DNA of 64,000 nucleotides from Mobula hypostoma (Eukaryota). Shown piece after piece: positions 1 to 64,000 of the stretch. A program made the position numbers and the translations under genes. The notes beneath the pieces were generated by a model. The model saw only the letters and a list, made by a program, of their open reading frames with translations. It made no database searches and was not told where the DNA came from. Within the stretch, counting starts at the first letter, position 1. Each line of letters starts with the position of its first letter. Where the stretch lies: assembly GCF_963921235.1 (NCBI RefSeq), contig NC_086097.1:79176001-79240000 (forward strand), in the 5' to 3' direction.

Positions 1-148
1 GAACATTTTGATGTGCTACCCAAGGAATGCTGCTAAACTGGAGCAAGCCTTATTCATCTCCATCAGATCAGGAGGGAAAGAAATTCTTTAAAAAAAGTAG
101 TAAATCAAGATTTGATTATTCCATAGGTTCCCACATTCTTTTCCTTAC

Positions 149-240
149 CGGCAAAGCATTGTTTGTAAGTGTTCCCATATTCTCCATTTGTCATCTCCTT
201 GATCCCACTGTTGCTTTCTTTCATTTCCCTGATTAAGTGA
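149..240 (-). CDS. PLEK2: Pleckstrin-2 coding exon 4 (start of DEP domain); gene continues beyond window start
   Basis: tttacag| ... |gtaag; 92 nt, phase 2 to 1; encodes (S)HLIREMKESNSGIKEMTNGEYGNTYKQCFA(G), resembling the pleckstrin DEP N-terminus; in frame with exon 3. Confidence 0.9.
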
Positions 241-1639
241 CTGTAAATTAAATAAATTGCGTTATTTTTTGCATATTTCCCAATGCAGTTATTTCAGGTA
301 AAGCATTAATTGCCCTTTCCTACATGTTCAGAAGAGCTGACAAGTTTAGCAATACATTGCAGGAGAAGATATGGAGCCTCATACAGGCCAGCACTTTGAG
401 TTGAACAGAAGATCAATGGTCGTTTTACTGACAATAATATTTTAAATAAAGTAACTTCTCAAAGGGCATTAGTGAGAATTGAACTCAGGATCTTAGGGTT
501 ATTCATCTAGCTCTCAGCATTCGAGTTCATTATTTTTCATCTCCAAATTGTTAATCCAGTAGCATCTGCATACCTAACCACCCAGAGGACAGAGTCAAGT
601 TAGACTAACTTGAACTACAACTTTCTTTCTGTTTTTATGGTTAAAACAGTACTGAAATTATATTGATAAAACAGAATCATATCAAAAGAATCCAGTTTCG
701 TTTATTTCCTCCTCATTGCACCAAAAGGGGATTACATTGAATAAATGTGTTATTTAGTAACAGTAATTAAAATACTGGAGTAATTAGAAATCTTGGAGAA
801 GTTAACGGGAATAAGATTAAACAAATCCCATGGATGTGATGGCCTAACATGCAGTTCCAAACAAAGTGGCTGCAGAGTCAGTGGGTGCATGGGTGGTGAA
901 CTTTCAGACTTCCCCTCGTACCTGGAATAGCTGAAGTAGACTGGAAGGTAGCAACTGTAATCCTGCAGTTCAAGAAGTGCAGACAAGAAAGAAAATAGGC
1001 AAAACAGGCAATTTAAAATCATAAAAGGGTTAGCAGAGTCAGTCCACAGTTGTATGAAAAGAATCTGATGCTTGACCAATCTAACATATTTTTGAGGATG
1101 TCAGCAGGTAGATAGATAGGAGGAAGCGATGAATATAGCATTTCTGGATTTTCAAAAGCCCTTCATTAATTAGGGTCTCATTAGATTAGAGGTAATGCAT
1201 TACTATGGATAAAGGATTGGTTAAAGTTGAATTAATACCTTTGAGATCTTGTTTCATTACTCCCTATGCTCACTGCGCAGGGTCTCTCCGCCACCCCCTC
1301 CCCCACTGTCATTGGTTCCAATGTGCACCACAACCTCAGGCTGCTCACCCTCCCCCTTCAGAATGTTCTGTAGCCTTTCTAGTGAGAGATGAATATCTAC
1401 GTGTATTTGTGGTTATCTACATGAATAGTATCACACTTCTCCACATTGCTCACCCTTTTTATGTGCCCATATTCCAATGCAAAACGGTTGTCCCTTCATC
1501 GCAGTTCACTTTCCCACCTAGCTGTGTGCTCTCAGTAAAAGTGGATAAAAATATAGAGTCATTGATATAGACTGTCAGCTGCAGTGCCCCAATGCTGATC
1601 TTTATGACAACTTCAAAGTGATCCCCATACTCTTGATTT

Positions 1640-2655
1640 GGGTTACTTCTGGTGCTTCATGCTTACCTGGACACAAAGAGAAATATACAGCATGTCTGGC
1701 TCAGGAACTGGAGCAGAAGGAAAGGTTTCAGGTTCTTGGATCATTAAAACCATTCTGGAGTGGCAGTGACAAGAGTAATGGGTTGTACCTTAACTAGAGA
1801 GAAACCAGTGTCCTGTCTGGGAAGTTTGCGAATGCTGCTCAGGGGAGTTTAAACTAGTTTGGCATGAGAATGGAACCAAAGCACGAGGTCAGAAAGCAGA
1901 GGGATCAGGAGGAAGATAGATGCCAGGACTAGTAAGAACAGGCATAAGCAATGTCATCAATATCATGAGACAGGCGTGTTGAAGTGTGTATATTTAACGC
2001 TACTGGTACTAAAGGTAAGGGAGATTAACTTAAAGCATGGAATATACCCCAGGACATTGAGTGAAGCAAGGAATGAGATTTCTGGGGCATTAACCTTGAG
2101 GGCTCAAATGTAGAGAGATAGTACACTGTTAATGGGAAGACCCTTAACAGTGTTGATGTGCAAAGGGATTTTAGGGCTCATGTCCTTGGCTGTACAGGTT
2201 GATCGGGTGATAAAGGCAGCATATGTCATGCTTGCTTTTATTAGTTGAGAAAATGTGTTCAAGATTCTTGAAGTTATGTTGCAGATTTATAAAACTCTGG
2301 TTGGGACACTTTTGAAGTATTGTATTCAATTCTGGTCACCCCATTTTCGGAAGGATGTTGAGGCTTTGGCGAAGGTGCAGAAGAGGTTCACCAGGAGGCT
2401 GCTGGGATTGAAGGGCATGTCCATGTTGGACAGACCTGGTTTGATTTCCATGGAGTGGAGGAGTTTCAGAGGAAATCTGACATAAGCATTTAGAGGCATT
2501 TAAGAGACTTGGATAGACATATGAACATGCAGAGAATGAAGGGATATGGACATTGTGGAGCCAGAAGGCTTTTGTTTAGTTGGACATTTAATTACTAATT
2601 TAACCACATTGTGGGCCAATGTTACTGTGCTGTACTGTTTGATGTTCTATGTACA
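1640..2655 (+). mobile_element. Old, internally deleted CR1 LINE (end of ORF1, ORF2 fragments, 3' UTR)
   Basis: ...GKFANAAQGSLN* ORF1 end; KYCIQFWSPHFRKDVEALAKVQKRFTR ORF2 C-terminal motif; ttctatg-like tail. Confidence 0.8.
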
Positions 2656-4150
2656 AGAAGAAACCAATTTTTTTTAAATGGTGTACAACCACAATGTACA
2701 TATATTCAAAGGATTAAGTGCCCATGTGCTTCAAACTCAGGAATGTAACATTCAGGTACAGCAACATATGAGGAAGGCAGACTAATGGGTTTTACTGCAG
2801 AAAGAATCAGAGTACAAGTTTAACAAAGTCTTATAATTGTACTGGGTTTGATAAGACACTACTCGTAGTAACATGTACAGCTTTGGGGATCCATATCCAA
2901 GGGTGGATATGATGTGGTGCAAAAGCTTGCAAGATTAATTCCAGAGACGTGGCAAGACGGAGTCATGTGAAGCTATACTTTCTGCAGTTTTAAAGGGAAG
3001 TAGTTTCATTGGGATGTGAAATTCTGAGCAGACTTGACAGGGAAACTACATCCCCTGTCTGGAGGGTCTAGAATAAGGGGAAGTGGGACCTAACTTTCAA
3101 AACAGTTAAGGAGTTGTGAATCTTTGAAGTTTTCTTCCTGAGATGATAGTGAATACTTAGCTGTTCAGGTCAGAGGTGGACAGATTTTACTTCTCCAAGA
3201 GTATCACAGATATTATGGGGACATGTGAAAGGGTAGTCAAGAATCAACCGTCATCATAATGGCACAAAAGCCAAGAACCTTTCCCACTGCTTTTATTGAC
3301 TAACAAAATTATTGCAAACAGTAGCTTTTGCATTTCTGCTGCCATTGAGGCACATTAAATGGAACTCTACTAGCTGTTAAAATGCAAAAAAGAGATGGTA
3401 ACACTACTATTATAAAACAGACCTTGCAGAATTCACTGCATCTTTATACTTATACTTATACTTTATTGTCGCCAAACAATTGATACTAGAACGTACAATC
3501 ATCATAGTGATATTTGATTCTGCTCTTCGCGCTCCCTGGAGTACAAATCGAAAACAATTAAACCACTTCTATATTTTCACCATCACAAACATTGTTTTGA
3601 CTTACCTTATGGTGAAATTATAATTATGGTTAAGAGCAATGCAATTTGTAATTATCCCTGCCTTAGTGTCTGGACTATAATCCATTAGTAATCTGAGGCA
3701 GGGCAATATTAGATCTGCAGAGCAGTAATTGATCTGAAATACACCAAAGATGGTGGAAGTAGATTCAATAGCACCTTTCAATATAATATTGGACAAAGGA
3801 TTAATCTGCAGGGCTGTGGAGATGGAGCAGGGGAATGGTTTAATTAAATTGCATGAGCAACTAGTACACAAAGACACAATGGGCTGAACGAACTTTTGTT
3901 TTGCTGAAGGCTCAACGGTGCAGGTTTCCTTTTTATAAAAAGTCCACCTTGTTTATGCACACCTTATCCATTGTACTCCGTTTAGTTAACTACGTAGTTG
4001 ACATTCACAGTACACCTTACACATAAAGAATGGCACTGAGCTTCCAGAATGAGTTGGCCACATCAGGACAGGAAGCAGAAAATTCTTGGAAGTGGGAGGG
4101 TAGAAACGGGACCTACTTGATGGTCTAGGAAAAAGCATAATGACACTTAC

Positions 4151-4332
4151 CTCAGGCAGATATTTGTTGATTCTTCAAAGGATGCATCTAAAGAACTCGG
4201 TTGGTTTTGATGTTCCGGGTTTGAGGCCTTGATCATGGTATTAATGTCTTCAGCCCATGAATCTCGTTGCTCACGACAGGAAGCTTCAAGGAAATGCTCT
4301 ACAGAATTCTTTGCCTTCAATTTTATCACCAG
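4151..4332 (-). CDS. PLEK2: Pleckstrin-2 coding exon 3 (C-terminal part of PH1 domain)
   Basis: ttgacag| LVIKLKAKNSVEHFLEASCREQRDSWAEDINTMI... |gtaagt; 182 nt. Confidence 0.93.
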
Positions 4333-4687
4333 CTGTCAAAAAGGTAAACAGATAATCAGATCTTTGTTTTCATGTTCTTGTATGTTGGCAAAAATTGTCC
4401 AGATTCTATTAAATGACTACAAACTGCATTCTCAAGATGTTAAATAACTGATTTTGCTCAAAAAACAAATAACTACATTAACTGTGACATGTGGAAGAGA
4501 GTCACATTGATCAATCAGTCACCAGATTCAATGACCAGGGATATTATTCTAATTAAGAAGATACACAAATGTGGGCAGTATCAGAAAGAAATTGTGTAAC
4601 CAGAATCTTAAATTGCATTGTAATATTAGAGAGGTGGAAGAAAGAAATTCATAAGCAAAACGAAGAAATAAGTTTCAACATTCTTAC

Positions 4688-4852
4688 CGGTCTGTTTTCA
4701 TAATCCAGGCAGGGACAATAGACTGTACATCCTACCAAAGAAATAATGCCCCTGGGACGAGACTCCTTCTTTCCTCCTTCAATTTTATAGTAGAGAAGTT
4801 GATCTTTTGACAATACAAACCAGCGTGCTTTCCAGTTGTGCACAATATGACC
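4688..4852 (-). CDS. PLEK2: Pleckstrin-2 coding exon 2 (PH1 domain)
   Basis: ttccag| GHIVHNWKARWFVLSKDQLLYYKIEGGKKESRPRGIISLVGCTVYCPCLDYENRP |gtaag; 165 nt; GH.VHNWKARWF and CP.LEYENRP motifs are typical of PLEK2. Confidence 0.95.
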
Positions 4853-5499
4853 CTGGAATTAAAGCAATCCAAAAGGAAATCCTAATCAGTACAAACACCC
4901 TTAATTGCCATAGTAAGAATTTTTATTAAAACCGATTAACTTTGACAGACAAAAGCATAGCCTTCCATACTTGGTATTATCAACAATTAGTTTACAAAAT
5001 TTGTTTACAAAATTTATCAACAAATTCTCGACTATTTACACCTGCTGTAGAGTGACAGTTCTAGAAAATCCTAATAGGAACAACCTGCCACACTTCATAA
5101 TTCACTACGCCCTCCTCGTTCAAAGTCCAAAGCCGACAATGATTCTCCCTTCTCAGATGCTGCCTGGCCAGCCGAGTTCCTACCGCACGTTTTTTTTGTA
5201 CTCCAACCGTCTCTTTCTTGTGCCAATTATAGTTATTAGACGATCTAATTGACAATATACGCAAGTAGCGTCATATTCATAAATAATTCTGAACAGTATT
5301 GACTGCCCGTTACGGAATGTCGTTGGGAAGAGCCACTAAATAGAAAACAATAATGAATAACCTGCAAGGTAAAAGGGAAGCGATGTACTTCGATGTTCCT
5401 CTTGTTTAACTGTGGTGTAATAAAAGGTCGACATTTCTAAACAATTGGTGAATGAACGAATCGATTTTTCATCCTCTAGACCTTTGAGTCACCCTGACC

Positions 5500-5900
5500 A
5501 GCCTCAATCGCCCCCAGTTCCTCCACTCGGTCGAGGTCGAGGCGACCTCAGCCACCCCGCCCGCGCCAGCGAGCTAGCGTTGTGAGTGAAAACCCGACAC
5601 ATTCGTGCCTGCTCCGTCCCCAGTGAGTCAGTTTGGGAATATACGTGTGTTGGTGGGTCTAAAATCGGGTCCGGGCTACGCGGTGGAATATCCCCAGCTG
5701 ACTGCCCTTTCCCGACCGCACATGAAGAAAGTACCTAAAACAGGACTCCCGGGGACGCTGGAGACCGCGGCCGGACAAACGGGATGTGGTGGTTATAGAA
5801 CGGCCATGCAAAGGCAAAAAATAATTATGTTCTTCTCCCGCTCCGACAGAATAAGACCCTCTACTACCATGGGTCGCGTCAGGCGGTTAGGTAAACTGCT
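5500..5900. promoter_or_regulatory. CpG-rich segment in PLEK2 intron 1 (CpG-island-like)
   Basis: Visibly dense CG dinucleotides and a GC-box-like ccccgccc in otherwise CpG-poor DNA; no repeat recognised. Confidence 0.5.
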
Positions 5901-6404
5901 GAAAGTCTGTTCCTTGATAAAAGAGGCTTAAGATTTTTTTTTGCGAATGAATTATCAACACTTCACTTTGGCTCCAACTTGTGATTCTTTTATTCGAGTC
6001 TGTTTAGAAAACAGAATATCATGCGGCAACTTCGTTATCACATCACGGTACAGAAATTCCTAAATTCAGATAGTACGGGAGAATAATTCCCGAAGGGAGG
6101 GGGGCTCTGGGTGAATGGTATTCCATTTCCTCATGTTTAGAATTTGTTACCAGGATGCTCCCAAGAAGCAAGGTGGAGGCAAAATAAAACTGGAGATACC
6201 ACGGTAATGGGGGGAGGTGAAGAGAAAAACATATGCAGATTTTATGTTGTTGACGATTTTCTTAAAATCTAGCCCGTCGTTTTATTTACTCATTAGAAAT
6301 AGTTATTTTTCAATTAATTTACTTCGAGCAATTCACTATAAGTGGTTAACACCAAACTGATTTCTCTGGATGAAACTTTTTTTTAAAAAAGTAAGTTTCC
6401 TTAC

Positions 6405-6452
6405 CCGTTTGACCAGGAATCCTTCTCTTATTACACTTGTTTCTCCCTGCAT
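6405..6452 (-). CDS. PLEK2: Pleckstrin-2 coding exon 1
   Basis: ATG at 6452; MQGETSVIREGFLVKR |gtaag; joins in frame to GHIVHNW. Confidence 0.92.
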
Positions 6453-7124
6453 GTTGCCCGACAAATGTCTGGACTCACTCTGTGATCAGCATTGGATTGT
6501 TAAAGACTAAATAGACCAGGAAACATCACGTCAAGTCATGACGACAGGGCGCCTCCTCCACACCTTGGGTGCAGCCAGCGTGACTAATTCTGAGTAATCC
6601 TTGCCTGCAAAGTTTTAAAAGCGTTGACCGGCAGGTGCTGTAAATGGAAATCCTGCTGCAGCTGCAGAACAAAAGAATAAAGAGGGCTCCGCAGCCCCCA
6701 GCCTATTTCCCACGGCCAGCAAGACTGAGGAAAGTTAGTTTGCTGTGTTAAAAGGTCAGAGGGTTGCTTTCAACGATGTGACATACGTCCTGAAATTCCT
6801 CTACACCAGGAAAAAGCTCCATAAAGTGGTGTTGAGTGGATGCTCGTACAAGTTTTGGAGAAATCCCACGTGAACTCTAATATTGCTAAGCTTTAAGATG
6901 GAGTCAGTAAGCCTTGAGATACTGTGGAGCTAGAGAGTGTGAGAGGGAGAGAGGTGGCATTTTAAGAGCTGTAGGTACCAGACTCAATGGCAAATGGTTG
7001 GTCAAATGTGAATGAGAGTTGGACGATCAGGGACTGGCTGGGAGTCCTGGATGTGTGCACAACTAGACCTACCTCAGAAAATAAACTAGGACAGTGGTGG
7101 GGGGAGGGGTGTGATGTGAGAAAT

Positions 7125-7600
7125 ATACGGGCACAATTGAGAGCATCCTGACTGGCTGCATCACTGCCTGGTATGGGAACTGAACTTCCTTCAATCGCAG
7201 GACTCTGCAGTGAGTGGTGCGGACAGCCCAGTGCATTTGTAGTTGTGAACTTCCCACTATTCAGGGCATTTACAAAGACAGGTGTGTAAAAAGGGTCCGA
7301 AGGATCATTAGGGACCCGAGTCACCCCAACCACAAACTGTTCCAGCTGCTACCATCCAGGGAAACCATATCACAGCATAAAAGCCAGGACCAACAGGCTC
7401 CGGGACAGCTTCTTCCACCAGACCATCAGACTGCTTAATTCATGCTGACACAACTGTATTTCTGTGTTATATTGACTAACCTGTTGTACATACTATTTAT
7501 TGTAAATTACTATGATTGCACATTTAGACTGAGGAGTAACGTAAAGATTTTTACTCCTCATGTTTATGAAGTATGTGAGTAATAAAGTCAATTCAATTTA
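7125..7600 (+). mobile_element. 3' end of Rex1/Babar- or L2-type LINE
   Basis: IESILTGCITAWYGN...IIRDPSHPNHKLFQLLPS C-terminal motifs; aataaa-gtcaattcaatt tail. Confidence 0.7.
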
Positions 7601-8407
7601 CAGTAAGTATTTGCAGGGTAGGGGATTTGCAACACCAGTCTGAAAATCTCGCACTGTAAGCTTTGTTAGCACAACTGGATATTAGACAAGGGACATCAGC
7701 CTGTGTGTTGGATGCTGTTTGATGCCACTACACGCCAGAAGAACCATGTGAATAAGTGTGCCATGTGCCTGGAGAATGCAGATATGGAGTACAAGCATTC
7801 ACAAGAAATCTCGTCCACACAGCACACAGCTATGTTCCTGTGCTGCTTCTACAAGCAGGTCTTTCATTGTGCTCTGCATACAAAATATGATATCTGCATA
7901 CAGTATATGATAATAAACCCAACTTTGACTTTGAATGTTGAACGACAAGAGAGAATTTCTAAGCTAAAATCTTCATGAATAAGATGTTGTGGAATTTATT
8001 TTATTTGGACAATGATCAGACAATTTGTACCCCATTTTTCATCCTGCAAACAGAATTCTGATGAAATACAGAACATGGATGTGTATGGGGTGTCCGGGGA
8101 GGAGTAGCCCCTCTGGAGAATAGGCTTGTTGGGTCCTTTCTGTGGCAGCTCACTCATCTTTAGTTCCCACCAGACACTCAGCTCTCTCCTGTGGCTCCAA
8201 GTAGCTGTTTGCATGTGACAGCAGCCACACCCCTTCAACAGGCAGGCTAACCCAGGTGAGAGTAACCAGCGACCTCGTATCCCAGTGAATTTGGGACATG
8301 CCTGTCGTAGCATGTGAAGTCAGCCTGGCAGACTAGGCAGAGGAGATCTACAGTGAGACCCAACAGCAAGGAAGGCAGCTCTGTAAAATTCAAGTCAAGT
8401 CAAGTCA

Positions 8408-8666
8408 AACATGAGGAATTCTGCAGATGCTGGAAATTCAATCAACACACATCAAAGTTGCTGGTGAACGCAGCAGGCCAGGCAGCATCTCTAGGAAGAG
8501 GTACCGTCGACGTTTCAGGCCGAGACCGAGATAGTAAGGATCTCTTACTAGCTCTTCTTTCAGTTAGTCCTGATGAAGGGTCTTAGCCCGAAACGTTGAC
8601 TGTACCTCTTCCTAGAGATGCTGCCTGGCCTGCTGCGTTCACCAGCAACTTTGATGTGTGTTGCTC
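8408..8666. repeat. Penelope-derived inverted-repeat element inserted in a (CAAGT)n LINE tail
   Basis: Arms ~8433-8527 and ~8579-8664 are reverse complements; caagtcaagtcaagtca on both sides. Confidence 0.75.
8566..8601 (+). ncRNA. Minimal type I hammerhead ribozyme motif
   Basis: AGUC-CUGAUGA-A-GGG(UCUUAG)CCC-GAAA-CGUU-GACU: helix I AGUC/GACU, conserved core boxes, helix II, palindromic ACGU in place of helix III; this copy has a GUU triplet. Confidence 0.6.
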
Positions 8667-11469
8667 AAGTCAAGTCAAGTCACTTTTTATTGTCATTTCG
8701 ACCATAACTGCTGGTACAGTACAGAGTAAAAACAAGACAACATTTTTCAGGACCATGGTGCTACATGAAACAACACAAAAACTACCCTGAACTACATAAA
8801 ACAACACAAAACTACACTAGACTACAGACCTACCCAGGACTGCATAAAGTACACAGAACAGTGCAGGCATTACAATAAATAATAAACAAGACAATAGACA
8901 GTGGAGGGCAGTAGGTTGGTAGTCCGATGGCTTGGGGGAAAAACTGTTACATAAATAAACAGCTGAATGGCGGCGTCCGGGATCATGTCCGTTTCCGTAC
9001 TCCCCCCGAGTATTTTGTTAGAGCATTCCATGGAGAGTGAAAGGCCTGACAAGGCACAGAAGAAGTCAAGGTCATCCAGTGCAACCAAGGAAGACCTCAG
9101 TTATAACGCATGTTTCTACCACTGGACCCAGAATTCCAAGGTCGAGAGAGTGGAACTGCTCCAGTGTAACGGCCTTCTCACTGTAAAGACTCTCCGACAC
9201 AGGTTTCCTGTCGTCACCAGATACAACAGACAACCACCACCATAGAATATAGAACAGTACAGCACATGATCAGGCCCTTTCCACTTGTTCTCTTTTGTTA
9301 ACTTTCACTTCTTCCTAAGATGCTGTTGAGTGTTTCCATCATTTTTGCTTTTAAGATGTTCAGAGTTTGCAGAATTAAACAGATGAGTTGGGTCTGTGAC
9401 TGGACATTAGAAAGGAGCAAACCAAGTGTGAGTGGATAGTGCAATGTGAGATGCGAGTAGACTCAGTTACTATATTAGATAGATATACAAATGCAGTTGG
9501 GATCAAGAGAGGCGAGCGCCACATAAACCATTCCCAAAATGACTGATAGCACCCATTATGACGGTGACCATGGAATACTTATCCATCCTTTAACAAGGCA
9601 GTCTGCACTGTCCTCCAATGCTGCCCTACTATCGTGCATATGGTTTGGACTGCCATTGTCCAGTTATATCCACTTATCTATCCAAATGTAGCTGACAAAT
9701 TGTAATATCTTTTCTTATAACTTGCATCATCTTGCAGGCAGCCACAGAACAAAGAAGCACAGTAGAAGCCACTAAAGAAACCCAATAGGTGGGGAAAAAA
9801 AAGAACAAATCATGAAAATAATTAAAAATTAAACAAATAACACAGAGAACATTAATATCACATCTGATCATGCAGTACTTCCTCAGTAGAACATTGAGCT
9901 GTCAACCTAGATTACCTGCTGACGCCCTGCTGTCAGACTCAGGACACAACTATTTTAAAGTTTCCCTCGTGTGTAGATGAGTGGGATAGAAACTGGTAGT
10001 AGTTGATGAGAATGTTGGATTGCTATAATATTACTGTAAAATCCTATAGATTTTACCGTACTGACTCGGTAGACCAGAGGGCTTGTTCCTGTGCCTTATC
10101 ATTTTGACTTTATTATTGAAATTGGACCTTACAGTGTCAGTTACATCCCAGGTTCATTTGTTCACTGTTGCTTTTTAATCATGTTCCCCACCCGAGATTA
10201 CGTCAAAATCAGAGACCTGCTGCTGAAACTGAAAATTTGCAAGATAGATGGGGGTGAATGTAGCTTAAATCTCTTACTAGCAGAGCTGTACTGTTAATAT
10301 TATTGATTTAACACATTTGTCTTGTTTGCAGAGCCACTCAGACACTGGTACATCATACCAGCCTATACCAGATTACTTTCTCCTTTGATGAAGGACAAGC
10401 TGGGTATTTAGTAAGCACACAAGGCCTTAGAACGAAAATACAGGTGTTCATCTTTCATGCATAACCTGGTGCACTTTGAAACATTTGGGAATGGACTTGG
10501 GAATATATAGCAAGTAACTAAATGGAGAATGAGAACAAAGCAGTATCTATGCCAATATGAGGATGAGTTTTGGTCAATTTGGAGTCGACATCAATGAGTC
10601 CCCTATGCTTGTCACTCAGCTGACTGTTCTGAAGTGGGTCTCTGATCCAGGAAGCTGTGCAGTACAAGGCTTCCTGCCAAAGGCAGCAAGTCCCACTCCC
10701 AATGCTTTGAAAACTAAGATATAGGCTTCCTGGCTACAACAATTGCCAATAGACTTCCAATGTCTGTGGTATTTTCAAGCATACAAAACAATGCAAACAT
10801 GGTTAAAAAATTAATCATACTATTAAAACAACTCTAAAAATAAATAACACCAGAAAACATTTAAAGGTAATTAGATATATTTAAATTGCACAGTAATTGA
10901 ACATGCAATGATCTAAAACCTGCCATCTGCCTCAGAGCAATTCCTCTCCATTCAAAGAATAGAATTGCTAAATCAGTATTAAGTCTGAACTGACTTTGTT
11001 TCAACTAATTGAGCCATGCTTGTTGCAGTTGCAACAGTTCGACTTCCCAGTATAATTGCAGGAAGTTGGTGCTCTGCTTCTGGACTCTACAAGGAGACCG
11101 GGGTCAGAAGCCAGTTGTAGTAGATAAGAGGCCCTCATAAGAAGTTTGGAATTACCTTATTTGTGTCTGAGGCCTTCAGGAATATTTAATATTTCTAATC
11201 TCTGGCAATCTTAGGATCAAAAGCAACAAATTTCACGCCACACAATTATGTCAGTGATTTTAAATCCAATTCTGATTCTCCTCACAAAGGATGTTATAAA
11301 TGCCCCTTTAACAGTGACACACCATCGTTCCATATGAAGCCATGACTTCACATGGATAGACGGGCTGATTAGTGCTAGCTGGTTCGGCAGAATGTTGTGG
11401 GCCGGGGGGGTCCTGTTCCTGTGCTGTACTGGTCTATGTTCTATAATTGGAAGGAAAGCCTCTATTTCC

Positions 11470-12137
11470 AGGAAGAGAACATGAAGCAGGGAACAGTGCA
11501 GTACGGGGGCGAGTCCTTCGGCCACGGCGTTGTACGGAACCAACTAAATTAGTGATCTAATGGCCAACTAAACTAATCCCCTCTGCCTACACTGTGTCTA
11601 TATTCCTCACATTCATGTGGCTATCAAAACATCTCATAAAAATCCCTCATGCATTTGCCTTTACCACCACCCCAGGCAGCACATTCCAGAAGCCACCACT
11701 CTCTGTTTAAAAAAAAACTTGTCCCTTATACCTCCTTTGAAATTGTGCCCGCTCACCTTAAACACCCTCAGGTATTAGACATTTCAACCCTGGTAAAAAA
11801 AAGATACTGTCTGTCCATTCTATCTATGCCTCTCATCACCTTATAAATCTCTATCAGATCTCCCCTCAGCATCCACTGCTCAAGAAAACAACCGAAGTTT
11901 GCCCAACCTCTCGTTAAAGCACATGCCCTCTAAACCAGGCAGCATCCTGGTAAACCTCTTCTGCAAAGCCTCAACATCCTTCCGATAATTGGGCGAACAG
12001 AACCGTATGTAATACTCCAGATGCGGCCTAATTAGCATTTTATAAAGCTGCAACATAACTTTCTGACTTTTCAACTCAATGCCTTGACTAATAAAGTCGA
12101 GCATTCTATTTGCCTTCTTAATCACCGTATCAACCTG
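11470..12137 (-). mobile_element. CR1 LINE 3' fragment
   Basis: KKANRMLDFISQGIELKSQKVMLQLYKMLIRPHLEYY...RKDVEALQKRFTRMLPGL. Confidence 0.85.
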
Positions 12138-12147
12138 AGGAAACAGG

Positions 12148-13862
12148 AAGGTTGCAGAAGGACTTAAGACAGATTAGGAGAATGGGCAAGAAAATAGCAA
12201 ATGAAATACAATGTTGGAAAATGCAAGGTCATGCACTTTGGTAGAAGAAATAAGTGTGCAGAATATTTTCTAAAAGGGGAGAAAATCCAAAGATCTGAGA
12301 TGTAAAGGGACTTGGGAATCCTTGTGCAGAACACCCTAAAGGTTAACTTGCAAGTTGAGTCAATGAGGAAGGCAAATGCAATCATTTCAAGAGGTCTAGA
12401 ACGTAAGAGCAGGGCTGTGATGCTGAGGTTTTATAAGGCACTAGTGAGGCCTGTTACGAGAATACACATAAAATTAAGATGTTTGCTGGCCTGGGCTAGC
12501 ATCAGTGGCATCAGCAGTTGGTCTGCCACCTGCCCTCAGGGGAAGGAGAGATAAGGAACAATGGAGCAGCGTCTGGAGATGTGTAATGAAGGGATGTGGG
12601 AGGGAGAGCTGTCTGGAGCGGCTCCCCCCCTTTGAACCCTGAACTGTTTGAAGTGATGGACAGGCGATACCCCAGCAGGGGGATAAAAAGGGACAGGTTC
12701 GCTAAGACGGACACACACGCCACCCGAGGTAACGAGACCCTGGAAGCGGTACGCTTCTCACGAGTGGGTGAGAAGTACCAGACAACGACCAGGGTGGAAA
12801 GGTACGATCAGCGGGAACCCGGTGTGTGTCCGCCCTTGCCTGGGTGCCGGGTTCACTGCAGAGGATCGACCGCATCTGGAGGAGGGGTCACAGTCGGTGA
12901 CCCCAGGTGACATCACCAAGGACCCGCCCAAATGCTGTTTGTGAGCCATCTCGCTGGTCTGTGAGTGAAGCTGTGCTGAATGATGAGTTGTTCCTATTCT
13001 ATGTCTCTCTTCCCCACCTTGTCCATCGCCATGACAACGATTACTGCGAACTGAACTACAAACTGGACTGAACTTTGAGTCATTTTGAAATTGGTCATTT
13101 ACCCCTAGACAACGATAGAGCTTGATTGATGCGGTTATCTTAATTCTGTGCACATGTGCGTTTATCATCGCTGAACTGTTGCATTTATTATCCTTTCGAT
13201 TAATGTGTTGCTTGTTTCTTTAATAAAACTTTCTTAGTTCTAGTACTCCAGACTCCAACTGAGTGATCCATTTCTGCTGGTTTGGCAACCCAGTTACGGG
13301 GTACGTAACAGGCCTCACCTTGGGTATTGTGAATAGTTTAGGGCTACCTTATTGAAGAAAAGATGTGCTGGCATTGGAGAGAATACCAAGGAGGTATACA
13401 AGAATGATTCTGGGTTATCATCTGAGGAAAGTTTGATGGCTCTGGCCCTGTACATGCTGCAGTTTAGAAAGATGAGAGGGGATCTCATTGAAACCTTTTG
13501 AATGATGAAAGGCCTAGACAGAGTAGATGTGGAAAGGATGATTCCCATGGTGAGGGGGTCTAGGACAAGAGGGCACAGCCTCAGGATAGAGGGGTGTCCA
13601 TTTAAAATAGAGATTCAGAAAAATTTCTTTAGACAGACGATAGTGAATTTATGGAATTTGTTATCACAGGCAGCTGTGAAGGCCAGGTCATTGGGTGTAT
13701 TTTAAGGTGGAGAATTATAGGTTCTTGATTGGCCACGGCATCAAAGGTTATGGGGAGTGGGGCTGAGGAGGGGAAAAAAGGATCAGCTATGATTGAATGG
13801 TGGAGCAGACTCAATGGGTCAAACGACCTAATTCTGCTCCTTTGTCTTATGGTCTCATGGTT
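12148..13862 (+). mobile_element. CR1 LINE 3' fragment interrupted by a solo LTR
   Basis: LRFYKALVRP | LTR | HLGYC.. continuity; RTRGHSLRIEGCPFK; tail ttatggtctcatgg. Confidence 0.85.
12452..13310 (+). mobile_element. Solo LTR (859 bp), LTR-retrotransposon type
   Basis: Ends TGTTACG...CGTAACA (7-bp inverted repeat); 4-bp target duplication GGCC (12448-12451, 13311-13314); GATAAAA TATA-like ~12682; AATAAA 13222-13227. Confidence 0.9.
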
Positions 13863-13869
13863 TTGTGTG

Positions 13870-15100
13870 TATTAAGTCATATCTTACCAATTTTATACAT
13901 TTTTTGAGGAGATTACTAGGAAAGTTGATGAAGGAAAGGTAGCGGATTTTGTCAATGTGGATTTTAGCAATGCTTTTGATGAGGCCTTGGGAGGTTAGTC
14001 AAGAAGGTTCTGTCACTTGGCATTTAGGAGGAGGTAGTAAGTTGGATTCGACATTGGCTTCATGGGAGAAGTCAGAGAGTGGTAGTAGATAGTTGCCTCT
14101 CTGACTGAAGGCCTGTAACTAGTGGAATGCTGCAGGGATCAGTGCTTGGTGTTGGTTGTCATCTATATCAAAGATCTGACTGATAATCTGGTAAACTAGA
14201 TTTGCGGGAGTGACACAAAAATTGGGAGTGTAGCGGACAGCAATGAAGGCTATCTTAGCTTGCAGCAGGATCTAGACCAGCTGAAAAAAATGGGCTAAAA
14301 AATGGAAATGGAATTTAATGCAGACAAGTGTGAGATGTTGCACTTTGGGAGGACAAACCAGGTTAGGACTTACACAGAGAACAATGGGGGGCACTGAGGA
14401 GTGTGGTGGAATGGAGGGATCTGGGAATATGCTGTAGATCTATAAATTCTTGAAATTGGCATGACAGGCACTATAAATAGGGTCATAAAAAGAGCTTTTG
14501 GAACATTGGCTTTCATAGATCAAAGTATTGAGTACAGGAGTTGGGATGTTATGTTGAAGTTGTATAAGACATAGATGAGCCCTAATTTGGAGTATTGTGT
14601 GTAGTTCTGGTTACCTACCTACAGCAAAGATATCAATATGATTAAAAGAGTACAGAGAAAGTTTACAAGAATGTTGTCAGGTCTTGAGGCTCTGAATTCT
14701 AGGGAAAAGTCGAATAGGTTCGGACTTCACTCCCTGGAGCGTAGGAAAATGAGAGGAGATTTTATAGAGGTATACAAAATTATAGGGGGTATATAGGGAG
14801 AATGCAAGAAGGTTTTTTTTCATGGAGGTTGATGAGACTAGAACTGAGGGTTATGGGTTAAGGGTGAAATGTTTAAGGTGAACATGAGGGGGGACTTCTT
14901 CACTCAGAGGGTGGTGAGAGTGTGGATCAAACTGCTAGCAGAAGTGGTAGATGTGGGTTTGATTTCAATGTTCAAGAGAGGCTTGGGTAAGTACATTGCT
15001 GGGAGGGGCATGGATGGCTATGGTCCAGGTATGAATCGGTGGGACCAGGCAGAATAACAGGCTGGTGCAGATGAGCCATTTCTGTTTCCGTGCTGTAGTA
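13870..15100 (+). mobile_element. Decayed CR1 LINE RT and 3' end
   Basis: FFEEITRKVDEG..DFSNAFD; MRGDFFTQRVVRVW; same family as the copy at 20165-24097. Confidence 0.85.
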
Positions 15101-15319
15101 ATCTAAAAGCTACTGAATGGATCTGCAAGCCTGACATTCCACTTTAAAATGCCGCTCAAATAGCTGTACTGGAGAAGTCAGTTAATTCCTTGCAGTATGA
15201 GCCAGTGACATAAACTATGCAGAGATGCTTCATTATTTCTGAATCTTGTGGGGTTTTTTTGGTGCTCATTGGTGCACATTGGATTACCTCGGCCATGTTT
15301 GCCCGTTCCAGGTAAAAGC

Positions 15320-16545
15320 TGCAACGGGGAGACCAGAGACATCAGAGATCAGTGATAATATCTCCTCCTTGCTGACAATCAACACAGGCACACCCCAAGG
15401 ATGTGTACTTAGGCCACTGCTCCACCTCTCTTAACACTCATGACTGTGGCTAAGCACACCATCAACAAATTCACAAATGACACAACTGTTGTCGTTAGAA
15501 ACTCAGATGACAACGAAGAGGTGTACAGAGGTGAGAGGTCAGCTGGTTGAGCGGTGCCACACAAACAACTCCGCACTCAGTGTCAGCAAGACCAAGGAAT
15601 TGAACGTGAACTTCAGGGAGTCAGGAAAACACACACGCAGTCCTCATTGAGGTGTCAGCAGTGGAAAGGGTGAGCAGCTTCAAGATCCTAGGCATCAATG
15701 TCTTGGAGGGTCAATCCTGGGCCCGACTCCTTGGTGCAATCACTAAGAAAGCACACCAGGGGCTCTACTTTGTTAGGAGTTTGAGGAGATTTGGTATGTC
15801 ACCAAAGACTCTTGCACATTTGTACAGATACTGTATATGGTGGCAGCATTCCAACTGGTTTCACTGCAGCGTGGAATGGAGGTTCCAATGCACAGGATCA
15901 CAAGAGGAGCAGACCCAGTCAGCTCCATCACTGGCAAAATCCTTCCCATCACTCAGGATATTTTCAAGAGGCGGTGCCTCAAGAAGGCAGCTTCCACCAT
16001 TAAGGACTCATACCATCTGGGACATGGCATCTTCTCGTTACTACTATCAGGGACGAGATACAGGATTCTGAAGACCTGCACTCAATGATTTAAGAACACT
16101 GTCTTCTCCTCTGCCACCAGATTTCTGAATGCTCCATGGACCCATGAACGTTATCTCACGATTCCATTTTTGGCACATTTATTTATTTTGTGGACCCAGT
16201 TGGTAGTGCAGTGGCATCAGCATCGGACTTCGGGACAAAAGGTCCTGAGTTCCAATCCAACTTTCCATCCGTGCAGGGTTACGAGCTGGTGATCTCTTTG
16301 GAAACTCACCCGGCAGAAGGCAATGGCAAACCACTGCTGTTACTTGCCTCATACACGGTTCCCCACTACATCAGAGAGGCGTGGAGGGAAATCACCCACT
16401 AACCGGAGAAACTCCAGACGCGACGTACCTTTCCTTTATTTATTTTGTAATTTTCTGTAACTTTTATGTCATTGCACTGTACTGCCGCCATAAAACAATA
16501 CATTTTTTATCATTCAGTCAGTGATAATGAACCTGATTCTGGGTA
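15320..16545 (+). mobile_element. Decayed L2/Rex-type LINE 3' part containing a SINE insertion
   Basis: TINTGTPQGCVLRPLL; VERVSSFKILGI; KKAHQGLYFVRSLRRFG; gataatgaacctgattct tail. Confidence 0.75.
16192..16434 (+). mobile_element. tRNA-derived SINE with 14-bp TSD
   Basis: A-box-like TGGTAGTGCAGTGG, B-box-like GAGTTCCAATCC; flanked by tttatttattttgt (16178-16191, 16435-16448). Confidence 0.75.
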
Positions 16546-17559
16546 CAGTCCAAAACTGTGGCTGTTGCAACAATGGGAAAAAACATTGCTACCCAATATT
16601 CAGGTTCTGAAGGATCGTTCTACACTATATGTAAACAACATGTTAGTGTTACTAATTAGTATGTAAATTTGCTTCAATGAGAATGTGAAATAAATTTGGG
16701 GGCAAGAGGCAATTTGGATTAGAGCAACACACATAAAAATGCAGCAGGCCAGGCAGCATCTATCGGAAGAGGTATAGTCGACGTTTCGGGACGAGACCCT
16801 TCGTCAGGATTGGATTAGAATTTGTTCTTCATCAGAAGGATTAATTTATCATTTGGACCAGTTTCCCTTTACTGTAAAAGTAGAAAGTTAGTTTTGTTAT
16901 ATGATACCACAGATACTTTGACCAGACTCTTGGTCAAAATAAAACTGTGCTAGTGATTCATACTAAACTCCACCCTAACAAGAAGGCAAACATGACCCAG
17001 GCTGTTGAAGGCAATTAATCAGCTCTGTACTTGTCTGGAAATAACCCATAACCATTTTTGGGCATGCACTGTGTATGTAATCACATTTAAATTATAGCAT
17101 TATCTACTGGCTAGTCACAACAAGCATACAACACATTCTTTTTGGTTTTGAAATCAGGCAATCATGTGACAGGATGCTTGATCTGCAACAATTACAGAAC
17201 TAGCCAGGTAAAGGCAATTGCCTCTCCACTGTTGCATTCCTGAGAGCCCTTTTTAATTGCAGTCTATTGTGGTTCAGACAAAAGAAGCAATCAATATGAG
17301 TTCATGAGTTTGGTTTCCTGCACTGGGTAACTGTTTTAGTTACACAAACGTGAGAGAACCTGCTGATGCTGGAGATCCAAAGCAATACACTCAAAATGCT
17401 GGAGGAACTCAGCAAGTCAGGCAGCATCGATGGAAAAGAATAAACAGTCAACATTTCGGGACTCAGCCCAAAACATCGACTGTTTACTCTTTTCCATAGA
17501 TGCTGCCTGGCCTGCTGAGTTCATCCAGTATTTTGTGTGTGTAACTATTTTAGTTACTA

Positions 17560-18408
17560 CAGGCTGAGCACCCCTTATCCGAAATTCTAAAATCTGAAAA
17601 CCTCCGAAATCGAAAATGTTTTTGAGTGTTGACATGATGGAAAATTCTACAAGGCGCTAGGAAGGTTCCCTGGCAATGCACGGGTCTCTCTGCGCTGCAG
17701 ACAGTTCTGAGCAGTAAACTCATATATGTAATGAACAGAGTTAATGAAAAATAGAAAAACACTGCATAAAGCTAAAAAAGAAGCTTACAGAGTGCATTGA
17801 TAGAGTGGATTTGTCAGTGTCAGAGTGAATCGCTTAACCGTTTGCAGATCATGAAACAAGCAAAGATCTATCACAACAAACTGAAAATTAAAGTTAATTA
17901 TGAATATTCTGCAGACAAGTTGCAGAAATTTAAGAAAAGGCACAGCATTAAATTTTTAAAGGTTTGTGGTGATAAATCACGAATCACAAAGCAACAGAGG
18001 AATTTATTGACGAAAAGCTTGCATGGTGAACAGCTGTATCAGTACTTATGTATGAAAGACAAAGACTGCTTACCAGGAGCACCTAAATTCAGAGTCAGGA
18101 ATGATGGCGATGCCAAAGAGCCACTGATTATCCACCTGGGCAGCCGAGGTAGTGATAGCTTACCTTTCCGATGGTTCAATGTACACATTATTGTTTCTTG
18201 CACAAAATTATTGAAGTATTATATAAAACTACCTTCAGGGTATTTGTATAAGTGTATATGTAATGTAAATGGATTTTATGTTTAGACTTGGGTCCCATTC
18301 CCAAGGTATCTCATTATATAGATGCAAATATTCCAAAATCTCAAAAAAATCCAAAATCTGATACACCCTCCTGGCACCAAACATTTCAGATAAGGGGTGC
18401 TCGACCTG
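17560..18408 (+). mobile_element. Internally deleted pogo/Tigger (Tigger4/Zombi-like) DNA transposon
   Basis: TIRs CAGGCTGAGCACCCCTTATCCGAAAT / ATTTCAGATAAGGGGTGCTCGACCTG; TA on both sides; CENP-B-type HTH fragment IMKQAKIYHNKLKI..YEYS..LQKFKKRHSIKFLKVCGDK. Confidence 0.88.
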
Positions 18409-18514
18409 TAGTTGCTAGCTATTATTATTATTATTAATTTAGCTGGTATTTTTGCACCACTTTTAGAAAAAACTATATTGCTCAAATATGTAATAATGTT
18501 ACTACACACCTTAT

Positions 18515-18800
18515 TGCCGCACCACAGTAGCGTGATGCCATTATGGCTCAGGGCTGATGGAGTTTAGTGTTCAATCCCAATGTCCTCTGTAAGGAGTGTG
18601 CACGTCCTCCCCATGGAATGTGCAGGCTTCCTCTGGGTGTTCCAGTTTCCTTCACAGTCCAGAGACGTACCAGCTCGTAGGCTAATTGATCATTGTAAAC
18701 TGAACCATGATTAGGCTAGGGTTAAATCATGGGACCCTGGCGGCACCACTCGGAGCACTGGAAGGGCCTGTTCCATCCTTTATCTCTAAATAAATAAATT
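18515..18800 (+). mobile_element. V-SINE/HE1-like SINE (related minus-strand copies ~19670-19900, ~41000-41200, ~45770-46045)
   Basis: tRNA-like head, gtaaggagtgtgcacgtcctccccatgg core, CR1-like tail ending (taaa)n. Confidence 0.6.
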
Positions 18801-20170
18801 ACTAGATGTCCTAGTTAAGCACTTCAGAAGTATAATCATTGCTGCAGAAAACAAGGGAGCCAAAGCAAAACTCACAACATGCTGGGGGAACTCAGCAGGT
18901 CGGGCAGCATCCGTGGAAACGATGAGTCGATGTTTTGGGCTGGAACCTTCGTCAGGTCCTGACCCTATGTCCTGACCTATGTTCCGGCCCGAAACATCAA
19001 CTGATCTTTTTCCACGCATGCTGCCCAACCTGCTGAGTTCCTCCAGTGTGTTGTGAGTGTTGCTTTGACCCCAGCATCTGCAGAGTATTTTGTGTTTAAC
19101 AAGGGAGCCAAATTGGACCCATCAAGCACATACAATTGCAACATGCTAATGATTTTTTTACAATTGAGTGATATATGTTCACGACTCCACCAGGGCAGCA
19201 CAATTATTTGTCCTCAAGAAGCTATTTTGGTACGTTTCAGGACATCCTGAAAAAAAGTCTTGGGTGTGTTCATTTAACCTCTTAAAAAATGGTCATAGTT
19301 CCACCAACGTAGAACTACCTTGATATTGCACCGGAGCGGAGTTTTGAAGTTTAAATTTTAGTAAATCCCATGTACCTGGCGTGGGGCTTGAACTAACAGG
19401 GCAGTAAACCACAGCTAATAACAACATATCTTCAATAAATGAGAAATAAATGTGGCAATACTCTTACAACACTGATCCACCTCTGTCCTTTCTATTTTTA
19501 CATGTAGTATCAAATAATTTTACCTTGGATTTCTTTTCTATATTCAGTTTCTCCTTTGCCTCCCAAAGACATTGACACAATTTGGAATATAGTTGCATAA
19601 ACACACAACCTCTGGCATCTTAAACATTATCCAGTTATCATTTTGAAAGTGAGCAGTAGAGTATTTCAGTGCAGAAACAGGCCCTTCAGCCCTTCAACTC
19701 TGTACTTACCTTCAACCATTTTTTTTAACCAGACCCACTTATTCAACCCATACTTCCAAGACCTCCCTCTTGATTCAGCTACACTCTAGGGGAAATTTAT
19801 AGTTGCCAATTAACCTGCTGACCTGCATTCTTCAGGCTGTGAGAAGAATGCTCAGTACCCAGAGGAAACCATGTGATCACAGAGAATGTGCATATTCCAC
19901 ACTGACTATTGCAACATACAATGTTTCTGTCTTCTATTCCAGTAATGGCCACGTGCGAACCTGCTAAAGGGGTAACTAGACAGAGCTCTTGGTTATCCAA
20001 TTATTACCTGAACTAAGATCATCAATTCTAACTAAACTGCTGGTGAGATACTGACATTCATGTTCCTGCGTCCATGTGATGATGGGAAGTTAATTTTTAT
20101 CTGAACTCATTTGTAGACTAGAGAAGCTTTCAGAACTTGATGTGGGGAAAATATCTTTAACTTTAACAGG

Positions 20171-21094
20171 ATGTTGGAATGCTCCTCTTGCAGGATGTGG
20201 AAAGTCAGGGAGCCCTCCGGTGTCCCTGACAACGACACCTGCAAGAAGTGCATCCAGCTGCAGCTCCTGACAAACCGCGTTAGGGAGCTGGAGCAGGAGC
20301 TGGATGACCTGCGGATCATTCGGGAGAATGAGGAGATTATAGATCGTAGCTACAGGGAGGTAGTTACGCCAAAGGAGCAGAGGACAGGAAATTGGGTCAC
20401 TGTCAGGCGAGGGAAGGGGAAAGGGCAGGCAGAGCAGGGTTCCCCTGTGGCCATTCACCTCAACAACAAGTATACCGCATTGGATACTGTTGGGGGGGAT
20501 GACTTACCTGGGACTAGCTGCAGTAGCCGGATCTCTGGCACTGGGTCTGGCTCTGCAGTGCAGAAGGGAGGGTGGAAAAAGAGGAGAGCGGTAGTGATAG
20601 GGGACTCGATAGTTAGAGGTGCAGATAGGAGGTTCTGTGGTCGTGACAGAGAATCCAGGATGGTTTGTTGCCTCCCGGGTGCCAGGGTCAAGGATGTCTC
20701 TGATCGATTGCATGACATTCTGAAGTGGGAAGGTGATCAGCCAGATGTCGTGGTGCACATCGGTACCAATGACATAGCAAGGAAGAGTGAAGAGGTCCTG
20801 GACAGTGAGTATAGAGAGCTTGGTAGGAAGTTGAAAAGCAGGACCTCGAGGGTGGTAATCTCAAGATTGCTACCTGTGCTAGGTGCCAGTGAGGGTAGGA
20901 ATAGGATGCTCTGGAGGATGAACAAGTGGCTGAGGAACTGCTGTAGGGAGCAGGGATTCAGATTTCAGGATAATTGGGACCTCTTCTGGGGCAGGTGGGA
21001 CCTGTACAAGAGAGACGGGTTACACTTGAACTACAGGGGGACCAATATCCTTTCAGGGAGGTTTGTTAGTGCTATTGGGGAGGCTTTAAACTAG
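20171..21094 (+). CDS. CR1 ORF1p: zinc finger/coiled coil plus SGNH esterase domain
   Basis: CSSC..CKKC, coiled coil, VIGDSIVR, HIGTND, DGLHLN; 307 aa open. Confidence 0.9.
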   Translation: MLECSSCRMWKVREPSGVPDNDTCKKCIQLQLLTNRVRELEQELDDLRIIRENEEIIDRSYREVVTPKEQRTGNWVTVRRGKGKGQAEQGSPVAIHLNNKYTALDTVGGDDLPGTSCSSRISGTGSGSAVQKGGWKKRRAVVIGDSIVRGADRRFCGRDRESRMVCCLPGARVKDVSDRLHDILKWEGDQPDVVVHIGTNDIARKSEEVLDSEYRELGRKLKSRTSRVVISRLLPVLGASEGRNRMLWRMNKWLRNCCREQGFRFQDNWDLFWGRWDLYKRDGLHLNYRGTNILSGRFVSAIGEALN

Positions 21095-21096
21095 AT

Positions 21097-23904
21097 TTGC
21101 AGGGGGATGGGAACCAGAGTGCCAGAGCTGACAGTGTGGCTGGGGTGAAAATAAATGATGTTAAAAGTTCAAGCAAATCCGCTAATAGAAAGGTTGTGAA
21201 TGGTGGTAAAAATCTTCTGAGGTGTATATACTTCAATGCTAGGAGTATTGCGGGGAAGGCGGATGAGTTGAGGGCGTGGATTGACATGTGGAATTATGAC
21301 GTTATAGCAATTAGTGAAACTTGGCTACAGGAGGGACAGGACCAGCAGATTCCAGGGTTCCGATGTTTCCGATGTGATCGAGGCAGAGGAATGAAAGGTG
21401 GGGGAGTAGCATTGCTTGTTAGGGAAAATATTACAGCAGTGCTCAGGCAGGACAGGTTAGAGGGCTTGTCTACTGAGTCCTTATGGGTGGAGCTGAAAAA
21501 CAGGAAAGGTATGGCCACATTAGTGGGATTGTATTACAGACCACCCAATAGTCAACGAGAATTGGAAGAGCAAATCTGCAGGGAAATAGCAAGCAACTGC
21601 AGGAAACATAAAGTTGTGGTGGTAGGGGATTTTAATTTTCCATATATTGATTGGGACTCCCATACTGTTAGGGGTCTAGATGGTTTAGAGTTTGTAAAAT
21701 GTGTTCAGGAAAGTTTTCTAAATCAATATATAGAGATACCAACTAGCGGGGATGCAATATTGGATCTCCTGTTAGGAAACGAGTTAGGACAAGTGACTGA
21801 AGTCTGTGTAGGGGAGCACTTTGGTTCCAGTGATCATAACACCATTAGTTTCAACTTGATCATGGACAAGGATAGATCTAGTCCTAGGGTTGAGGTTCTT
21901 AACTGGAAGAAGGCCAAATTTGAAGAAATGAGAAAGGATCTAAAAAGCGTGGATTGGGACAGGTTGTTCTCTGGCAAGGATGTGATCGGTAGGTGGGAAG
22001 CCTTCAAAGGAGAAATTTTGAGAGTGCAGAATTTGTATGTTCCTGTCAGGGTTAAAGGCAAAGTGAATAGGAATAAGGAACCTTGGTTCTCAAGGGATAT
22101 TGCAACTCTGATAAAGAAAAAGAGGGAGTTGTATGACATGTATAGGAAGCAGGGAGTAAATAAGGTGCTTGAGGAGTATAAGAAGTGCAAGAAAATACTT
22201 AAGAAAGAAATCAGGAGGGCTAAAAGAAGACATGAGGTTGCCTTGGCAGTCAAAGTGAAGGATAATCCAAAGAGCTTTTACAAGTATATTAAGAGCAAAA
22301 GGATTGTAAGGGATAAAATTGGTCCTCTTGAAGATCAGAGTGGTCGCCTATGTGCGGAACCAAAGGAAATGGGGGAGATCTTAAATAGGTTTTTTGCATC
22401 TGTATTTACTAAGGAAACTGGCATGAAGTCTGTGGAATTAAGGGAAACAAGTAGTGAGATCATGGAAACTGTACAGATCGAAAAGGAGGAAGTCCTTGCT
22501 GTCTTGAGGAAAATTAAAGTGGATAAATCCCTGGGACCTGACAGGGTGTTCCCTCGGACCTTGAAGGAGACTGGTGTTGAAATTGCAGGGACCCTGGCAG
22601 AAATATTTAAAATGTCGCTGTCTACAGGTGAGGTGCCGGAGGATTGGAGAGTGGCTCATGTTGTTCCGTTGTTTAAAAAAGGATCGAAAAGTAATCCGGG
22701 AAATTATAGGCTGGTAAATTTAACGTCGGTAGTAGGTAAGTTATTGGAGGGAGTACTCAGAGACAGAATCTACAAGCATTTGGATAGACAGGGACTTATT
22801 AGGGAGAGTCAACATGGCTTTGTGCGTGGCAGGTCATGTTTGACCAATCTATTGGAGTTTTTTGAGGAGGTTACCAGGAAAGTGGATGAAGGGAAGGCAG
22901 TGGATATTGTCTACATGGACTTCAGTAAGGCCTTTGACAAGGTCCCGCATGGGAGGTTAGTTAGGAAAATTCAGTCGCTAGGTATACATGGAGAGGTGGT
23001 AAATTGGATCAGACATTGGCTCAATGGAAGAAGTCGAAGAGTGGTAGTAGAGAATTGCTACTCCGAGTGGAGGCCTGTGACTAGTGGTGTGCCACAGGGA
23101 TCAGTGCTGGGTCCATTGTTATTTGTCATCTATATCAATGATCTGGATGATAAGGTGGTAAATTGGATCAGCAAGTTTGCTGATGATACAAAGATTGGAG
23201 GTGTAGTAGACAGCGAGGAAGGTTTTCAGAACCTGCAGAGGGACTTGGACCAGCTGGAAAAATGGGCTGAAAAATGGCAGATGGAGTTTAATGCAGACAA
23301 GTGTGAGGTTTTGCACGTTGGAAGGACAAACCAAGGTAGAACATACAGGGTAAGGCATGGTAAGGCACTGAAGAGTGCAGTGGAACAGAGGGATCTGGGA
23401 ATACAGATACAAAATTCCCTAAAAGTGGCATCACAGGTAGATAGGGTCGTAAAGAGAGCTTTTGGTACATGGGCCTTTATTAATCAAAGTATTGAGTATA
23501 AGAGCTGGAATGTTATGATGAGGTTGTATAAGGCATTGGTGAGGCCGAATCTGGAGTATTGTGTTCAGTTTTGGTCACCAAATTACAGGAAGGATATAAA
23601 TAAGGTTGAAAGAGTGCAGAGAAGGTTTACAAGGTTGTTGCCGGGACTTGAGAAACTCAGTTACAGAGAAAGGTTGAATAGGTTAGGACTTTATTCCCTG
23701 GAGCGTAGAAGAATGAGGGGAGATTTGATAGAAGTATATAAAATTATGATGGGTATAGATAGAGTGAATGCAAGCAGGCTTTTTCCACTGAGGCAAGGGG
23801 AGCAAAAAACCAGAGGACATGGGTTTAGGGTGAAGGGGGAAAAGTTTAAAGGGAACATTAGGAGGGGGCTTCTTCACACAGAGAGCGGTGGGAGTATGGA
23901 ATGA
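21097..23904 (+). CDS. CR1 ORF2p: APE endonuclease plus reverse transcriptase (no AUG start; late frameshift ~23865)
   Basis: NARS, SETW, YYRPP, GDFN, SDHN; DFSKAFD, GVPQGSVLGP, KFADD; 935 codons open. Confidence 0.93.
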   Translation: MQGDGNQSARADSVAGVKINDVKSSSKSANRKVVNGGKNLLRCIYFNARSIAGKADELRAWIDMWNYDVIAISETWLQEGQDQQIPGFRCFRCDRGRGMKGGGVALLVRENITAVLRQDRLEGLSTESLWVELKNRKGMATLVGLYYRPPNSQRELEEQICREIASNCRKHKVVVVGDFNFPYIDWDSHTVRGLDGLEFVKCVQESFLNQYIEIPTSGDAILDLLLGNELGQVTEVCVGEHFGSSDHNTISFNLIMDKDRSSPRVEVLNWKKAKFEEMRKDLKSVDWDRLFSGKDVIGRWEAFKGEILRVQNLYVPVRVKGKVNRNKEPWFSRDIATLIKKKRELYDMYRKQGVNKVLEEYKKCKKILKKEIRRAKRRHEVALAVKVKDNPKSFYKYIKSKRIVRDKIGPLEDQSGRLCAEPKEMGEILNRFFASVFTKETGMKSVELRETSSEIMETVQIEKEEVLAVLRKIKVDKSLGPDRVFPRTLKETGVEIAGTLAEIFKMSLSTGEVPEDWRVAHVVPLFKKGSKSNPGNYRLVNLTSVVGKLLEGVLRDRIYKHLDRQGLIRESQHGFVRGRSCLTNLLEFFEEVTRKVDEGKAVDIVYMDFSKAFDKVPHGRLVRKIQSLGIHGEVVNWIRHWLNGRSRRVVVENCYSEWRPVTSGVPQGSVLGPLLFVIYINDLDDKVVNWISKFADDTKIGGVVDSEEGFQNLQRDLDQLEKWAEKWQMEFNADKCEVLHVGRTNQGRTYRVRHGKALKSAVEQRDLGIQIQNSLKVASQVDRVVKRAFGTWAFINQSIEYKSWNVMMRLYKALVRPNLEYCVQFWSPNYRKDINKVERVQRRFTRLLPGLEKLSYRERLNRLGLYSLERRRMRGDLIEVYKIMMGIDRVNASRLFPLRQGEQKTRGHGFRVKGEKFKGNIRRGLLHTESGGSME

Positions 23905-24231
23905 GCTGCCAGACGAGGTGGTAAATGCGGGTTCTTTTTTAACATTTAAGAATAAATTGGACAGATACATGGATGGGAGGTGTATGGAGGGATATGGTCC
24001 ATGTGCAGGTCAGTGGGACTAGGCAGAAAATGGTTCAGCACAGCCAAGAAGGGCCAAAAGGCCTGTTTCTGTGCTGTAGTTTCTATGGTTCTATGGTTTA
24101 CAAAACACACCGCTATTCAGTATTAACTTGCAAGGTTACTTCAGAGACTAATAACGGTGAGATGAGTAATTTAGATGGTGTAACATACACAAAATGCTGG
24201 AGGAACTCGGCAGGCCAGGCAGCATCTGTCT

Positions 24232-24267
24232 AGTCGACATTTCGGACGGAGACCCTTCATCAGGACT
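24232..24267 (-). ncRNA. Minimal type I hammerhead ribozyme motif
   Basis: Minus strand AGUC-CUGAUGA-A-GGGUCUCCGUCC-GAAA-UGUC-GACU; GUC triplet. Confidence 0.6.
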
Positions 24268-24789
24268 GGGGGAAAACGATGAGCAGTCAGAGTTAGAAGG
24301 TGAGCGGACTTAGCTCACCTGCGTGAAGGATGAAACAATTCCTTTTGATTTTTGCCAATATATGCTCACAGTCACATAAAGGGAAATGAGAAAACATAGA
24401 GAGGCACATGTCAGTTGCATCAAATTGTCTGTTCATGTGTCTTTGGGTTCTGTACGATTCTTCTTGGTAATACAGTGGGTCATCAGTTAATCAGGCAGCT
24501 GCTTATTTGGGACAACCCTTAAAGAATAAAAAAACTACAGAAACAGGCCTTTCAGCCCATATTGTCCATGCGAAAGCCATTTAAACTGCCTAGTCCCAAT
24601 GACCAGGGCCATCGTCCTCCATATCCCTAATATCCATAATTCTCTTAAACATTGAAATTGAGCTCGCATGGATCACTTGAGTTGGCTGCTCATTCCACAC
24701 TCTCATGACCCTCTGAGTGAAGGAGTTTCCTCTCATGATCCCCTTAAACTTTTCACCTTTCACCCTTAAACCACGACCTCTGGTTATAG

Positions 24790-27700
24790 AAACACAGAAA
24801 CATAGAAAATAGGTGCAGGAGTAGGCCATTCGGCCCTTCGAGCCTGCACCGCCATTTATTATGATCATGGCTGATCATCCAACTCAGAACCCCGCCCCAG
24901 CCTTCCCTCCATACCCCCTGACCCCCGTAGCCACAAGGGCCATATCTAACTCCCTCTTAAATATAGCCAGTGAACTGGCCTCAACTGTTTCCTGTGGCAG
25001 AGAATTCCACAGATTCACCACTCTCTGTGTGAAGAAGTTTTTCCTAATCTCGATCCTAAAAGGCTTCCCCTCTATCCTCAAACTGTGGCCCCTTGTTCTG
25101 GACTTCCCCAACATCGGGAACAATCTTCCTGCATCTAGCCTGTCCAATCCCTTTAGGATCTTATACGTTTCAATCAGATCCCCCCTCAATCTTCTAAATT
25201 CCAATGAGTACAAGCCCAGTTCATCCAGTCTTTCTTCATATGAAAGTCCTGCCATCCCAGGAATCAATCTGGTGAACCTTCTTTGTACTCCCTCTATGGC
25301 AAGGATGTCTTTCTTCAGATTAGGGGACCAAAACTGCACACAATACTCCAGGTGTGGTCTCACCAAGGCCTTGTACAACTGCAGTAGTACCTCCCTGCTC
25401 CTGTACTCGAATCCTCTCGCTATAAATGCCAGCATACCATTTGCCTTTTTCACCACCTGCTGTACCTGCATGCCCACTTTCAATGACTGGTGTATAATGA
25501 CACCATTATACCATAATGGCACCTCCCCTTTTCCTAATCGGCCACCATTCAGATAATAATGTTTTCCTATTTTTGCCACCAAAGTGGATAACTTCACATT
25601 TATCCACATTAAATTGCATCTGTCATGAATTGGCCCACTCACCCAACCTATCCAAGTCACCCTGCATCCTCTTAGCATCCTCCTCACAGCTAACACTGCC
25701 ACCCAGCTTCGTGTCATCCGCAAACTTGGAGATGCTGCATTTAATTCCTTCATCCAAGTCATTAATATATATTGTAAACAACTGGGGTCCCAGCTCTGAG
25801 CCTTGCGGTACCCCACTAGTCACCGCCTGCCATTCTGAAAAGGTCCCGTTTATTCCCACTCTTTGCTTCCTGTCTGCTAACCAATTCTCCACCCACACCA
25901 ATACCTTACCCCCAATACCGTGTGCTTTAAGTTTGCACACTAATCTCCTGTGTGGGACCTTGTCAAAAGCCTTTTGAAAATCCAAATATACCACATCCAC
26001 TTGTTCTCCCCTATCCACTCTACTAGTTACATCCTCAAAAAATTCTATGAGATTCGTCAGACATGACTTTCCTTTCACAAATCCATGCTGACTTTGTCCG
26101 ATCATTTCACCGCTTTCCAAATGTGCTGTTATCACATCCTTGATAACTGACTCCAGCAGTTTCCCCACCACCGACGTTAGGCTAACCGGTCTATAATTCC
26201 CCGGTTTCTCTCTCCCTCCTTTTTTAAAAAGTGGAGTTACATTAGCCACCCTCCAATCCTCAGGAACTAGTCCAGAATCTAATGAGTTTTGAAAAATTAT
26301 CACTAATGCATCCACTATTTCTTGGGCTACTTCCTTAAGCACTCTAGGATGCAGACCATCTGGCCCTGGGGATTTATCTGCCTTCAATCCCTTCAATTTA
26401 CCTAACACCACTTCCCTACTAACATGTATTTCGCTCAGTTCCTCCATCTCACTGGACCCTCTGTCCCCTACTATTTCTGGAAGATTATTTATGTCCTCCT
26501 TAGTGAAGACAGAACCAAAGTAATTATTCAATTGGTTTGCCATGTCCTTGCTCCCCATAATCAATTCACCTGTTTCTGTCTGCAGGGGACCTACATTTGT
26601 CTTTACCAGTCTTTTCCTTTTTACATATCTATAAAAGCTTTTACAGTCCGGTTTTATGTTCCCTGCCAGTTTTCTCTCATAATCTTTTTTCCCCTTCCTA
26701 ATTAAGCCCTTTGTCCTCCTCTGCTGAACTCTGAATTTCTCCCAGTCCTCAGGTGAGCCGCTTTCTCTGGCTAATTTGTATGCTTCTTCTTTGGAATTGA
26801 TACTATCCCTAATTTCTCTTGTCAGCCACGGGTGCACTACCTTCCTTGATTTATTCTTTTGCCAAACTGGGATGAACAATTGTTGTAGTTCATCCATGCA
26901 ACCTTTAAATGCTTGCCATTGCATATCCACCGTCAATCCTTTAAGTGTCATTTGCCAGTCTATCTTACCTAATTCATGTCTCATACCTTCAAAGTTACCC
27001 CTCTTTAAGTTCAGAACCTTTGTTTCTGAATTAACTATGTCACTCTCCATCTTAATGAAGAATTCCACCATATTATGGTCACTCTTACCCAAGGGGCCTC
27101 TCACGACAAGATCGCTAATTAACCCTTCCTCATTGCTCAAAACCCAGTCCAGCATAGCCTGCTCTCTAGTTGGTTCCTCGACATGTTGGTTCAAAAAACC
27201 ATCCCGCATACATTCCAAGAAATCCTCTTCCTCAGCACCTTTACCAATTTGGTTCACCCAATCTACATGTAGATTGAAGTCACCCATTATAACTGCTGTT
27301 CCTTTATTGCACACATTTCTAATTTCCTGTTTAATACCATCTCCGACCTCACTACTACTGTTAGGTGGCCTGTACACAACTCCCACCAGCGTCTTCTGCC
27401 CCTTAGTGTTACGCAGCTCTACCCATATCAATTCCACATCTTCCCGGCTTATGTCCTTCCTTTCTATTGCATTAATCTCTTCTTTAACCAGCAACGCCGC
27501 CCCACCTCCCCTTCCTTCATGTCTATCCCTCCTGAATATTGAATATCCCTGAACGTTGAGCTCCCATCCCTGGTCAACCTGGAGCTATGTCTCTGTGATC
27601 CCAACTATATCATAATCATTAATAACAATCTGCACTTTCAATTCATCCACCTTATTACGAATGCTCCTTGCATTGACACATAAAGCCTTCAGGCGCTCTT

Positions 27701-28332
27701 TTACAACTCTCTTAGCCCTTATACAAATATGTTGAAAAGTGGCCCTTTTTAATGCTTGCCCTGGATTTGTTGGCCTGCCACTTTTACTTTTCTCCTTTGT
27801 ACTTTTTGCTTCTACCCTCACTTTACACCCCTCTGTCTCTCTGCACTGGTTCCCACCCCTCTGTTGTGAACTAACCTCCTCACGCCTAGCCTCTTTAATT
27901 TGATTCCCACCCCCCAACCATTCTAGTTTAAAGTCACCTCAGTAGCCCCCGCTAATCTCCCTGCCAGGATATTGGTCCCCCTAGGATTCAAGTGTAACCC
28001 GTCCTTTTTGTACAGGTCACGCCTGCGCCAAAAGAGGTCCCAATGATCCAAAAACTTGAATCCCTGTCCCCTGCTCCAATCCCTCAGCCACGCATTTATC
28101 CTCCACCTCATCGCATTCCTACTCTCACTGTCGCGTGGCACAGGCAGCAATCCTGAGATTACTACCTTTGCGGTCCTTTTTCTCAACTCCCTTCCTAGCT
28201 CCCTATATACTCCTTTCAGGACCTCATCCCTTTTCCTACCTATGTCATTGGTACCTATATGTACCACGACCTCTGGCTCCTCACCCTCCCACTTCAGGAT
28301 ATCTTGGACACGATCAGAAATATCCCGGACCC
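24790..28332 (-). mobile_element. Young 5'-truncated CR1 LINE (second family) nested in an older CR1 3' fragment (24537-24789 and 28333-28425)
   Basis: Esterase ORF1 end (HIGTND, DGLHLN); ORF2 with stops at 27585 and 25623 and a frameshift ~25560; (ATAGAAAC)-like tail on + strand; ATAG at both junctions. Confidence 0.93.
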
Positions 28333-28489
28333 AATAGTCCCACCCAAGCCTGTTTGTAAGTACCCTATCTATACCCCTCATAATTTTGAATAGCTCTATC
28401 AAAGCTCCTCTCATTCTACCTTCCAGGATCTGTTCATTATCACTCGGCTGAGTTGGGGTCTTGCTATGCAAGTGTGACAAGCCACATTT

Positions 28490-31099
28490 TTTTTACATTA
28501 CAATATTAACTCGATTCCGAACAGATTCTTTAATTCCCGGATGACAGAGGCACTATTGCATCATGGAGTCCTTCGGCCTACTCAAAGTGTAACCCTCCAT
28601 TGTTGCCTATCGGAAAACGTGGGAGGCCGGATGAATGGCGTTTTGTGCAGGATTTACGAGGCGTAACCCACCTCTGCGGTTGCGCCAGAAGTCAATGTGA
28701 TACAGTATTAGTCTGCGTTCCCTCGGACAGTTGCTGGTACTTTGTAACTGATTGCGTTCCGCGTTCTTCTCCATACCCCTGCATGAGGATAGTCAATACC
28801 TGTTCGCTTTCACAGACAGCGGACAGCAATATACGTGAACACGGCTACCTGAAGGGTGCACAGAAAGTCCTGCCATATTGTACGCATCTGCTACCCATAT
28901 AGTTATCCAACTACTATCCGTCTGGCAAGCCTGATATTTAACGGATGCAGCATAATACTGCATTATGCGAGTGATCTATTGCTGGCTTCTCAGGCCCTGA
29001 CTGACTGCAGGTACTGTTTAACTAATTTGGCTACTAGAGGACACAGAGCATCCTTATCGAGACTGCAGTATGCCAGTCTACTGTGGTATATCTATTGTCA
29101 TACCAAGGAACTCGCCGTTTGAGACCAGAACGCATTTCAGCCATTATACAACCCCTGGACCCGCCACTAAAAAGCAAATGGTGGCCTTCCTGGGGATGGC
29201 AAACTATTGTAGACATTAGGTTCGAGAATATCGACTTCATGGTGCTGTTCTCAGAACGGCGATGTTGCAAGAGGCAGGTTCCTGATAATGTCCCGTGGAA
29301 TGAAGACATGCAACGAGCCTTAAAGGATGCACTGATACAGGCACCGGCCTTGGATCTGCCAGATTATAAGAAACCCTTGTACGCGAGTGAAAAGGAGGGG
29401 CTGGTTTGTGCAGTATTGACCCAGGAGCGTGGGGGATTAAGGAGATCCCCAGTGGTAAGGGGAATGCCAGGGTGCCCGCGGCAGTGATGCTGGAAAAAGA
29501 CGAACCGCTACTGCGAGACCATGTCTGCGCTATCTTAGCGCCCCGTGCAGTGATGCTACCCCTGAATTCGGCGGCGAGCCACCACTTTACAAACGCCAGA
29601 CGTACAGGGTATGAGGTAATGCTCCTTAGTAAGGTTAATTTAACCTTCAAAAGAGCCCCGGCACCAAACCCTGCCACGTTAGTGCCTTTGACAGAGGACG
29701 GCGAATCATGTGGCTGCATCAAGGTTGTGGAATTAGTTCGCTCGCCCTGTCCAGATTTACCCTCTGTACCGTTGGCTAATCCGGACCTAGTACTATTCAC
29801 AGGCGGGTACTCATGCAAACCCAGTGATAATACAACACTGGCCGGATATGCGGTGGTGATAAGCCCGTTTGAAACTCTAGAAGCAGGGACTCTCCCTCAA
29901 GGAACCTCCGCACGGGCGGCTGGACTTTTCGCCTTAACAAGAGCGTGTATTTTGGCAGAAGGATATACTGTAAGTGTATACACGGACTCTAGATATGATC
30001 TCGGGGTAGTACACAATTTGGTGTCCCTCTAGTAGCATAGAGGATTTATTACGTCAACTGGAAAACCCATACAGCACGCATACCTTATTAGGAGGCGGTG
30101 GAATTACCAAAACAAATAGTTGTCATTCAGTGCGAAGCTCACACAAACACGTCATAGCCCAATGCAGCGGCCGATGCGGTGGCCGATGGTCTGCAACAGA
30201 TGAAAAGGCTATGCGGCTACAGCGGACGCCACAGCCACTCCGGTCCACCACTCTCCAGGATCTGGAGTAGCGAGTTGTCAACTCTGTAAGCAAAACATTA
30301 GAGGGAAGTTCCCCGCAAAATTCGATCACCTACCGCCGACAAAGGCCCCCTTTGCCAATCTACAAGTAGATTCTGTGCGCTCGCATATAGATACTTATTA
30401 GTAATAGTGGGCCTGTTTTCTAAATGGGTAAAAGCCTTCCCCAAGCGGAAGGATGATACTCAGGTAGCAGTAAAAACTTTAATGAAGAGAATTATCCTCA
30501 GGCTCGGGGTACCATAAGCTTAATAGAGTCAGAGGAACGCATTTTACAGGGAAATTGATTAAGGAATTGAGCCAGGTGTTCGGATTCATCTGGGAATAGC
30601 ACTTTCCATATCAGCCTTGGTCTTCAAGGTTAATGGAGAGAATGAATGGAGTCCTGAAAGATACCCCAGCTAGGTCTGTCAGGAGAGAGGACTGAGATGG
30701 CTGGGGGCATTTCCCTTGGTGCTATATAGGAATCAGGTAAATAGGACAATCCAGCTAACCCTGTTTGATATATTGATGGCGAGGCCAATGCCAATGGCGT
30801 CTCGGCCCCCCTTAACAAGTGCTCAAACAGCACTGGCCTGGACCAACGAGAACATGATTGAATTTGTCAAAACATTGGGAGATGCAACACAATTAAGTCA
30901 GAGGTGCATAGCAGATGTGTTACCTTAGCCGGGAAAAGAAAACACCAATCCCATTAAATGTGGAGATTACGTGTATGTAAAAAAGCTTTTAAAAGATTCT
31001 CTTTTGCCTAGGTGGAAGGGTCCTTACCAGGTAATTTTGGTAACCAGAACCGTCGTAAAGCTAGAAGGACAAGAAGGACTGGATGCACGGGATCAAGTT
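28490..31099 (+). pseudogene. pol: Endogenous retrovirus pol (RT-RNase H-integrase), class I (epsilon/gamma-like), decayed
   Basis: WRFVQDLR; AFFSIPLHEDSQYLFAFT; TRLPEGCTESP; HYASDLLLA (degenerate YxDD); QAPALDLPDYKKP; GTSARAAGLFALTRAC, YTDSRY; PFANLQVD, FSKWVKAFP, GTHFTG, ERMNGVLK; PRWKGPYQVIL. Confidence 0.9.
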
Positions 31100-31100
31100 C

Positions 31101-32432
31101 CTCCACCGCGTTGTGTGGCACTATCACCGCGTTGTGTGGCACTATCACCGCGTTGTGTGGCACTATCACCGCGTTGTGTGGAACTACCACTGCCGTTGTG
31201 TGGCACTACCACCGCGTTGTGTGGAACTACCACTGCCGTTGTGTGGCACTACCACCGCGTTGTGTGGAACTACCACCGCATTGTGTGGCACTATCACTGC
31301 CGTTGTGTGGCACTACCACCGCGTTGTGTGGCACTACCACCGCGTTGTGTGGAACTACCACCGCATTGTGTGGCACTATCACTGCCGTTGTGTGGAACTA
31401 CCACCGCATTGTGTGGAACTACCACCGCATTGTGTGGCACTACCACCGCATTGTGTGGCACTACCACCGCGTTGTGTGGAACTACCACCGCATTGTGTGG
31501 AACTACCACCGCATTGTGTGGCACTATCACTGCCGTTGTGTGGAACTACCACCGCATTGTGTGGAACTACCACCGCATTGTGTGGCACTATCACTGCCGT
31601 TGTGTGGAACTACCACCGCGTTGTGTGGCACTACCACCGCATTGTGTGGCACTACCACCGCATTGTGTGGAACTACCACCGCATTGTGTGGCACTACCAC
31701 CGCATTGTGTGGAACTACCACCGCATTGTGTGGAACTACCACCGCATTGTGTGGCACTACCACCGCATTGTGTGGCACTACCACCGCGTTGTGTGGAACT
31801 ATCACTGCCGTTGTGTGGAACTATCACCGCGTTGTGTGGCACTACCACCGCCGTTGTGTGGCACTACCACCGCGTTGTGTGGAACTACCACCGCATTGTG
31901 TGGCACTATCACCGCATTGTGTGGAACTACCACCGCATTGTGTGGAACTACCACCGCGTTGTGTGGAACTACCACCGCATTGTGTGGAACTACCACCGCA
32001 TTGTGTGGAACTACCACCGCATTGTGTGGAACTACCACCGCATTGTGTGGCACTACCACCGCGTTGTGTGGAACTATCACTGCCGTTGTGTGGAACTATC
32101 ACCGCGTTGTGTGGCACTACCACCGCCGTTGTGTGGAACTACCACCGCGTTGTGTGGCACTACCACCGCGTTGTGTGGAACTATCATTGCCGTTGTGTGG
32201 AACTATCACCGCATTGTGTGGAACTACCACTGCCATTGTGTGGAACTACCACCGCATTGTGTGGAACTACCACTGCCATTGTGTGGCACTACCACTGCCA
32301 TTGTGTGGCACTACCACTGCTGTTGTGTGGCACTACCACTGCCGTTGTGTGGCACTATCACCGCGTTGTGTGGCATTACCACTGCTGTTGTGTGGCACTA
32401 CCACGGCCGTTGTGTGGCACTACTACCGACCA
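31101..32432 (+). repeat. Minisatellite, ~60 copies of a 21/22-bp unit (CACCGCRTTGTGTGGMACTAY / CACTGCCGTTGTGTGGMACTAY)
   Basis: Directly visible tandem array; no stop codons in any + frame. Confidence 0.97.
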
Positions 32433-34710
32433 CCGTGCTAGATGGGATAGACTTCGAACAGAGCTAGCAGCCCAAGACTGGGATTTATGAGGCACTGTGG
32501 GCCATCAGCAGCAGCAGAATTATACTCAACTACAATCTATAACCTCATGGCCTGGCACAACACAGGACTACTTGCATGCCGAACACCATAAGCAGCAAGA
32601 AATAGGCAGAGGTAAGTGGTCCTACAAACAACGGATCAGATCTAAGCTCTGTAGTCCTGTCACATCCAACCATGAATGGTGGTGGACAATCAAACACCTC
32701 ACTGGAGGAGGAGGCTCCACAAATATCCCCATCCTCAATGATAGAGGAGCCCAGCACACCTGTGCAAAAGAGAAGGCTGAGGAATTTTCGACAACCTTCA
32801 TTCAGAAGTGCTGAGTAGATGATCCAGCTTGGCCTCCTCCAGAAGTCCCCAGCATCCCAGATGTCAGTATGCAGTCAATCTTATTCACTCCATGTGATAT
32901 CGAGAAATGGCTGAAAGCACTGAATACTGCAAAGGCTATGGACCCAGACAAAATCCTAGCAATAGTCCTGAAGACTTGTGCTCCAGAACTTGCCCCGCCA
33001 CTAGTCAAGCTGTTCCAGTACAGCTACAACACCAGCATCGATCCGGTAATGTGGAAAATTGCCCAGGTATGTCCTGTACGCAAGAAACAGGACAAGTCCA
33101 ACCCAACTAATTACTGCCCTATCAGCCTACTCTCAATCATCAGCACAGTAATGGAAGGGTCATCAACAGTACTATCATGCAGCACCTACTCGGCAATAAA
33201 CTGCTTACGGATGTCCAGTTTGGGTTCCGTCAAGGCCACTCAGCTCCTGACCGCATCACCTCCTTGGTCCAAACATGGACCTAAGAGCTAAATACCTGAG
33301 GTGAGGTGAGAGTGATAGCTCTCAACGTCAAGACAGCATTTGACTGAGAATGGGATCAAGGTGCCCTAGCTAAAATGGAGTCAATGGGAATTAAGAGGAA
33401 AACCCTCCACTGGTTGGAATCATACCTGACACAAAGGAAGATGGTTGTGGTGGTTGGAGGTCAATCATCTCATCCTCAGGACATCACTATAGAAGTTGCT
33501 CAGGGAAGTGTCCTAGGACCAATCATCTTCAGCTGCTTCATCAATGACCTTCCTTCCGCCATAAGGTCAGAACTGGGGATATTCGCAGATGACTGCACAA
33601 TGTTCTGCACCATTCGTGATTCCTCAGATAGTGAAGCAGTTTGTACTTAAATGCAGCAGGACCTGGACAATATCCAGGCTTGGGCTGACGAGTGGCAAGT
33701 AACATTCGAACCATGCAAGTGCCCGGTGATGACCATCTCCAACAAGAGAGGCTGTAACCATCGTCCCTTGACATTCAGTGGAATCACCATCATTGAATCC
33801 CCTACTATCAATATCCTGAGGGTTACCATTGACAGAAAAGTGAACTGGTCTAGCCATATAAACACCATGGCTACAAGAGCAGGTCAAAGACCAGGAATCC
33901 TGCAGTGTGTAACTCACCTCCCGACTCTCGAAAGCCTGTCCACCATCTACAAGGCTCAGGTCAGGACTCGGGTGTGTAATGGAATGAGTGCAGCTCCATC
34001 AACACTCAATAGACAATAGGTACAGGAGTAGGCCATTCAGCCCTTCGAGCCACCACCGCCATTCACTGTGATCATGGCTGATCATTCAGTATCAGTATCC
34101 AGTTCCTGCCTTATCCCCATAACCTTTGATTCCACTATCATTAAGAGCTCTACCCATCTCTTTTTTGAAAGCATCCAGAGACTTGGCCTCCACAGCCTTC
34201 TGGGGCAGAGCATTCCATATATCCACCACTCTCTGGGTGAAAAAGTTCTTCCTCACGAAGCTTGACACCATCCAGTACAAGGCAGCCCACTTGATTCGTA
34301 CCTCATTCACAAGCATCCAATCCCTGGATCATCGATGAACAGTTGCAGCAGTGTGTACTATCTACAAGGTCCACCAAAGTTCCTAAGGCAGCACCTTTCA
34401 GACCCACGGCCACTACCATCTAGAAGGATGAGAACACCAGATACCTGGGAACACCACCACTTGGAAATCCCCCTCCAAGCTGCTCACTATCCTGACTTTG
34501 AAACATATCGCCATTCCTTCACTATCGCCATGTCAAAATCATGGAATTCCCTCCCTAAGAGCATTGTGGGTGAATCTACACCTCAGGGACTGCAGCAGTT
34601 CAAGAAGGCAGCTCGTCACCATCTTCTCAAGGGCAACTAGGGATGAGCAATAATTACTGGCTTAACTGGCGATGCCCATGTCCCGTAAATAAATAAATAA
34701 ATAAATAAAC
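32433..34710 (+). mobile_element. Decayed non-LTR retrotransposon (CR1/L2 group) inserted between ERV pol and env
   Basis: VLKTCAPELAPPLVKLFQYS, NPTNYCPISLLS, VAQGSVLGP, FADD; (TAAA)n tail; contains a CR1 3' fragment (-) at ~34009-34255. Confidence 0.88.
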
Positions 34711-34779
34711 AAAAGCAGGCAGTGGAAGAAAAAGCAGAAAAGTGAAGAGATATATTGTTGCTCGGACTGCTGAGATTTA

Positions 34780-35915
34780 TAAACCAGGAGAATGCATTTA
34801 ATACTTACATAGAACTTGCATATGAATACGCTAGCAGAAGTAATGTGTAAAGCTGTTGAGTGTGCTCGGCCATTCCCGCTCATGCAGAAAATGGGTGGGG
34901 GGGGGGTGGGAGAAGTATATTAGTATCAATATTTCTTAATAATACCAAAACTAAAGATTGTGGGAAAGTAATGAAAAGATTTGGGATGATATTCTGGGGA
35001 CATAACTTTACCGATAAGAACGGGGTCAGCAGAGTAAGACAGGAGAGTTGGATTGAACGTGCAACTGGGAATGATGCCTTGGGATGATTTGTGTCCAGTG
35101 CTGAGACTCTTACTCCCCTGTGTTATACAACTCGCTCACAATGCCCCCACCCCCGAGCCTTAGAGTCCAAGGACACAACTGTTGGTGCAGGGAGGGAGGG
35201 AAATGGAAGGCAAGGAAAAGTACATGCAATGTTACAAGTAACATCTGGACTAGTAGTTCATGGAGTGGAGAACGAATTTCTACCTCAAAGACCCCTCCTT
35301 CTCTCCCACACAATACCCTTTGGGTCTGAGGAAGCAAGATTTACCTTTGCTGGCATGGTAAGTCCCAACTGGCATGGGTTCCCATTATGAGACTGGTGAA
35401 CAAATTAGAAGATCACCCTCACCCAGTTTGAGTGCTTTTGGGTGACATTGTATCCTCGGTATGGGGTGGGCCAGACACTTAGAGAAATTATTAATATGGC
35501 CTCTGCACTGGAAAAATTGGCTAATAAAACAGCATCTGATTTAGAAAACACAGAAATGCAAATAAAAGATTTGACAGCAGAAGTAGTGGCCTTTACAACC
35601 GTGGTTCTGTAGTATAGATTGGATTAGACTTCATGCTAGCCGAAAAAGGGGAACCTGCACCATTATAGGTCAGGAATATAGTACCTACTTCCCTGATGAA
35701 TCTGAAAATATCAGCTCTCTGGTAGACCATGTTCAGGAAAGTGTGGAGCAGATTAAAAAGGTAGGTAGGAAATTCCATGATTGTAGTTCCACTGGCTGGT
35801 GGCCATTTTGGGAAACTTCAAGGGAGTTGGTGGGGAACCCTTGTCCATTAAAGGTTAATTTTGGTAATGATTTTACTTGTGGTCATGGTCATAACGATGT
35901 GCCTGTTCCTGGATA
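34780..35915 (+). pseudogene. env: Endogenous retrovirus env (gamma-type SU/TM), decayed
   Basis: C*VC (CWVC-like) 34854-34865; IRRS cleavage-like site ~35404; heptad region; immunosuppressive domain VL*YRL/GLDFMLAEKG/GTCTIIGQEYSTYFPD; hydrophobic LILVMILLVVMVITMCLFL. Confidence 0.85.
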
Positions 35916-36066
35916 GCTCCTCCTATAAAATTACTCCCACACGTTGAATTGGAATCGTAGGTCTCGAATATGACGAAGAAACCTTTTTAAACACGAGGAC
36001 CTTACCCCTTGCGTATAATATTCCCTACCCTGGGGCAATAGAAGAGTAATATTCTGAAGAGGTGGG

Positions 36067-36610
36067 TGACGGATAAGGTTGATCAGATTATTAAGAAGGA
36101 CTGCGTTTGGAAAAATTAAGAGAAAAATTAAATTTTGTTGTCAAGCTAGATTAGCTAAGTATTGCTCAAGATTTGAGTCGTGAGGATGACAGGATGGGAC
36201 GTAGACGCTGCCTTGCTTGTGCCATCTGTGGATCATGCCCTTTGTCCAAGACTGTTTAGTAAATAGAGGAACTAAATGTAGACGAGCAGTTCTAATTTTA
36301 TGTATCATGCAGGACACGTTAGGCTGATATCTAACAAGTGCTTCTTGAAATCGCTGACCAAGTATGTTTAGCTGTCAGCTATTGCCCAAAATTTACTGTA
36401 TAAATTTAAAATGTATTCTGACATTAGCAGAGTCATAAGACAAAGATCCCCGGGATCACATATTAAGTGGTTAACCTCATACCGAGGTCTGTGTCTTTGT
36501 TTCTGTTTGATAGCGGGGTAAATTCTTTTACAGTAAAAGAAGATAAAATAGTTAATATTATGACTAATCTGATCGGGGAACAAACTCTTCTGCTTGTTCC
36601 ATAACCCTCA
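36067..36610 (+). mobile_element. Putative 3' LTR of the ERV
   Basis: Purine tract GAAGAGGTGGG 36056-36066, then TGACGG ... CCCTCA near-inverted ends; TATAAA ~36399, AGTAAA ~36532; no 5' LTR found for comparison. Confidence 0.35.
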
Positions 36611-39104
36611 ACTCTCCTATGGTCCAAACATCAGTATAACAACAGTCATTTTTTTTTTAGTTAAAGGAGTAACAGTTAATATTTCATGCTTTGTATTGGT
36701 TTTGAATGTCGGGATGGCCAATTTCCCACAGTAGTTTGATTTTACCCTGTTCTCTTTTGCCTTTTGATGAAGGTTATAAAATAGCAGGAGTGGTAACGGG
36801 AGGTTCAGCTGACAGAACAAACTTAGGGTAACTTACACAAGGATGAAAGAGCCAGGGAAAAGATAACAGACCTCCAGAGTAAGTGAAGTTAGCGATAGTG
36901 AAAGGGAAAACATAAATAATAAGGATAAAAATAATTAGAGCTTAAACACAAGATAGGGTTTTTTTTTGGTATATTACTAACCCACTTATGTGAATGAGAA
37001 AGAATTTGTAGTCAGATTAAGATGATGAAATTTTAATTACCTACTCTAAATTTCCATTCTATATCTGTAAGATAAAACAAAATGATCTGAATTTCAAATT
37101 TTAAAAAATCCTGCAAATGCTGGAAATCTGAAATAAAAACAAAAAATGTTGGGAAGACTCAGCAGGTTAGGCTGTATCTGTGGAAAGAGAAAGAGTTAAC
37201 ATTTCAGATCAAATATCCCTGTTCAGAATCTTTCAATTTCCAAGGAAGGGTCTTCAGCCTGGAACGTTAGCTGTTTCTGCAGGTGCCGTCTCACTTGCTT
37301 TGTGCAGATATTTTCTATTAATTCAAAATCTGTCCATACAAATATTTCGTGTAATTTGGCTCTGCAATTTGTTGTTCATTCCCTCCGGAACTGGATGAGA
37401 TTTTTTTTGGGGTGGGGGGTGGAGTTGGAGACAATCTAACACATCACAATTCAATAGAGACTTCTGAAGAAAGTATTTCAAACAGATGTCATCTTGTTGA
37501 GAGATAGTATAGAGGAGATGGAGACTGACAAAGACTAGAGCAGGAGCACACAAACAAATTTTCATTGCTAACAAAGGGAAGAGAGAAGATCTAGCAGGGC
37601 CACCAAATAGATGACAATAATACCAGAACTGTGCATGGGCTCAGTAAAGATTGGAATGAGAGCTTCCAGCTGAACTAATTAACTAATTTAGTTAATGACA
37701 TGGGCAAAGATTGCATCATTGCAATTATATCACATTATAACACTTAGCTCTTGCCACATATTGACTTTGGTTATTGGAAAAAATTAATTTCACAGATTAT
37801 TTATTGATCTTATTTTCTTTCCATAGCTCAATAGAGATTATAGGTGTGTAGGAATAGGCAGGATGAGTTTTGGGAGGTTTAGCTGACGGAACAAACTCGA
37901 ATAATTTAGACAATGATGAAATAATTAGAGGAAAATCAATAAAGACCAAGCTAGCAATGGGCAAAAATATATAAAGGCTAAAATAGTTAGAGCTCAAATA
38001 CAAAATAAGGATTAATGTAATGTACTACTGACCCTCTGATGTGAGAGGAGGGACCTGCATTCAGTTTAAGATTGTGAGATTTTAATTATCTACTTGGAGG
38101 TTGGGATAGACAGAAAATGGAATACACATGATTAGAACAATGCTCAGGGTACTTGGTTGGCTTCCCTAAAACAGAGGAAAAGCTGGAAATGATTGGGCAA
38201 TTAGTCTGATATCTGTGCTATGAAAATTAGTGAAGACTATAGTCTACTGAAAGGTCCCAAAACCAAAGCATTAACTCTGTTTCTCTTTCCACAGATGGAC
38301 CCCAATATGCAGAGTGTTTCCAGCATTTTGATTTATTTCAGATTTCCAGCATCTGCAGTTTAAAAAAAAATATTTTTCACTTAGAATAATCTGGTTAAAA
38401 GGGAAAACCATTTTAGATTTATTAAAGGCAATCCATGTAATCTCAATTTTGAGGTTAGAAAGTGGACTGATTAAGACAAGTTGTATGTTTGGGCAACATT
38501 TTGCAAAGGCAGTTTTTGTAAAGGTGAAGCACATGGTACTATTGAGACAAAAATAAGAAGCACAATAATGAAGGCAGACAACCATAAAAAAGAGTATTAG
38601 GATAATTGTTTTTCATATATAAATTATCTGGACTGGTACAGGAGTGTATTTTTGAAATTTAAAGATGTTACAACATTTTGCAGCACAGTAACCAGTAAAC
38701 AGGACGGTAGTGGAAACACAGGAGAATGGTAAAATGACCAGATGTATAAGCAATTAAATGCAGATAGATATGAAGGGATTGCTGACCAGAGGGATGAAAA
38801 TTTGTAAATTCTTGTAGGTAGCAGGACAAGTGATAATATTGGTATAGATGGGTGGGTTTTTGCTTTAACCACCTTTCAGATAGTGACTTTTGTGTGAATG
38901 TTTTTTTTCCTCATTTCATTGAAAATCTTCCTAATTACTTTAAATTCAGTTATTTTTTTGACCAATTCATTGAGAAATTAGTTTTTTTTAAAAATCCCTC
39001 TACAAGGCCTTATTTTGTTTTAAACATCACTATTGATTCTTCCTTCAGCCTCATCTGTTTCAAAAGTCTAGATTATCCTATCATTTCACGATAAAAATAA
39101 TTCT

Positions 39105-39850
39105 GTCTTGGCAAAGAAATAGCAGATGGAATACAGTGTTGGAAATGGAGAGAAGATACAAAAAACTGAGGTGAAAAGGAACTTGGGAGTCCTTTTCCAG
39201 GATTCCCTAAAGGTTAATTTGCAGTTTGAGTCTGTGCTGAGGAAGGCAAATGCAATGCTAGCATTCATTTTGAGAGGACTAGGATTTAAAAGCAAGGATG
39301 TAATGTTGAAACTTTATAAACACTGGTGAGGCCTCACGTAGTATTCCGAGCAGGTCTGAGCCCCTTTATCTTAGAAATGATGTGCTGAAACTGGAGAGGA
39401 AGTTCACGAAATTGATTCCAGGATTGAATGGCTTGTCATATGAAGAAGATTTGATGGCTCTGGGCCTGTATTTGCTGGAATTCAGAAGAATGAGGGGTGA
39501 CCTCATTGAATTTTGACAGGCTTTGATAGAGTGGATGTGGAGAGTCTAAGACTAGAACACACAGCCTCAGAATGGAGGGGTATCCTTTTAGAATGGAGAT
39601 GAGGAGGAATTTCTTTAGCCAGAGAATGGTAAATCTGTGGAATTCTTTGCCACAGGTGCCTGTGGAGGCCAAGTCTTTATGTATATTTGAGGCAGAGGTT
39701 TATAGATTCTTGATTGGTCAGGGCATGAAGGGATATGGGGAGAAGGAAGGAGACTGGGGCTGAGAGGAAAATTGGATCAGCCATGAGGAAATGGCAGAGC
39801 AGACTTGATGGGCCAAATGACCTAATTCTGCTCCTATATCTTATGGTCTG
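39105..39850 (+). mobile_element. CR1 LINE 3' fragment
   Basis: KANAMLAFILRGL; RRNFFSQRMVNLWNSLPQ; tail ttatggtct. Confidence 0.85.
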
Positions 39851-41214
39851 ATAGCCCTGAAACTCTCATCTGCACTCCTTCCAGTGCACCCAAATCTTCT
39901 TGTAAGGACATAACTGAAACTACATATGGCACACAAACTGTGATCTAGTGTTTTGTACAGTTCAAGTGTAACTTCCCACCTTTGTATTGTGCCTCATCTA
40001 ATAAAATATGCAAAATCCTTTAAAAAAATTCAAGATGGCATGCTCCCTTTAAGGATAAGTAAATGTGGCAAAATCCTTTCGTTTTTCCAGATCTCAGTAT
40101 CCTCCCATTTAATTATATTCCCTTGTTTCTTGCAACACCTCCTCAATGCGTCAACTTACTTATTTGCCTGTTCAATTTGTCAGACTGTCCATGTCTTGTT
40201 GCAGTCTAAAGTTTTCTTCAATATGCATTCTGCCCATCCCTAGGAGCAAGACTCTGCATATCGATTGGATCTAGAATGACAAAATTGGATCACGTTGACA
40301 GCATAGGGGTCCAGAACAAGTCCACCTACAAAAATGCTGGCTACGTCAAAACTAAAATATTGTATGTATATTTCAAGAAATATTCAACAATGAAGAGAAT
40401 TAATATGGAATCCAAAAGCAATTATTTTAACATTTTTAAGACATTAACAATATAAAGTCCTTTTGAAGCCAAAATTCTCCCTTGAAATGAGTGGTCAGAG
40501 TTGACAAAAAATAGGAAATCACATTACTTATCTTACTGATAACAAGGATTATAAAAGTGTATATGCATAGAATTGAATATAAAGCTGCAGTACCATTTGT
40601 GCAATATAATGAGGTAGAGTTGAGGCAACAATTATTGCGGCACAAAGTTAGTGAATCATTTTGTTTGAACAAAATTTGTGAAAAATTTGAAGCATTGAAA
40701 TCTCTGGCTGTTTTCAGTGATAAAAAAAACTGAGCAAAATATTCTAGTTTACTAAAGTGTGGGACGAAGGATTAAAGTTAGTAATTTAGATATGGTCAAT
40801 GTTCAGATTAGACAGCAAAGAAAGGATAGAGCCATGAAAAAACATTTACATTAATATAATTTAAGCATCGCCATAAACTGACTGAACTTGACATTTTCTG
40901 TGCTATAAATCACAGAGCTGTGTAATATACTGTACTCTCATTGCTCCATTTGGTTAAGTCTTTACTGGCTGTGAGCAATACCAGCAATCCCATTCCCCCA
41001 CTTATTTCTCTGTATTTGCACTCATGTTCATCTTCTCCACACAGATGCTCCTGCCACCCAGCGCTGTCCAGGGTAATTTACAGTAGACAATTCACTTACT
41101 AATCAATGTACCTTCAGACTGAGGAAGGAAACTAAGATACTGAAAAATACAAATGGAGTTACCGTGAGAATATGCAGGTTTCTCAAATATAGCAGAGGAT
41201 GGGCATTATGTAAG

Positions 41215-42785
41215 TCCCTGGCCTCTGAGGCCACTCTCAGGTTGGAGGAGCAACACTTCATATTGTCTAGGTAGCCTCCAACCTGATGGTAGGAAAATTG
41301 ATTTCTCCAATTTTTGGTAATTCCCCACCCCCTTCAATTCCCTACTCTGCGGGCGCTGCAGGAGAAGTGTAGCAGGTGCATGGGATGGGGGTGGGGGGGG
41401 GGAAGAGGGGGTAGCACTGGTGCAAATACACCCAGCCCTGAGACACCAGGCAAGTTCATTTGATTCCAAATAAGCCCTGGACAATAATTCTTTTTGTTAA
41501 GTGTTGCTTCCTCAGAAATTTTTTTTTACGATTTATGATAGACCGCTTGAAGCTGAACACAAACCTAATTTCAGACCTCTTGTATCATATAGGAAATTGG
41601 AGAAAAAATAAATTAACTTTTATTCAATGTTTTGTTAATGATTTTTGTTTGTACTGTGTCTGAGGCTTCTTGCTAAGTGTCCAACAATAATCAGCCACTA
41701 TTGATGGATTCCAGTTGCCCTGATACTGTTTCCCCATGACTACAATGTCCTAGCGAAACATTTCATCATGCTTGGTCACTGACAACACCAAGATTTACAG
41801 CGAAGTCGTCTAAACGGGAATGCTGAAAATTAATCTTTTTGTGACATGTTGCACTTCATGGTTTTGTATGTTTGGATCATGTTGTCACTCAGCAGCACAT
41901 ACTTTGGTGCTCTGTTGTTGCCAAGAAAATTTTCAACAATATCCTTGAGTGCCTTCCATGTGATTTTCACCAGTCCTACCAGATTTTTGAACTGCCTACC
42001 ATTGATGACCTGTTCGATTTGTAGACCAACAAAAATGCCTTCCTTAATCTTGACATCACTTATTCCGACTTCAATTATGAATTGAAATACAAATATTGGC
42101 AATTTCAAAAATGGTGTCATAGGGAAATTTCATAGTGATTTTCATGATCAGCGGGCCAAAATCCATAACATGCTCCCAAAAGTGTTCAGAAAGCAACAAT
42201 CTTTGTTGTCCGGTGAAATTGGTTTATTGATCATTACAGAATGTTTCTCTGGTGGTTCCCACTTCCTAACCTTGATTCCTCTCTCCCAGCCTACTTTCCA
42301 CTCAGTCCACAATTGAGACCCATATTAGGACCAGGTTTATCATCTCTCATGTCATGAATTTTTTTTTGCAGTAGTACAATACATAATTACTACAATACTG
42401 TGCAAGAGTATTAGCACTTGTAGATACATATATATGCCCCAAGACTTTTGCACAGTATTGTACCTCTTCTCAGCTGCCTGTCACATCCCTCTAGTGACCC
42501 TCCTCCTTCCTTTTCTTCCATGGTCTACTCTCCTATCAGATTCCTTCTCCAGCCCTTTATCTTTTTCACCATCACACCCCTGCTAATTACTTCATCACCC
42601 CTCCCTAACCACCTCACTTCACCCTTCATCTTCCAGCTTGTCCTTCTTCCCTTCCCCCCACCTTCTTATTCTGGCATCATTCTCCTTCCTTTCCAGTCCT
42701 GATAAAGGGCCACAGACCAAAATGTGGACTGTTTTATTTCTTTAGATGCTGCCTGACCTGCTGAGTTCACCCAGCTTTTTGTAAA
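41215..42785 (+). mobile_element. Penelope-like element 3' end (GIY-YIG C-terminus plus terminal repeat), split by nested insertions ~41345-42460
   Basis: EATLRLEEQHFI/LGSLQPDGRKIDFSNF at 41225-41315; pyrimidine-rich UTR resumes at 42461 and ends in the hammerhead-like repeat 42695-42785. Confidence 0.75.
41475..42215. mobile_element. Chapaev3 (CMC) DNA transposon deletion derivative
   Basis: Minus strand KIKEGIFVGLQI..WKALKDIVENFLGNNRAP..YKTMKCNMS, SDQA..MFR, QYQGNWNPSIVADYCWTL; termini CCCTGGACAA / TTGTCCGGTG. Confidence 0.75.
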
Positions 42786-45056
42786 TAAAGTTCTACTCTG
42801 AATCAAGGCAAACAATGTTGAGCCATAAAAGTTTGATTTTTCATAGGGAACTATATCAATTGTCATACTCAATCTTCAAATGATTGAACTATAGTGCCAT
42901 GTTGGTAAATGAGGTGGTAGTCAAAGGAGAAATATTAGCCAAGGCATGGAGAACTGCCTAATGAATAGTAAAGTGCAAACAAATACACCTGAACTGGCAG
43001 AAAGGATTTAAATTTCAAAATTTAGCATTTTCAGTGAAGCACAAAATTTTTTCTTGTTCAGGTCCAAGAACAGAGATTCAGACCCAACTTCACAGGAAAC
43101 TGAAGTTAATCAAATTTTATTGCACAAGCAAACTTTTGATATTAAGTCTCTTCTGTAATAAAACCAAATTTGCAAAAGGTTTCACCTCCTCCCACCCCAG
43201 AGAAACCGCCAAAATTTTAGTTTCTATCAAGACATGCCAAATTCAATTATCAAATAATACATTAATTATAGCTTACATTGCCTGTCTGAAAATATCAAAA
43301 TCAAATGAATTGCTCTTACAGATTAAGTAATAAAAATGTTGGAAGTTGCATTATGGTAGAAATTCCCCATACTCTTTTCTATGGCACATAAACACTTACA
43401 CTGTTCAACAATCAGGTTGTTACAAGTATTAAAATGGCACTAATAGGTACAGATTCTCTCCAGGAACTTTACACTGCAGAATGAACGTCTCACATTCCTC
43501 CTTAGAGGCCATGCAATTTAAACTTAAAAGTTAGCATTCCTGAAAAGGGTAAATATCTAAATAACCTAACAAATCCAGTGGTAGATATACCAAAGAAAAT
43601 CAATTTAGAGGTGAAGGATTATGACTTAGCTATAACAACAAACAGATCATTAGACAATATATCTTAAATATGCAAATAATAAAGAACTGGTGGAGGTATT
43701 AAATGACAACTTTTACAGGAGTGTGAAGGAATGGGAACCGCGTTAAGTATAATTGTGTTATTAAAAAGTGACTGGAAAGGAAAAAAAATGATACCACACA
43801 CAAACGTAAAAGGTGCAGGGCAATTTTAACATAGCTTAGTTGGTCAAATGATGCTCTCTTCAATGTTTCAAATATCACTCAATGTAACAGGTGTGATATA
43901 GAGAGTTGCTAATATAATACCGGCTTTAGAAATTAGATGGTCTCTGATAATCTGCTTTCTGCTGAAATAGAAATCCTGATGGTTTGGCATCTGGCTCACC
44001 AGTGCTCTCACCAATGCCTTGTAACTATTTGGTGCAGTTTACCCTTGCTCCCTTGAAACTTAATCATTTACTAGAAAATAGACAACAGAAAACTTGCTAA
44101 TCCAGCACACAAGTCTTGAGCTTACCAGATCAAGAGCTTTAAAACACATCATTCTCCAAAATTCAGTGGAAAGTTCACGATTCAAAATAAAATGAATAAC
44201 TATTTGATGCACAGTTTAAGGACAGTCAATGAATTTACAAACCAGTGGGCATCTGGAAAATGTAATAAATGCTATGAGACTTCCATTTTACAATCCAAAC
44301 TCTTTTCTGGGATCAATTCGTATTCTATGAATTTGTGATGTATTATAGTAATGAGTCCAGCATCACGTTTAATTGTTCCCCACATGGCACCAGTACTTAA
44401 GCAACGTCATGTTACCACAGTCTAACAAGCATTTGAAAATATGGCAAGACAATTCCAATAACCAAAAAAAAAGTAAGTAATCTGCCTTAGTAAGCTAGAT
44501 ACCGAAGTGTTAATGCCACAAAAAAAAATTACTTTTAAGCCAACAAATGGTTTGGTTGGAAAGCAGAATTGGCAGCCTGTACTTGGGACATGAATATTTT
44601 TGTCTATTAAGATCACCTTCACAATTTGTGGGTGTGAGCTAACTGAGCATGAAAAATAGGCGCAGTTCAGAAGCAGGCTTAAGTTCTTGATATTTTAAGA
44701 ACTAAATACATAATAGTCGTGAAAACTTTAGTGAAATATCAAAATAAAGCACTATAAAATTTTCAGCAGAAACACGCAGCCATACTATTTTTATAGTACT
44801 CAGCGTAAATGAATAAGCCAAATTCATGATTAAAAATAGCATGCCAAATTTCATGTGCTGACAAGTTACACAATGAAAATGCAAAAACAGATTTGCAGAG
44901 AGAACTCAACTTGACTACAGGCAGCTTCCCCACATCAAAAGAAAATAGATGCTTTACTTTGTTACTCACAACTATTGATATATCAGATAGTGCATAAAGG
45001 CAGTGCCAAAAATACAAAATAAAAGGCTTGAAGTTTCAAAGATTATTTTGCCAATG

Positions 45057-45062
45057 TTTATT
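45057..45062 (-). promoter_or_regulatory. Candidate proximal polyadenylation signal of EIF2S1 (distal candidate 43116-43121)
   Basis: AATAAA on the minus strand ~375 nt after the stop codon. Confidence 0.45.
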
Positions 45063-45437
45063 TTTTGTTAGATGTTCTGAATACAATCTTTTGAGAAAAA
45101 ATTCCTTTCTTCCAGAGGATCAAATACTTGTAAAATTCCAATTAGTGATTTGCGTGGAAGACTGGCTGCAAATTTAACAGCAAGGATCAGCTTGCGTGTT
45201 TAATATTTTTTTAATAAAAACTCTAGCAGTTGCAGTTCAAAGAAGTTGATTAACCTGGTTTGTTTTTTAATTGATATGAAGATGTTCAGAACAATAGCCA
45301 GTCACATTAGGAAAATGAGAAATGAAATATGTGCATGAAGTATTTTGGATAAATCCAAAAAAAAAAGATAGCTTTGTAGTCTGAATTTTGAAGGGAATTT
45401 TCTCTCTTCTGGTCAATTTCTAGAATCCAGTAAGTAT

Positions 45438-45572
<135 letters not shown>

Positions 45573-47083
45573 TCACAACAAATAAATGAAAAAATATAAC
45601 AAGGTATAACCTAGGTTATATATGGTAATTCACCATCCATGTTTGGCTCACCTCAGTTTTAAATGATCAATCCCTTAATCTCAAACTGTACACCCAGGTC
45701 CTAAATATCCCACTCATGTAACCTTCCTGCATCTGGCCTGTTAAGCCTTTCAAGAAATGGTATATTTTATTTTATTTAGAGATACAGTGGGGAATAGGCC
45801 CAAAGAGCTGCAACACCCAGCAATTCACCTTTTTAACCCTATCCTATTCACAGGACAATTTACAACAACCAATTAACCCATTAAGTGGTCCATCTTTGGA
45901 AGCTGAGAGGAAACTGAACACGCAGAGGAAACCACACGTTTACAGGAAGGGCATACTAACTTCTTACAGACAATGTTGGAAATGAACTCTAATGGCCCAA
46001 ACTGCAATAACGTTGCACTAACCGCTACTCCACCATGGTGCCAGCAAGTTCTATCTCTCTATATTTTAAGTCCAAGCACCCACCCCTGCAGAACCTCACT
46101 AGACACAGCCTGCCAAACTAAGAATTCCCATTCTTTGCTTTCCATCCGATAACCAATTCAATTCACGACATCTCCATATACTCTTTACACATTAGCCAAA
46201 CTCTTGTACCTTACTGGAATCCTTCCACAAACTGAAATGCTCTATATCCCAGCTTCCCCCTTTATCTCTTCCATTATTCAAATCTTCAAGAACTCAACAG
46301 ATGATTTTGTTTAACCCTTACATTATGTAATTATGCCCTTCATTATTGTCTTGAGCAATTGCCCTGCTACCGACAATAGACTAACAGTTTGTCATTTCCT
46401 TATCGATGATAGCGGTCCCTACCCATGTCTAGTGAACAGCCCACAACTGCTGATTTGTATAAAATATTGTGTTGGGCTATGAAGGCATAATCTGACCCAA
46501 CTCCAAATTCTTCAGTAGAATAGAAAATAACTCAAGCCCTTCAATGTGGCTGGGGCCTACTGGGATTGGATTGTGTAACTATTTTTCAGTGTACAACCTC
46601 GCAGCATATAGTTCAATGTTTCCAAGATGGGACCACTTAACTAAACTATCCAGTCTTGTTTGCAAAGCCAGCCAGTTTTTACTCAAAGTACATAGAGGAA
46701 AATTTTTTTAGGTAGAGGGTGGTGAATCTACGGAATTCATTGCCACTGACAGCTTTTAGTCATCAGGTATGTCTAAGGCAGAGGTTAATAGGCCTTAATT
46801 AGTAAAGGTGTCAAAGGTTATGGGGAAAAGTCAGGTAACTGGGGTTGAGAGGGAAAACTACATATAGCTCAATGTCACAGCTGGCTTGATAGGCCAAATA
46901 GCCTAATTCTGCTCCCATGTCTTGTGGTTTTATATAGTGGCGTGGTTGAAATCACTTGAGCACAATGGGAACAGGAAGCACTTTCACAACCACAGTAACT
47001 TTGTCCACCATATATGTAAGTCCATATATTGCACTAGAGGATTTAATATAGGAATAAGAGCAAGCAAAAAACAAGAGACTGAC

Positions 47084-47227
47084 CTCCATCTGGATGTTGA
47101 ACACTCCTCTTTTCTCCTCTATACGTTCTTTAATTGCCGACATTGCTTGGTTTAGAATAGAAAGACCTTCTGTACGCTCAAGTGTTGTGGTAGTCATGAC
47201 ATATCTTGGAGGAGCTATGAGATTTAT
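47084..47227 (-). CDS. EIF2S1: eIF2-alpha coding exon 6
   Basis: ccag| [48 protein letters not shown] |gtcagt; 144 nt. Confidence 0.97.
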
Positions 47228-47916
47228 CTGGATAGAGAGGAGAAGTCAAGCATTAATGCATTTTGTCAAAATTACACTGGATTTAGTTATTGATGATCAG
47301 GGGAGGAAAACAAAAATCACTAAAATTTGTAATTTCATCCATGCATAGTTGATGAGGACCAAGCTTATTGATGTGCCCCTGAAATATTTAAACTAATATC
47401 TGCATGATGCATTCTGCACTACCAGAATCTTTTTGTTTAAACTTCATTTGAACCATTCCCCCAATTACAAACTGAAAGTTAGCCTACACAAGCTTTCATT
47501 AGTGATCCATAACTTTTTTTTTTGCAAGTTCTCAGTGTTCAAATGATCCAAACCTCTTGTTTTCAACACAAACATGAGGAATTCTGCAGATGCTGGAAAT
47601 TCAAGCAACACACATCAAAGTTGCTGGCAAACACAGCAGGTTAGGCAGCATCTCTAAGAAAAGGTACAGTCATAAGCATAGAGGGAGTAGAATCTCTTAC
47701 TAACTCTTCCTTCAGTTAGTCCGGACGAAGGGTCTCGGCCTGAAATGTCGACTGTACCTCTTCCTAGAGATGCTGCGTTCACCAGCAACTTTGATGTGTG
47801 TTGCTTTTGCTTTCAAGATCACTTAATTAAATCAATGAATTTTGATGTCCCTGGTTACTGATATTTTCTTAGTGGATTGGTTGTTTGGCTTAAATTATTG
47901 CCCAAATCCTCTTCAA

Positions 47917-48270
47917 CACACACAAAATGCTGGAGGAACTCATCAGGTCAGGCAGCATCTATGGAAAACAGTATAGTTGACGTTTCAGGCTGAGACCCTT
48001 CATCAGGATTGAAACGAAATGAAAGAGGAGAAGTCAAAGTAAGAAGGTGGGGGAAGGGAGAAAGTAGTACAAGGTGGCAGGTGATAAGTGAAACCAGGGG
48101 AGGGGGAGGGGTGAAGTGAAGACCTGGGAAGTCGATTGGTGAAAGACAGAGAGAAATGACTGGAGAAGGGGGATCTGATGGGAGAGGATAGAAGACCATG
48201 GAAGAAAGGGAAGGGGTGAAGCACCAGAGAGAGGTAATGGGCTGGTAAGAAGATAAGGTGAGGTAAGGTC
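47917..48270 (-). repeat. Penelope-derived 3' UTR/terminal repeat with hammerhead motif (~47975-48010); related repeats at 47566-47805 and 48355-48490
   Basis: Reverse complement resembles 42461-42785; CUGAUGA-A-GGGUCUCAGCCU-GAAA-CGUC. Confidence 0.7.
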
Positions 48271-50144
48271 ATAACATCAACCTAGGTAGCCACACATTTT
48301 AATCACATTCAGGGGTTAAAAGTGTCTGGTAAATTCCTTATTAATTAACCTTTAGCAACACACACAAAATGCTGGTGGAATGCAGCAGGCCAGACAGCAT
48401 CCATAGGAAGAAGCACAGTCGACGTTTCGGGCCAAGACCCTTGAATTGTTGCTTGAATTTCTAGCATCTGCAGATTTCCTCATGTTTGCATAATTAACCT
48501 CTAGACCTGGTCTCCACGGTAACTGGAAACATCTAACTTGTGAAATGTGGTCATGATTTCCAAGTCAGGAAACTACAATGATTTTCACAATCAACCTAAC
48601 AAAGCATCTCAGCATGATTCAGTTCACACACCAAGCTCAACCAAGGTGAATGATCGTGTGTTCAAGGAATTTGTGCAACTCTACTCCAACACGAGTCATG
48701 GGTCTGGATATGAGAAACAGAACCGGAGCAAATGTTTGCAATGAAAATTGTTTGCAACATCTATTTCAAGGTAATTTGGGCATTTTGGTTTTAAATTCAA
48801 GTTAAAAAGAACAATATCCTCATTCTCCTTGGTAGTTAACCTCACCCTTTGAGGCACAAACAAAGGCTGCCTTACATGACTATGAAGGCAGTGGAGACCA
48901 TGCGCATCACTAAATGTGTAATCAATATGTGGCGAATGTCTATAGATTAAAATGAACTACGTATGTGCAAGTGATTTCAGAAATTTAATTTTGCAAACAA
49001 GTCCTTGACTTTCACACTGATGGTTACATTATGTACAAACATTTGTAGTTAAAAATACCAAAAGGTAAACTTTAAAAAAAGGATAACACTGAGTTTTGAC
49101 AGACCTGATTTTATTAAAGTATAATTATATCAAATTACAGGTATAGTGAATATGTTTTTAACATGACTTTGAATTGAACATTTTAAAGATTTGGTTAACT
49201 GGATAAAGTTTGTTATAAGTGGAAAAAGTTATCACTGCATGAGTTAAAACAAACTGTTAACTTGCTATAACAATATTGTTTAAGAATTTTTTGAATATTT
49301 TTAACTACATTGTGTAACCTCCAGTATAAATAGGAGGGGTTTGCCAGTTACAAAATCTATACAGGCACATGCAGAAATCAGAAGCTACATGTGGTGAATC
49401 ACTGCTGCAAAAGTTATATTTGCTAAAATCAAAAGTACAATTTAATATTGAGCCAGAAAGTCTATAATGCAAAGGTTTGTGTATGCCAGCATAAAATAAC
49501 TTAAACTGAAAGCAGCATACTACACAAAACACGTAAAGTCCTTTTCAAATTAACTTAAGGGCTTGTGGCTCATAACAATGGAATTTGATCCCTTAACCCA
49601 CAGGTCAAATTGCACTAAAATTTTGATTTGTTACTTTTTATTCTCACTTTTCTCCCTCTGAGGATTTACTTCATATTCTCTATCCAAGTACACTTCCAGC
49701 AACAAGCTCAAGACCACAACTTTTGTACTGACCCCAAAAAGACTAGATTCTACCCCACTTACCAAAAAAAATTCCTGAAACTACCTAGTCTTCCCTTTCT
49801 ATTGCAAATCCACCTCAAGACCTGAATCTGATAGCTCAGTTCAATTCCTCCAGTAGTTCTGTAATCAATATAGTTAAGTCAAAAAGATATCTATATATAC
49901 ACACACACAAATTGATAAATAGGTTTCTTATTGTAACATGTACTGGGGAACAGTGAAAAACTTGTCTTGCATACTGTCCATACAGAGCAATAGTGCACAG
50001 TAAAACAATAGTAGAGTACAGGATAAAGTGTTACATGTCAGAAAAAGTACAGTGCAGGTAGACAATAATGTGCAAGGTCACAATGAGGCAGACTGTGGTC
50101 AAGAATATATCTTAATAAGAGAACTGTTCAATATCTTGTTCAAT

Positions 50145-50973
50145 GTCAAAGATTGCAGAGAGACATTGATAGGATGCAGAAGTGGGCTGAGAAGTGGCAG
50201 ATGGAGTTCAACCCGGAGAAGTGTGAGGTGGTACACTTTGGAAGGACAAACTCCAAGGCAGAGTACAAAGTAAATGGCAGGATACTTGGTAGTGTGGAGG
50301 AGCAGAGGGATCTCGGGGTACATGTCCACAGATCCCTGAAAGTTGCCTCACAGGTGGATAGGGTAGTTAAGAAAGCTTATGGGGTGTTAGCTTTCGTAAG
50401 TCGAGGGATAGAATTTAAGAGTCGCGATGTAATGATGCAGCTCTATAAAACTCTGGTTAGGCCACACTTGGAGTACTGGTCACCTCACTATAGGAAGGAT
50501 GTGGAAGCACTGGAAAGGGTACAGAGGAGATTTACCAGGATGCTGCCTGGTTTGGAAAATATGCATTATGATCAGAGATTAAGGGAGCTAGGGCTTTACT
50601 CTTTGGAGAGAAGGAGGATGACAGGCGACATGATAGAGGTGTACAAGATAATAAGAGGAATAGATAGAGTGGATAGCCAGTGCTTCTTCCGCAGGGCAGC
50701 ACTGCTCAATACAAAAGGACATGGCTTTAAGGTAAGGGGTGGAAAGTTCAAGGGGGATATTAGAGGAAGGTTTTTTACTCAGAGAGTGGTTGGTGCGTGG
50801 AATGCACTGCCTGAGTCAGTGGTGGAGGGAGATACAGTCGTGAAGTTTAAGAAACTACTAGACAGGTATATGGAGGAATTTAAGGTGGGGGCTTATATGG
50901 AAGGTGGGGTTTGAGGGTCGGCACAACATTGTGGGCCGAAGGGCCTGTACTGTGCTGTACTATTCTATGTTCT
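50145..50973 (+). mobile_element. Young CR1 3' fragment inserted in a minus-strand L2/Rex-type LINE (~49920-52310)
   Basis: 253-aa open ORF2 C-terminus (WAEKWQMEFNPEKC...FFTQRVVGAWNALP); ttctatgttcta tail. Confidence 0.9.
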
Positions 50974-52490
50974 ACCGTATAACAATGGAAGAGAAAGTGC
51001 CCTTGATCCTGATGGTAAGTGCTTTCAGGATTTTGTATACTCTACCCAATTCTATATGGAAAACCATGGTCACCAAGGTCCGCATCGGATATGGTACCTA
51101 GACAGACAGACAGTTCCAATCGGAGGGGAGTGGGAGTAGGGGAAGAATAATGCCTGTGCTAAGTGGAGTCTTTGATTATACTGGCTGATTAACCGAGGCA
51201 GTGAAAAGGACAGACAGAATCTACGGAGCCAAAGCTAGTTTCTATGATGTGCTAAGCTGTGTCCACAATTCTTCAGTTTCTTGCAGTCAAGGGCAAAGCA
51301 GCTGCCATACCAAGCTGTGACGCTTTCTATGGGACTCTGACAAAAATATAGTGAAGAAGCAGAGGCATTGGTGAGTTTTCTTGGTTGAAGCTTCAGCATA
51401 GTTGAATAAGGCAGACTATTTATCACATTCACTTCTAAGAACTTGAAACTCAACTTCCTCAACCTCAGCACCATTGATGTAGCACCTTCACCCCTCCCCC
51501 TTTGAAGTCAATGACCAGCTCTTTTGGTTTCCTGACAAGGAGAAAAAGACTGTTGTCATGACAGCATGTCACCAGGTCATCAGCACTCTATTGTCTTCTT
51601 GTACTCAGACTCATTGTTATTTGAGATATGGTCCACTACAGCGCTCCCATCTGCAAATATGCAGATGGAACTAGGAGTAGAATGTGCCGACGCAGCAACG
51701 AGTATACAGGGAATAGAGTAGTGTGCTGAGGATGCAGTCTCGTGGGGCGCAAATGTTAAGGATAAACGTGGCAGAAGTGTTGCTGCTGGTCGTTATTGAT
51801 GTCAAAAAGTCAAGGATTCATTTCAGAGGAAAGTGTTGGGTCCCAAGTTTAGCAGTTTGGAAACAAGTCTGCTTGAAATTACAATATTGAAGGTGGAGCT
51901 GTAGTCAGACAGCAATAGTCCAGCACAGGTATCTTTACTGTCCAGACACTTCAGACATGACTGTCGGGAGATGGCATCTGCCTTGAGCCCATTTTGGCAG
52001 TAGATGAGTTGCGGTGGATTAAGGTTCTCTAGGAAGCTAGTGTTAACCCATCCCATGACGAGCCTCTCATTGCACACTGACGGTGGATATCACAGCACTG
52101 AAAGGTAGTCACTGAGGCACGTTTACTTGTTTTTCTTAGGTAGTACAATGATAGTGATCTTCTTACAGCAGATGAGAACTTCAGATTGAAGCATGGAGAG
52201 GTTAAAAAGTCAGTAAATATCCCTGCCAGCTGATCTGTGCAGCATCTAAGTACATGGCTAGGGACATTAGCCGGGCCAGTTAACTTTCCATGGGTTGACT
52301 CTCTGGAAGACTAAATTTACATCTCCAATGGACTTAATAAAAAAGTACAATGCCAATTCAAAGAGAGACTAGGCACTGATTATACATTGAAAAACCCTTT
52401 ACCCATAATGCTTCCAGCTTGTGCAGTTATTTTTTGTTATAACAAGTCATTACCATTATAAAGTGCTGACGTTTATCCTCCCCTACTCAC

Positions 52491-52588
52491 CTTAATGGGC
52501 ATGCTTTCTGTAGAACATTCTAGACCAGCTCGAAGTGCCTCTTTTACAGCATCAATACCTTCATATCCGTAACACGCAACTTCAATAT
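52491..52588 (-). CDS. EIF2S1: eIF2-alpha coding exon 5
   Basis: ctag| [33 protein letters not shown] |gtgagt; 98 nt. Confidence 0.97.
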
Positions 52589-53978
52589 CTAGTTTTAAAA
52601 GAAAATGATAATTGAGGAACTTGAGTGAAAATTGAAGTGGGAAAATAAAACAAAGTTGTCCCATTGTTGTCAACTAACCACAATAATGGCATTCAATGTG
52701 TATGACCATTAACAAAACAGGGCCTGTGATGGAGCATTATTCAATAAAATTTCACAGTGACCTATAGACAACTGTTCAAGATAATGATTAAAATCATGAC
52801 CAAACATCTAGATTTAGGATTAGATCAATAGTGGAATGAGAAGCAGAGATTTAGGTAATGATTCCAGGGCTAAGGGGCTTCCAGTTGATTGACAGTAGAT
52901 GCAAAAAAATAAATTAGACTGAGGATTTTAGATGTGCTGATATTCAAGGTTAAGATTAGAAAAAAAGTATTGATTAGGGCAAGACATCAGATGCCAACAT
53001 ACGCATGAGAATTTAAAAACTTAGCCATTACTCTACTTGACAGAAATACAAATTTCTGAGTGAAGAGCAGAAGGATAAACAACAAAATCCAAGTTACAAA
53101 ATTGTTTAAGAGTTCTGGATAGTCTCATGTTTGTAGATAGTAGATACGCTATGTTTTCTAATTAACTTCCTGATTCAGCCTATTTCTTTTCTATCACTTT
53201 CACCCTCCCACCAGAAAGTAATTTTCTGGAAACCTATTCACGAGGATCAGCTCCACCCTGCCTGATTGAGACACTATCCCAATACCACATCTCCATCGCA
53301 ATTCAAAAATCGGTGACTGATTTGAAGCTGTCTGTTCAGGACAAGATGCCATGGCCACAGGAGAACAACAGTGCAGACAGCTTGTTTATCTCTTGGCACT
53401 TTAAATGTTTATGGACCCTCAAAAAGAAAAAAAAAAAGAGGTCCACATACCATAAGATTAAATTGTACAAAATGTCAAAATGAAAGTAAAGAATATTTGT
53501 TTTAACTTCAGTTCACTTTGCAGGTAGTTCAGAAGTGTAGAAATGCATGCAGCTGGACAGAAAAGCTCAATACCTTGCTCGCATGCACAATCTATTTATT
53601 ATGACTTTGTTTTGATATTTGAGTGGGGGGGCTGTAAATGCAGGCATAAAAACATTTATACTTACGAACTTTACATAATGGCAGATCTGGAAGTGTATAC
53701 ATTTTTAAACAGGTATGAGCAAACCTGTATCATACTCCTTCCTAGCATACCAAATTTATGTACAGCCTATGGACAAGCTCTTAGGAGACCAGTAGGATAG
53801 GTTTGATGGTAACTGCGGGACTGTGGGCATCATCTTTCACGCAGAAGTTCTGTTCCAACTTGCAAACTGTCTGGGTTATGAACAGTTCCCAGAAACTGAA
53901 CCCTGTTGCAACCTCTGAAAACCCAAAATAGACAGTCTTTCCCTTATGCCCGGACAGCATTACAGAATCATTACGTAC

Positions 53979-54085
53979 CTGCTCGAATTTTAACAGCCTG
54001 TGGGGTCAGACGCCGTCTAATATTTTCGAGTAATACACTCCGCTCTTCTTCTGTCAAGTCAAGACTGTCCAGAATGGTAGGGTCT
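53979..54085 (-). CDS. EIF2S1: eIF2-alpha coding exon 4
   Basis: tgtag| [35 protein letters not shown] |gtacgt; 107 nt. Confidence 0.97.
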
Positions 54086-55419
54086 CTACAGAGGAGTTTG
54101 GGGGGGGGGGGTGCGGAAAAGGAGGTGTTGGAAAACCAGGAGAAGGGAATAACATAAGTCATATACTAAGAATATCAGACTAAATAAGCCCAAACAACCA
54201 TCTATTACAGCAACATAAAAAACAAAACTAATAAAACGTACTTTCTTCTTAAAGTGTGAGAAACAGTTTGCATCAACCAAGGTTCTTGTATGTTTAAGCA
54301 GGTAATATACACACACACACACTAGCTGAGCCAGACAAGGAACACATTCAATAAATTCATAGCTTGCTATCCATTAACTGCTTTCAAAAGCTAAAAATCA
54401 ACAGTGTTAAAGTTACTCTCAGTCCTATTGCTTTTGGGGAAAGATGCAAGAGACAAAACAGCCTGTTGAAGTTACAAGTGAAGATCGGCTTGATACTAAT
54501 GAATCACTTGTATTGTCCTGTGCTTGCTTTTAAAGGGACAGTTCCTAAAACATTAAGTTGTACTGATCAACAAAATTAATGCTGACGAAAATTTTGTTCA
54601 ACAACACGGCCCAATAAAGAATTATCTTAAACAAATGAAGTGCACACAAATGTCCAAACTTTACATTATATGTCTCAAGACACTTCTCGTGCACATTTAC
54701 TTAAAGAATCACTCAGGCAAGCAACTCAGGAAAATTTGCACATAACACTCCATACAACATTACCTCTATCCGTATACAAAATATGATAGAAGCAAATAAA
54801 CCGAAAAGGTTCATGCTACTACAAGACAAGTCCAATCAACCCCTCAACACATATCCATCATCTGGATAAAAGGTAGATTTGCGTTTCAAACTCAGTGATT
54901 TAGTTATCATTAGCACTGCACATTACTTCACATCATTTCATTTGTCAGATCAGTTATTGAACAAGGGGCATCTATTTTCTTCTTCCCCACTCCTCCTGAT
55001 CTCTGAAGTTACAAGTAAAAGGGAAAAAACAAAAGGAAAATAAAAAGGCAATCACATGGAACAACTATCAAAGAACTGAAATACAGGAATAATTTCAGAT
55101 CTAGCATGGATAAAGTGTTTCCAGCATTGGGAGCTCAAAAATGTGTAAATTTATAACTACATTCACCACAAAAGGTGCTTATTTTAAAAAAGCACAATGA
55201 CTTATGCATATGGATAAGAAACATTTGGCCAATTTAGTTTGGGCATTTGTTGTCAAGCTTCTCACAGTAATGGCTATTTGTAAATATGAGCACATAACTC
55301 CTACAAATACACAGCATTCTCCCCCTCCTCTTATTTATCTTTGACAAATCTTTCACTCAGCGCTCTAAATATTTAAAAAAAATAAATGAAGGCCAAGGCA
55401 AAAAGAGTTGAGGCACATA

Positions 55420-56999
55420 CAGTTCCAAGAAAAAGTCTGTGAACCCTTTGCAATTACCTAGTTTTCTACATTACTCATAAAATGTGATCTGATCTTCATT
55501 TAAGTCACAATAATAGACAAAGACAATCTGCCTAAGCTACTAACTTCTTTTCAATACTGAGTACACCATTTAAACAATCACTGTCTAGGTTCAAAAAAAA
55601 GTATGTGAACCTCTGGGGTAATGCCTTCTGCAAAAGCTATTTGGAGTCAGGTGTCCCAATCAATGAGATGAGATTGGATGTGTGGGTTGTAGAGGTGCCT
55701 GGATCTATTAAAAAAAAATCAAGCCAGGTTACTGACAAATCTGTTTATGTGCATCACACCTTGATCAAAACAACTTTCCCAGGATCCTAGAAGAATTGTA
55801 GAGATGCACAAAGCTGGGAAAGGCTACAAAAGCATTTCTAAAGCCCTGCGTGTTCATCAGTGCACAGTAAGAGAAACTGTCCACAAATGGAGGAAATTCA
55901 GCACTGTTGCTACTCTCCCTAGGAGTGGACGTTCTGCAAAGATCACACCGAGCATTATGTGCAATGCTGAAGGTGAAAAAGAACCCAACAGTAACAGACC
56001 TGCAGACATCTCTAGAACTTGCTAAAATCTCTGTCTGTTCATGTGTTCACTATAAAAAAAACGCTGAAAAAGTATGGTGTTTATGGAAGGACACTATAGA
56101 GGAAACCACAGTTCTCCAAAAAATAAACATTGCTGCACGTCTCAAGTTTGCAAAAGACTACCTGGATGTTCCACCATGCTTTTGGGACAATGTTCTGTGA
56201 ACAGGTGAGACAACATTTGAATGTTTTGTTAGAAATGCACATCGTTACGTTTGGAGGAAAAAGGGCACTGCACACCAATACCTTATCACGACTGAGAAGC
56301 ATGGTGGAAGGAACATCATGGTTTAGGACTACTTTGCGGTCTCAGGGCCTGGACAGCTTGTAATCGTTGAGTGAACAATGAATTCAAAATTGTATCATTG
56401 CAAAATTGCTATTTTACAGGAGAATATCAGGGTAGTGGTGTACCACCTGAAGCTTAATAGAAGCTGCTTGCTGCAACAAGACTTGTCTTGTTACATACAC
56501 CTGTTAGGGTGCATTCTCCAGTTACCTTATAAGGTAACCGTAGCCTTCAGCCAGGAACAGATGTCATCAGGTGGTTCCCAACCTTCACCGAGTGTTTCCA
56601 CCCTTAACCACGACACTCTCCAGTTGGTGGGCCAGCAGTGGTGTCGAAATGGCTAAGTCAGAGACCAATGTCCCGACGAAGGGTTTCGGCCTGAAACGTC
56701 GACTGCGCCTCTTCCTATAGATGCTGCTTGGCCTGCTGCGTTCACCAGCAACTTTGATGTATGTTGCTTGGATTTCCAGCATCTGCAGAATTCCTGTTGT
56801 TTACATATTTTTTCCAGCTGAATTGTGAATGATTAAACAATATGCTCAATAAAGACATGAAGAGTGCAATTGTTTGTATGTTGTTAGTTTAGGCAGATTG
56901 TGTTTGTCTATGATTGTGACTTAGATGAAGATCAGACCACATTTTATGCATAATTAATGCAGAAAACTAGGCAACTGCAAAGGGTTCTTCTTGAAACTA
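55420..56999 (+). mobile_element. Tc1-family IR/DR transposon, decayed, with internal insertions
   Basis: TA|CAGTTCCAAGAAAAAGTCTGTGAACC; HKAGKGYKSISKAL..TVRETVHKWRKF..LPRSGR paired-like HTH. Confidence 0.88.
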
Positions 57000-57773
57000 T
57001 ATTTGCTACTGCAAATCCAAGTTATTATTGTCATTGTATTATTATTGGAAGTGATTTGAAAAGCCAAGTTGTGACAAAATACCAAATTAAAGACAGTATT
57101 CTCAGACAAAAGAAACACATTTCAGTTAACTTTACACTCAATGATGGAACAATATTTCAACAGAGCTTCCATCTACTGACATCAAGTGGCAAAAGGAGTT
57201 AATTGTCTCTAGTGAGTTTATGCCTGGATTACATTTCTAAAACACTACTGTAGTGCATATGCAATGCATCTATCCAATGAAAACAGAGGGGGCGGAGGGA
57301 GGAGGGAGGTTAATGCTTTTGCAGCTGCTTGTGCGTTGGGGGGGGCTTTGGGGTTCTTACATTTTTCTGCAATTCATTCTTTGGGTTTTTTTCCCCTCTC
57401 TGTTTCGTGGATGTTTGTGAAGACGAAGGATTTCAGCTGGTATACTGTATACATTCTCTGATATTAATTTGAAATATTCAGGCTGAAATTGAAATAGACG
57501 AGGCACTGATACACTATATATAACATTATTAGAGGATCCCAGTGGTAATCAGTAATGAACAGATTCCAAAACTGCTATGAATGAATTTTCTCAGTTAACG
57601 ACATAAATTTGCACTACTATCCACTGCAATGGAGAACAAAAACACAGATTTGAAGAGAATTCAGCTAAATGAAGTCCATGACAATTAAACTGTTACGTTT
57701 GTTTCGAAGCAAAATAGGAGAAACTGTCTCAGGAAATTTCAACTCTTGAATAAAGAAAATAAGCTCACACTTA

Positions 57774-57959
<186 letters not shown>

Positions 57960-59005
57960 TCAGCGCCTTGTCTTTATTTTTTAAATAACACATTTATTTT
58001 AAAAGGAAGAATCAGATCTCGAAGGTATCTCAGAATTTCATACAAACTCTCAGTGAAATGGAGTCATTATTGTAGCAGTTAAAAGTAGTATTCAGATTGA
58101 ATACAACCAAATTACATAAAAGCCAAGCTTACTTTTCGTATTGCTTCATAAGACAGAGTACACTCCAGATTCTTAAATTACTGCTCTCCCATCATACTTA
58201 TTACAAATCATTTAAACAGAGAAAATTAGTCATACTCATTTAAAACTTAGCACCTTTCTAGCAATATACGTGTTGTTTATTTTGTTATCTTGTCAGGGGG
58301 TTTGCTTATAATTAACGATTGTGATTTGCATCACATCTCTGAAATTAATGAGATGGTAGACATTAAAGCTCAAAGAATTAAATCTTAGTCATGGAACAAA
58401 GCATATCTATGATTGAAAGTTCCAACATGCTTGAACCATGCGCCAACTCAAAAGACAAAAATTGCTGCCAGAGTCTAGTTGAAATGCTACAGTTAAATTA
58501 TGATCAACTAGAAGGCAATATTTATTTTGTCCTTCTCCAGCAAAAATCATGAAGTAATTTTTATATGATGACATTTTTTACAATCAAAAAGTATCAGTAA
58601 AGTCTTTTTCACAAACCAACATTAAGAACTGATAACATTTGCTTCAATATAATTTTACAATGGACTCTATAAATCACTTTTAAAGGTAACAATGTAAAAT
58701 GGAAATTAAGTGATTGGGTATTGCATTCTTGTAAAGATGACATATTTAATACCAGTTTTAAAAAAAATTAACTGCAGAGTAGTTTATTTGTGTCAAAACA
58801 AGAAACTTGAAACAAAACAAGAGGATATTTCAACAGATATTTAATATACAGCTCATTATACATTGGCATACTATAACTATAAACCTATGTAAAGCAACAA
58901 TTTATACATTCTGTACAACTATGGAGCAAGTAAATAAAGTGGCATATACAAGACCAAACTTTTTCCTTCATTGTATTAAATATCTGAGAAAATGAAAACA
59001 CTTAC

Positions 59006-59085
59006 AGTCTTGGATTTGGTAAACTTGTCTTCACATTTTATGGTTTCTTCTTGTGAAACTCTACGTTTGGACAGATCAATGTAGC
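59006..59085 (-). CDS. EIF2S1: eIF2-alpha coding exon 2
   Basis: ccag| [27 protein letters not shown] |gtaagt; 80 nt. Confidence 0.97.
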
Positions 59086-59962
59086 CTGGATCAAACAGGA
59101 TAAAGCATAATTATTACCACTCTATCAGTTGTTCTACTGATTTGAAGCCACAGCCCTAAAATATTTCATAATGTTCAAATATTTACAAGGAATTTTATTA
59201 TTATCACTTCTAGAAAACTTTCTTAATCTGTACACATAATTCACAGTGCGTCAGTGACATATGACAGCCTGGACAAAAGCTCTTTCAGAATGTGGAAAAA
59301 ATACAGCTCAGATTAATTCCATTACTGAATATTAAATTTAATTTATTAATAAACCTTTAGCACTTATTGCCTTTTGCAGAGGAGAAAAGTTCCTAAATAA
59401 TCCTGCAAGTAACCTATCCCCAGAAAATCAAATTCTCCATACAGACAATTTAGCTAAATGGTTCTAACCGTGACCCTTACGTGGCATCTGAATATCAAAT
59501 TACAGCAAAAACAAACTGTAAATCCAGTTGTTCTTGATGTTAAGAGAAAAGATTGTTCATGTATTTTAGACACATTAAAGGGTAGGAATACAAATGTTCA
59601 CATTTACAAGGTATGCTTCACAACCAATTAATTTATTTGGAAGTGTAGACAGTTATTTTTATAATATTATAAACCATTTTCCTGAGTACTGGTAATGTTT
59701 TAAATAGAAGACATTTCCAGCCTTCCTCAAAACACCTAATCAAATCTGACACATTGGCCAAAGGGTGGGTGTGCCTTCATATCCAATTTAAGAAAATGCA
59801 CTATATGTAGCCAAGATTGTTTTCAAATCCTACAGAGAGTCTAGATCATTCTTTCTATCAGAGAAACAAGATATTGACAATTGATCTAAATTACAAACGG
59901 ACAAAATCTAAAAGCTGTACATTAAAAGACCAACTCTCATGCATACCATATACAGACATTTA

Positions 59963-60310
<348 letters not shown>

Positions 60311-60474
60311 TTATTGTTAGATCACGTGCAGTCATTAGGAGCCAAAAAACTAATGACAAGAAAAGGGGTAGAAGGGGAAGCTGCAAAAAGAAATAAAGGG
60401 TCAGGATAAAATATACATACTGCAAAAAATACTGAACAATATAAAGTAACGTGCAAAAATCTTAGGCACGTGTA

Positions 60475-62008
60475 CAGTTGCAAGAAAAAGTTTGTGAACC
60501 CTTTGCAGTTACCTGGTTTTCTGCATTAAGTACTCATAAAACGTGGTCTGATCTTCATCAGAGTCACAATATTAGACAAACACAATCTGCCTACGCTAAT
60601 AACACATAATTGTACTTCCTCTTGTCAATACCGAGTACACCATTTAAACAATCGCAGTCAAGGTTCCAAAAAAAAAGTATGTGAACCTCTGGGGCAATGC
60701 CTTCTATAAATGCTATTTGGAGTCAGGTGTCCCAATCAATGAGATGAGATTGGAGGTGTGGCTTGTAGAGGTGCCCTGCCCTACATAAAAACATATCAAG
60801 TCAGGTTACTGACAGATCAGTTTATGTGCACCATACCTCTATCAAAACAACTTTCACAGGACTTCAGAATAAGAATTGTAGAGATGCATGAAACTGGAAA
60901 AGGCTACAAGATCACTTCTAAAGACCTGAGCGTTCATCAGTCCACAGTAAGCAAAATTGTTCACAAATGGAAGAAACTCAGTACTGTTGCAACTCTCCCT
61001 ACAAGTGGGCACCCAGCAAAGATCACACCAAAAGCACAACATGCAGTGCTGAAGGAAGTGTCAAAGAACCTGAGGGTAACTAACAGCTGCTAAAGTTTCT
61101 TCATGTGTCCAGAATATAAAAAAAATACTGAACAAGAATGGTGTTCGTGGAAGGACACCATGGAGCTGCTCTCCAAAAAAAAACAATTGCTGCACATCTC
61201 AGGTTTGCAAAAGATCACCTGGATGTTCCATAATGCTTCTGGGACAATGTTCTGTGAACAGATGAAACAAACGATGAACTTTTTGGCAGAAATGCACACT
61301 GCTATGTTTGAAGGAAAAAGGACACGGCGCACCAACACCAAAATGTCATCCCAACAGTGAAGCATGGTGGAAGGAGCACCATGGTTTGGGGATGCTTTGC
61401 TGCCTCAGGGCTTGGACAGCTTGCAATCGTCGAGGGAACAATGAATTCAAAATTGCATCAAAACATTTTACAGGAGAATGTCAGGGTAGCAGTCTGTGAC
61501 CTGAATCTAAATAGAAGCTGGATGATACAAGACAATGACCTGCAACACTAGAGTAATTCAACAACAGAATGGTTTAAAAAGAAGAAAATTCGGGTTTTGG
61601 AATAGCCAAGTCTGAATACAGACCTTAACCGAATTGAGACGCCGTGGCATGACCTGAAGAGGGCTGTTCATGCAAGGAATCCCAGAAATATTGATGAACT
61701 GAAACAGTTTTGTATGGAGGTATGGTCTAAAATTCCGCCATGCCGTTGTGCGAGTCTGATCAGCAGCTACAGGAAATGTTTGGTGGAAGTTATACCAGAT
61801 ATTAAATACAAGGGTTCACATACTCTTTCCAGCCTGCACTGTGAATAATTAAACAATGTGCTTAATAAAGACATGAAGAGTACAATCGTTTGTGTGTCAT
61901 TAGTTTAGGCAGATTATGTTTGTCTATTATTGCGACTTAAAAGATCAAACCACATTTTATGTATAATTAATGCAGAAAACCAGGGTTTACAAAATTTTCT
62001 TGCAACTG
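60475..62008 (+). mobile_element. Tc1-family IR/DR transposon, near full length, frameshifted transposase
   Basis: ~200-bp imperfect TIRs CAGTTGCAAGAAAA / TTTTCTTGCAACTG with inner repeat AAAAGTATGTGAACC; GKGYKITSK, KHGGRSTMVWGCFAASG, QDND, DLNRIE. Confidence 0.92.
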
Positions 62009-62759
62009 CATATAGCTAGGGTGCCCAAGGCTTTTACACAATACTATAGTAGTTTTATGTACTGCACTATGTTGCTGCCACGAAAAAAATTCACGACATA
62101 TGTAAATGATAAAACCGATTCTGATATGGGTCTCTATTGTGGACTGAGAGTGGGAAGGGGGCAAGGAGAATAGAATCATGTTTGGGAAAAAGGGAAAGGA
62201 GAGGGGAGGGAGTGGGAAGCACCAGAGAGACATTCGGTAATGATCAATAAATCAGTTTTTTGGAATCAAATGACCTTGACTGGTGTCTCAGGGCTGGATA
62301 TGCCCCCATCGTCCCTGGCAATCCTCTGCCATCTGTCCCCCAGCACTCCACCCTCGCCATTCCCAACATCTTTTGCTACCGCCAGATTTACAAACTTGCT
62401 CTCCACTCCATATTAACAAATTTCATGACATATGCCAATGATGTTAAATCTGATCTTGATTCAGTACAATGCAAAAGTCTTAGCTAGTTAGGGTGCCTAT
62501 GACTTTTGCAGAGTACTTAAAGTACACAAGCAACACTGATAAGGAAGAATGACTGAGTGGAATACAACTGTGTAGTTTTAGATAATTTCAGCCTGGGTGA
62601 AATTAAAGGCATAGAATGAAAGTGTGTGTGTGTTCGTTCATTCATTCTGTAACTATATAGCACATAAGCTACTGCTCCAGTATCGCAACTCTTGATCACT
62701 ATTTTACAGGAAAGTGAAAGTCTACTGCATGTAGACTTCATGTAGTTCTGGCAAACTAG

Positions 62760-64000
62760 CAACAGAGGAGCGGAAGGCAGTGTGGACAGGGCCAATGAAC
62801 TTAACCTGTTCTTTAACAGATTTGACATTGTGGCCCCTGCCCATCCCCCACATGAACCATCTGTTGTCGGCCCCCAACCAACACATATTCCACTCTCCCC
62901 TCCTACCCCTCCTCACAGTCCCCCACCCTGCTCTCATGACTATACCCCTTCCCCACACGAAATCACCACAGTGGGCTTCACAGCTGAACAGGTGAGAAGA
63001 CAGCTGAAACGTCTCAACCCAAGCAAAGCTGCAGGACTGGATGGTGTCAGTACCAGGGTGCTCAAAGCCTGTGCCCCTCAGCTCTGTGGAGTACTTCGCC
63101 ATGTATTCAACCTGAGCCTGAGGCTCCGGAGGGTTCCTGTACTGTGGAAGACGTCCTGCCTCATCCCTGTGCCGAAGACGCCGCGCCCCAGCGGCCTCAA
63201 TGACTACAGACCGGTGGCATTGACCTCCCACATCATGAAGACCCTGGAGAGACTTGTTCTGTAGCTGCTCCGGCCTATGGTCAGGCCACACTTAGATCCC
63301 CTCCAGTTCACCTACCAGCCTACTAGGAGTTGAGGATGCCATCGTCTTCCTGCTGATCTGTGTCTACGCCCACCCGGACAAGCCAGAGAGCACTGTGAGG
63401 GTCATGTTTTTTGACTTCTCCAGTGCATTCAACACCATCCACCCTGCTCTGCTGGGGGAGAAGCTGACAGCGATGCAGGTGGATGCTTCCCTGGTATCAT
63501 GGATTCTTGATTACCTGACTGGCAGACTACAGTACGTGTGCTTGCAACACTGTGTCCCCGACAGAGTGATCAGCAGCACTGGGGCTCCACAGGGGACTGT
63601 CTTGTCTCCCTTTCTCTTCACCATTTACACCTCGGACTTCAACTACTGCACAGAGTCTTGTCATCTTCAGAAGTTTTCGGATGACTCTGCCATAGTTGGA
63701 TGCATCAGCAAGGGAGATGAGGCTGAGTACAGGGCTACGGTAGGAAACTTCGTGTGAGCAGAATTATCTGCAGCTTAATGTGAAAAAGACTAAGGAGCTG
63801 GTGGTAGACCCGAGGAGAGCTAAGGTACCGGTGACCCCTGTTTCCATCCAGGGGGTCAGTGTGGACATGGTGGAGGATTACAAATACCTGGGGATATGAA
63901 TTGACAATAAACTGGTCTGGTCAAAGAACACTGAGGCTGTCTACAAGAAGGGTCAGAGCCGTCTCTATTTCCTGAGGAGACTGAGGTCCTTTAACATCTG
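62760..64000 (+). mobile_element. Rex1/Babar-type LINE RT region (continues beyond window)
   Basis: LNDYRPVALTSHIMKTLERLV; FFDFSSAFNTI; STGAPQGTVLSPFLF; KFSDD. Confidence 0.88.

Follow-up and report, generated by a model that had tools for sequence, protein, structure and literature searches.

The short inverted repeats at positions 8408–8666 of a 64,000-nucleotide stretch of Mobula hypostoma DNA (NCBI RefSeq assembly GCF_963921235.1, contig NC_086097.1, positions 79,176,001–79,240,000 of the forward strand; hereafter, the window) raise the question of what kind of element deposited them and whether the deposited copies are themselves working ribozymes. The analysis confirmed the inverted repeats and, within them, a small self-cleaving RNA motif of the hammerhead type. 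A 24-nt core pattern allowing up to three mismatches was found at six sites in the window (8570+, 16784−, 24240−, 47722+, 47983−, and 56673+), the expected number of matches in 100 dinucleotide shuffles being 0.00, while the decayed motif copy at 42.7 kb and further loci were recovered by blastn and nhmmer with 8408–8666 as the query. Together, these searches located all seven motif copies named by an earlier interpretation made without database searches (the sequence-only reading), whose estimate of about 10 full or partial copies proved slightly low. The family totals 13 loci in the window (2,422 bp, 3.8%), or approximately one locus per 5 kb, one of them being a weak fragment of the downstream part (5125–5189, plus strand, nhmmer E 0.06–0.07). 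The type I hammerhead search with an allowed A insertion, which the sequence-only reading had proposed as a check, was run as a family-independent descriptor and yielded two strict matches, 8566–8601(+) and 24232–24267(−), along with 16776–16811(−), which has a single mismatch in helix I; the corresponding means in 100 shuffles are 0.01 and 0.05. No matches remained in the 64-kb window when the inserted base was disallowed. The Rfam scan of the window in E-value mode gave no match to a hammerhead family, and its miRNA matches were dismissed as hairpin artefacts scoring far under the gathering thresholds.

The motif of the copy under study (8565–8602, plus strand) is a minimal type I hammerhead formed by a 5-bp helix I, the CUGAUGA box, an inserted A, a 4-bp helix II, the GAAA box, and the palindrome ACGU, with U at N17 and the cut predicted after 8597. 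The previously described set of elements (helix I, both catalytic boxes, helix II, a GUC triplet, and ACGU in place of helix III) stands for the consensus, whereas none of the seven copies is equal to the consensus, and the triplet of the 8408–8666 copy reads GUU. Helix I, given earlier as the 4-bp AGUC/GACU, can be 5 bp long, and the 15.2–16.2 palindrome is ACGU in four motifs and AUGU in three, at a CpG site. The core (CUGANGA, GAAA, and UH between helices I and II; 11 core positions) is present in the consensus and free of lesions in four of seven copies, each of which has another defect: GUU (8.5k), a truncated helix I, AUGU, or a broken helix-I closing pair. The remaining three motifs bear core lesions, namely G8A and G12A at 42.7k, U4G at 47.7k, and U4C at 56.7k. 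The unpaired A between positions 9 and 10.1 was observed in all seven motifs, and the 10.1–11.1 pair, also at a CpG site, is G-C in four and G-U in three. All four diagnostic traits of the minimal hammerheads of Penelope-like elements (PLEs) are found in the consensus.

Changes inside the motif affect 12 of 65 CpG positions vs. 18 of 272 non-CpG positions. Since the CpG sites include C11.1-G12 and C17-G1.1, ordinary methylation decay would be expected to strike catalytic positions first. Between the majority sequences of subfamilies A and B, 3 of 36 motif positions are changed, all by CpG-type transitions, vs. 16 of 60 downstream positions, a contrast that is borderline (Fisher p=0.035) and based on 5–8 hand-trimmed arms. 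Selection on the motif in the source elements is thereby weakly supported. A similar comparison upstream of the motif (11/12 differences, p=0.001 pooled) was discarded as an alignment artefact. No two-sided change in helix I or II was seen among the seven copies, which are too few and too closely similar to be informative on covariation.

When the arms are aligned in the hammerhead orientation, they share two fixed 3′ ends approximately 33 nt apart, roughly 70 and 103 nt past the cut site, whereas their 5′ ends are variable; no poly(A) is present. Two-armed loci with head-to-head arms constitute 6 of 13 loci, the other seven being single-armed, so the fold-back arrangement described earlier as frequent applies to a part of the family. 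All six two-armed loci have the ~33-nt 3′ extension (tail) on exactly one arm, as judged by eye for the decayed 37.2k case, while two of the solo copies are tailed and four are tail-less. Fold-back arms are 64–85 nt long. The centres of the fold-backs are located ~27 nt upstream of helix I (8.4k and probably 47.6k), at position 2.2 (18.9k), near A9 (48.4k), and in helix II (17.4k), and the starts of the solo copies range from +9 to about −245. Target-site duplications (TSDs) above the 95th percentile of the null were detected at 5 of the 12 tested loci (18/18, 10/10, 18/20, 15/15, and 13/14 matching positions; 10–18 bp), with no convincing duplication at the other seven; the random null reaches 16 at its 99th percentile. 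The predicted cut site is crossed by 16 of 18 arms, one more arm ending at it and one falling short, which implies that the copied RNA was nearly always uncleaved.

The insertion at 8408–8666, a fold-back of subfamily A, illustrates this anatomy, being formed by an inverted arm (8408–8540) and a sense arm (8541–8666) placed head-to-head. The tail occupies 8408–8440 (minus strand) on the inverted arm only, and the paired part of that arm, 8443–8527 (minus strand), matches 8579–8663 over 85 nt at 94%. A 24-nt internal deletion at 8527/8528 has removed the antisense of the 5′ half of the motif from the inverted arm. The flanking duplications, 8390–8407 and 8665–8682 (both on the plus strand), agree at 18/18 positions, their length being ambiguous because the 18-mer lies inside a (CAAGT)n run. 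This run, which hosts the element (8390–8682), looks like the end of another repeat.

Four other fold-backs retain clear features: 17347–17545 (subfamily B, centre on helix II, tail on the left arm, TSD 18/20), 18862–19097 (a third subfamily, centre near position 2.2, one tailed arm, TSD 15/15, decayed core), 47571–47806 (subfamily A, tail on the left arm, motif 47717–47754), and 48354–48486 (a 40-nt tailed arm and a sense arm starting near A9, TSD 13/14). The sixth two-armed copy, at 37107–37312, is old and strongly decayed, with a tail on one arm. Solo copies comprise the tail-less 16723–16809 (minus strand, beginning at hammerhead position 2.2, TSD 10/10), the tail-less 24180–24302 of subfamily B (minus strand, motif 24231–24268 with intact core boxes and AUGU), an old tailed arm at 38271–38358 (minus strand; hammerhead sense, plus), and the tailed 56670–56801 (plus strand), which begins at position 2.3/2.2. 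The longest copies are likewise 5′-truncated: 42465–42782 (plus strand) has a pyrimidine-rich upstream part of ~230 nt and a dead core, and 47914–48253 (minus strand, subfamily B) contains a motif at 47974–48011 with two helix-I mismatches.

The window is repeat-rich vertebrate DNA. The eIF2-alpha (EIF2S1) gene lies on its minus strand at approximately 45.5–60.3 kb, with exons near 60.2 (S1 domain), 59.1, 57.9, 54.0, 52.6, 47.2, and 45.6 kb, and four hammerhead-repeat loci fall in its introns, among them 47571–47806 and 47914–48253, the latter on the gene-sense strand. In the CR1/L2-type LINE at 20141–24028 (plus strand), ORF1 is esterase-like (GDSL) and the APE-RT frame is open over 944 aa; another copy of this type, in a more fragmented state, occupies 24.6–28.5 kb (minus strand). 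Beside the LINE is inserted a retrovirus-like pol remnant (28.5–31.1 kb, plus strand) that is split into several frames and has Pfam matches to RNase H and the MLV-type integrase C-terminal domain. Directly after the integrase remnant, a tandem array with a unit of ~21 bp (31103–32428) keeps all three plus-strand frames open for 450–510 codons. Two decayed Tc1/Sleeping Beauty-like copies, 55418–56466 and 60473–62008, are 78% identical, and the 56.7k hammerhead copy lies beside or inside the former.

The contigs of four sequencing runs were considered at the 47.9–48.3 kb copy. Two DNA runs placed 106,985 and 104,645 contigs on it, and two presumed-RNA runs placed 8,069 and 10,981, the contigs being silent on expression or cleavage. 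Summed contig depth is not copy number, but it leaves no doubt that the hammerhead repeat family is present at very high abundance in four organisms. Contig cover on this copy drops steeply from 3′ to 5′, a trend confounded by subfamily divergence and contig breakage. Among the rows listed, letters that restore pairing are in the majority at 48009 and 47974 (91 and 86% in run X1), mixed at 47978 (35–64%), and in the minority at 47987 (35–44%). Strand-switch joints were observed in all four runs. Clusters of joints at 48006–48008 and 47965–47968 were rejected as hot spots, since the reference copy has a mismatch of its own at 48009 and an indel close to 47965, which can place joints there. Contigs from three of the four runs also contain joints stepping back by ~50 nt (47914–47967), which may represent incomplete head-to-tail tandems of the 3′ end.

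Proteins of the kind encoded by PLEs were sought in and around the copies. None of the 208 window frames of at least 70 aa (9 of 217 being excluded as tandem-array frames) matched a GIY-YIG family, and the RVT_1 matches in the window were not taken for a PLE reverse transcriptase, as they belong to other repeats. No ORF was found beside any of the 13 loci or upstream at the loose contig ends at the 47.9–48.3 kb copy, and protein searches with translated copies returned no PLE protein; the longest copy extends just ~245 nt upstream of the motif. Scans of sequence collections for a long copy yielded no matches in viral contigs or in prokaryote genomes and one in metagenomes. This metagenome locus, L001, was considered as a family member and rejected for its unrelated flanks and lack of an ORF longer than 139 aa; the hammerhead motif at its contig end (1–60, minus strand) is similar and includes the extra A, whereas its helix I differs and its loop 3 is palindromic. 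Protein matches comprise two Mobula gene models (P0001 and P0002), with 91 and 78% identity to a translated copy, in which the repeat serves as coding sequence, and one unrelated repetitive protein. Both gene models contain the motif in intact form and exit the repeat at the tail-less end seen in the window copies. Thus, the family is likely to belong to PLEs on the strength of its insertion anatomy, which matches that of published PLE insertions, with no PLE ORF in the window.

The part of the sequence-only reading that stood is the recognition of a high-copy retroelement family with a PLE-type minimal type I hammerhead, frequently arranged as fold-backs. The dispersed, decaying insertions very probably represent the 3′ end (pseudo-LTR), copied with 5′ truncation, of a ray retrotransposon that is Penelope-like, autonomous, and endonuclease-positive. 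Target-primed reverse transcription would be driven by a full-length PLE at another genomic site, its GIY-YIG/RT protein nicking the target with a stagger of 10–18 bp. Reverse transcription would start inside the uncleaved RNA at one of two sites, giving tailed or tail-less ends, and would usually end prematurely, in many cases within the structured hammerhead or close to it. A one-tailed fold-back could form by extension of both target ends from the two start sites or by folding back of the first cDNA, and the present data do not distinguish between these two routes. Ribozyme activity would be confined to source-element transcripts, probably with the help of a protein or as a dimer.

The designation of the family as non-autonomous was not upheld, because 5′ ends and fold-back centres that vary by copy are the look of 5′-truncated copies of a longer element and not of a fixed short unit. 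Its fuller form, in which a PLE-derived SINE-like unit or retrozyme constitutes a self-standing family whose short and fold-back copies are masters borrowing PLE enzymes, is improbable. It accords with the absence of an ORF adjoining any of the 13 loci, with the very high abundance, with two subfamily-A fold-backs sharing a centre ~27 nt upstream of helix I, and with the existence of PLE-derived retrozymes in vertebrates, including one chondrichthyan, according to the available text of bioRxiv 10.64898/2026.07.22.740005. However, at least four different fold-back centres (upstream −27, position 2.2, near A9, and helix II) and solo starts anywhere between +9 and about −245 are at odds with fixed masters, and most PLE insertions are described in the same text as 5′-truncated with a single terminal repeat. 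A head-to-tail array of the hammerhead unit is absent from the 64-kb window. Pol III RNA-derived heads (tRNA, 5S, or 7SL) gave no Rfam match in the window at E≤5, the copies being perhaps too truncated to show one. A MITE-like DNA transposon with a hammerhead-like string in its terminal inverted repeats by chance would account for fold-backs with 64–85 nt arms and TSDs, but such an origin is very improbable given the unequal arms with a tail on one side only, the variable centres, the TSD length varying from 10 to 18 bp, the 7 of 13 one-armed loci, and a motif that fits a 13-nt catalytic core with two helices at a chance rate of 0.01 per window.

A further possibility concerns the present state of the genomic copies, some of which would be functional ribozymes cleaving host pre-mRNA, e.g., in the eIF2-alpha introns, and maintained by selection. 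The four motifs without lesions at the 11 core positions and the gene-sense orientation of the intronic 48.0k copy speak in its favor, as does the proportion of non-CpG core changes (3/88) vs. that in the flanks (68/903), the latter figure being inflated by subfamily mixing. Nonetheless, all four lesion-free motifs are otherwise defective, and the active-like fold is the predicted minimum in none of the seven. Published minimal hammerheads are reported, in the available portion of PMC4209133 (Cervera and De la Pena, 2014), to be inactive as single motifs and weakly active as dimers. The inverted arm of a fold-back would bury the motif, copies in the window being either dispersed or inverted, and this is the predicted state of the 8.5k motif: the 8408–8666 element folds as a single long hairpin (−183.7 kcal/mol, z −21) that sequesters the 3′ half of the motif. 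We consider host-serving ribozymes scarcely credible here; no activity is predicted for the genomic copies in this window. The predicted fold of the majority motif is a rod in which core G5–G8 pair with C15.2–C17 (−12.9 kcal/mol, vs. −8.9 kcal/mol for the open form), and the predicted minimum for two majority motifs together is an inactive duplex. The rod, only a prediction, fits the need for a protein or a partner. All z-scores for single-arm hairpins are within chance.

A splice-acceptor-like stretch at 8540–8567 (plus strand; predicted only) contains a branch-point-like motif, a pyrimidine tract, CAG, and TAG, and its final AG forms the 5′ strand of helix I. Among the five copies with upstream DNA, the helix-I AG is preceded by C or T in four, and a branch-like motif is present in three (background, 23%), the exact TACTAAC occurring once, upstream of the motif in 47571–47806 (6 of 4,200 sites). 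The pyrimidine tract before the helix-I YAG ranks at the 94–99.9th percentile of 4,200 YAG sites; the whole upstream 250 nt is pyrimidine-rich, the copies are few, and no donor or spliced read was seen. The 16.8k and 56.7k copies and the centre of the 18.9k fold-back start within one base of the acceptor-like junction, and the match to P0002 sets in at approximately the acceptor predicted ahead of helix I. The available portion of PMC4209133 maps the end of an intron in D. virilis Penelope to the 5′ end of helix I, an overlap that the acceptor predicted here would parallel. It is conceivable, although rather doubtful, that helix I doubles as a splice acceptor, that splicing swaps its first three bases and so switches the ribozyme, and that reverse transcription preferentially stops or folds back at the junction. 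If the helix-I acceptor is true, the intron–hammerhead overlap of Drosophila Penelope extends to a vertebrate family.

PLE transposition is poorly understood, and so abundant a family offers a very large number of natural examples of start sites, stop sites, and inversion junctions. Genome-wide statistics of the ends could separate two-ended priming by a dimeric PLE protein from self-priming of the cDNA. The hammerhead repeat has also been taken for coding exons in ray gene models, spuriously so in the two Mobula proteins, which matters for annotation. A literature search returned no paper on this hammerhead repeat family in rays; Repbase, Dfam, and some supplements were beyond its scope.

Comparison with known systems places the motif among the minimal hammerheads of metazoan PLEs, including Xena, Poseidon, and Neptune of fish, for which the available portion of PMC4209133 lists a nucleotide between 9 and 10.1, a G10.1-C11.1 pair, and a palindromic 15.2–16.2. 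The likeness extends to the type I architecture without a helix III in the monomer, the unpaired state of the inserted base, a helix I of 4–5 bp, and thousands of mostly single truncated copies with pairs on opposite strands. The extra A is thus the family norm and no surprise, because the inserted nucleotide is among these listed traits. The precedent invoked earlier, an extra A between A9 and G10.1 in the chrysanthemum chlorotic mottle viroid (+) hammerhead, is real according to the available part of PMC3705267 but is not needed, and that viroid hammerhead is a full one with helix III and loop contacts, otherwise unrelated to the present motif. Helix II is 4 bp here, whereas the same portion of PMC4209133 gives 7–8 bp for S. 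mansoni families and 6 for D. virilis. That portion does not mention cartilaginous fish, and its 4,000–9,000 descriptor hits for coelacanth and Xenopus are far fewer than the relics implied by 13 loci per 64 kb, the counts not being measured alike.

With respect to insertion anatomy, the available parts of two studies of endonuclease-positive PLEs (PMC3846280, Arkhipova et al., 2013; PMC8557442, Craig et al., 2021) describe a unit with an inverted 5′-truncated partner, a one-sided tail of 30–40 bp, and a TSD. The copies here share the head-to-head truncated partner, the palindromic junction, the one-ended tail, and the TSD, and differ in the TSD length (10–18 bp vs. 8–10 bp in rotifer PLEs) and in the ORF, which is not seen here. 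For PAc, a Poseidon-type PLE of Anolis, the tail was explained, in the part of the report available (PMC11167929, Frangieh et al., 2024), by two internal start sites of reverse transcription, both target strands undergoing nicking and extension; the substrate is mainly uncleaved RNA, and cleavage depends on the protein. The ray family is alike in its two 3′ ends one tail apart and in the uncleaved template RNA. The 3′ ends lie approximately 70 and 103 nt past the cut here vs. 85–92 nt for the first start in PAc, the ORF of PAc begins at helix II, where no conserved ATG is found here, and its start site is an AC-rich stem-loop, whereas the equivalent stretch of the hammerhead strand is GU-rich. 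Non-LTR retrozymes, as defined in the available text of bioRxiv 10.64898/2026.07.22.740005, are head-to-tail tandems in which two or more successive units each contain a complete hammerhead; they resemble the present family in the type I hammerhead, the origin from a PLE pseudo-LTR, and the non-coding copies, whereas the window shows dispersed single copies or inversions. Publications on PLEs already describe such a motif, its extra base, and this anatomy of insertion, and the repeats studied here likely represent an additional, very abundant PLE family with minimal hammerheads, left in the genome as dead stubs.

Follow-up and report, generated by a model that had tools for sequence, protein, structure and literature searches.

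The window analysed here, a stretch of 64,000 nucleotides of the Mobula hypostoma genome, holds two CR1-type LINEs that extend as far as ORF1: copy 1 on the plus strand and copy 2 on the minus strand. Both ORF1s encode an SGNH/GDSL esterase (Pfam PF13472, E 1.8e-13 and 2.8e-15), both ORF2s encode an APE endonuclease followed by a reverse transcriptase (RT; PF03372/PF14529 and PF00078), and both 3' ends carry short TTTCTATG-like tandem repeats, with no poly(A) and no LTR. An esterase ORF1, an APE-then-RT ORF2 and a short-repeat 3' end are the features expected of an esterase-ORF1 LINE of the CR1 clade. We take the label CR1 from this domain layout and from the turtle and bird homologs; the one tree built is that of the ORF1 esterase. 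The best matches among named ORF1 homologs came from Hemitrygon, Mobula, Leucoraja and Hypanus, and further ones from Callorhinchus, Xenopus, Chrysemys and Grus. Because the two copies are only 66% identical in ORF1 and 47% in ORF2, they represent distinct CR1 families. The features are as follows.

20141..21094, plus strand: copy 1 ORF1, with a Cys-rich N-terminus, a coiled-coil-like stretch and the SGNH esterase; ends T TTA AAC TAG
21085..21106, plus strand: copy 1 junction, with the heptamer at 21085-21091, TAG at 21092-21094 and G5 at 21102-21106
21070..23904, plus strand: copy 1 ORF2 frame, -1 relative to ORF1, open for 944 codons
27923..28333, minus strand: C-terminal half of copy 2 ORF1, SGNH/GDSL esterase (PF13472, E 2.8e-15)
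27926..27932, minus strand: copy 2 slippery heptamer U_UUA_AAC, containing the last two ORF1 codons (Leu-Asn), in the phase X XXY YYZ
27923..27925, minus strand: copy 2 ORF1 stop TAG, read from the sequence, abutting the heptamer
27906..27915, minus strand: copy 2 G tract GGGGGG T GGG; its G5 core lies at heptamer positions 18-22, after a 10-nt spacer (candidate linear stimulator)
27895..27921, minus strand: out-of-frame eight-codon AUG ORF in the third frame, 1 nt past the stop (ATG 27921-27919, TAA 27897-27895)
27675..27905, minus strand: variable ORF2 linker of copy 2, from the junction to the endonuclease, with a subfamily AUG variant at 27821 (codon 38)
24790..27674, minus strand: copy 2 ORF2, APE endonuclease, RT and 3' tail; dead copy
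1848..1857, plus strand: third CR1 junction, decayed, with the same heptamer and TAG and an eroded G run

Copy 2 spans about 28333-24790 on the minus strand and is 5'-truncated near 28333. The part of ORF1 that it retains shares 97% identity with the Mobula protein P0010, and its ORF2 is damaged by stops at 27587-27585 and 25625-25623 and by a frame break near 25566. Since pieces of the 3' region of another CR1 lie on either side of it (28346-28417 and 24537-24785, both minus strand), copy 2 was probably inserted into an older CR1. The third, decayed CR1, at 1700-2480 on the plus strand, has a large internal deletion in ORF2. The motif TTTAAACTAG matches the window three times against 0.25 expected, a number reached in none of 100 shuffles, and all three matches are CR1 ORF1 ends. 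Elsewhere in the window, a broken retrovirus-like pol with RNase H and an MLV-type integrase C-terminal domain (Pfam) occupies 28530-31100 (plus strand). Right behind the integrase-like remnant, at 31000-32450, follows a long head-to-tail array of about 21-nt units in which all three plus-strand frames are open. The segment 59960-60310 (minus strand) is presumably a host exon, its translation resembling the N-terminal S1 domain of eIF2-alpha, and 55871-56200 and 60743-61404 read like fragments of a Tc1/mariner transposase, which we take them to be.

On the minus strand, ORF1 of copy 2 ends GAG GTG ACT TTA AAC TAG, and the -1 frame reads FKLEWLGGGNQ and onward. The slippery TTTAAAC followed by TAG that the original prediction had placed at this ORF1 end is indeed found, at 27932-27926 and in ORF1 phase, with the TAG at 27925-27923. 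Counted from the TTT of the heptamer, the NARS motif lies at codon 87, GITET at codon 111 and the first Met at codon 216. The frame thus lacks Met through both endonuclease motifs, as had been claimed; the count reads through a TAG at codon 116, which the first reading left unmentioned and which is specific to copy 2, its relatives having TGG. Upstream of the heptamer the -1 frame is closed after two codons in copy 2 and five in copy 1. For copy 2 this closure rules out an AUG within ORF1 as the start of ORF2 and leaves only about 14 nt in which a shift would be possible. In the ORF2 frame of copy 1, NARS is codon 51 and the first Met, codon 68, lies behind it; across the 317 codons of its ORF1, no slippery heptamer other than the terminal one is in phase. 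The linker of copy 2 was said to differ from that of copy 1 in sequence and length, and it is in fact 36 codons longer (NARS at codon 87 versus 51), with little in common beyond FKL..G.GNQ.

Relatives were collected by a scan with the ORF1 alignment, which returned 52 metagenome loci, most of them single decayed copies, and one genome locus; with the two window copies this made 55 sequences. A C-terminal profile from which the last residues had been left out matched 35 of these (20 remained unmatched), and 10 of the 35 end before the junction, leaving 25 ORF1 ends. The heptamer was located as the best match at most 70 nt from the profile end. Viral contigs and plasmids yielded no relatives, and the one genome locus is short and lacks the junction.

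The heptamer occurs in 22 of the 25 esterase-ORF1 ends, in 19 as exact TTTAAAC and in three as a one-base variant (GTTAAAC, TTTAAAT, TATAAAC); the remaining three (L022, L035 and L043), which are L2-like, were counted as misses. The 22 junctions fall into five lineages of the esterase tree (ray, bird-like, turtle-like and two deeper ones) with pairwise ORF1 identities of 21-37%. Leu is encoded by TTA in 21 of the 22, versus 16% of Leu codons in these loci, and Asn by AAC in 21 of the 22, versus a background of 41%. The base before TTA is T in 21 of 22 junctions, and the codon it ends encodes any of seven amino acids (Ala, Thr, Cys, Ser, His, Tyr and Phe). With one row per lineage, the chance of finding TTA and AAC together is 0.065^5, about 1e-6, if silent sites are saturated. 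The stop that follows is TAG in 17 junctions, TGA in two (L028 and L029, which keep the heptamer) and decayed in three. Among 15 loci with an endonuclease match, 12 have it in the -1 frame and the other three show visible frame damage. The junction thus has an in-phase X_XXY_YYZ heptamer, a -1 ORF open from that heptamer and conservation at synonymous positions, all of which are expected of a canonical -1 programmed ribosomal frameshift (PRF) site. Judged by these codon choices, it is conserved at the nucleotide level and not merely as protein.

The protein sequences extend this picture. An LN end was present in 64 of 66 homologs with a normal tail after the DGxH motif, and all 30 aligned ORF1s, which come from sharks, rays, chimaera, frogs, turtles and birds, have L and N at the C-terminus, at a column identity of 36%. 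The distance from DGxH to the end varies (26, 32 or 39 residues) while LN stays. Residues that have no NNT codon precede LN in 4 of 80 cases, compared to 15% at nearby positions (P 0.005, with related rows). In five proteins that are frame-shifted or chimeric, the junction reads FKL (P0031, P0096, P0111, P0119 and P0145). A more distant set comprised 150 representatives at 50% identity. The C-terminal block is reached by 122 of them, and the 103 that terminate close to it have the endings LN (60), GN (10), KN (2), another residue plus Asn (5) or something else (26). One distant clade (P0169, P0175, P0176, P0179, P0226, P0178, P0257, P0190 and P0240) ends in QGN, SGN, SKN, FLN or EN. In the esterase tree the SGN row is sister to SKN and the QGN row sister to an FLN row, so that these endings are interleaved within one clade. 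The pattern suggests switches between the slippery heptamers U_UUA_AAC, G_GGA_AAC and A_AAA_AAC, the GN and KN forms being seen as protein alone. According to PMC5009743, these three are among the four most shift-prone heptamers with mammalian ribosomes. An amino acid swap inside the slippery pattern is expected of a frameshift site, not of a protein constraint.

A search for longer natural ORF1-ORF2 fusion proteins gave six matches, none of which is a clean single-ORF element. One (P0119) is a chimeric gene model that crosses the junction and reads FKL, and in P0123 and P0124, probably nested copies, the esterase lies at the C-terminus behind the endonuclease and RT. CR1 ORF1 sequence also occurs in RefSeq/UniRef host gene models (P0030, P0063, P0119, P0120 and P0094), among them isoforms of ribosomal protein S24 and hydroxyacid oxidase 2; these are probably annotation chimeras.

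Downstream of the heptamer, the conserved element is a G run. GGGGG occupies positions 18-22, 10 nt after the heptamer, in 16 of 20 junctions; at background positions the rate is 12 in 6127. Of 21 junctions, 20 have G at position 18, which is the wobble base of codons for six different amino acids, and the Gly codon is GGG in 16 of 17 cases against a background of 34%. The original prediction held that a G tract is kept. Copy 2 does have one, but conservation is confined to a linear G5 at fixed spacing and does not extend to a tract capable of forming a G-quadruplex. A two-tier quadruplex was predicted in only 4 of 20 loci, copy 2 included, and a universal quadruplex was ruled out on that basis. 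Folding of the 90 nt after the heptamer gave z-scores between -1.8 and +1.4 in 20 loci, in a model that covers no pseudoknots, and the fold of a 16-junction alignment has no consensus pairs, results that led us to reject a conserved downstream hairpin. Long-range pairing of the G run was likewise rejected: no partner is conserved in position, and the best ones lie at unrelated places. There were no Rfam matches at the junction.

The stem-loop or pseudoknot 5-9 nt downstream that is typical of canonical -1 PRF is thus not seen as a conserved first stem. A slippery site without a stimulator shifts weakly. The junction does have what is expected of protein-stimulated PRF, a conserved motif whose start falls 11-15 nt 3' of the shift site. 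According to the sections of PMC5009743 consulted, a minority of stimulators start 12-15 nt past the shift site and are linked to trans-acting factors, the CCCANCUCC motif of PRRSV begins 11 nt past it, and in pea enation mosaic virus shifting is strongly promoted by a stop just past the site. In CR1 a stop just after the heptamer is combined with a motif that starts 11 nt behind it, and the G run may well be a frameshift stimulator.

We consider it likely that esterase-type CR1 LINEs carry at this junction a signal for programmed -1 ribosomal frameshifting, which would yield an ORF1-ORF2 fusion. Most ribosomes would read ORF1 to Leu-Asn and stop at the UAG, releasing ORF1p. In a minority, tRNA-Leu on UUA and tRNA-Asn on AAC would re-pair one base back, on UUU and AAA. 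For these shifted ribosomes CUA would be the next codon, followed by the linker, the endonuclease and the RT, and the product would be an ORF1p-ORF2p fusion of roughly 1250 residues, comparable to retroviral Gag-Pol. Stimulation likely comes from the adjacent stop and from the G5 run, which is unstructured and starts 11 nt behind the heptamer; both would probably act by slowing the ribosome. We infer the shift itself, its rate, the role of the G run and the fusion as the working enzyme from sequence features. The view of the junction as slippery is nevertheless well supported, and it reaches far past the two families in the window for which it was first proposed. Against it count the missing stem, an in-frame Met before the endonuclease in 8 of 15 junctions, a subfamily of copy 2 with an AUG at codon 38, the three of 25 ends without the signal and the 26 of 103 distant ORF1s without a terminal Asn.

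The main rival is termination-reinitiation, as in SART1 (UAAUG) or in the AUG-independent mode of L1. After stopping, ribosomes would begin again at an AUG or near-cognate codon close by in the -1 frame and make free ORF2p, with the heptamer and the G run serving to hold the ribosome. We regard this as unlikely in general, and the start codons of ORF2 bear on it most directly. No in-frame Met precedes the first endonuclease motif in 7 of 15 evaluable junctions from three lineages, namely both window copies, L004, L005, L006, L028 and L029 (the motif of L028 was read by eye). In the other eight one does, at codon 5 in four bird-like junctions and at codons 22, 23, 29 and 90 in the others. The bird-like loci L002, L008, L010 and L015 have both an intact heptamer and an in-frame ATG at codon 5, 3 nt past the ORF1 stop; this is an ideal distance for reinitiation, and such CR1s may have two routes to ORF2. 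Across 21 junctions, codon 5 of the -1 frame is ATG in four, GTG in three and TTG in one, which also suits a restart; in the remaining 13 it is non-initiating (TCG, TGG, GAC, GCA, GCG, GAA or TCC). A Met within the overlap was found in 3 of 22 junctions, all decayed. SART1-type reinitiation would lead one to expect that an in-frame AUG is kept no more than about 20-30 nt from the stop; one occurs in 4 of 21 junctions, the bird-like ones, and is absent from copies 1 and 2. The AUG that lies 1 nt past the stop of copy 2, at 27921-27919 as originally reported, is out of frame, and an AUG at the same place and frame exists in only 1 of 22 junctions. It is not conserved, and a role for it was dropped.

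Variation within the family of copy 2 was assessed with Logan contigs from four DNA runs (X1, X5, X10 and X14; four organisms) aligned to 27520-28200, the contig depths of which are not copy numbers. A contig from another organism (X10, record 9) spans the whole stretch and differs at 12 of 681 nt, none of them in the junction and none creating an in-frame AUG. Among the variants listed for the four runs, none falls between 27883 and 27948, heptamer included. No change turning codon 6 into an AUG reaches the 10% level in X1, X5 or X14, since all three A>T places listed for these runs lie elsewhere. The scenario that had been named as fatal to the original prediction, a consensus in-frame AUG near the stop that only copy 2 has lost, thus finds no counterpart in the spanning contig or at codon 6. 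A variant at 27821, on the other hand, creates an in-frame AUG at codon 38 and makes up 18% of the depth in X1, 96% in X5, 17% in X14 and none in X10. From these contig variants, the family is AUG-free near the stop, yet only in part Met-free before the endonuclease. The Met-free ORF2 N-terminus thus holds for copy 2 itself and is not a family constant, nor is it shared by the eight of 15 relatives that have a Met.

The codon-38 variant and the precedents of SART1 and L1 (in the portions seen of PMC3708506, PMC5009743 and PMC10275272) speak for reinitiation. Yet the Met positions are scattered (5, 22, 23, 29, 38, 90 or none), and an X XXY YYZ heptamer in exact phase is left unexplained. Viral start-stop gaps are about 20-30 nt in the text seen of PMC10275272, whereas codon 38 of copy 2 lies about 100 nt away. 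With codon 5 non-initiating in most junctions and Met absent in 7 of 15, reinitiation cannot be the general rule, although it may contribute in bird-like elements.

The other explanations fare worse than reinitiation. The motif could be a cis-acting RNA or DNA element with another job, such as ORF1p loading, packaging or transcription pausing, with ORF2 translated from an internal AUG. A linear, unstructured G run would suit a protein-binding site. However, the motif is tied to the ORF1 stop and the -1 offset in all five lineages, and the first AUG of copy 2 comes only after the endonuclease motifs NARS and ITET. These motifs carry active-site residues in APE domains, and we hold such an element to be very improbable. 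Still slimmer is the chance of splicing at the junction, in which the AG of the stop would serve as an internal acceptor, an exon with an AUG further upstream would be joined to ORF2, and the G run would act as a splicing element. G runs do bind hnRNP F/H and the stop is TAG in 17 of 22 junctions, but L028 and L029 have TGA while keeping the heptamer, the pyrimidine fraction in the 25 nt before the AG is just 0.36-0.48, and TAAAC is too near the AG for a branch point. Just as implausible is retention of Leu-Asn for ORF1 protein function with an inherited DNA match, for which the invariance of L and N in 30 of 30 proteins could be cited: synonymous positions are fixed at 21-37% protein identity, so that codon use largely refutes it, Leu is replaced by Gly or Lys in the distant clade, the LN end stays while its distance from DGxH varies, and the G5 sits behind the stop, outside ORF1.

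Frameshifting at the heptamer may not be the only way to a fusion. In the L2-like loci without a heptamer (L035:1755-2100, L043:740- and L022:1954-) the ORF1 stop is TGA, with CTG as the next codon, and L035 stays open in that frame for about 90 codons, into the endonuclease. An out-of-frame ATG lies just before the stop in these ends. The TGA-CTG context and the in-frame endonuclease of L035 suggest that the junction of the L2-like elements (two families) works by readthrough instead of frameshifting. Readthrough has been proposed for a Paramecium group (PMC5405496).

How ORF2 is produced from a bicistronic LINE mRNA is a long-standing question, to which L1 and SART1 alone offer a partial answer. 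Among bird repeats CR1 is dominant, accounting for 11.8% of the chicken genome (PMC11835228), and it is abundant in this ray genome. With a conserved 22-nt signal, the question becomes testable by a simple reporter. If ORF2 is indeed reached by frameshifting, the CR1 enzyme would be a Gag-Pol-like fusion carrying esterase and multimerisation domains, against the view of ORF1 as a separate product. ORF2 annotations that begin at the first Met would be truncated, searches for intact CR1s that demand an ORF2 start codon would miss such copies, and the recoding catalogue would gain a structure-free, G-run-associated frameshift signal.

The original descriptions of CR1 (Haas 1997, Kajikawa 1997, Kapitonov and Jurka 2003) may already note the overlap or a possible shift; together with Repbase notes and supplements they lay outside the coverage of the literature search, which found no report of CR1 frameshifting. 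Expression of CR1 ORF2 by frameshifting, the likely reading of the junction, has no precedent in the literature covered. In PMC3708506, to the extent seen, the mechanism of ORF2 translation is called not clear and ORF1 is argued to be necessarily a separate product, with SART1 using UAAUG. The sections seen of PMC5009743 state that L1 is thought to use AUG-independent initiation and contain no mention of CR1 that we found. A term search for the junction returned nothing from the searchable parts of PMC11835228, PMC1925062, 10.1101/788562, PMC5633606, PMC8665684 and PMC4255032.

The closest known elements are the esterase-ORF1 CR1s of chicken, turtle and cartilaginous fish and the ZfL2-1 esterase element (PMC3905857), with the same SGNH ORF1, APE and RT in ORF2 and short-repeat tail. 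Published accounts of this group give it two ORFs and, as far as they were seen, are silent on a frameshift signal or a fusion; PMC3905857 likewise describes the esterase ORF1p and leaves frameshifting unmentioned in the portion read. Dictyostelium TRE5-A and TRE3-A are also APE-type non-LTR elements, and their ORF2 is said to need a -1 frameshift (PMC5911963), but they belong to another clade, have a different ORF1 without an esterase and have no animal host. SART1 and L1 likewise express ORF2 from a bicistronic LINE mRNA after translation of ORF1, but they make free ORF2p by reinitiation, without a slippery heptamer.

Among viruses, the deltaretrovirus pro-pol junction uses U_UUA_AAC for -1 PRF. 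The coronavirus 1a/1b junction has the same U_UUA_AAC heptamer in the same phase as CR1, and the G_UUA_AAC of equine arteritis virus is the form also found at the CR1 locus L001 (both from the parts seen of PMC5009743). These viral sites have a stem-loop or pseudoknot 5-9 nt downstream, whereas none is conserved in CR1. Nearer in geometry are PRRSV, where nsp1beta and PCBP act on CCCANCUCC, and the cardioviruses: in both the linear motif starts 11 nt 3' of the site (PMC5009743, same sections), and the G5 of CR1 begins at exactly this distance from the heptamer. The likeness goes no further than geometry: the CR1 motif is G-rich and not C-rich, has a stop inside the spacer and has no known binder. 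By this analogy we raise, tentatively, the possibility that CR1 uses protein-stimulated -1 frameshifting, with a host G-run-binding protein or ORF1p on the G5 as roadblock instead of an RNA structure, while the L2-like relatives would reach the fusion by readthrough of UGA-C. Such a protein would be a trans-regulated switch for the ratio of ORF1p to ORF1-ORF2 fusion, kept across five lineages, in a mode of frameshifting hitherto described for RNA viruses only.
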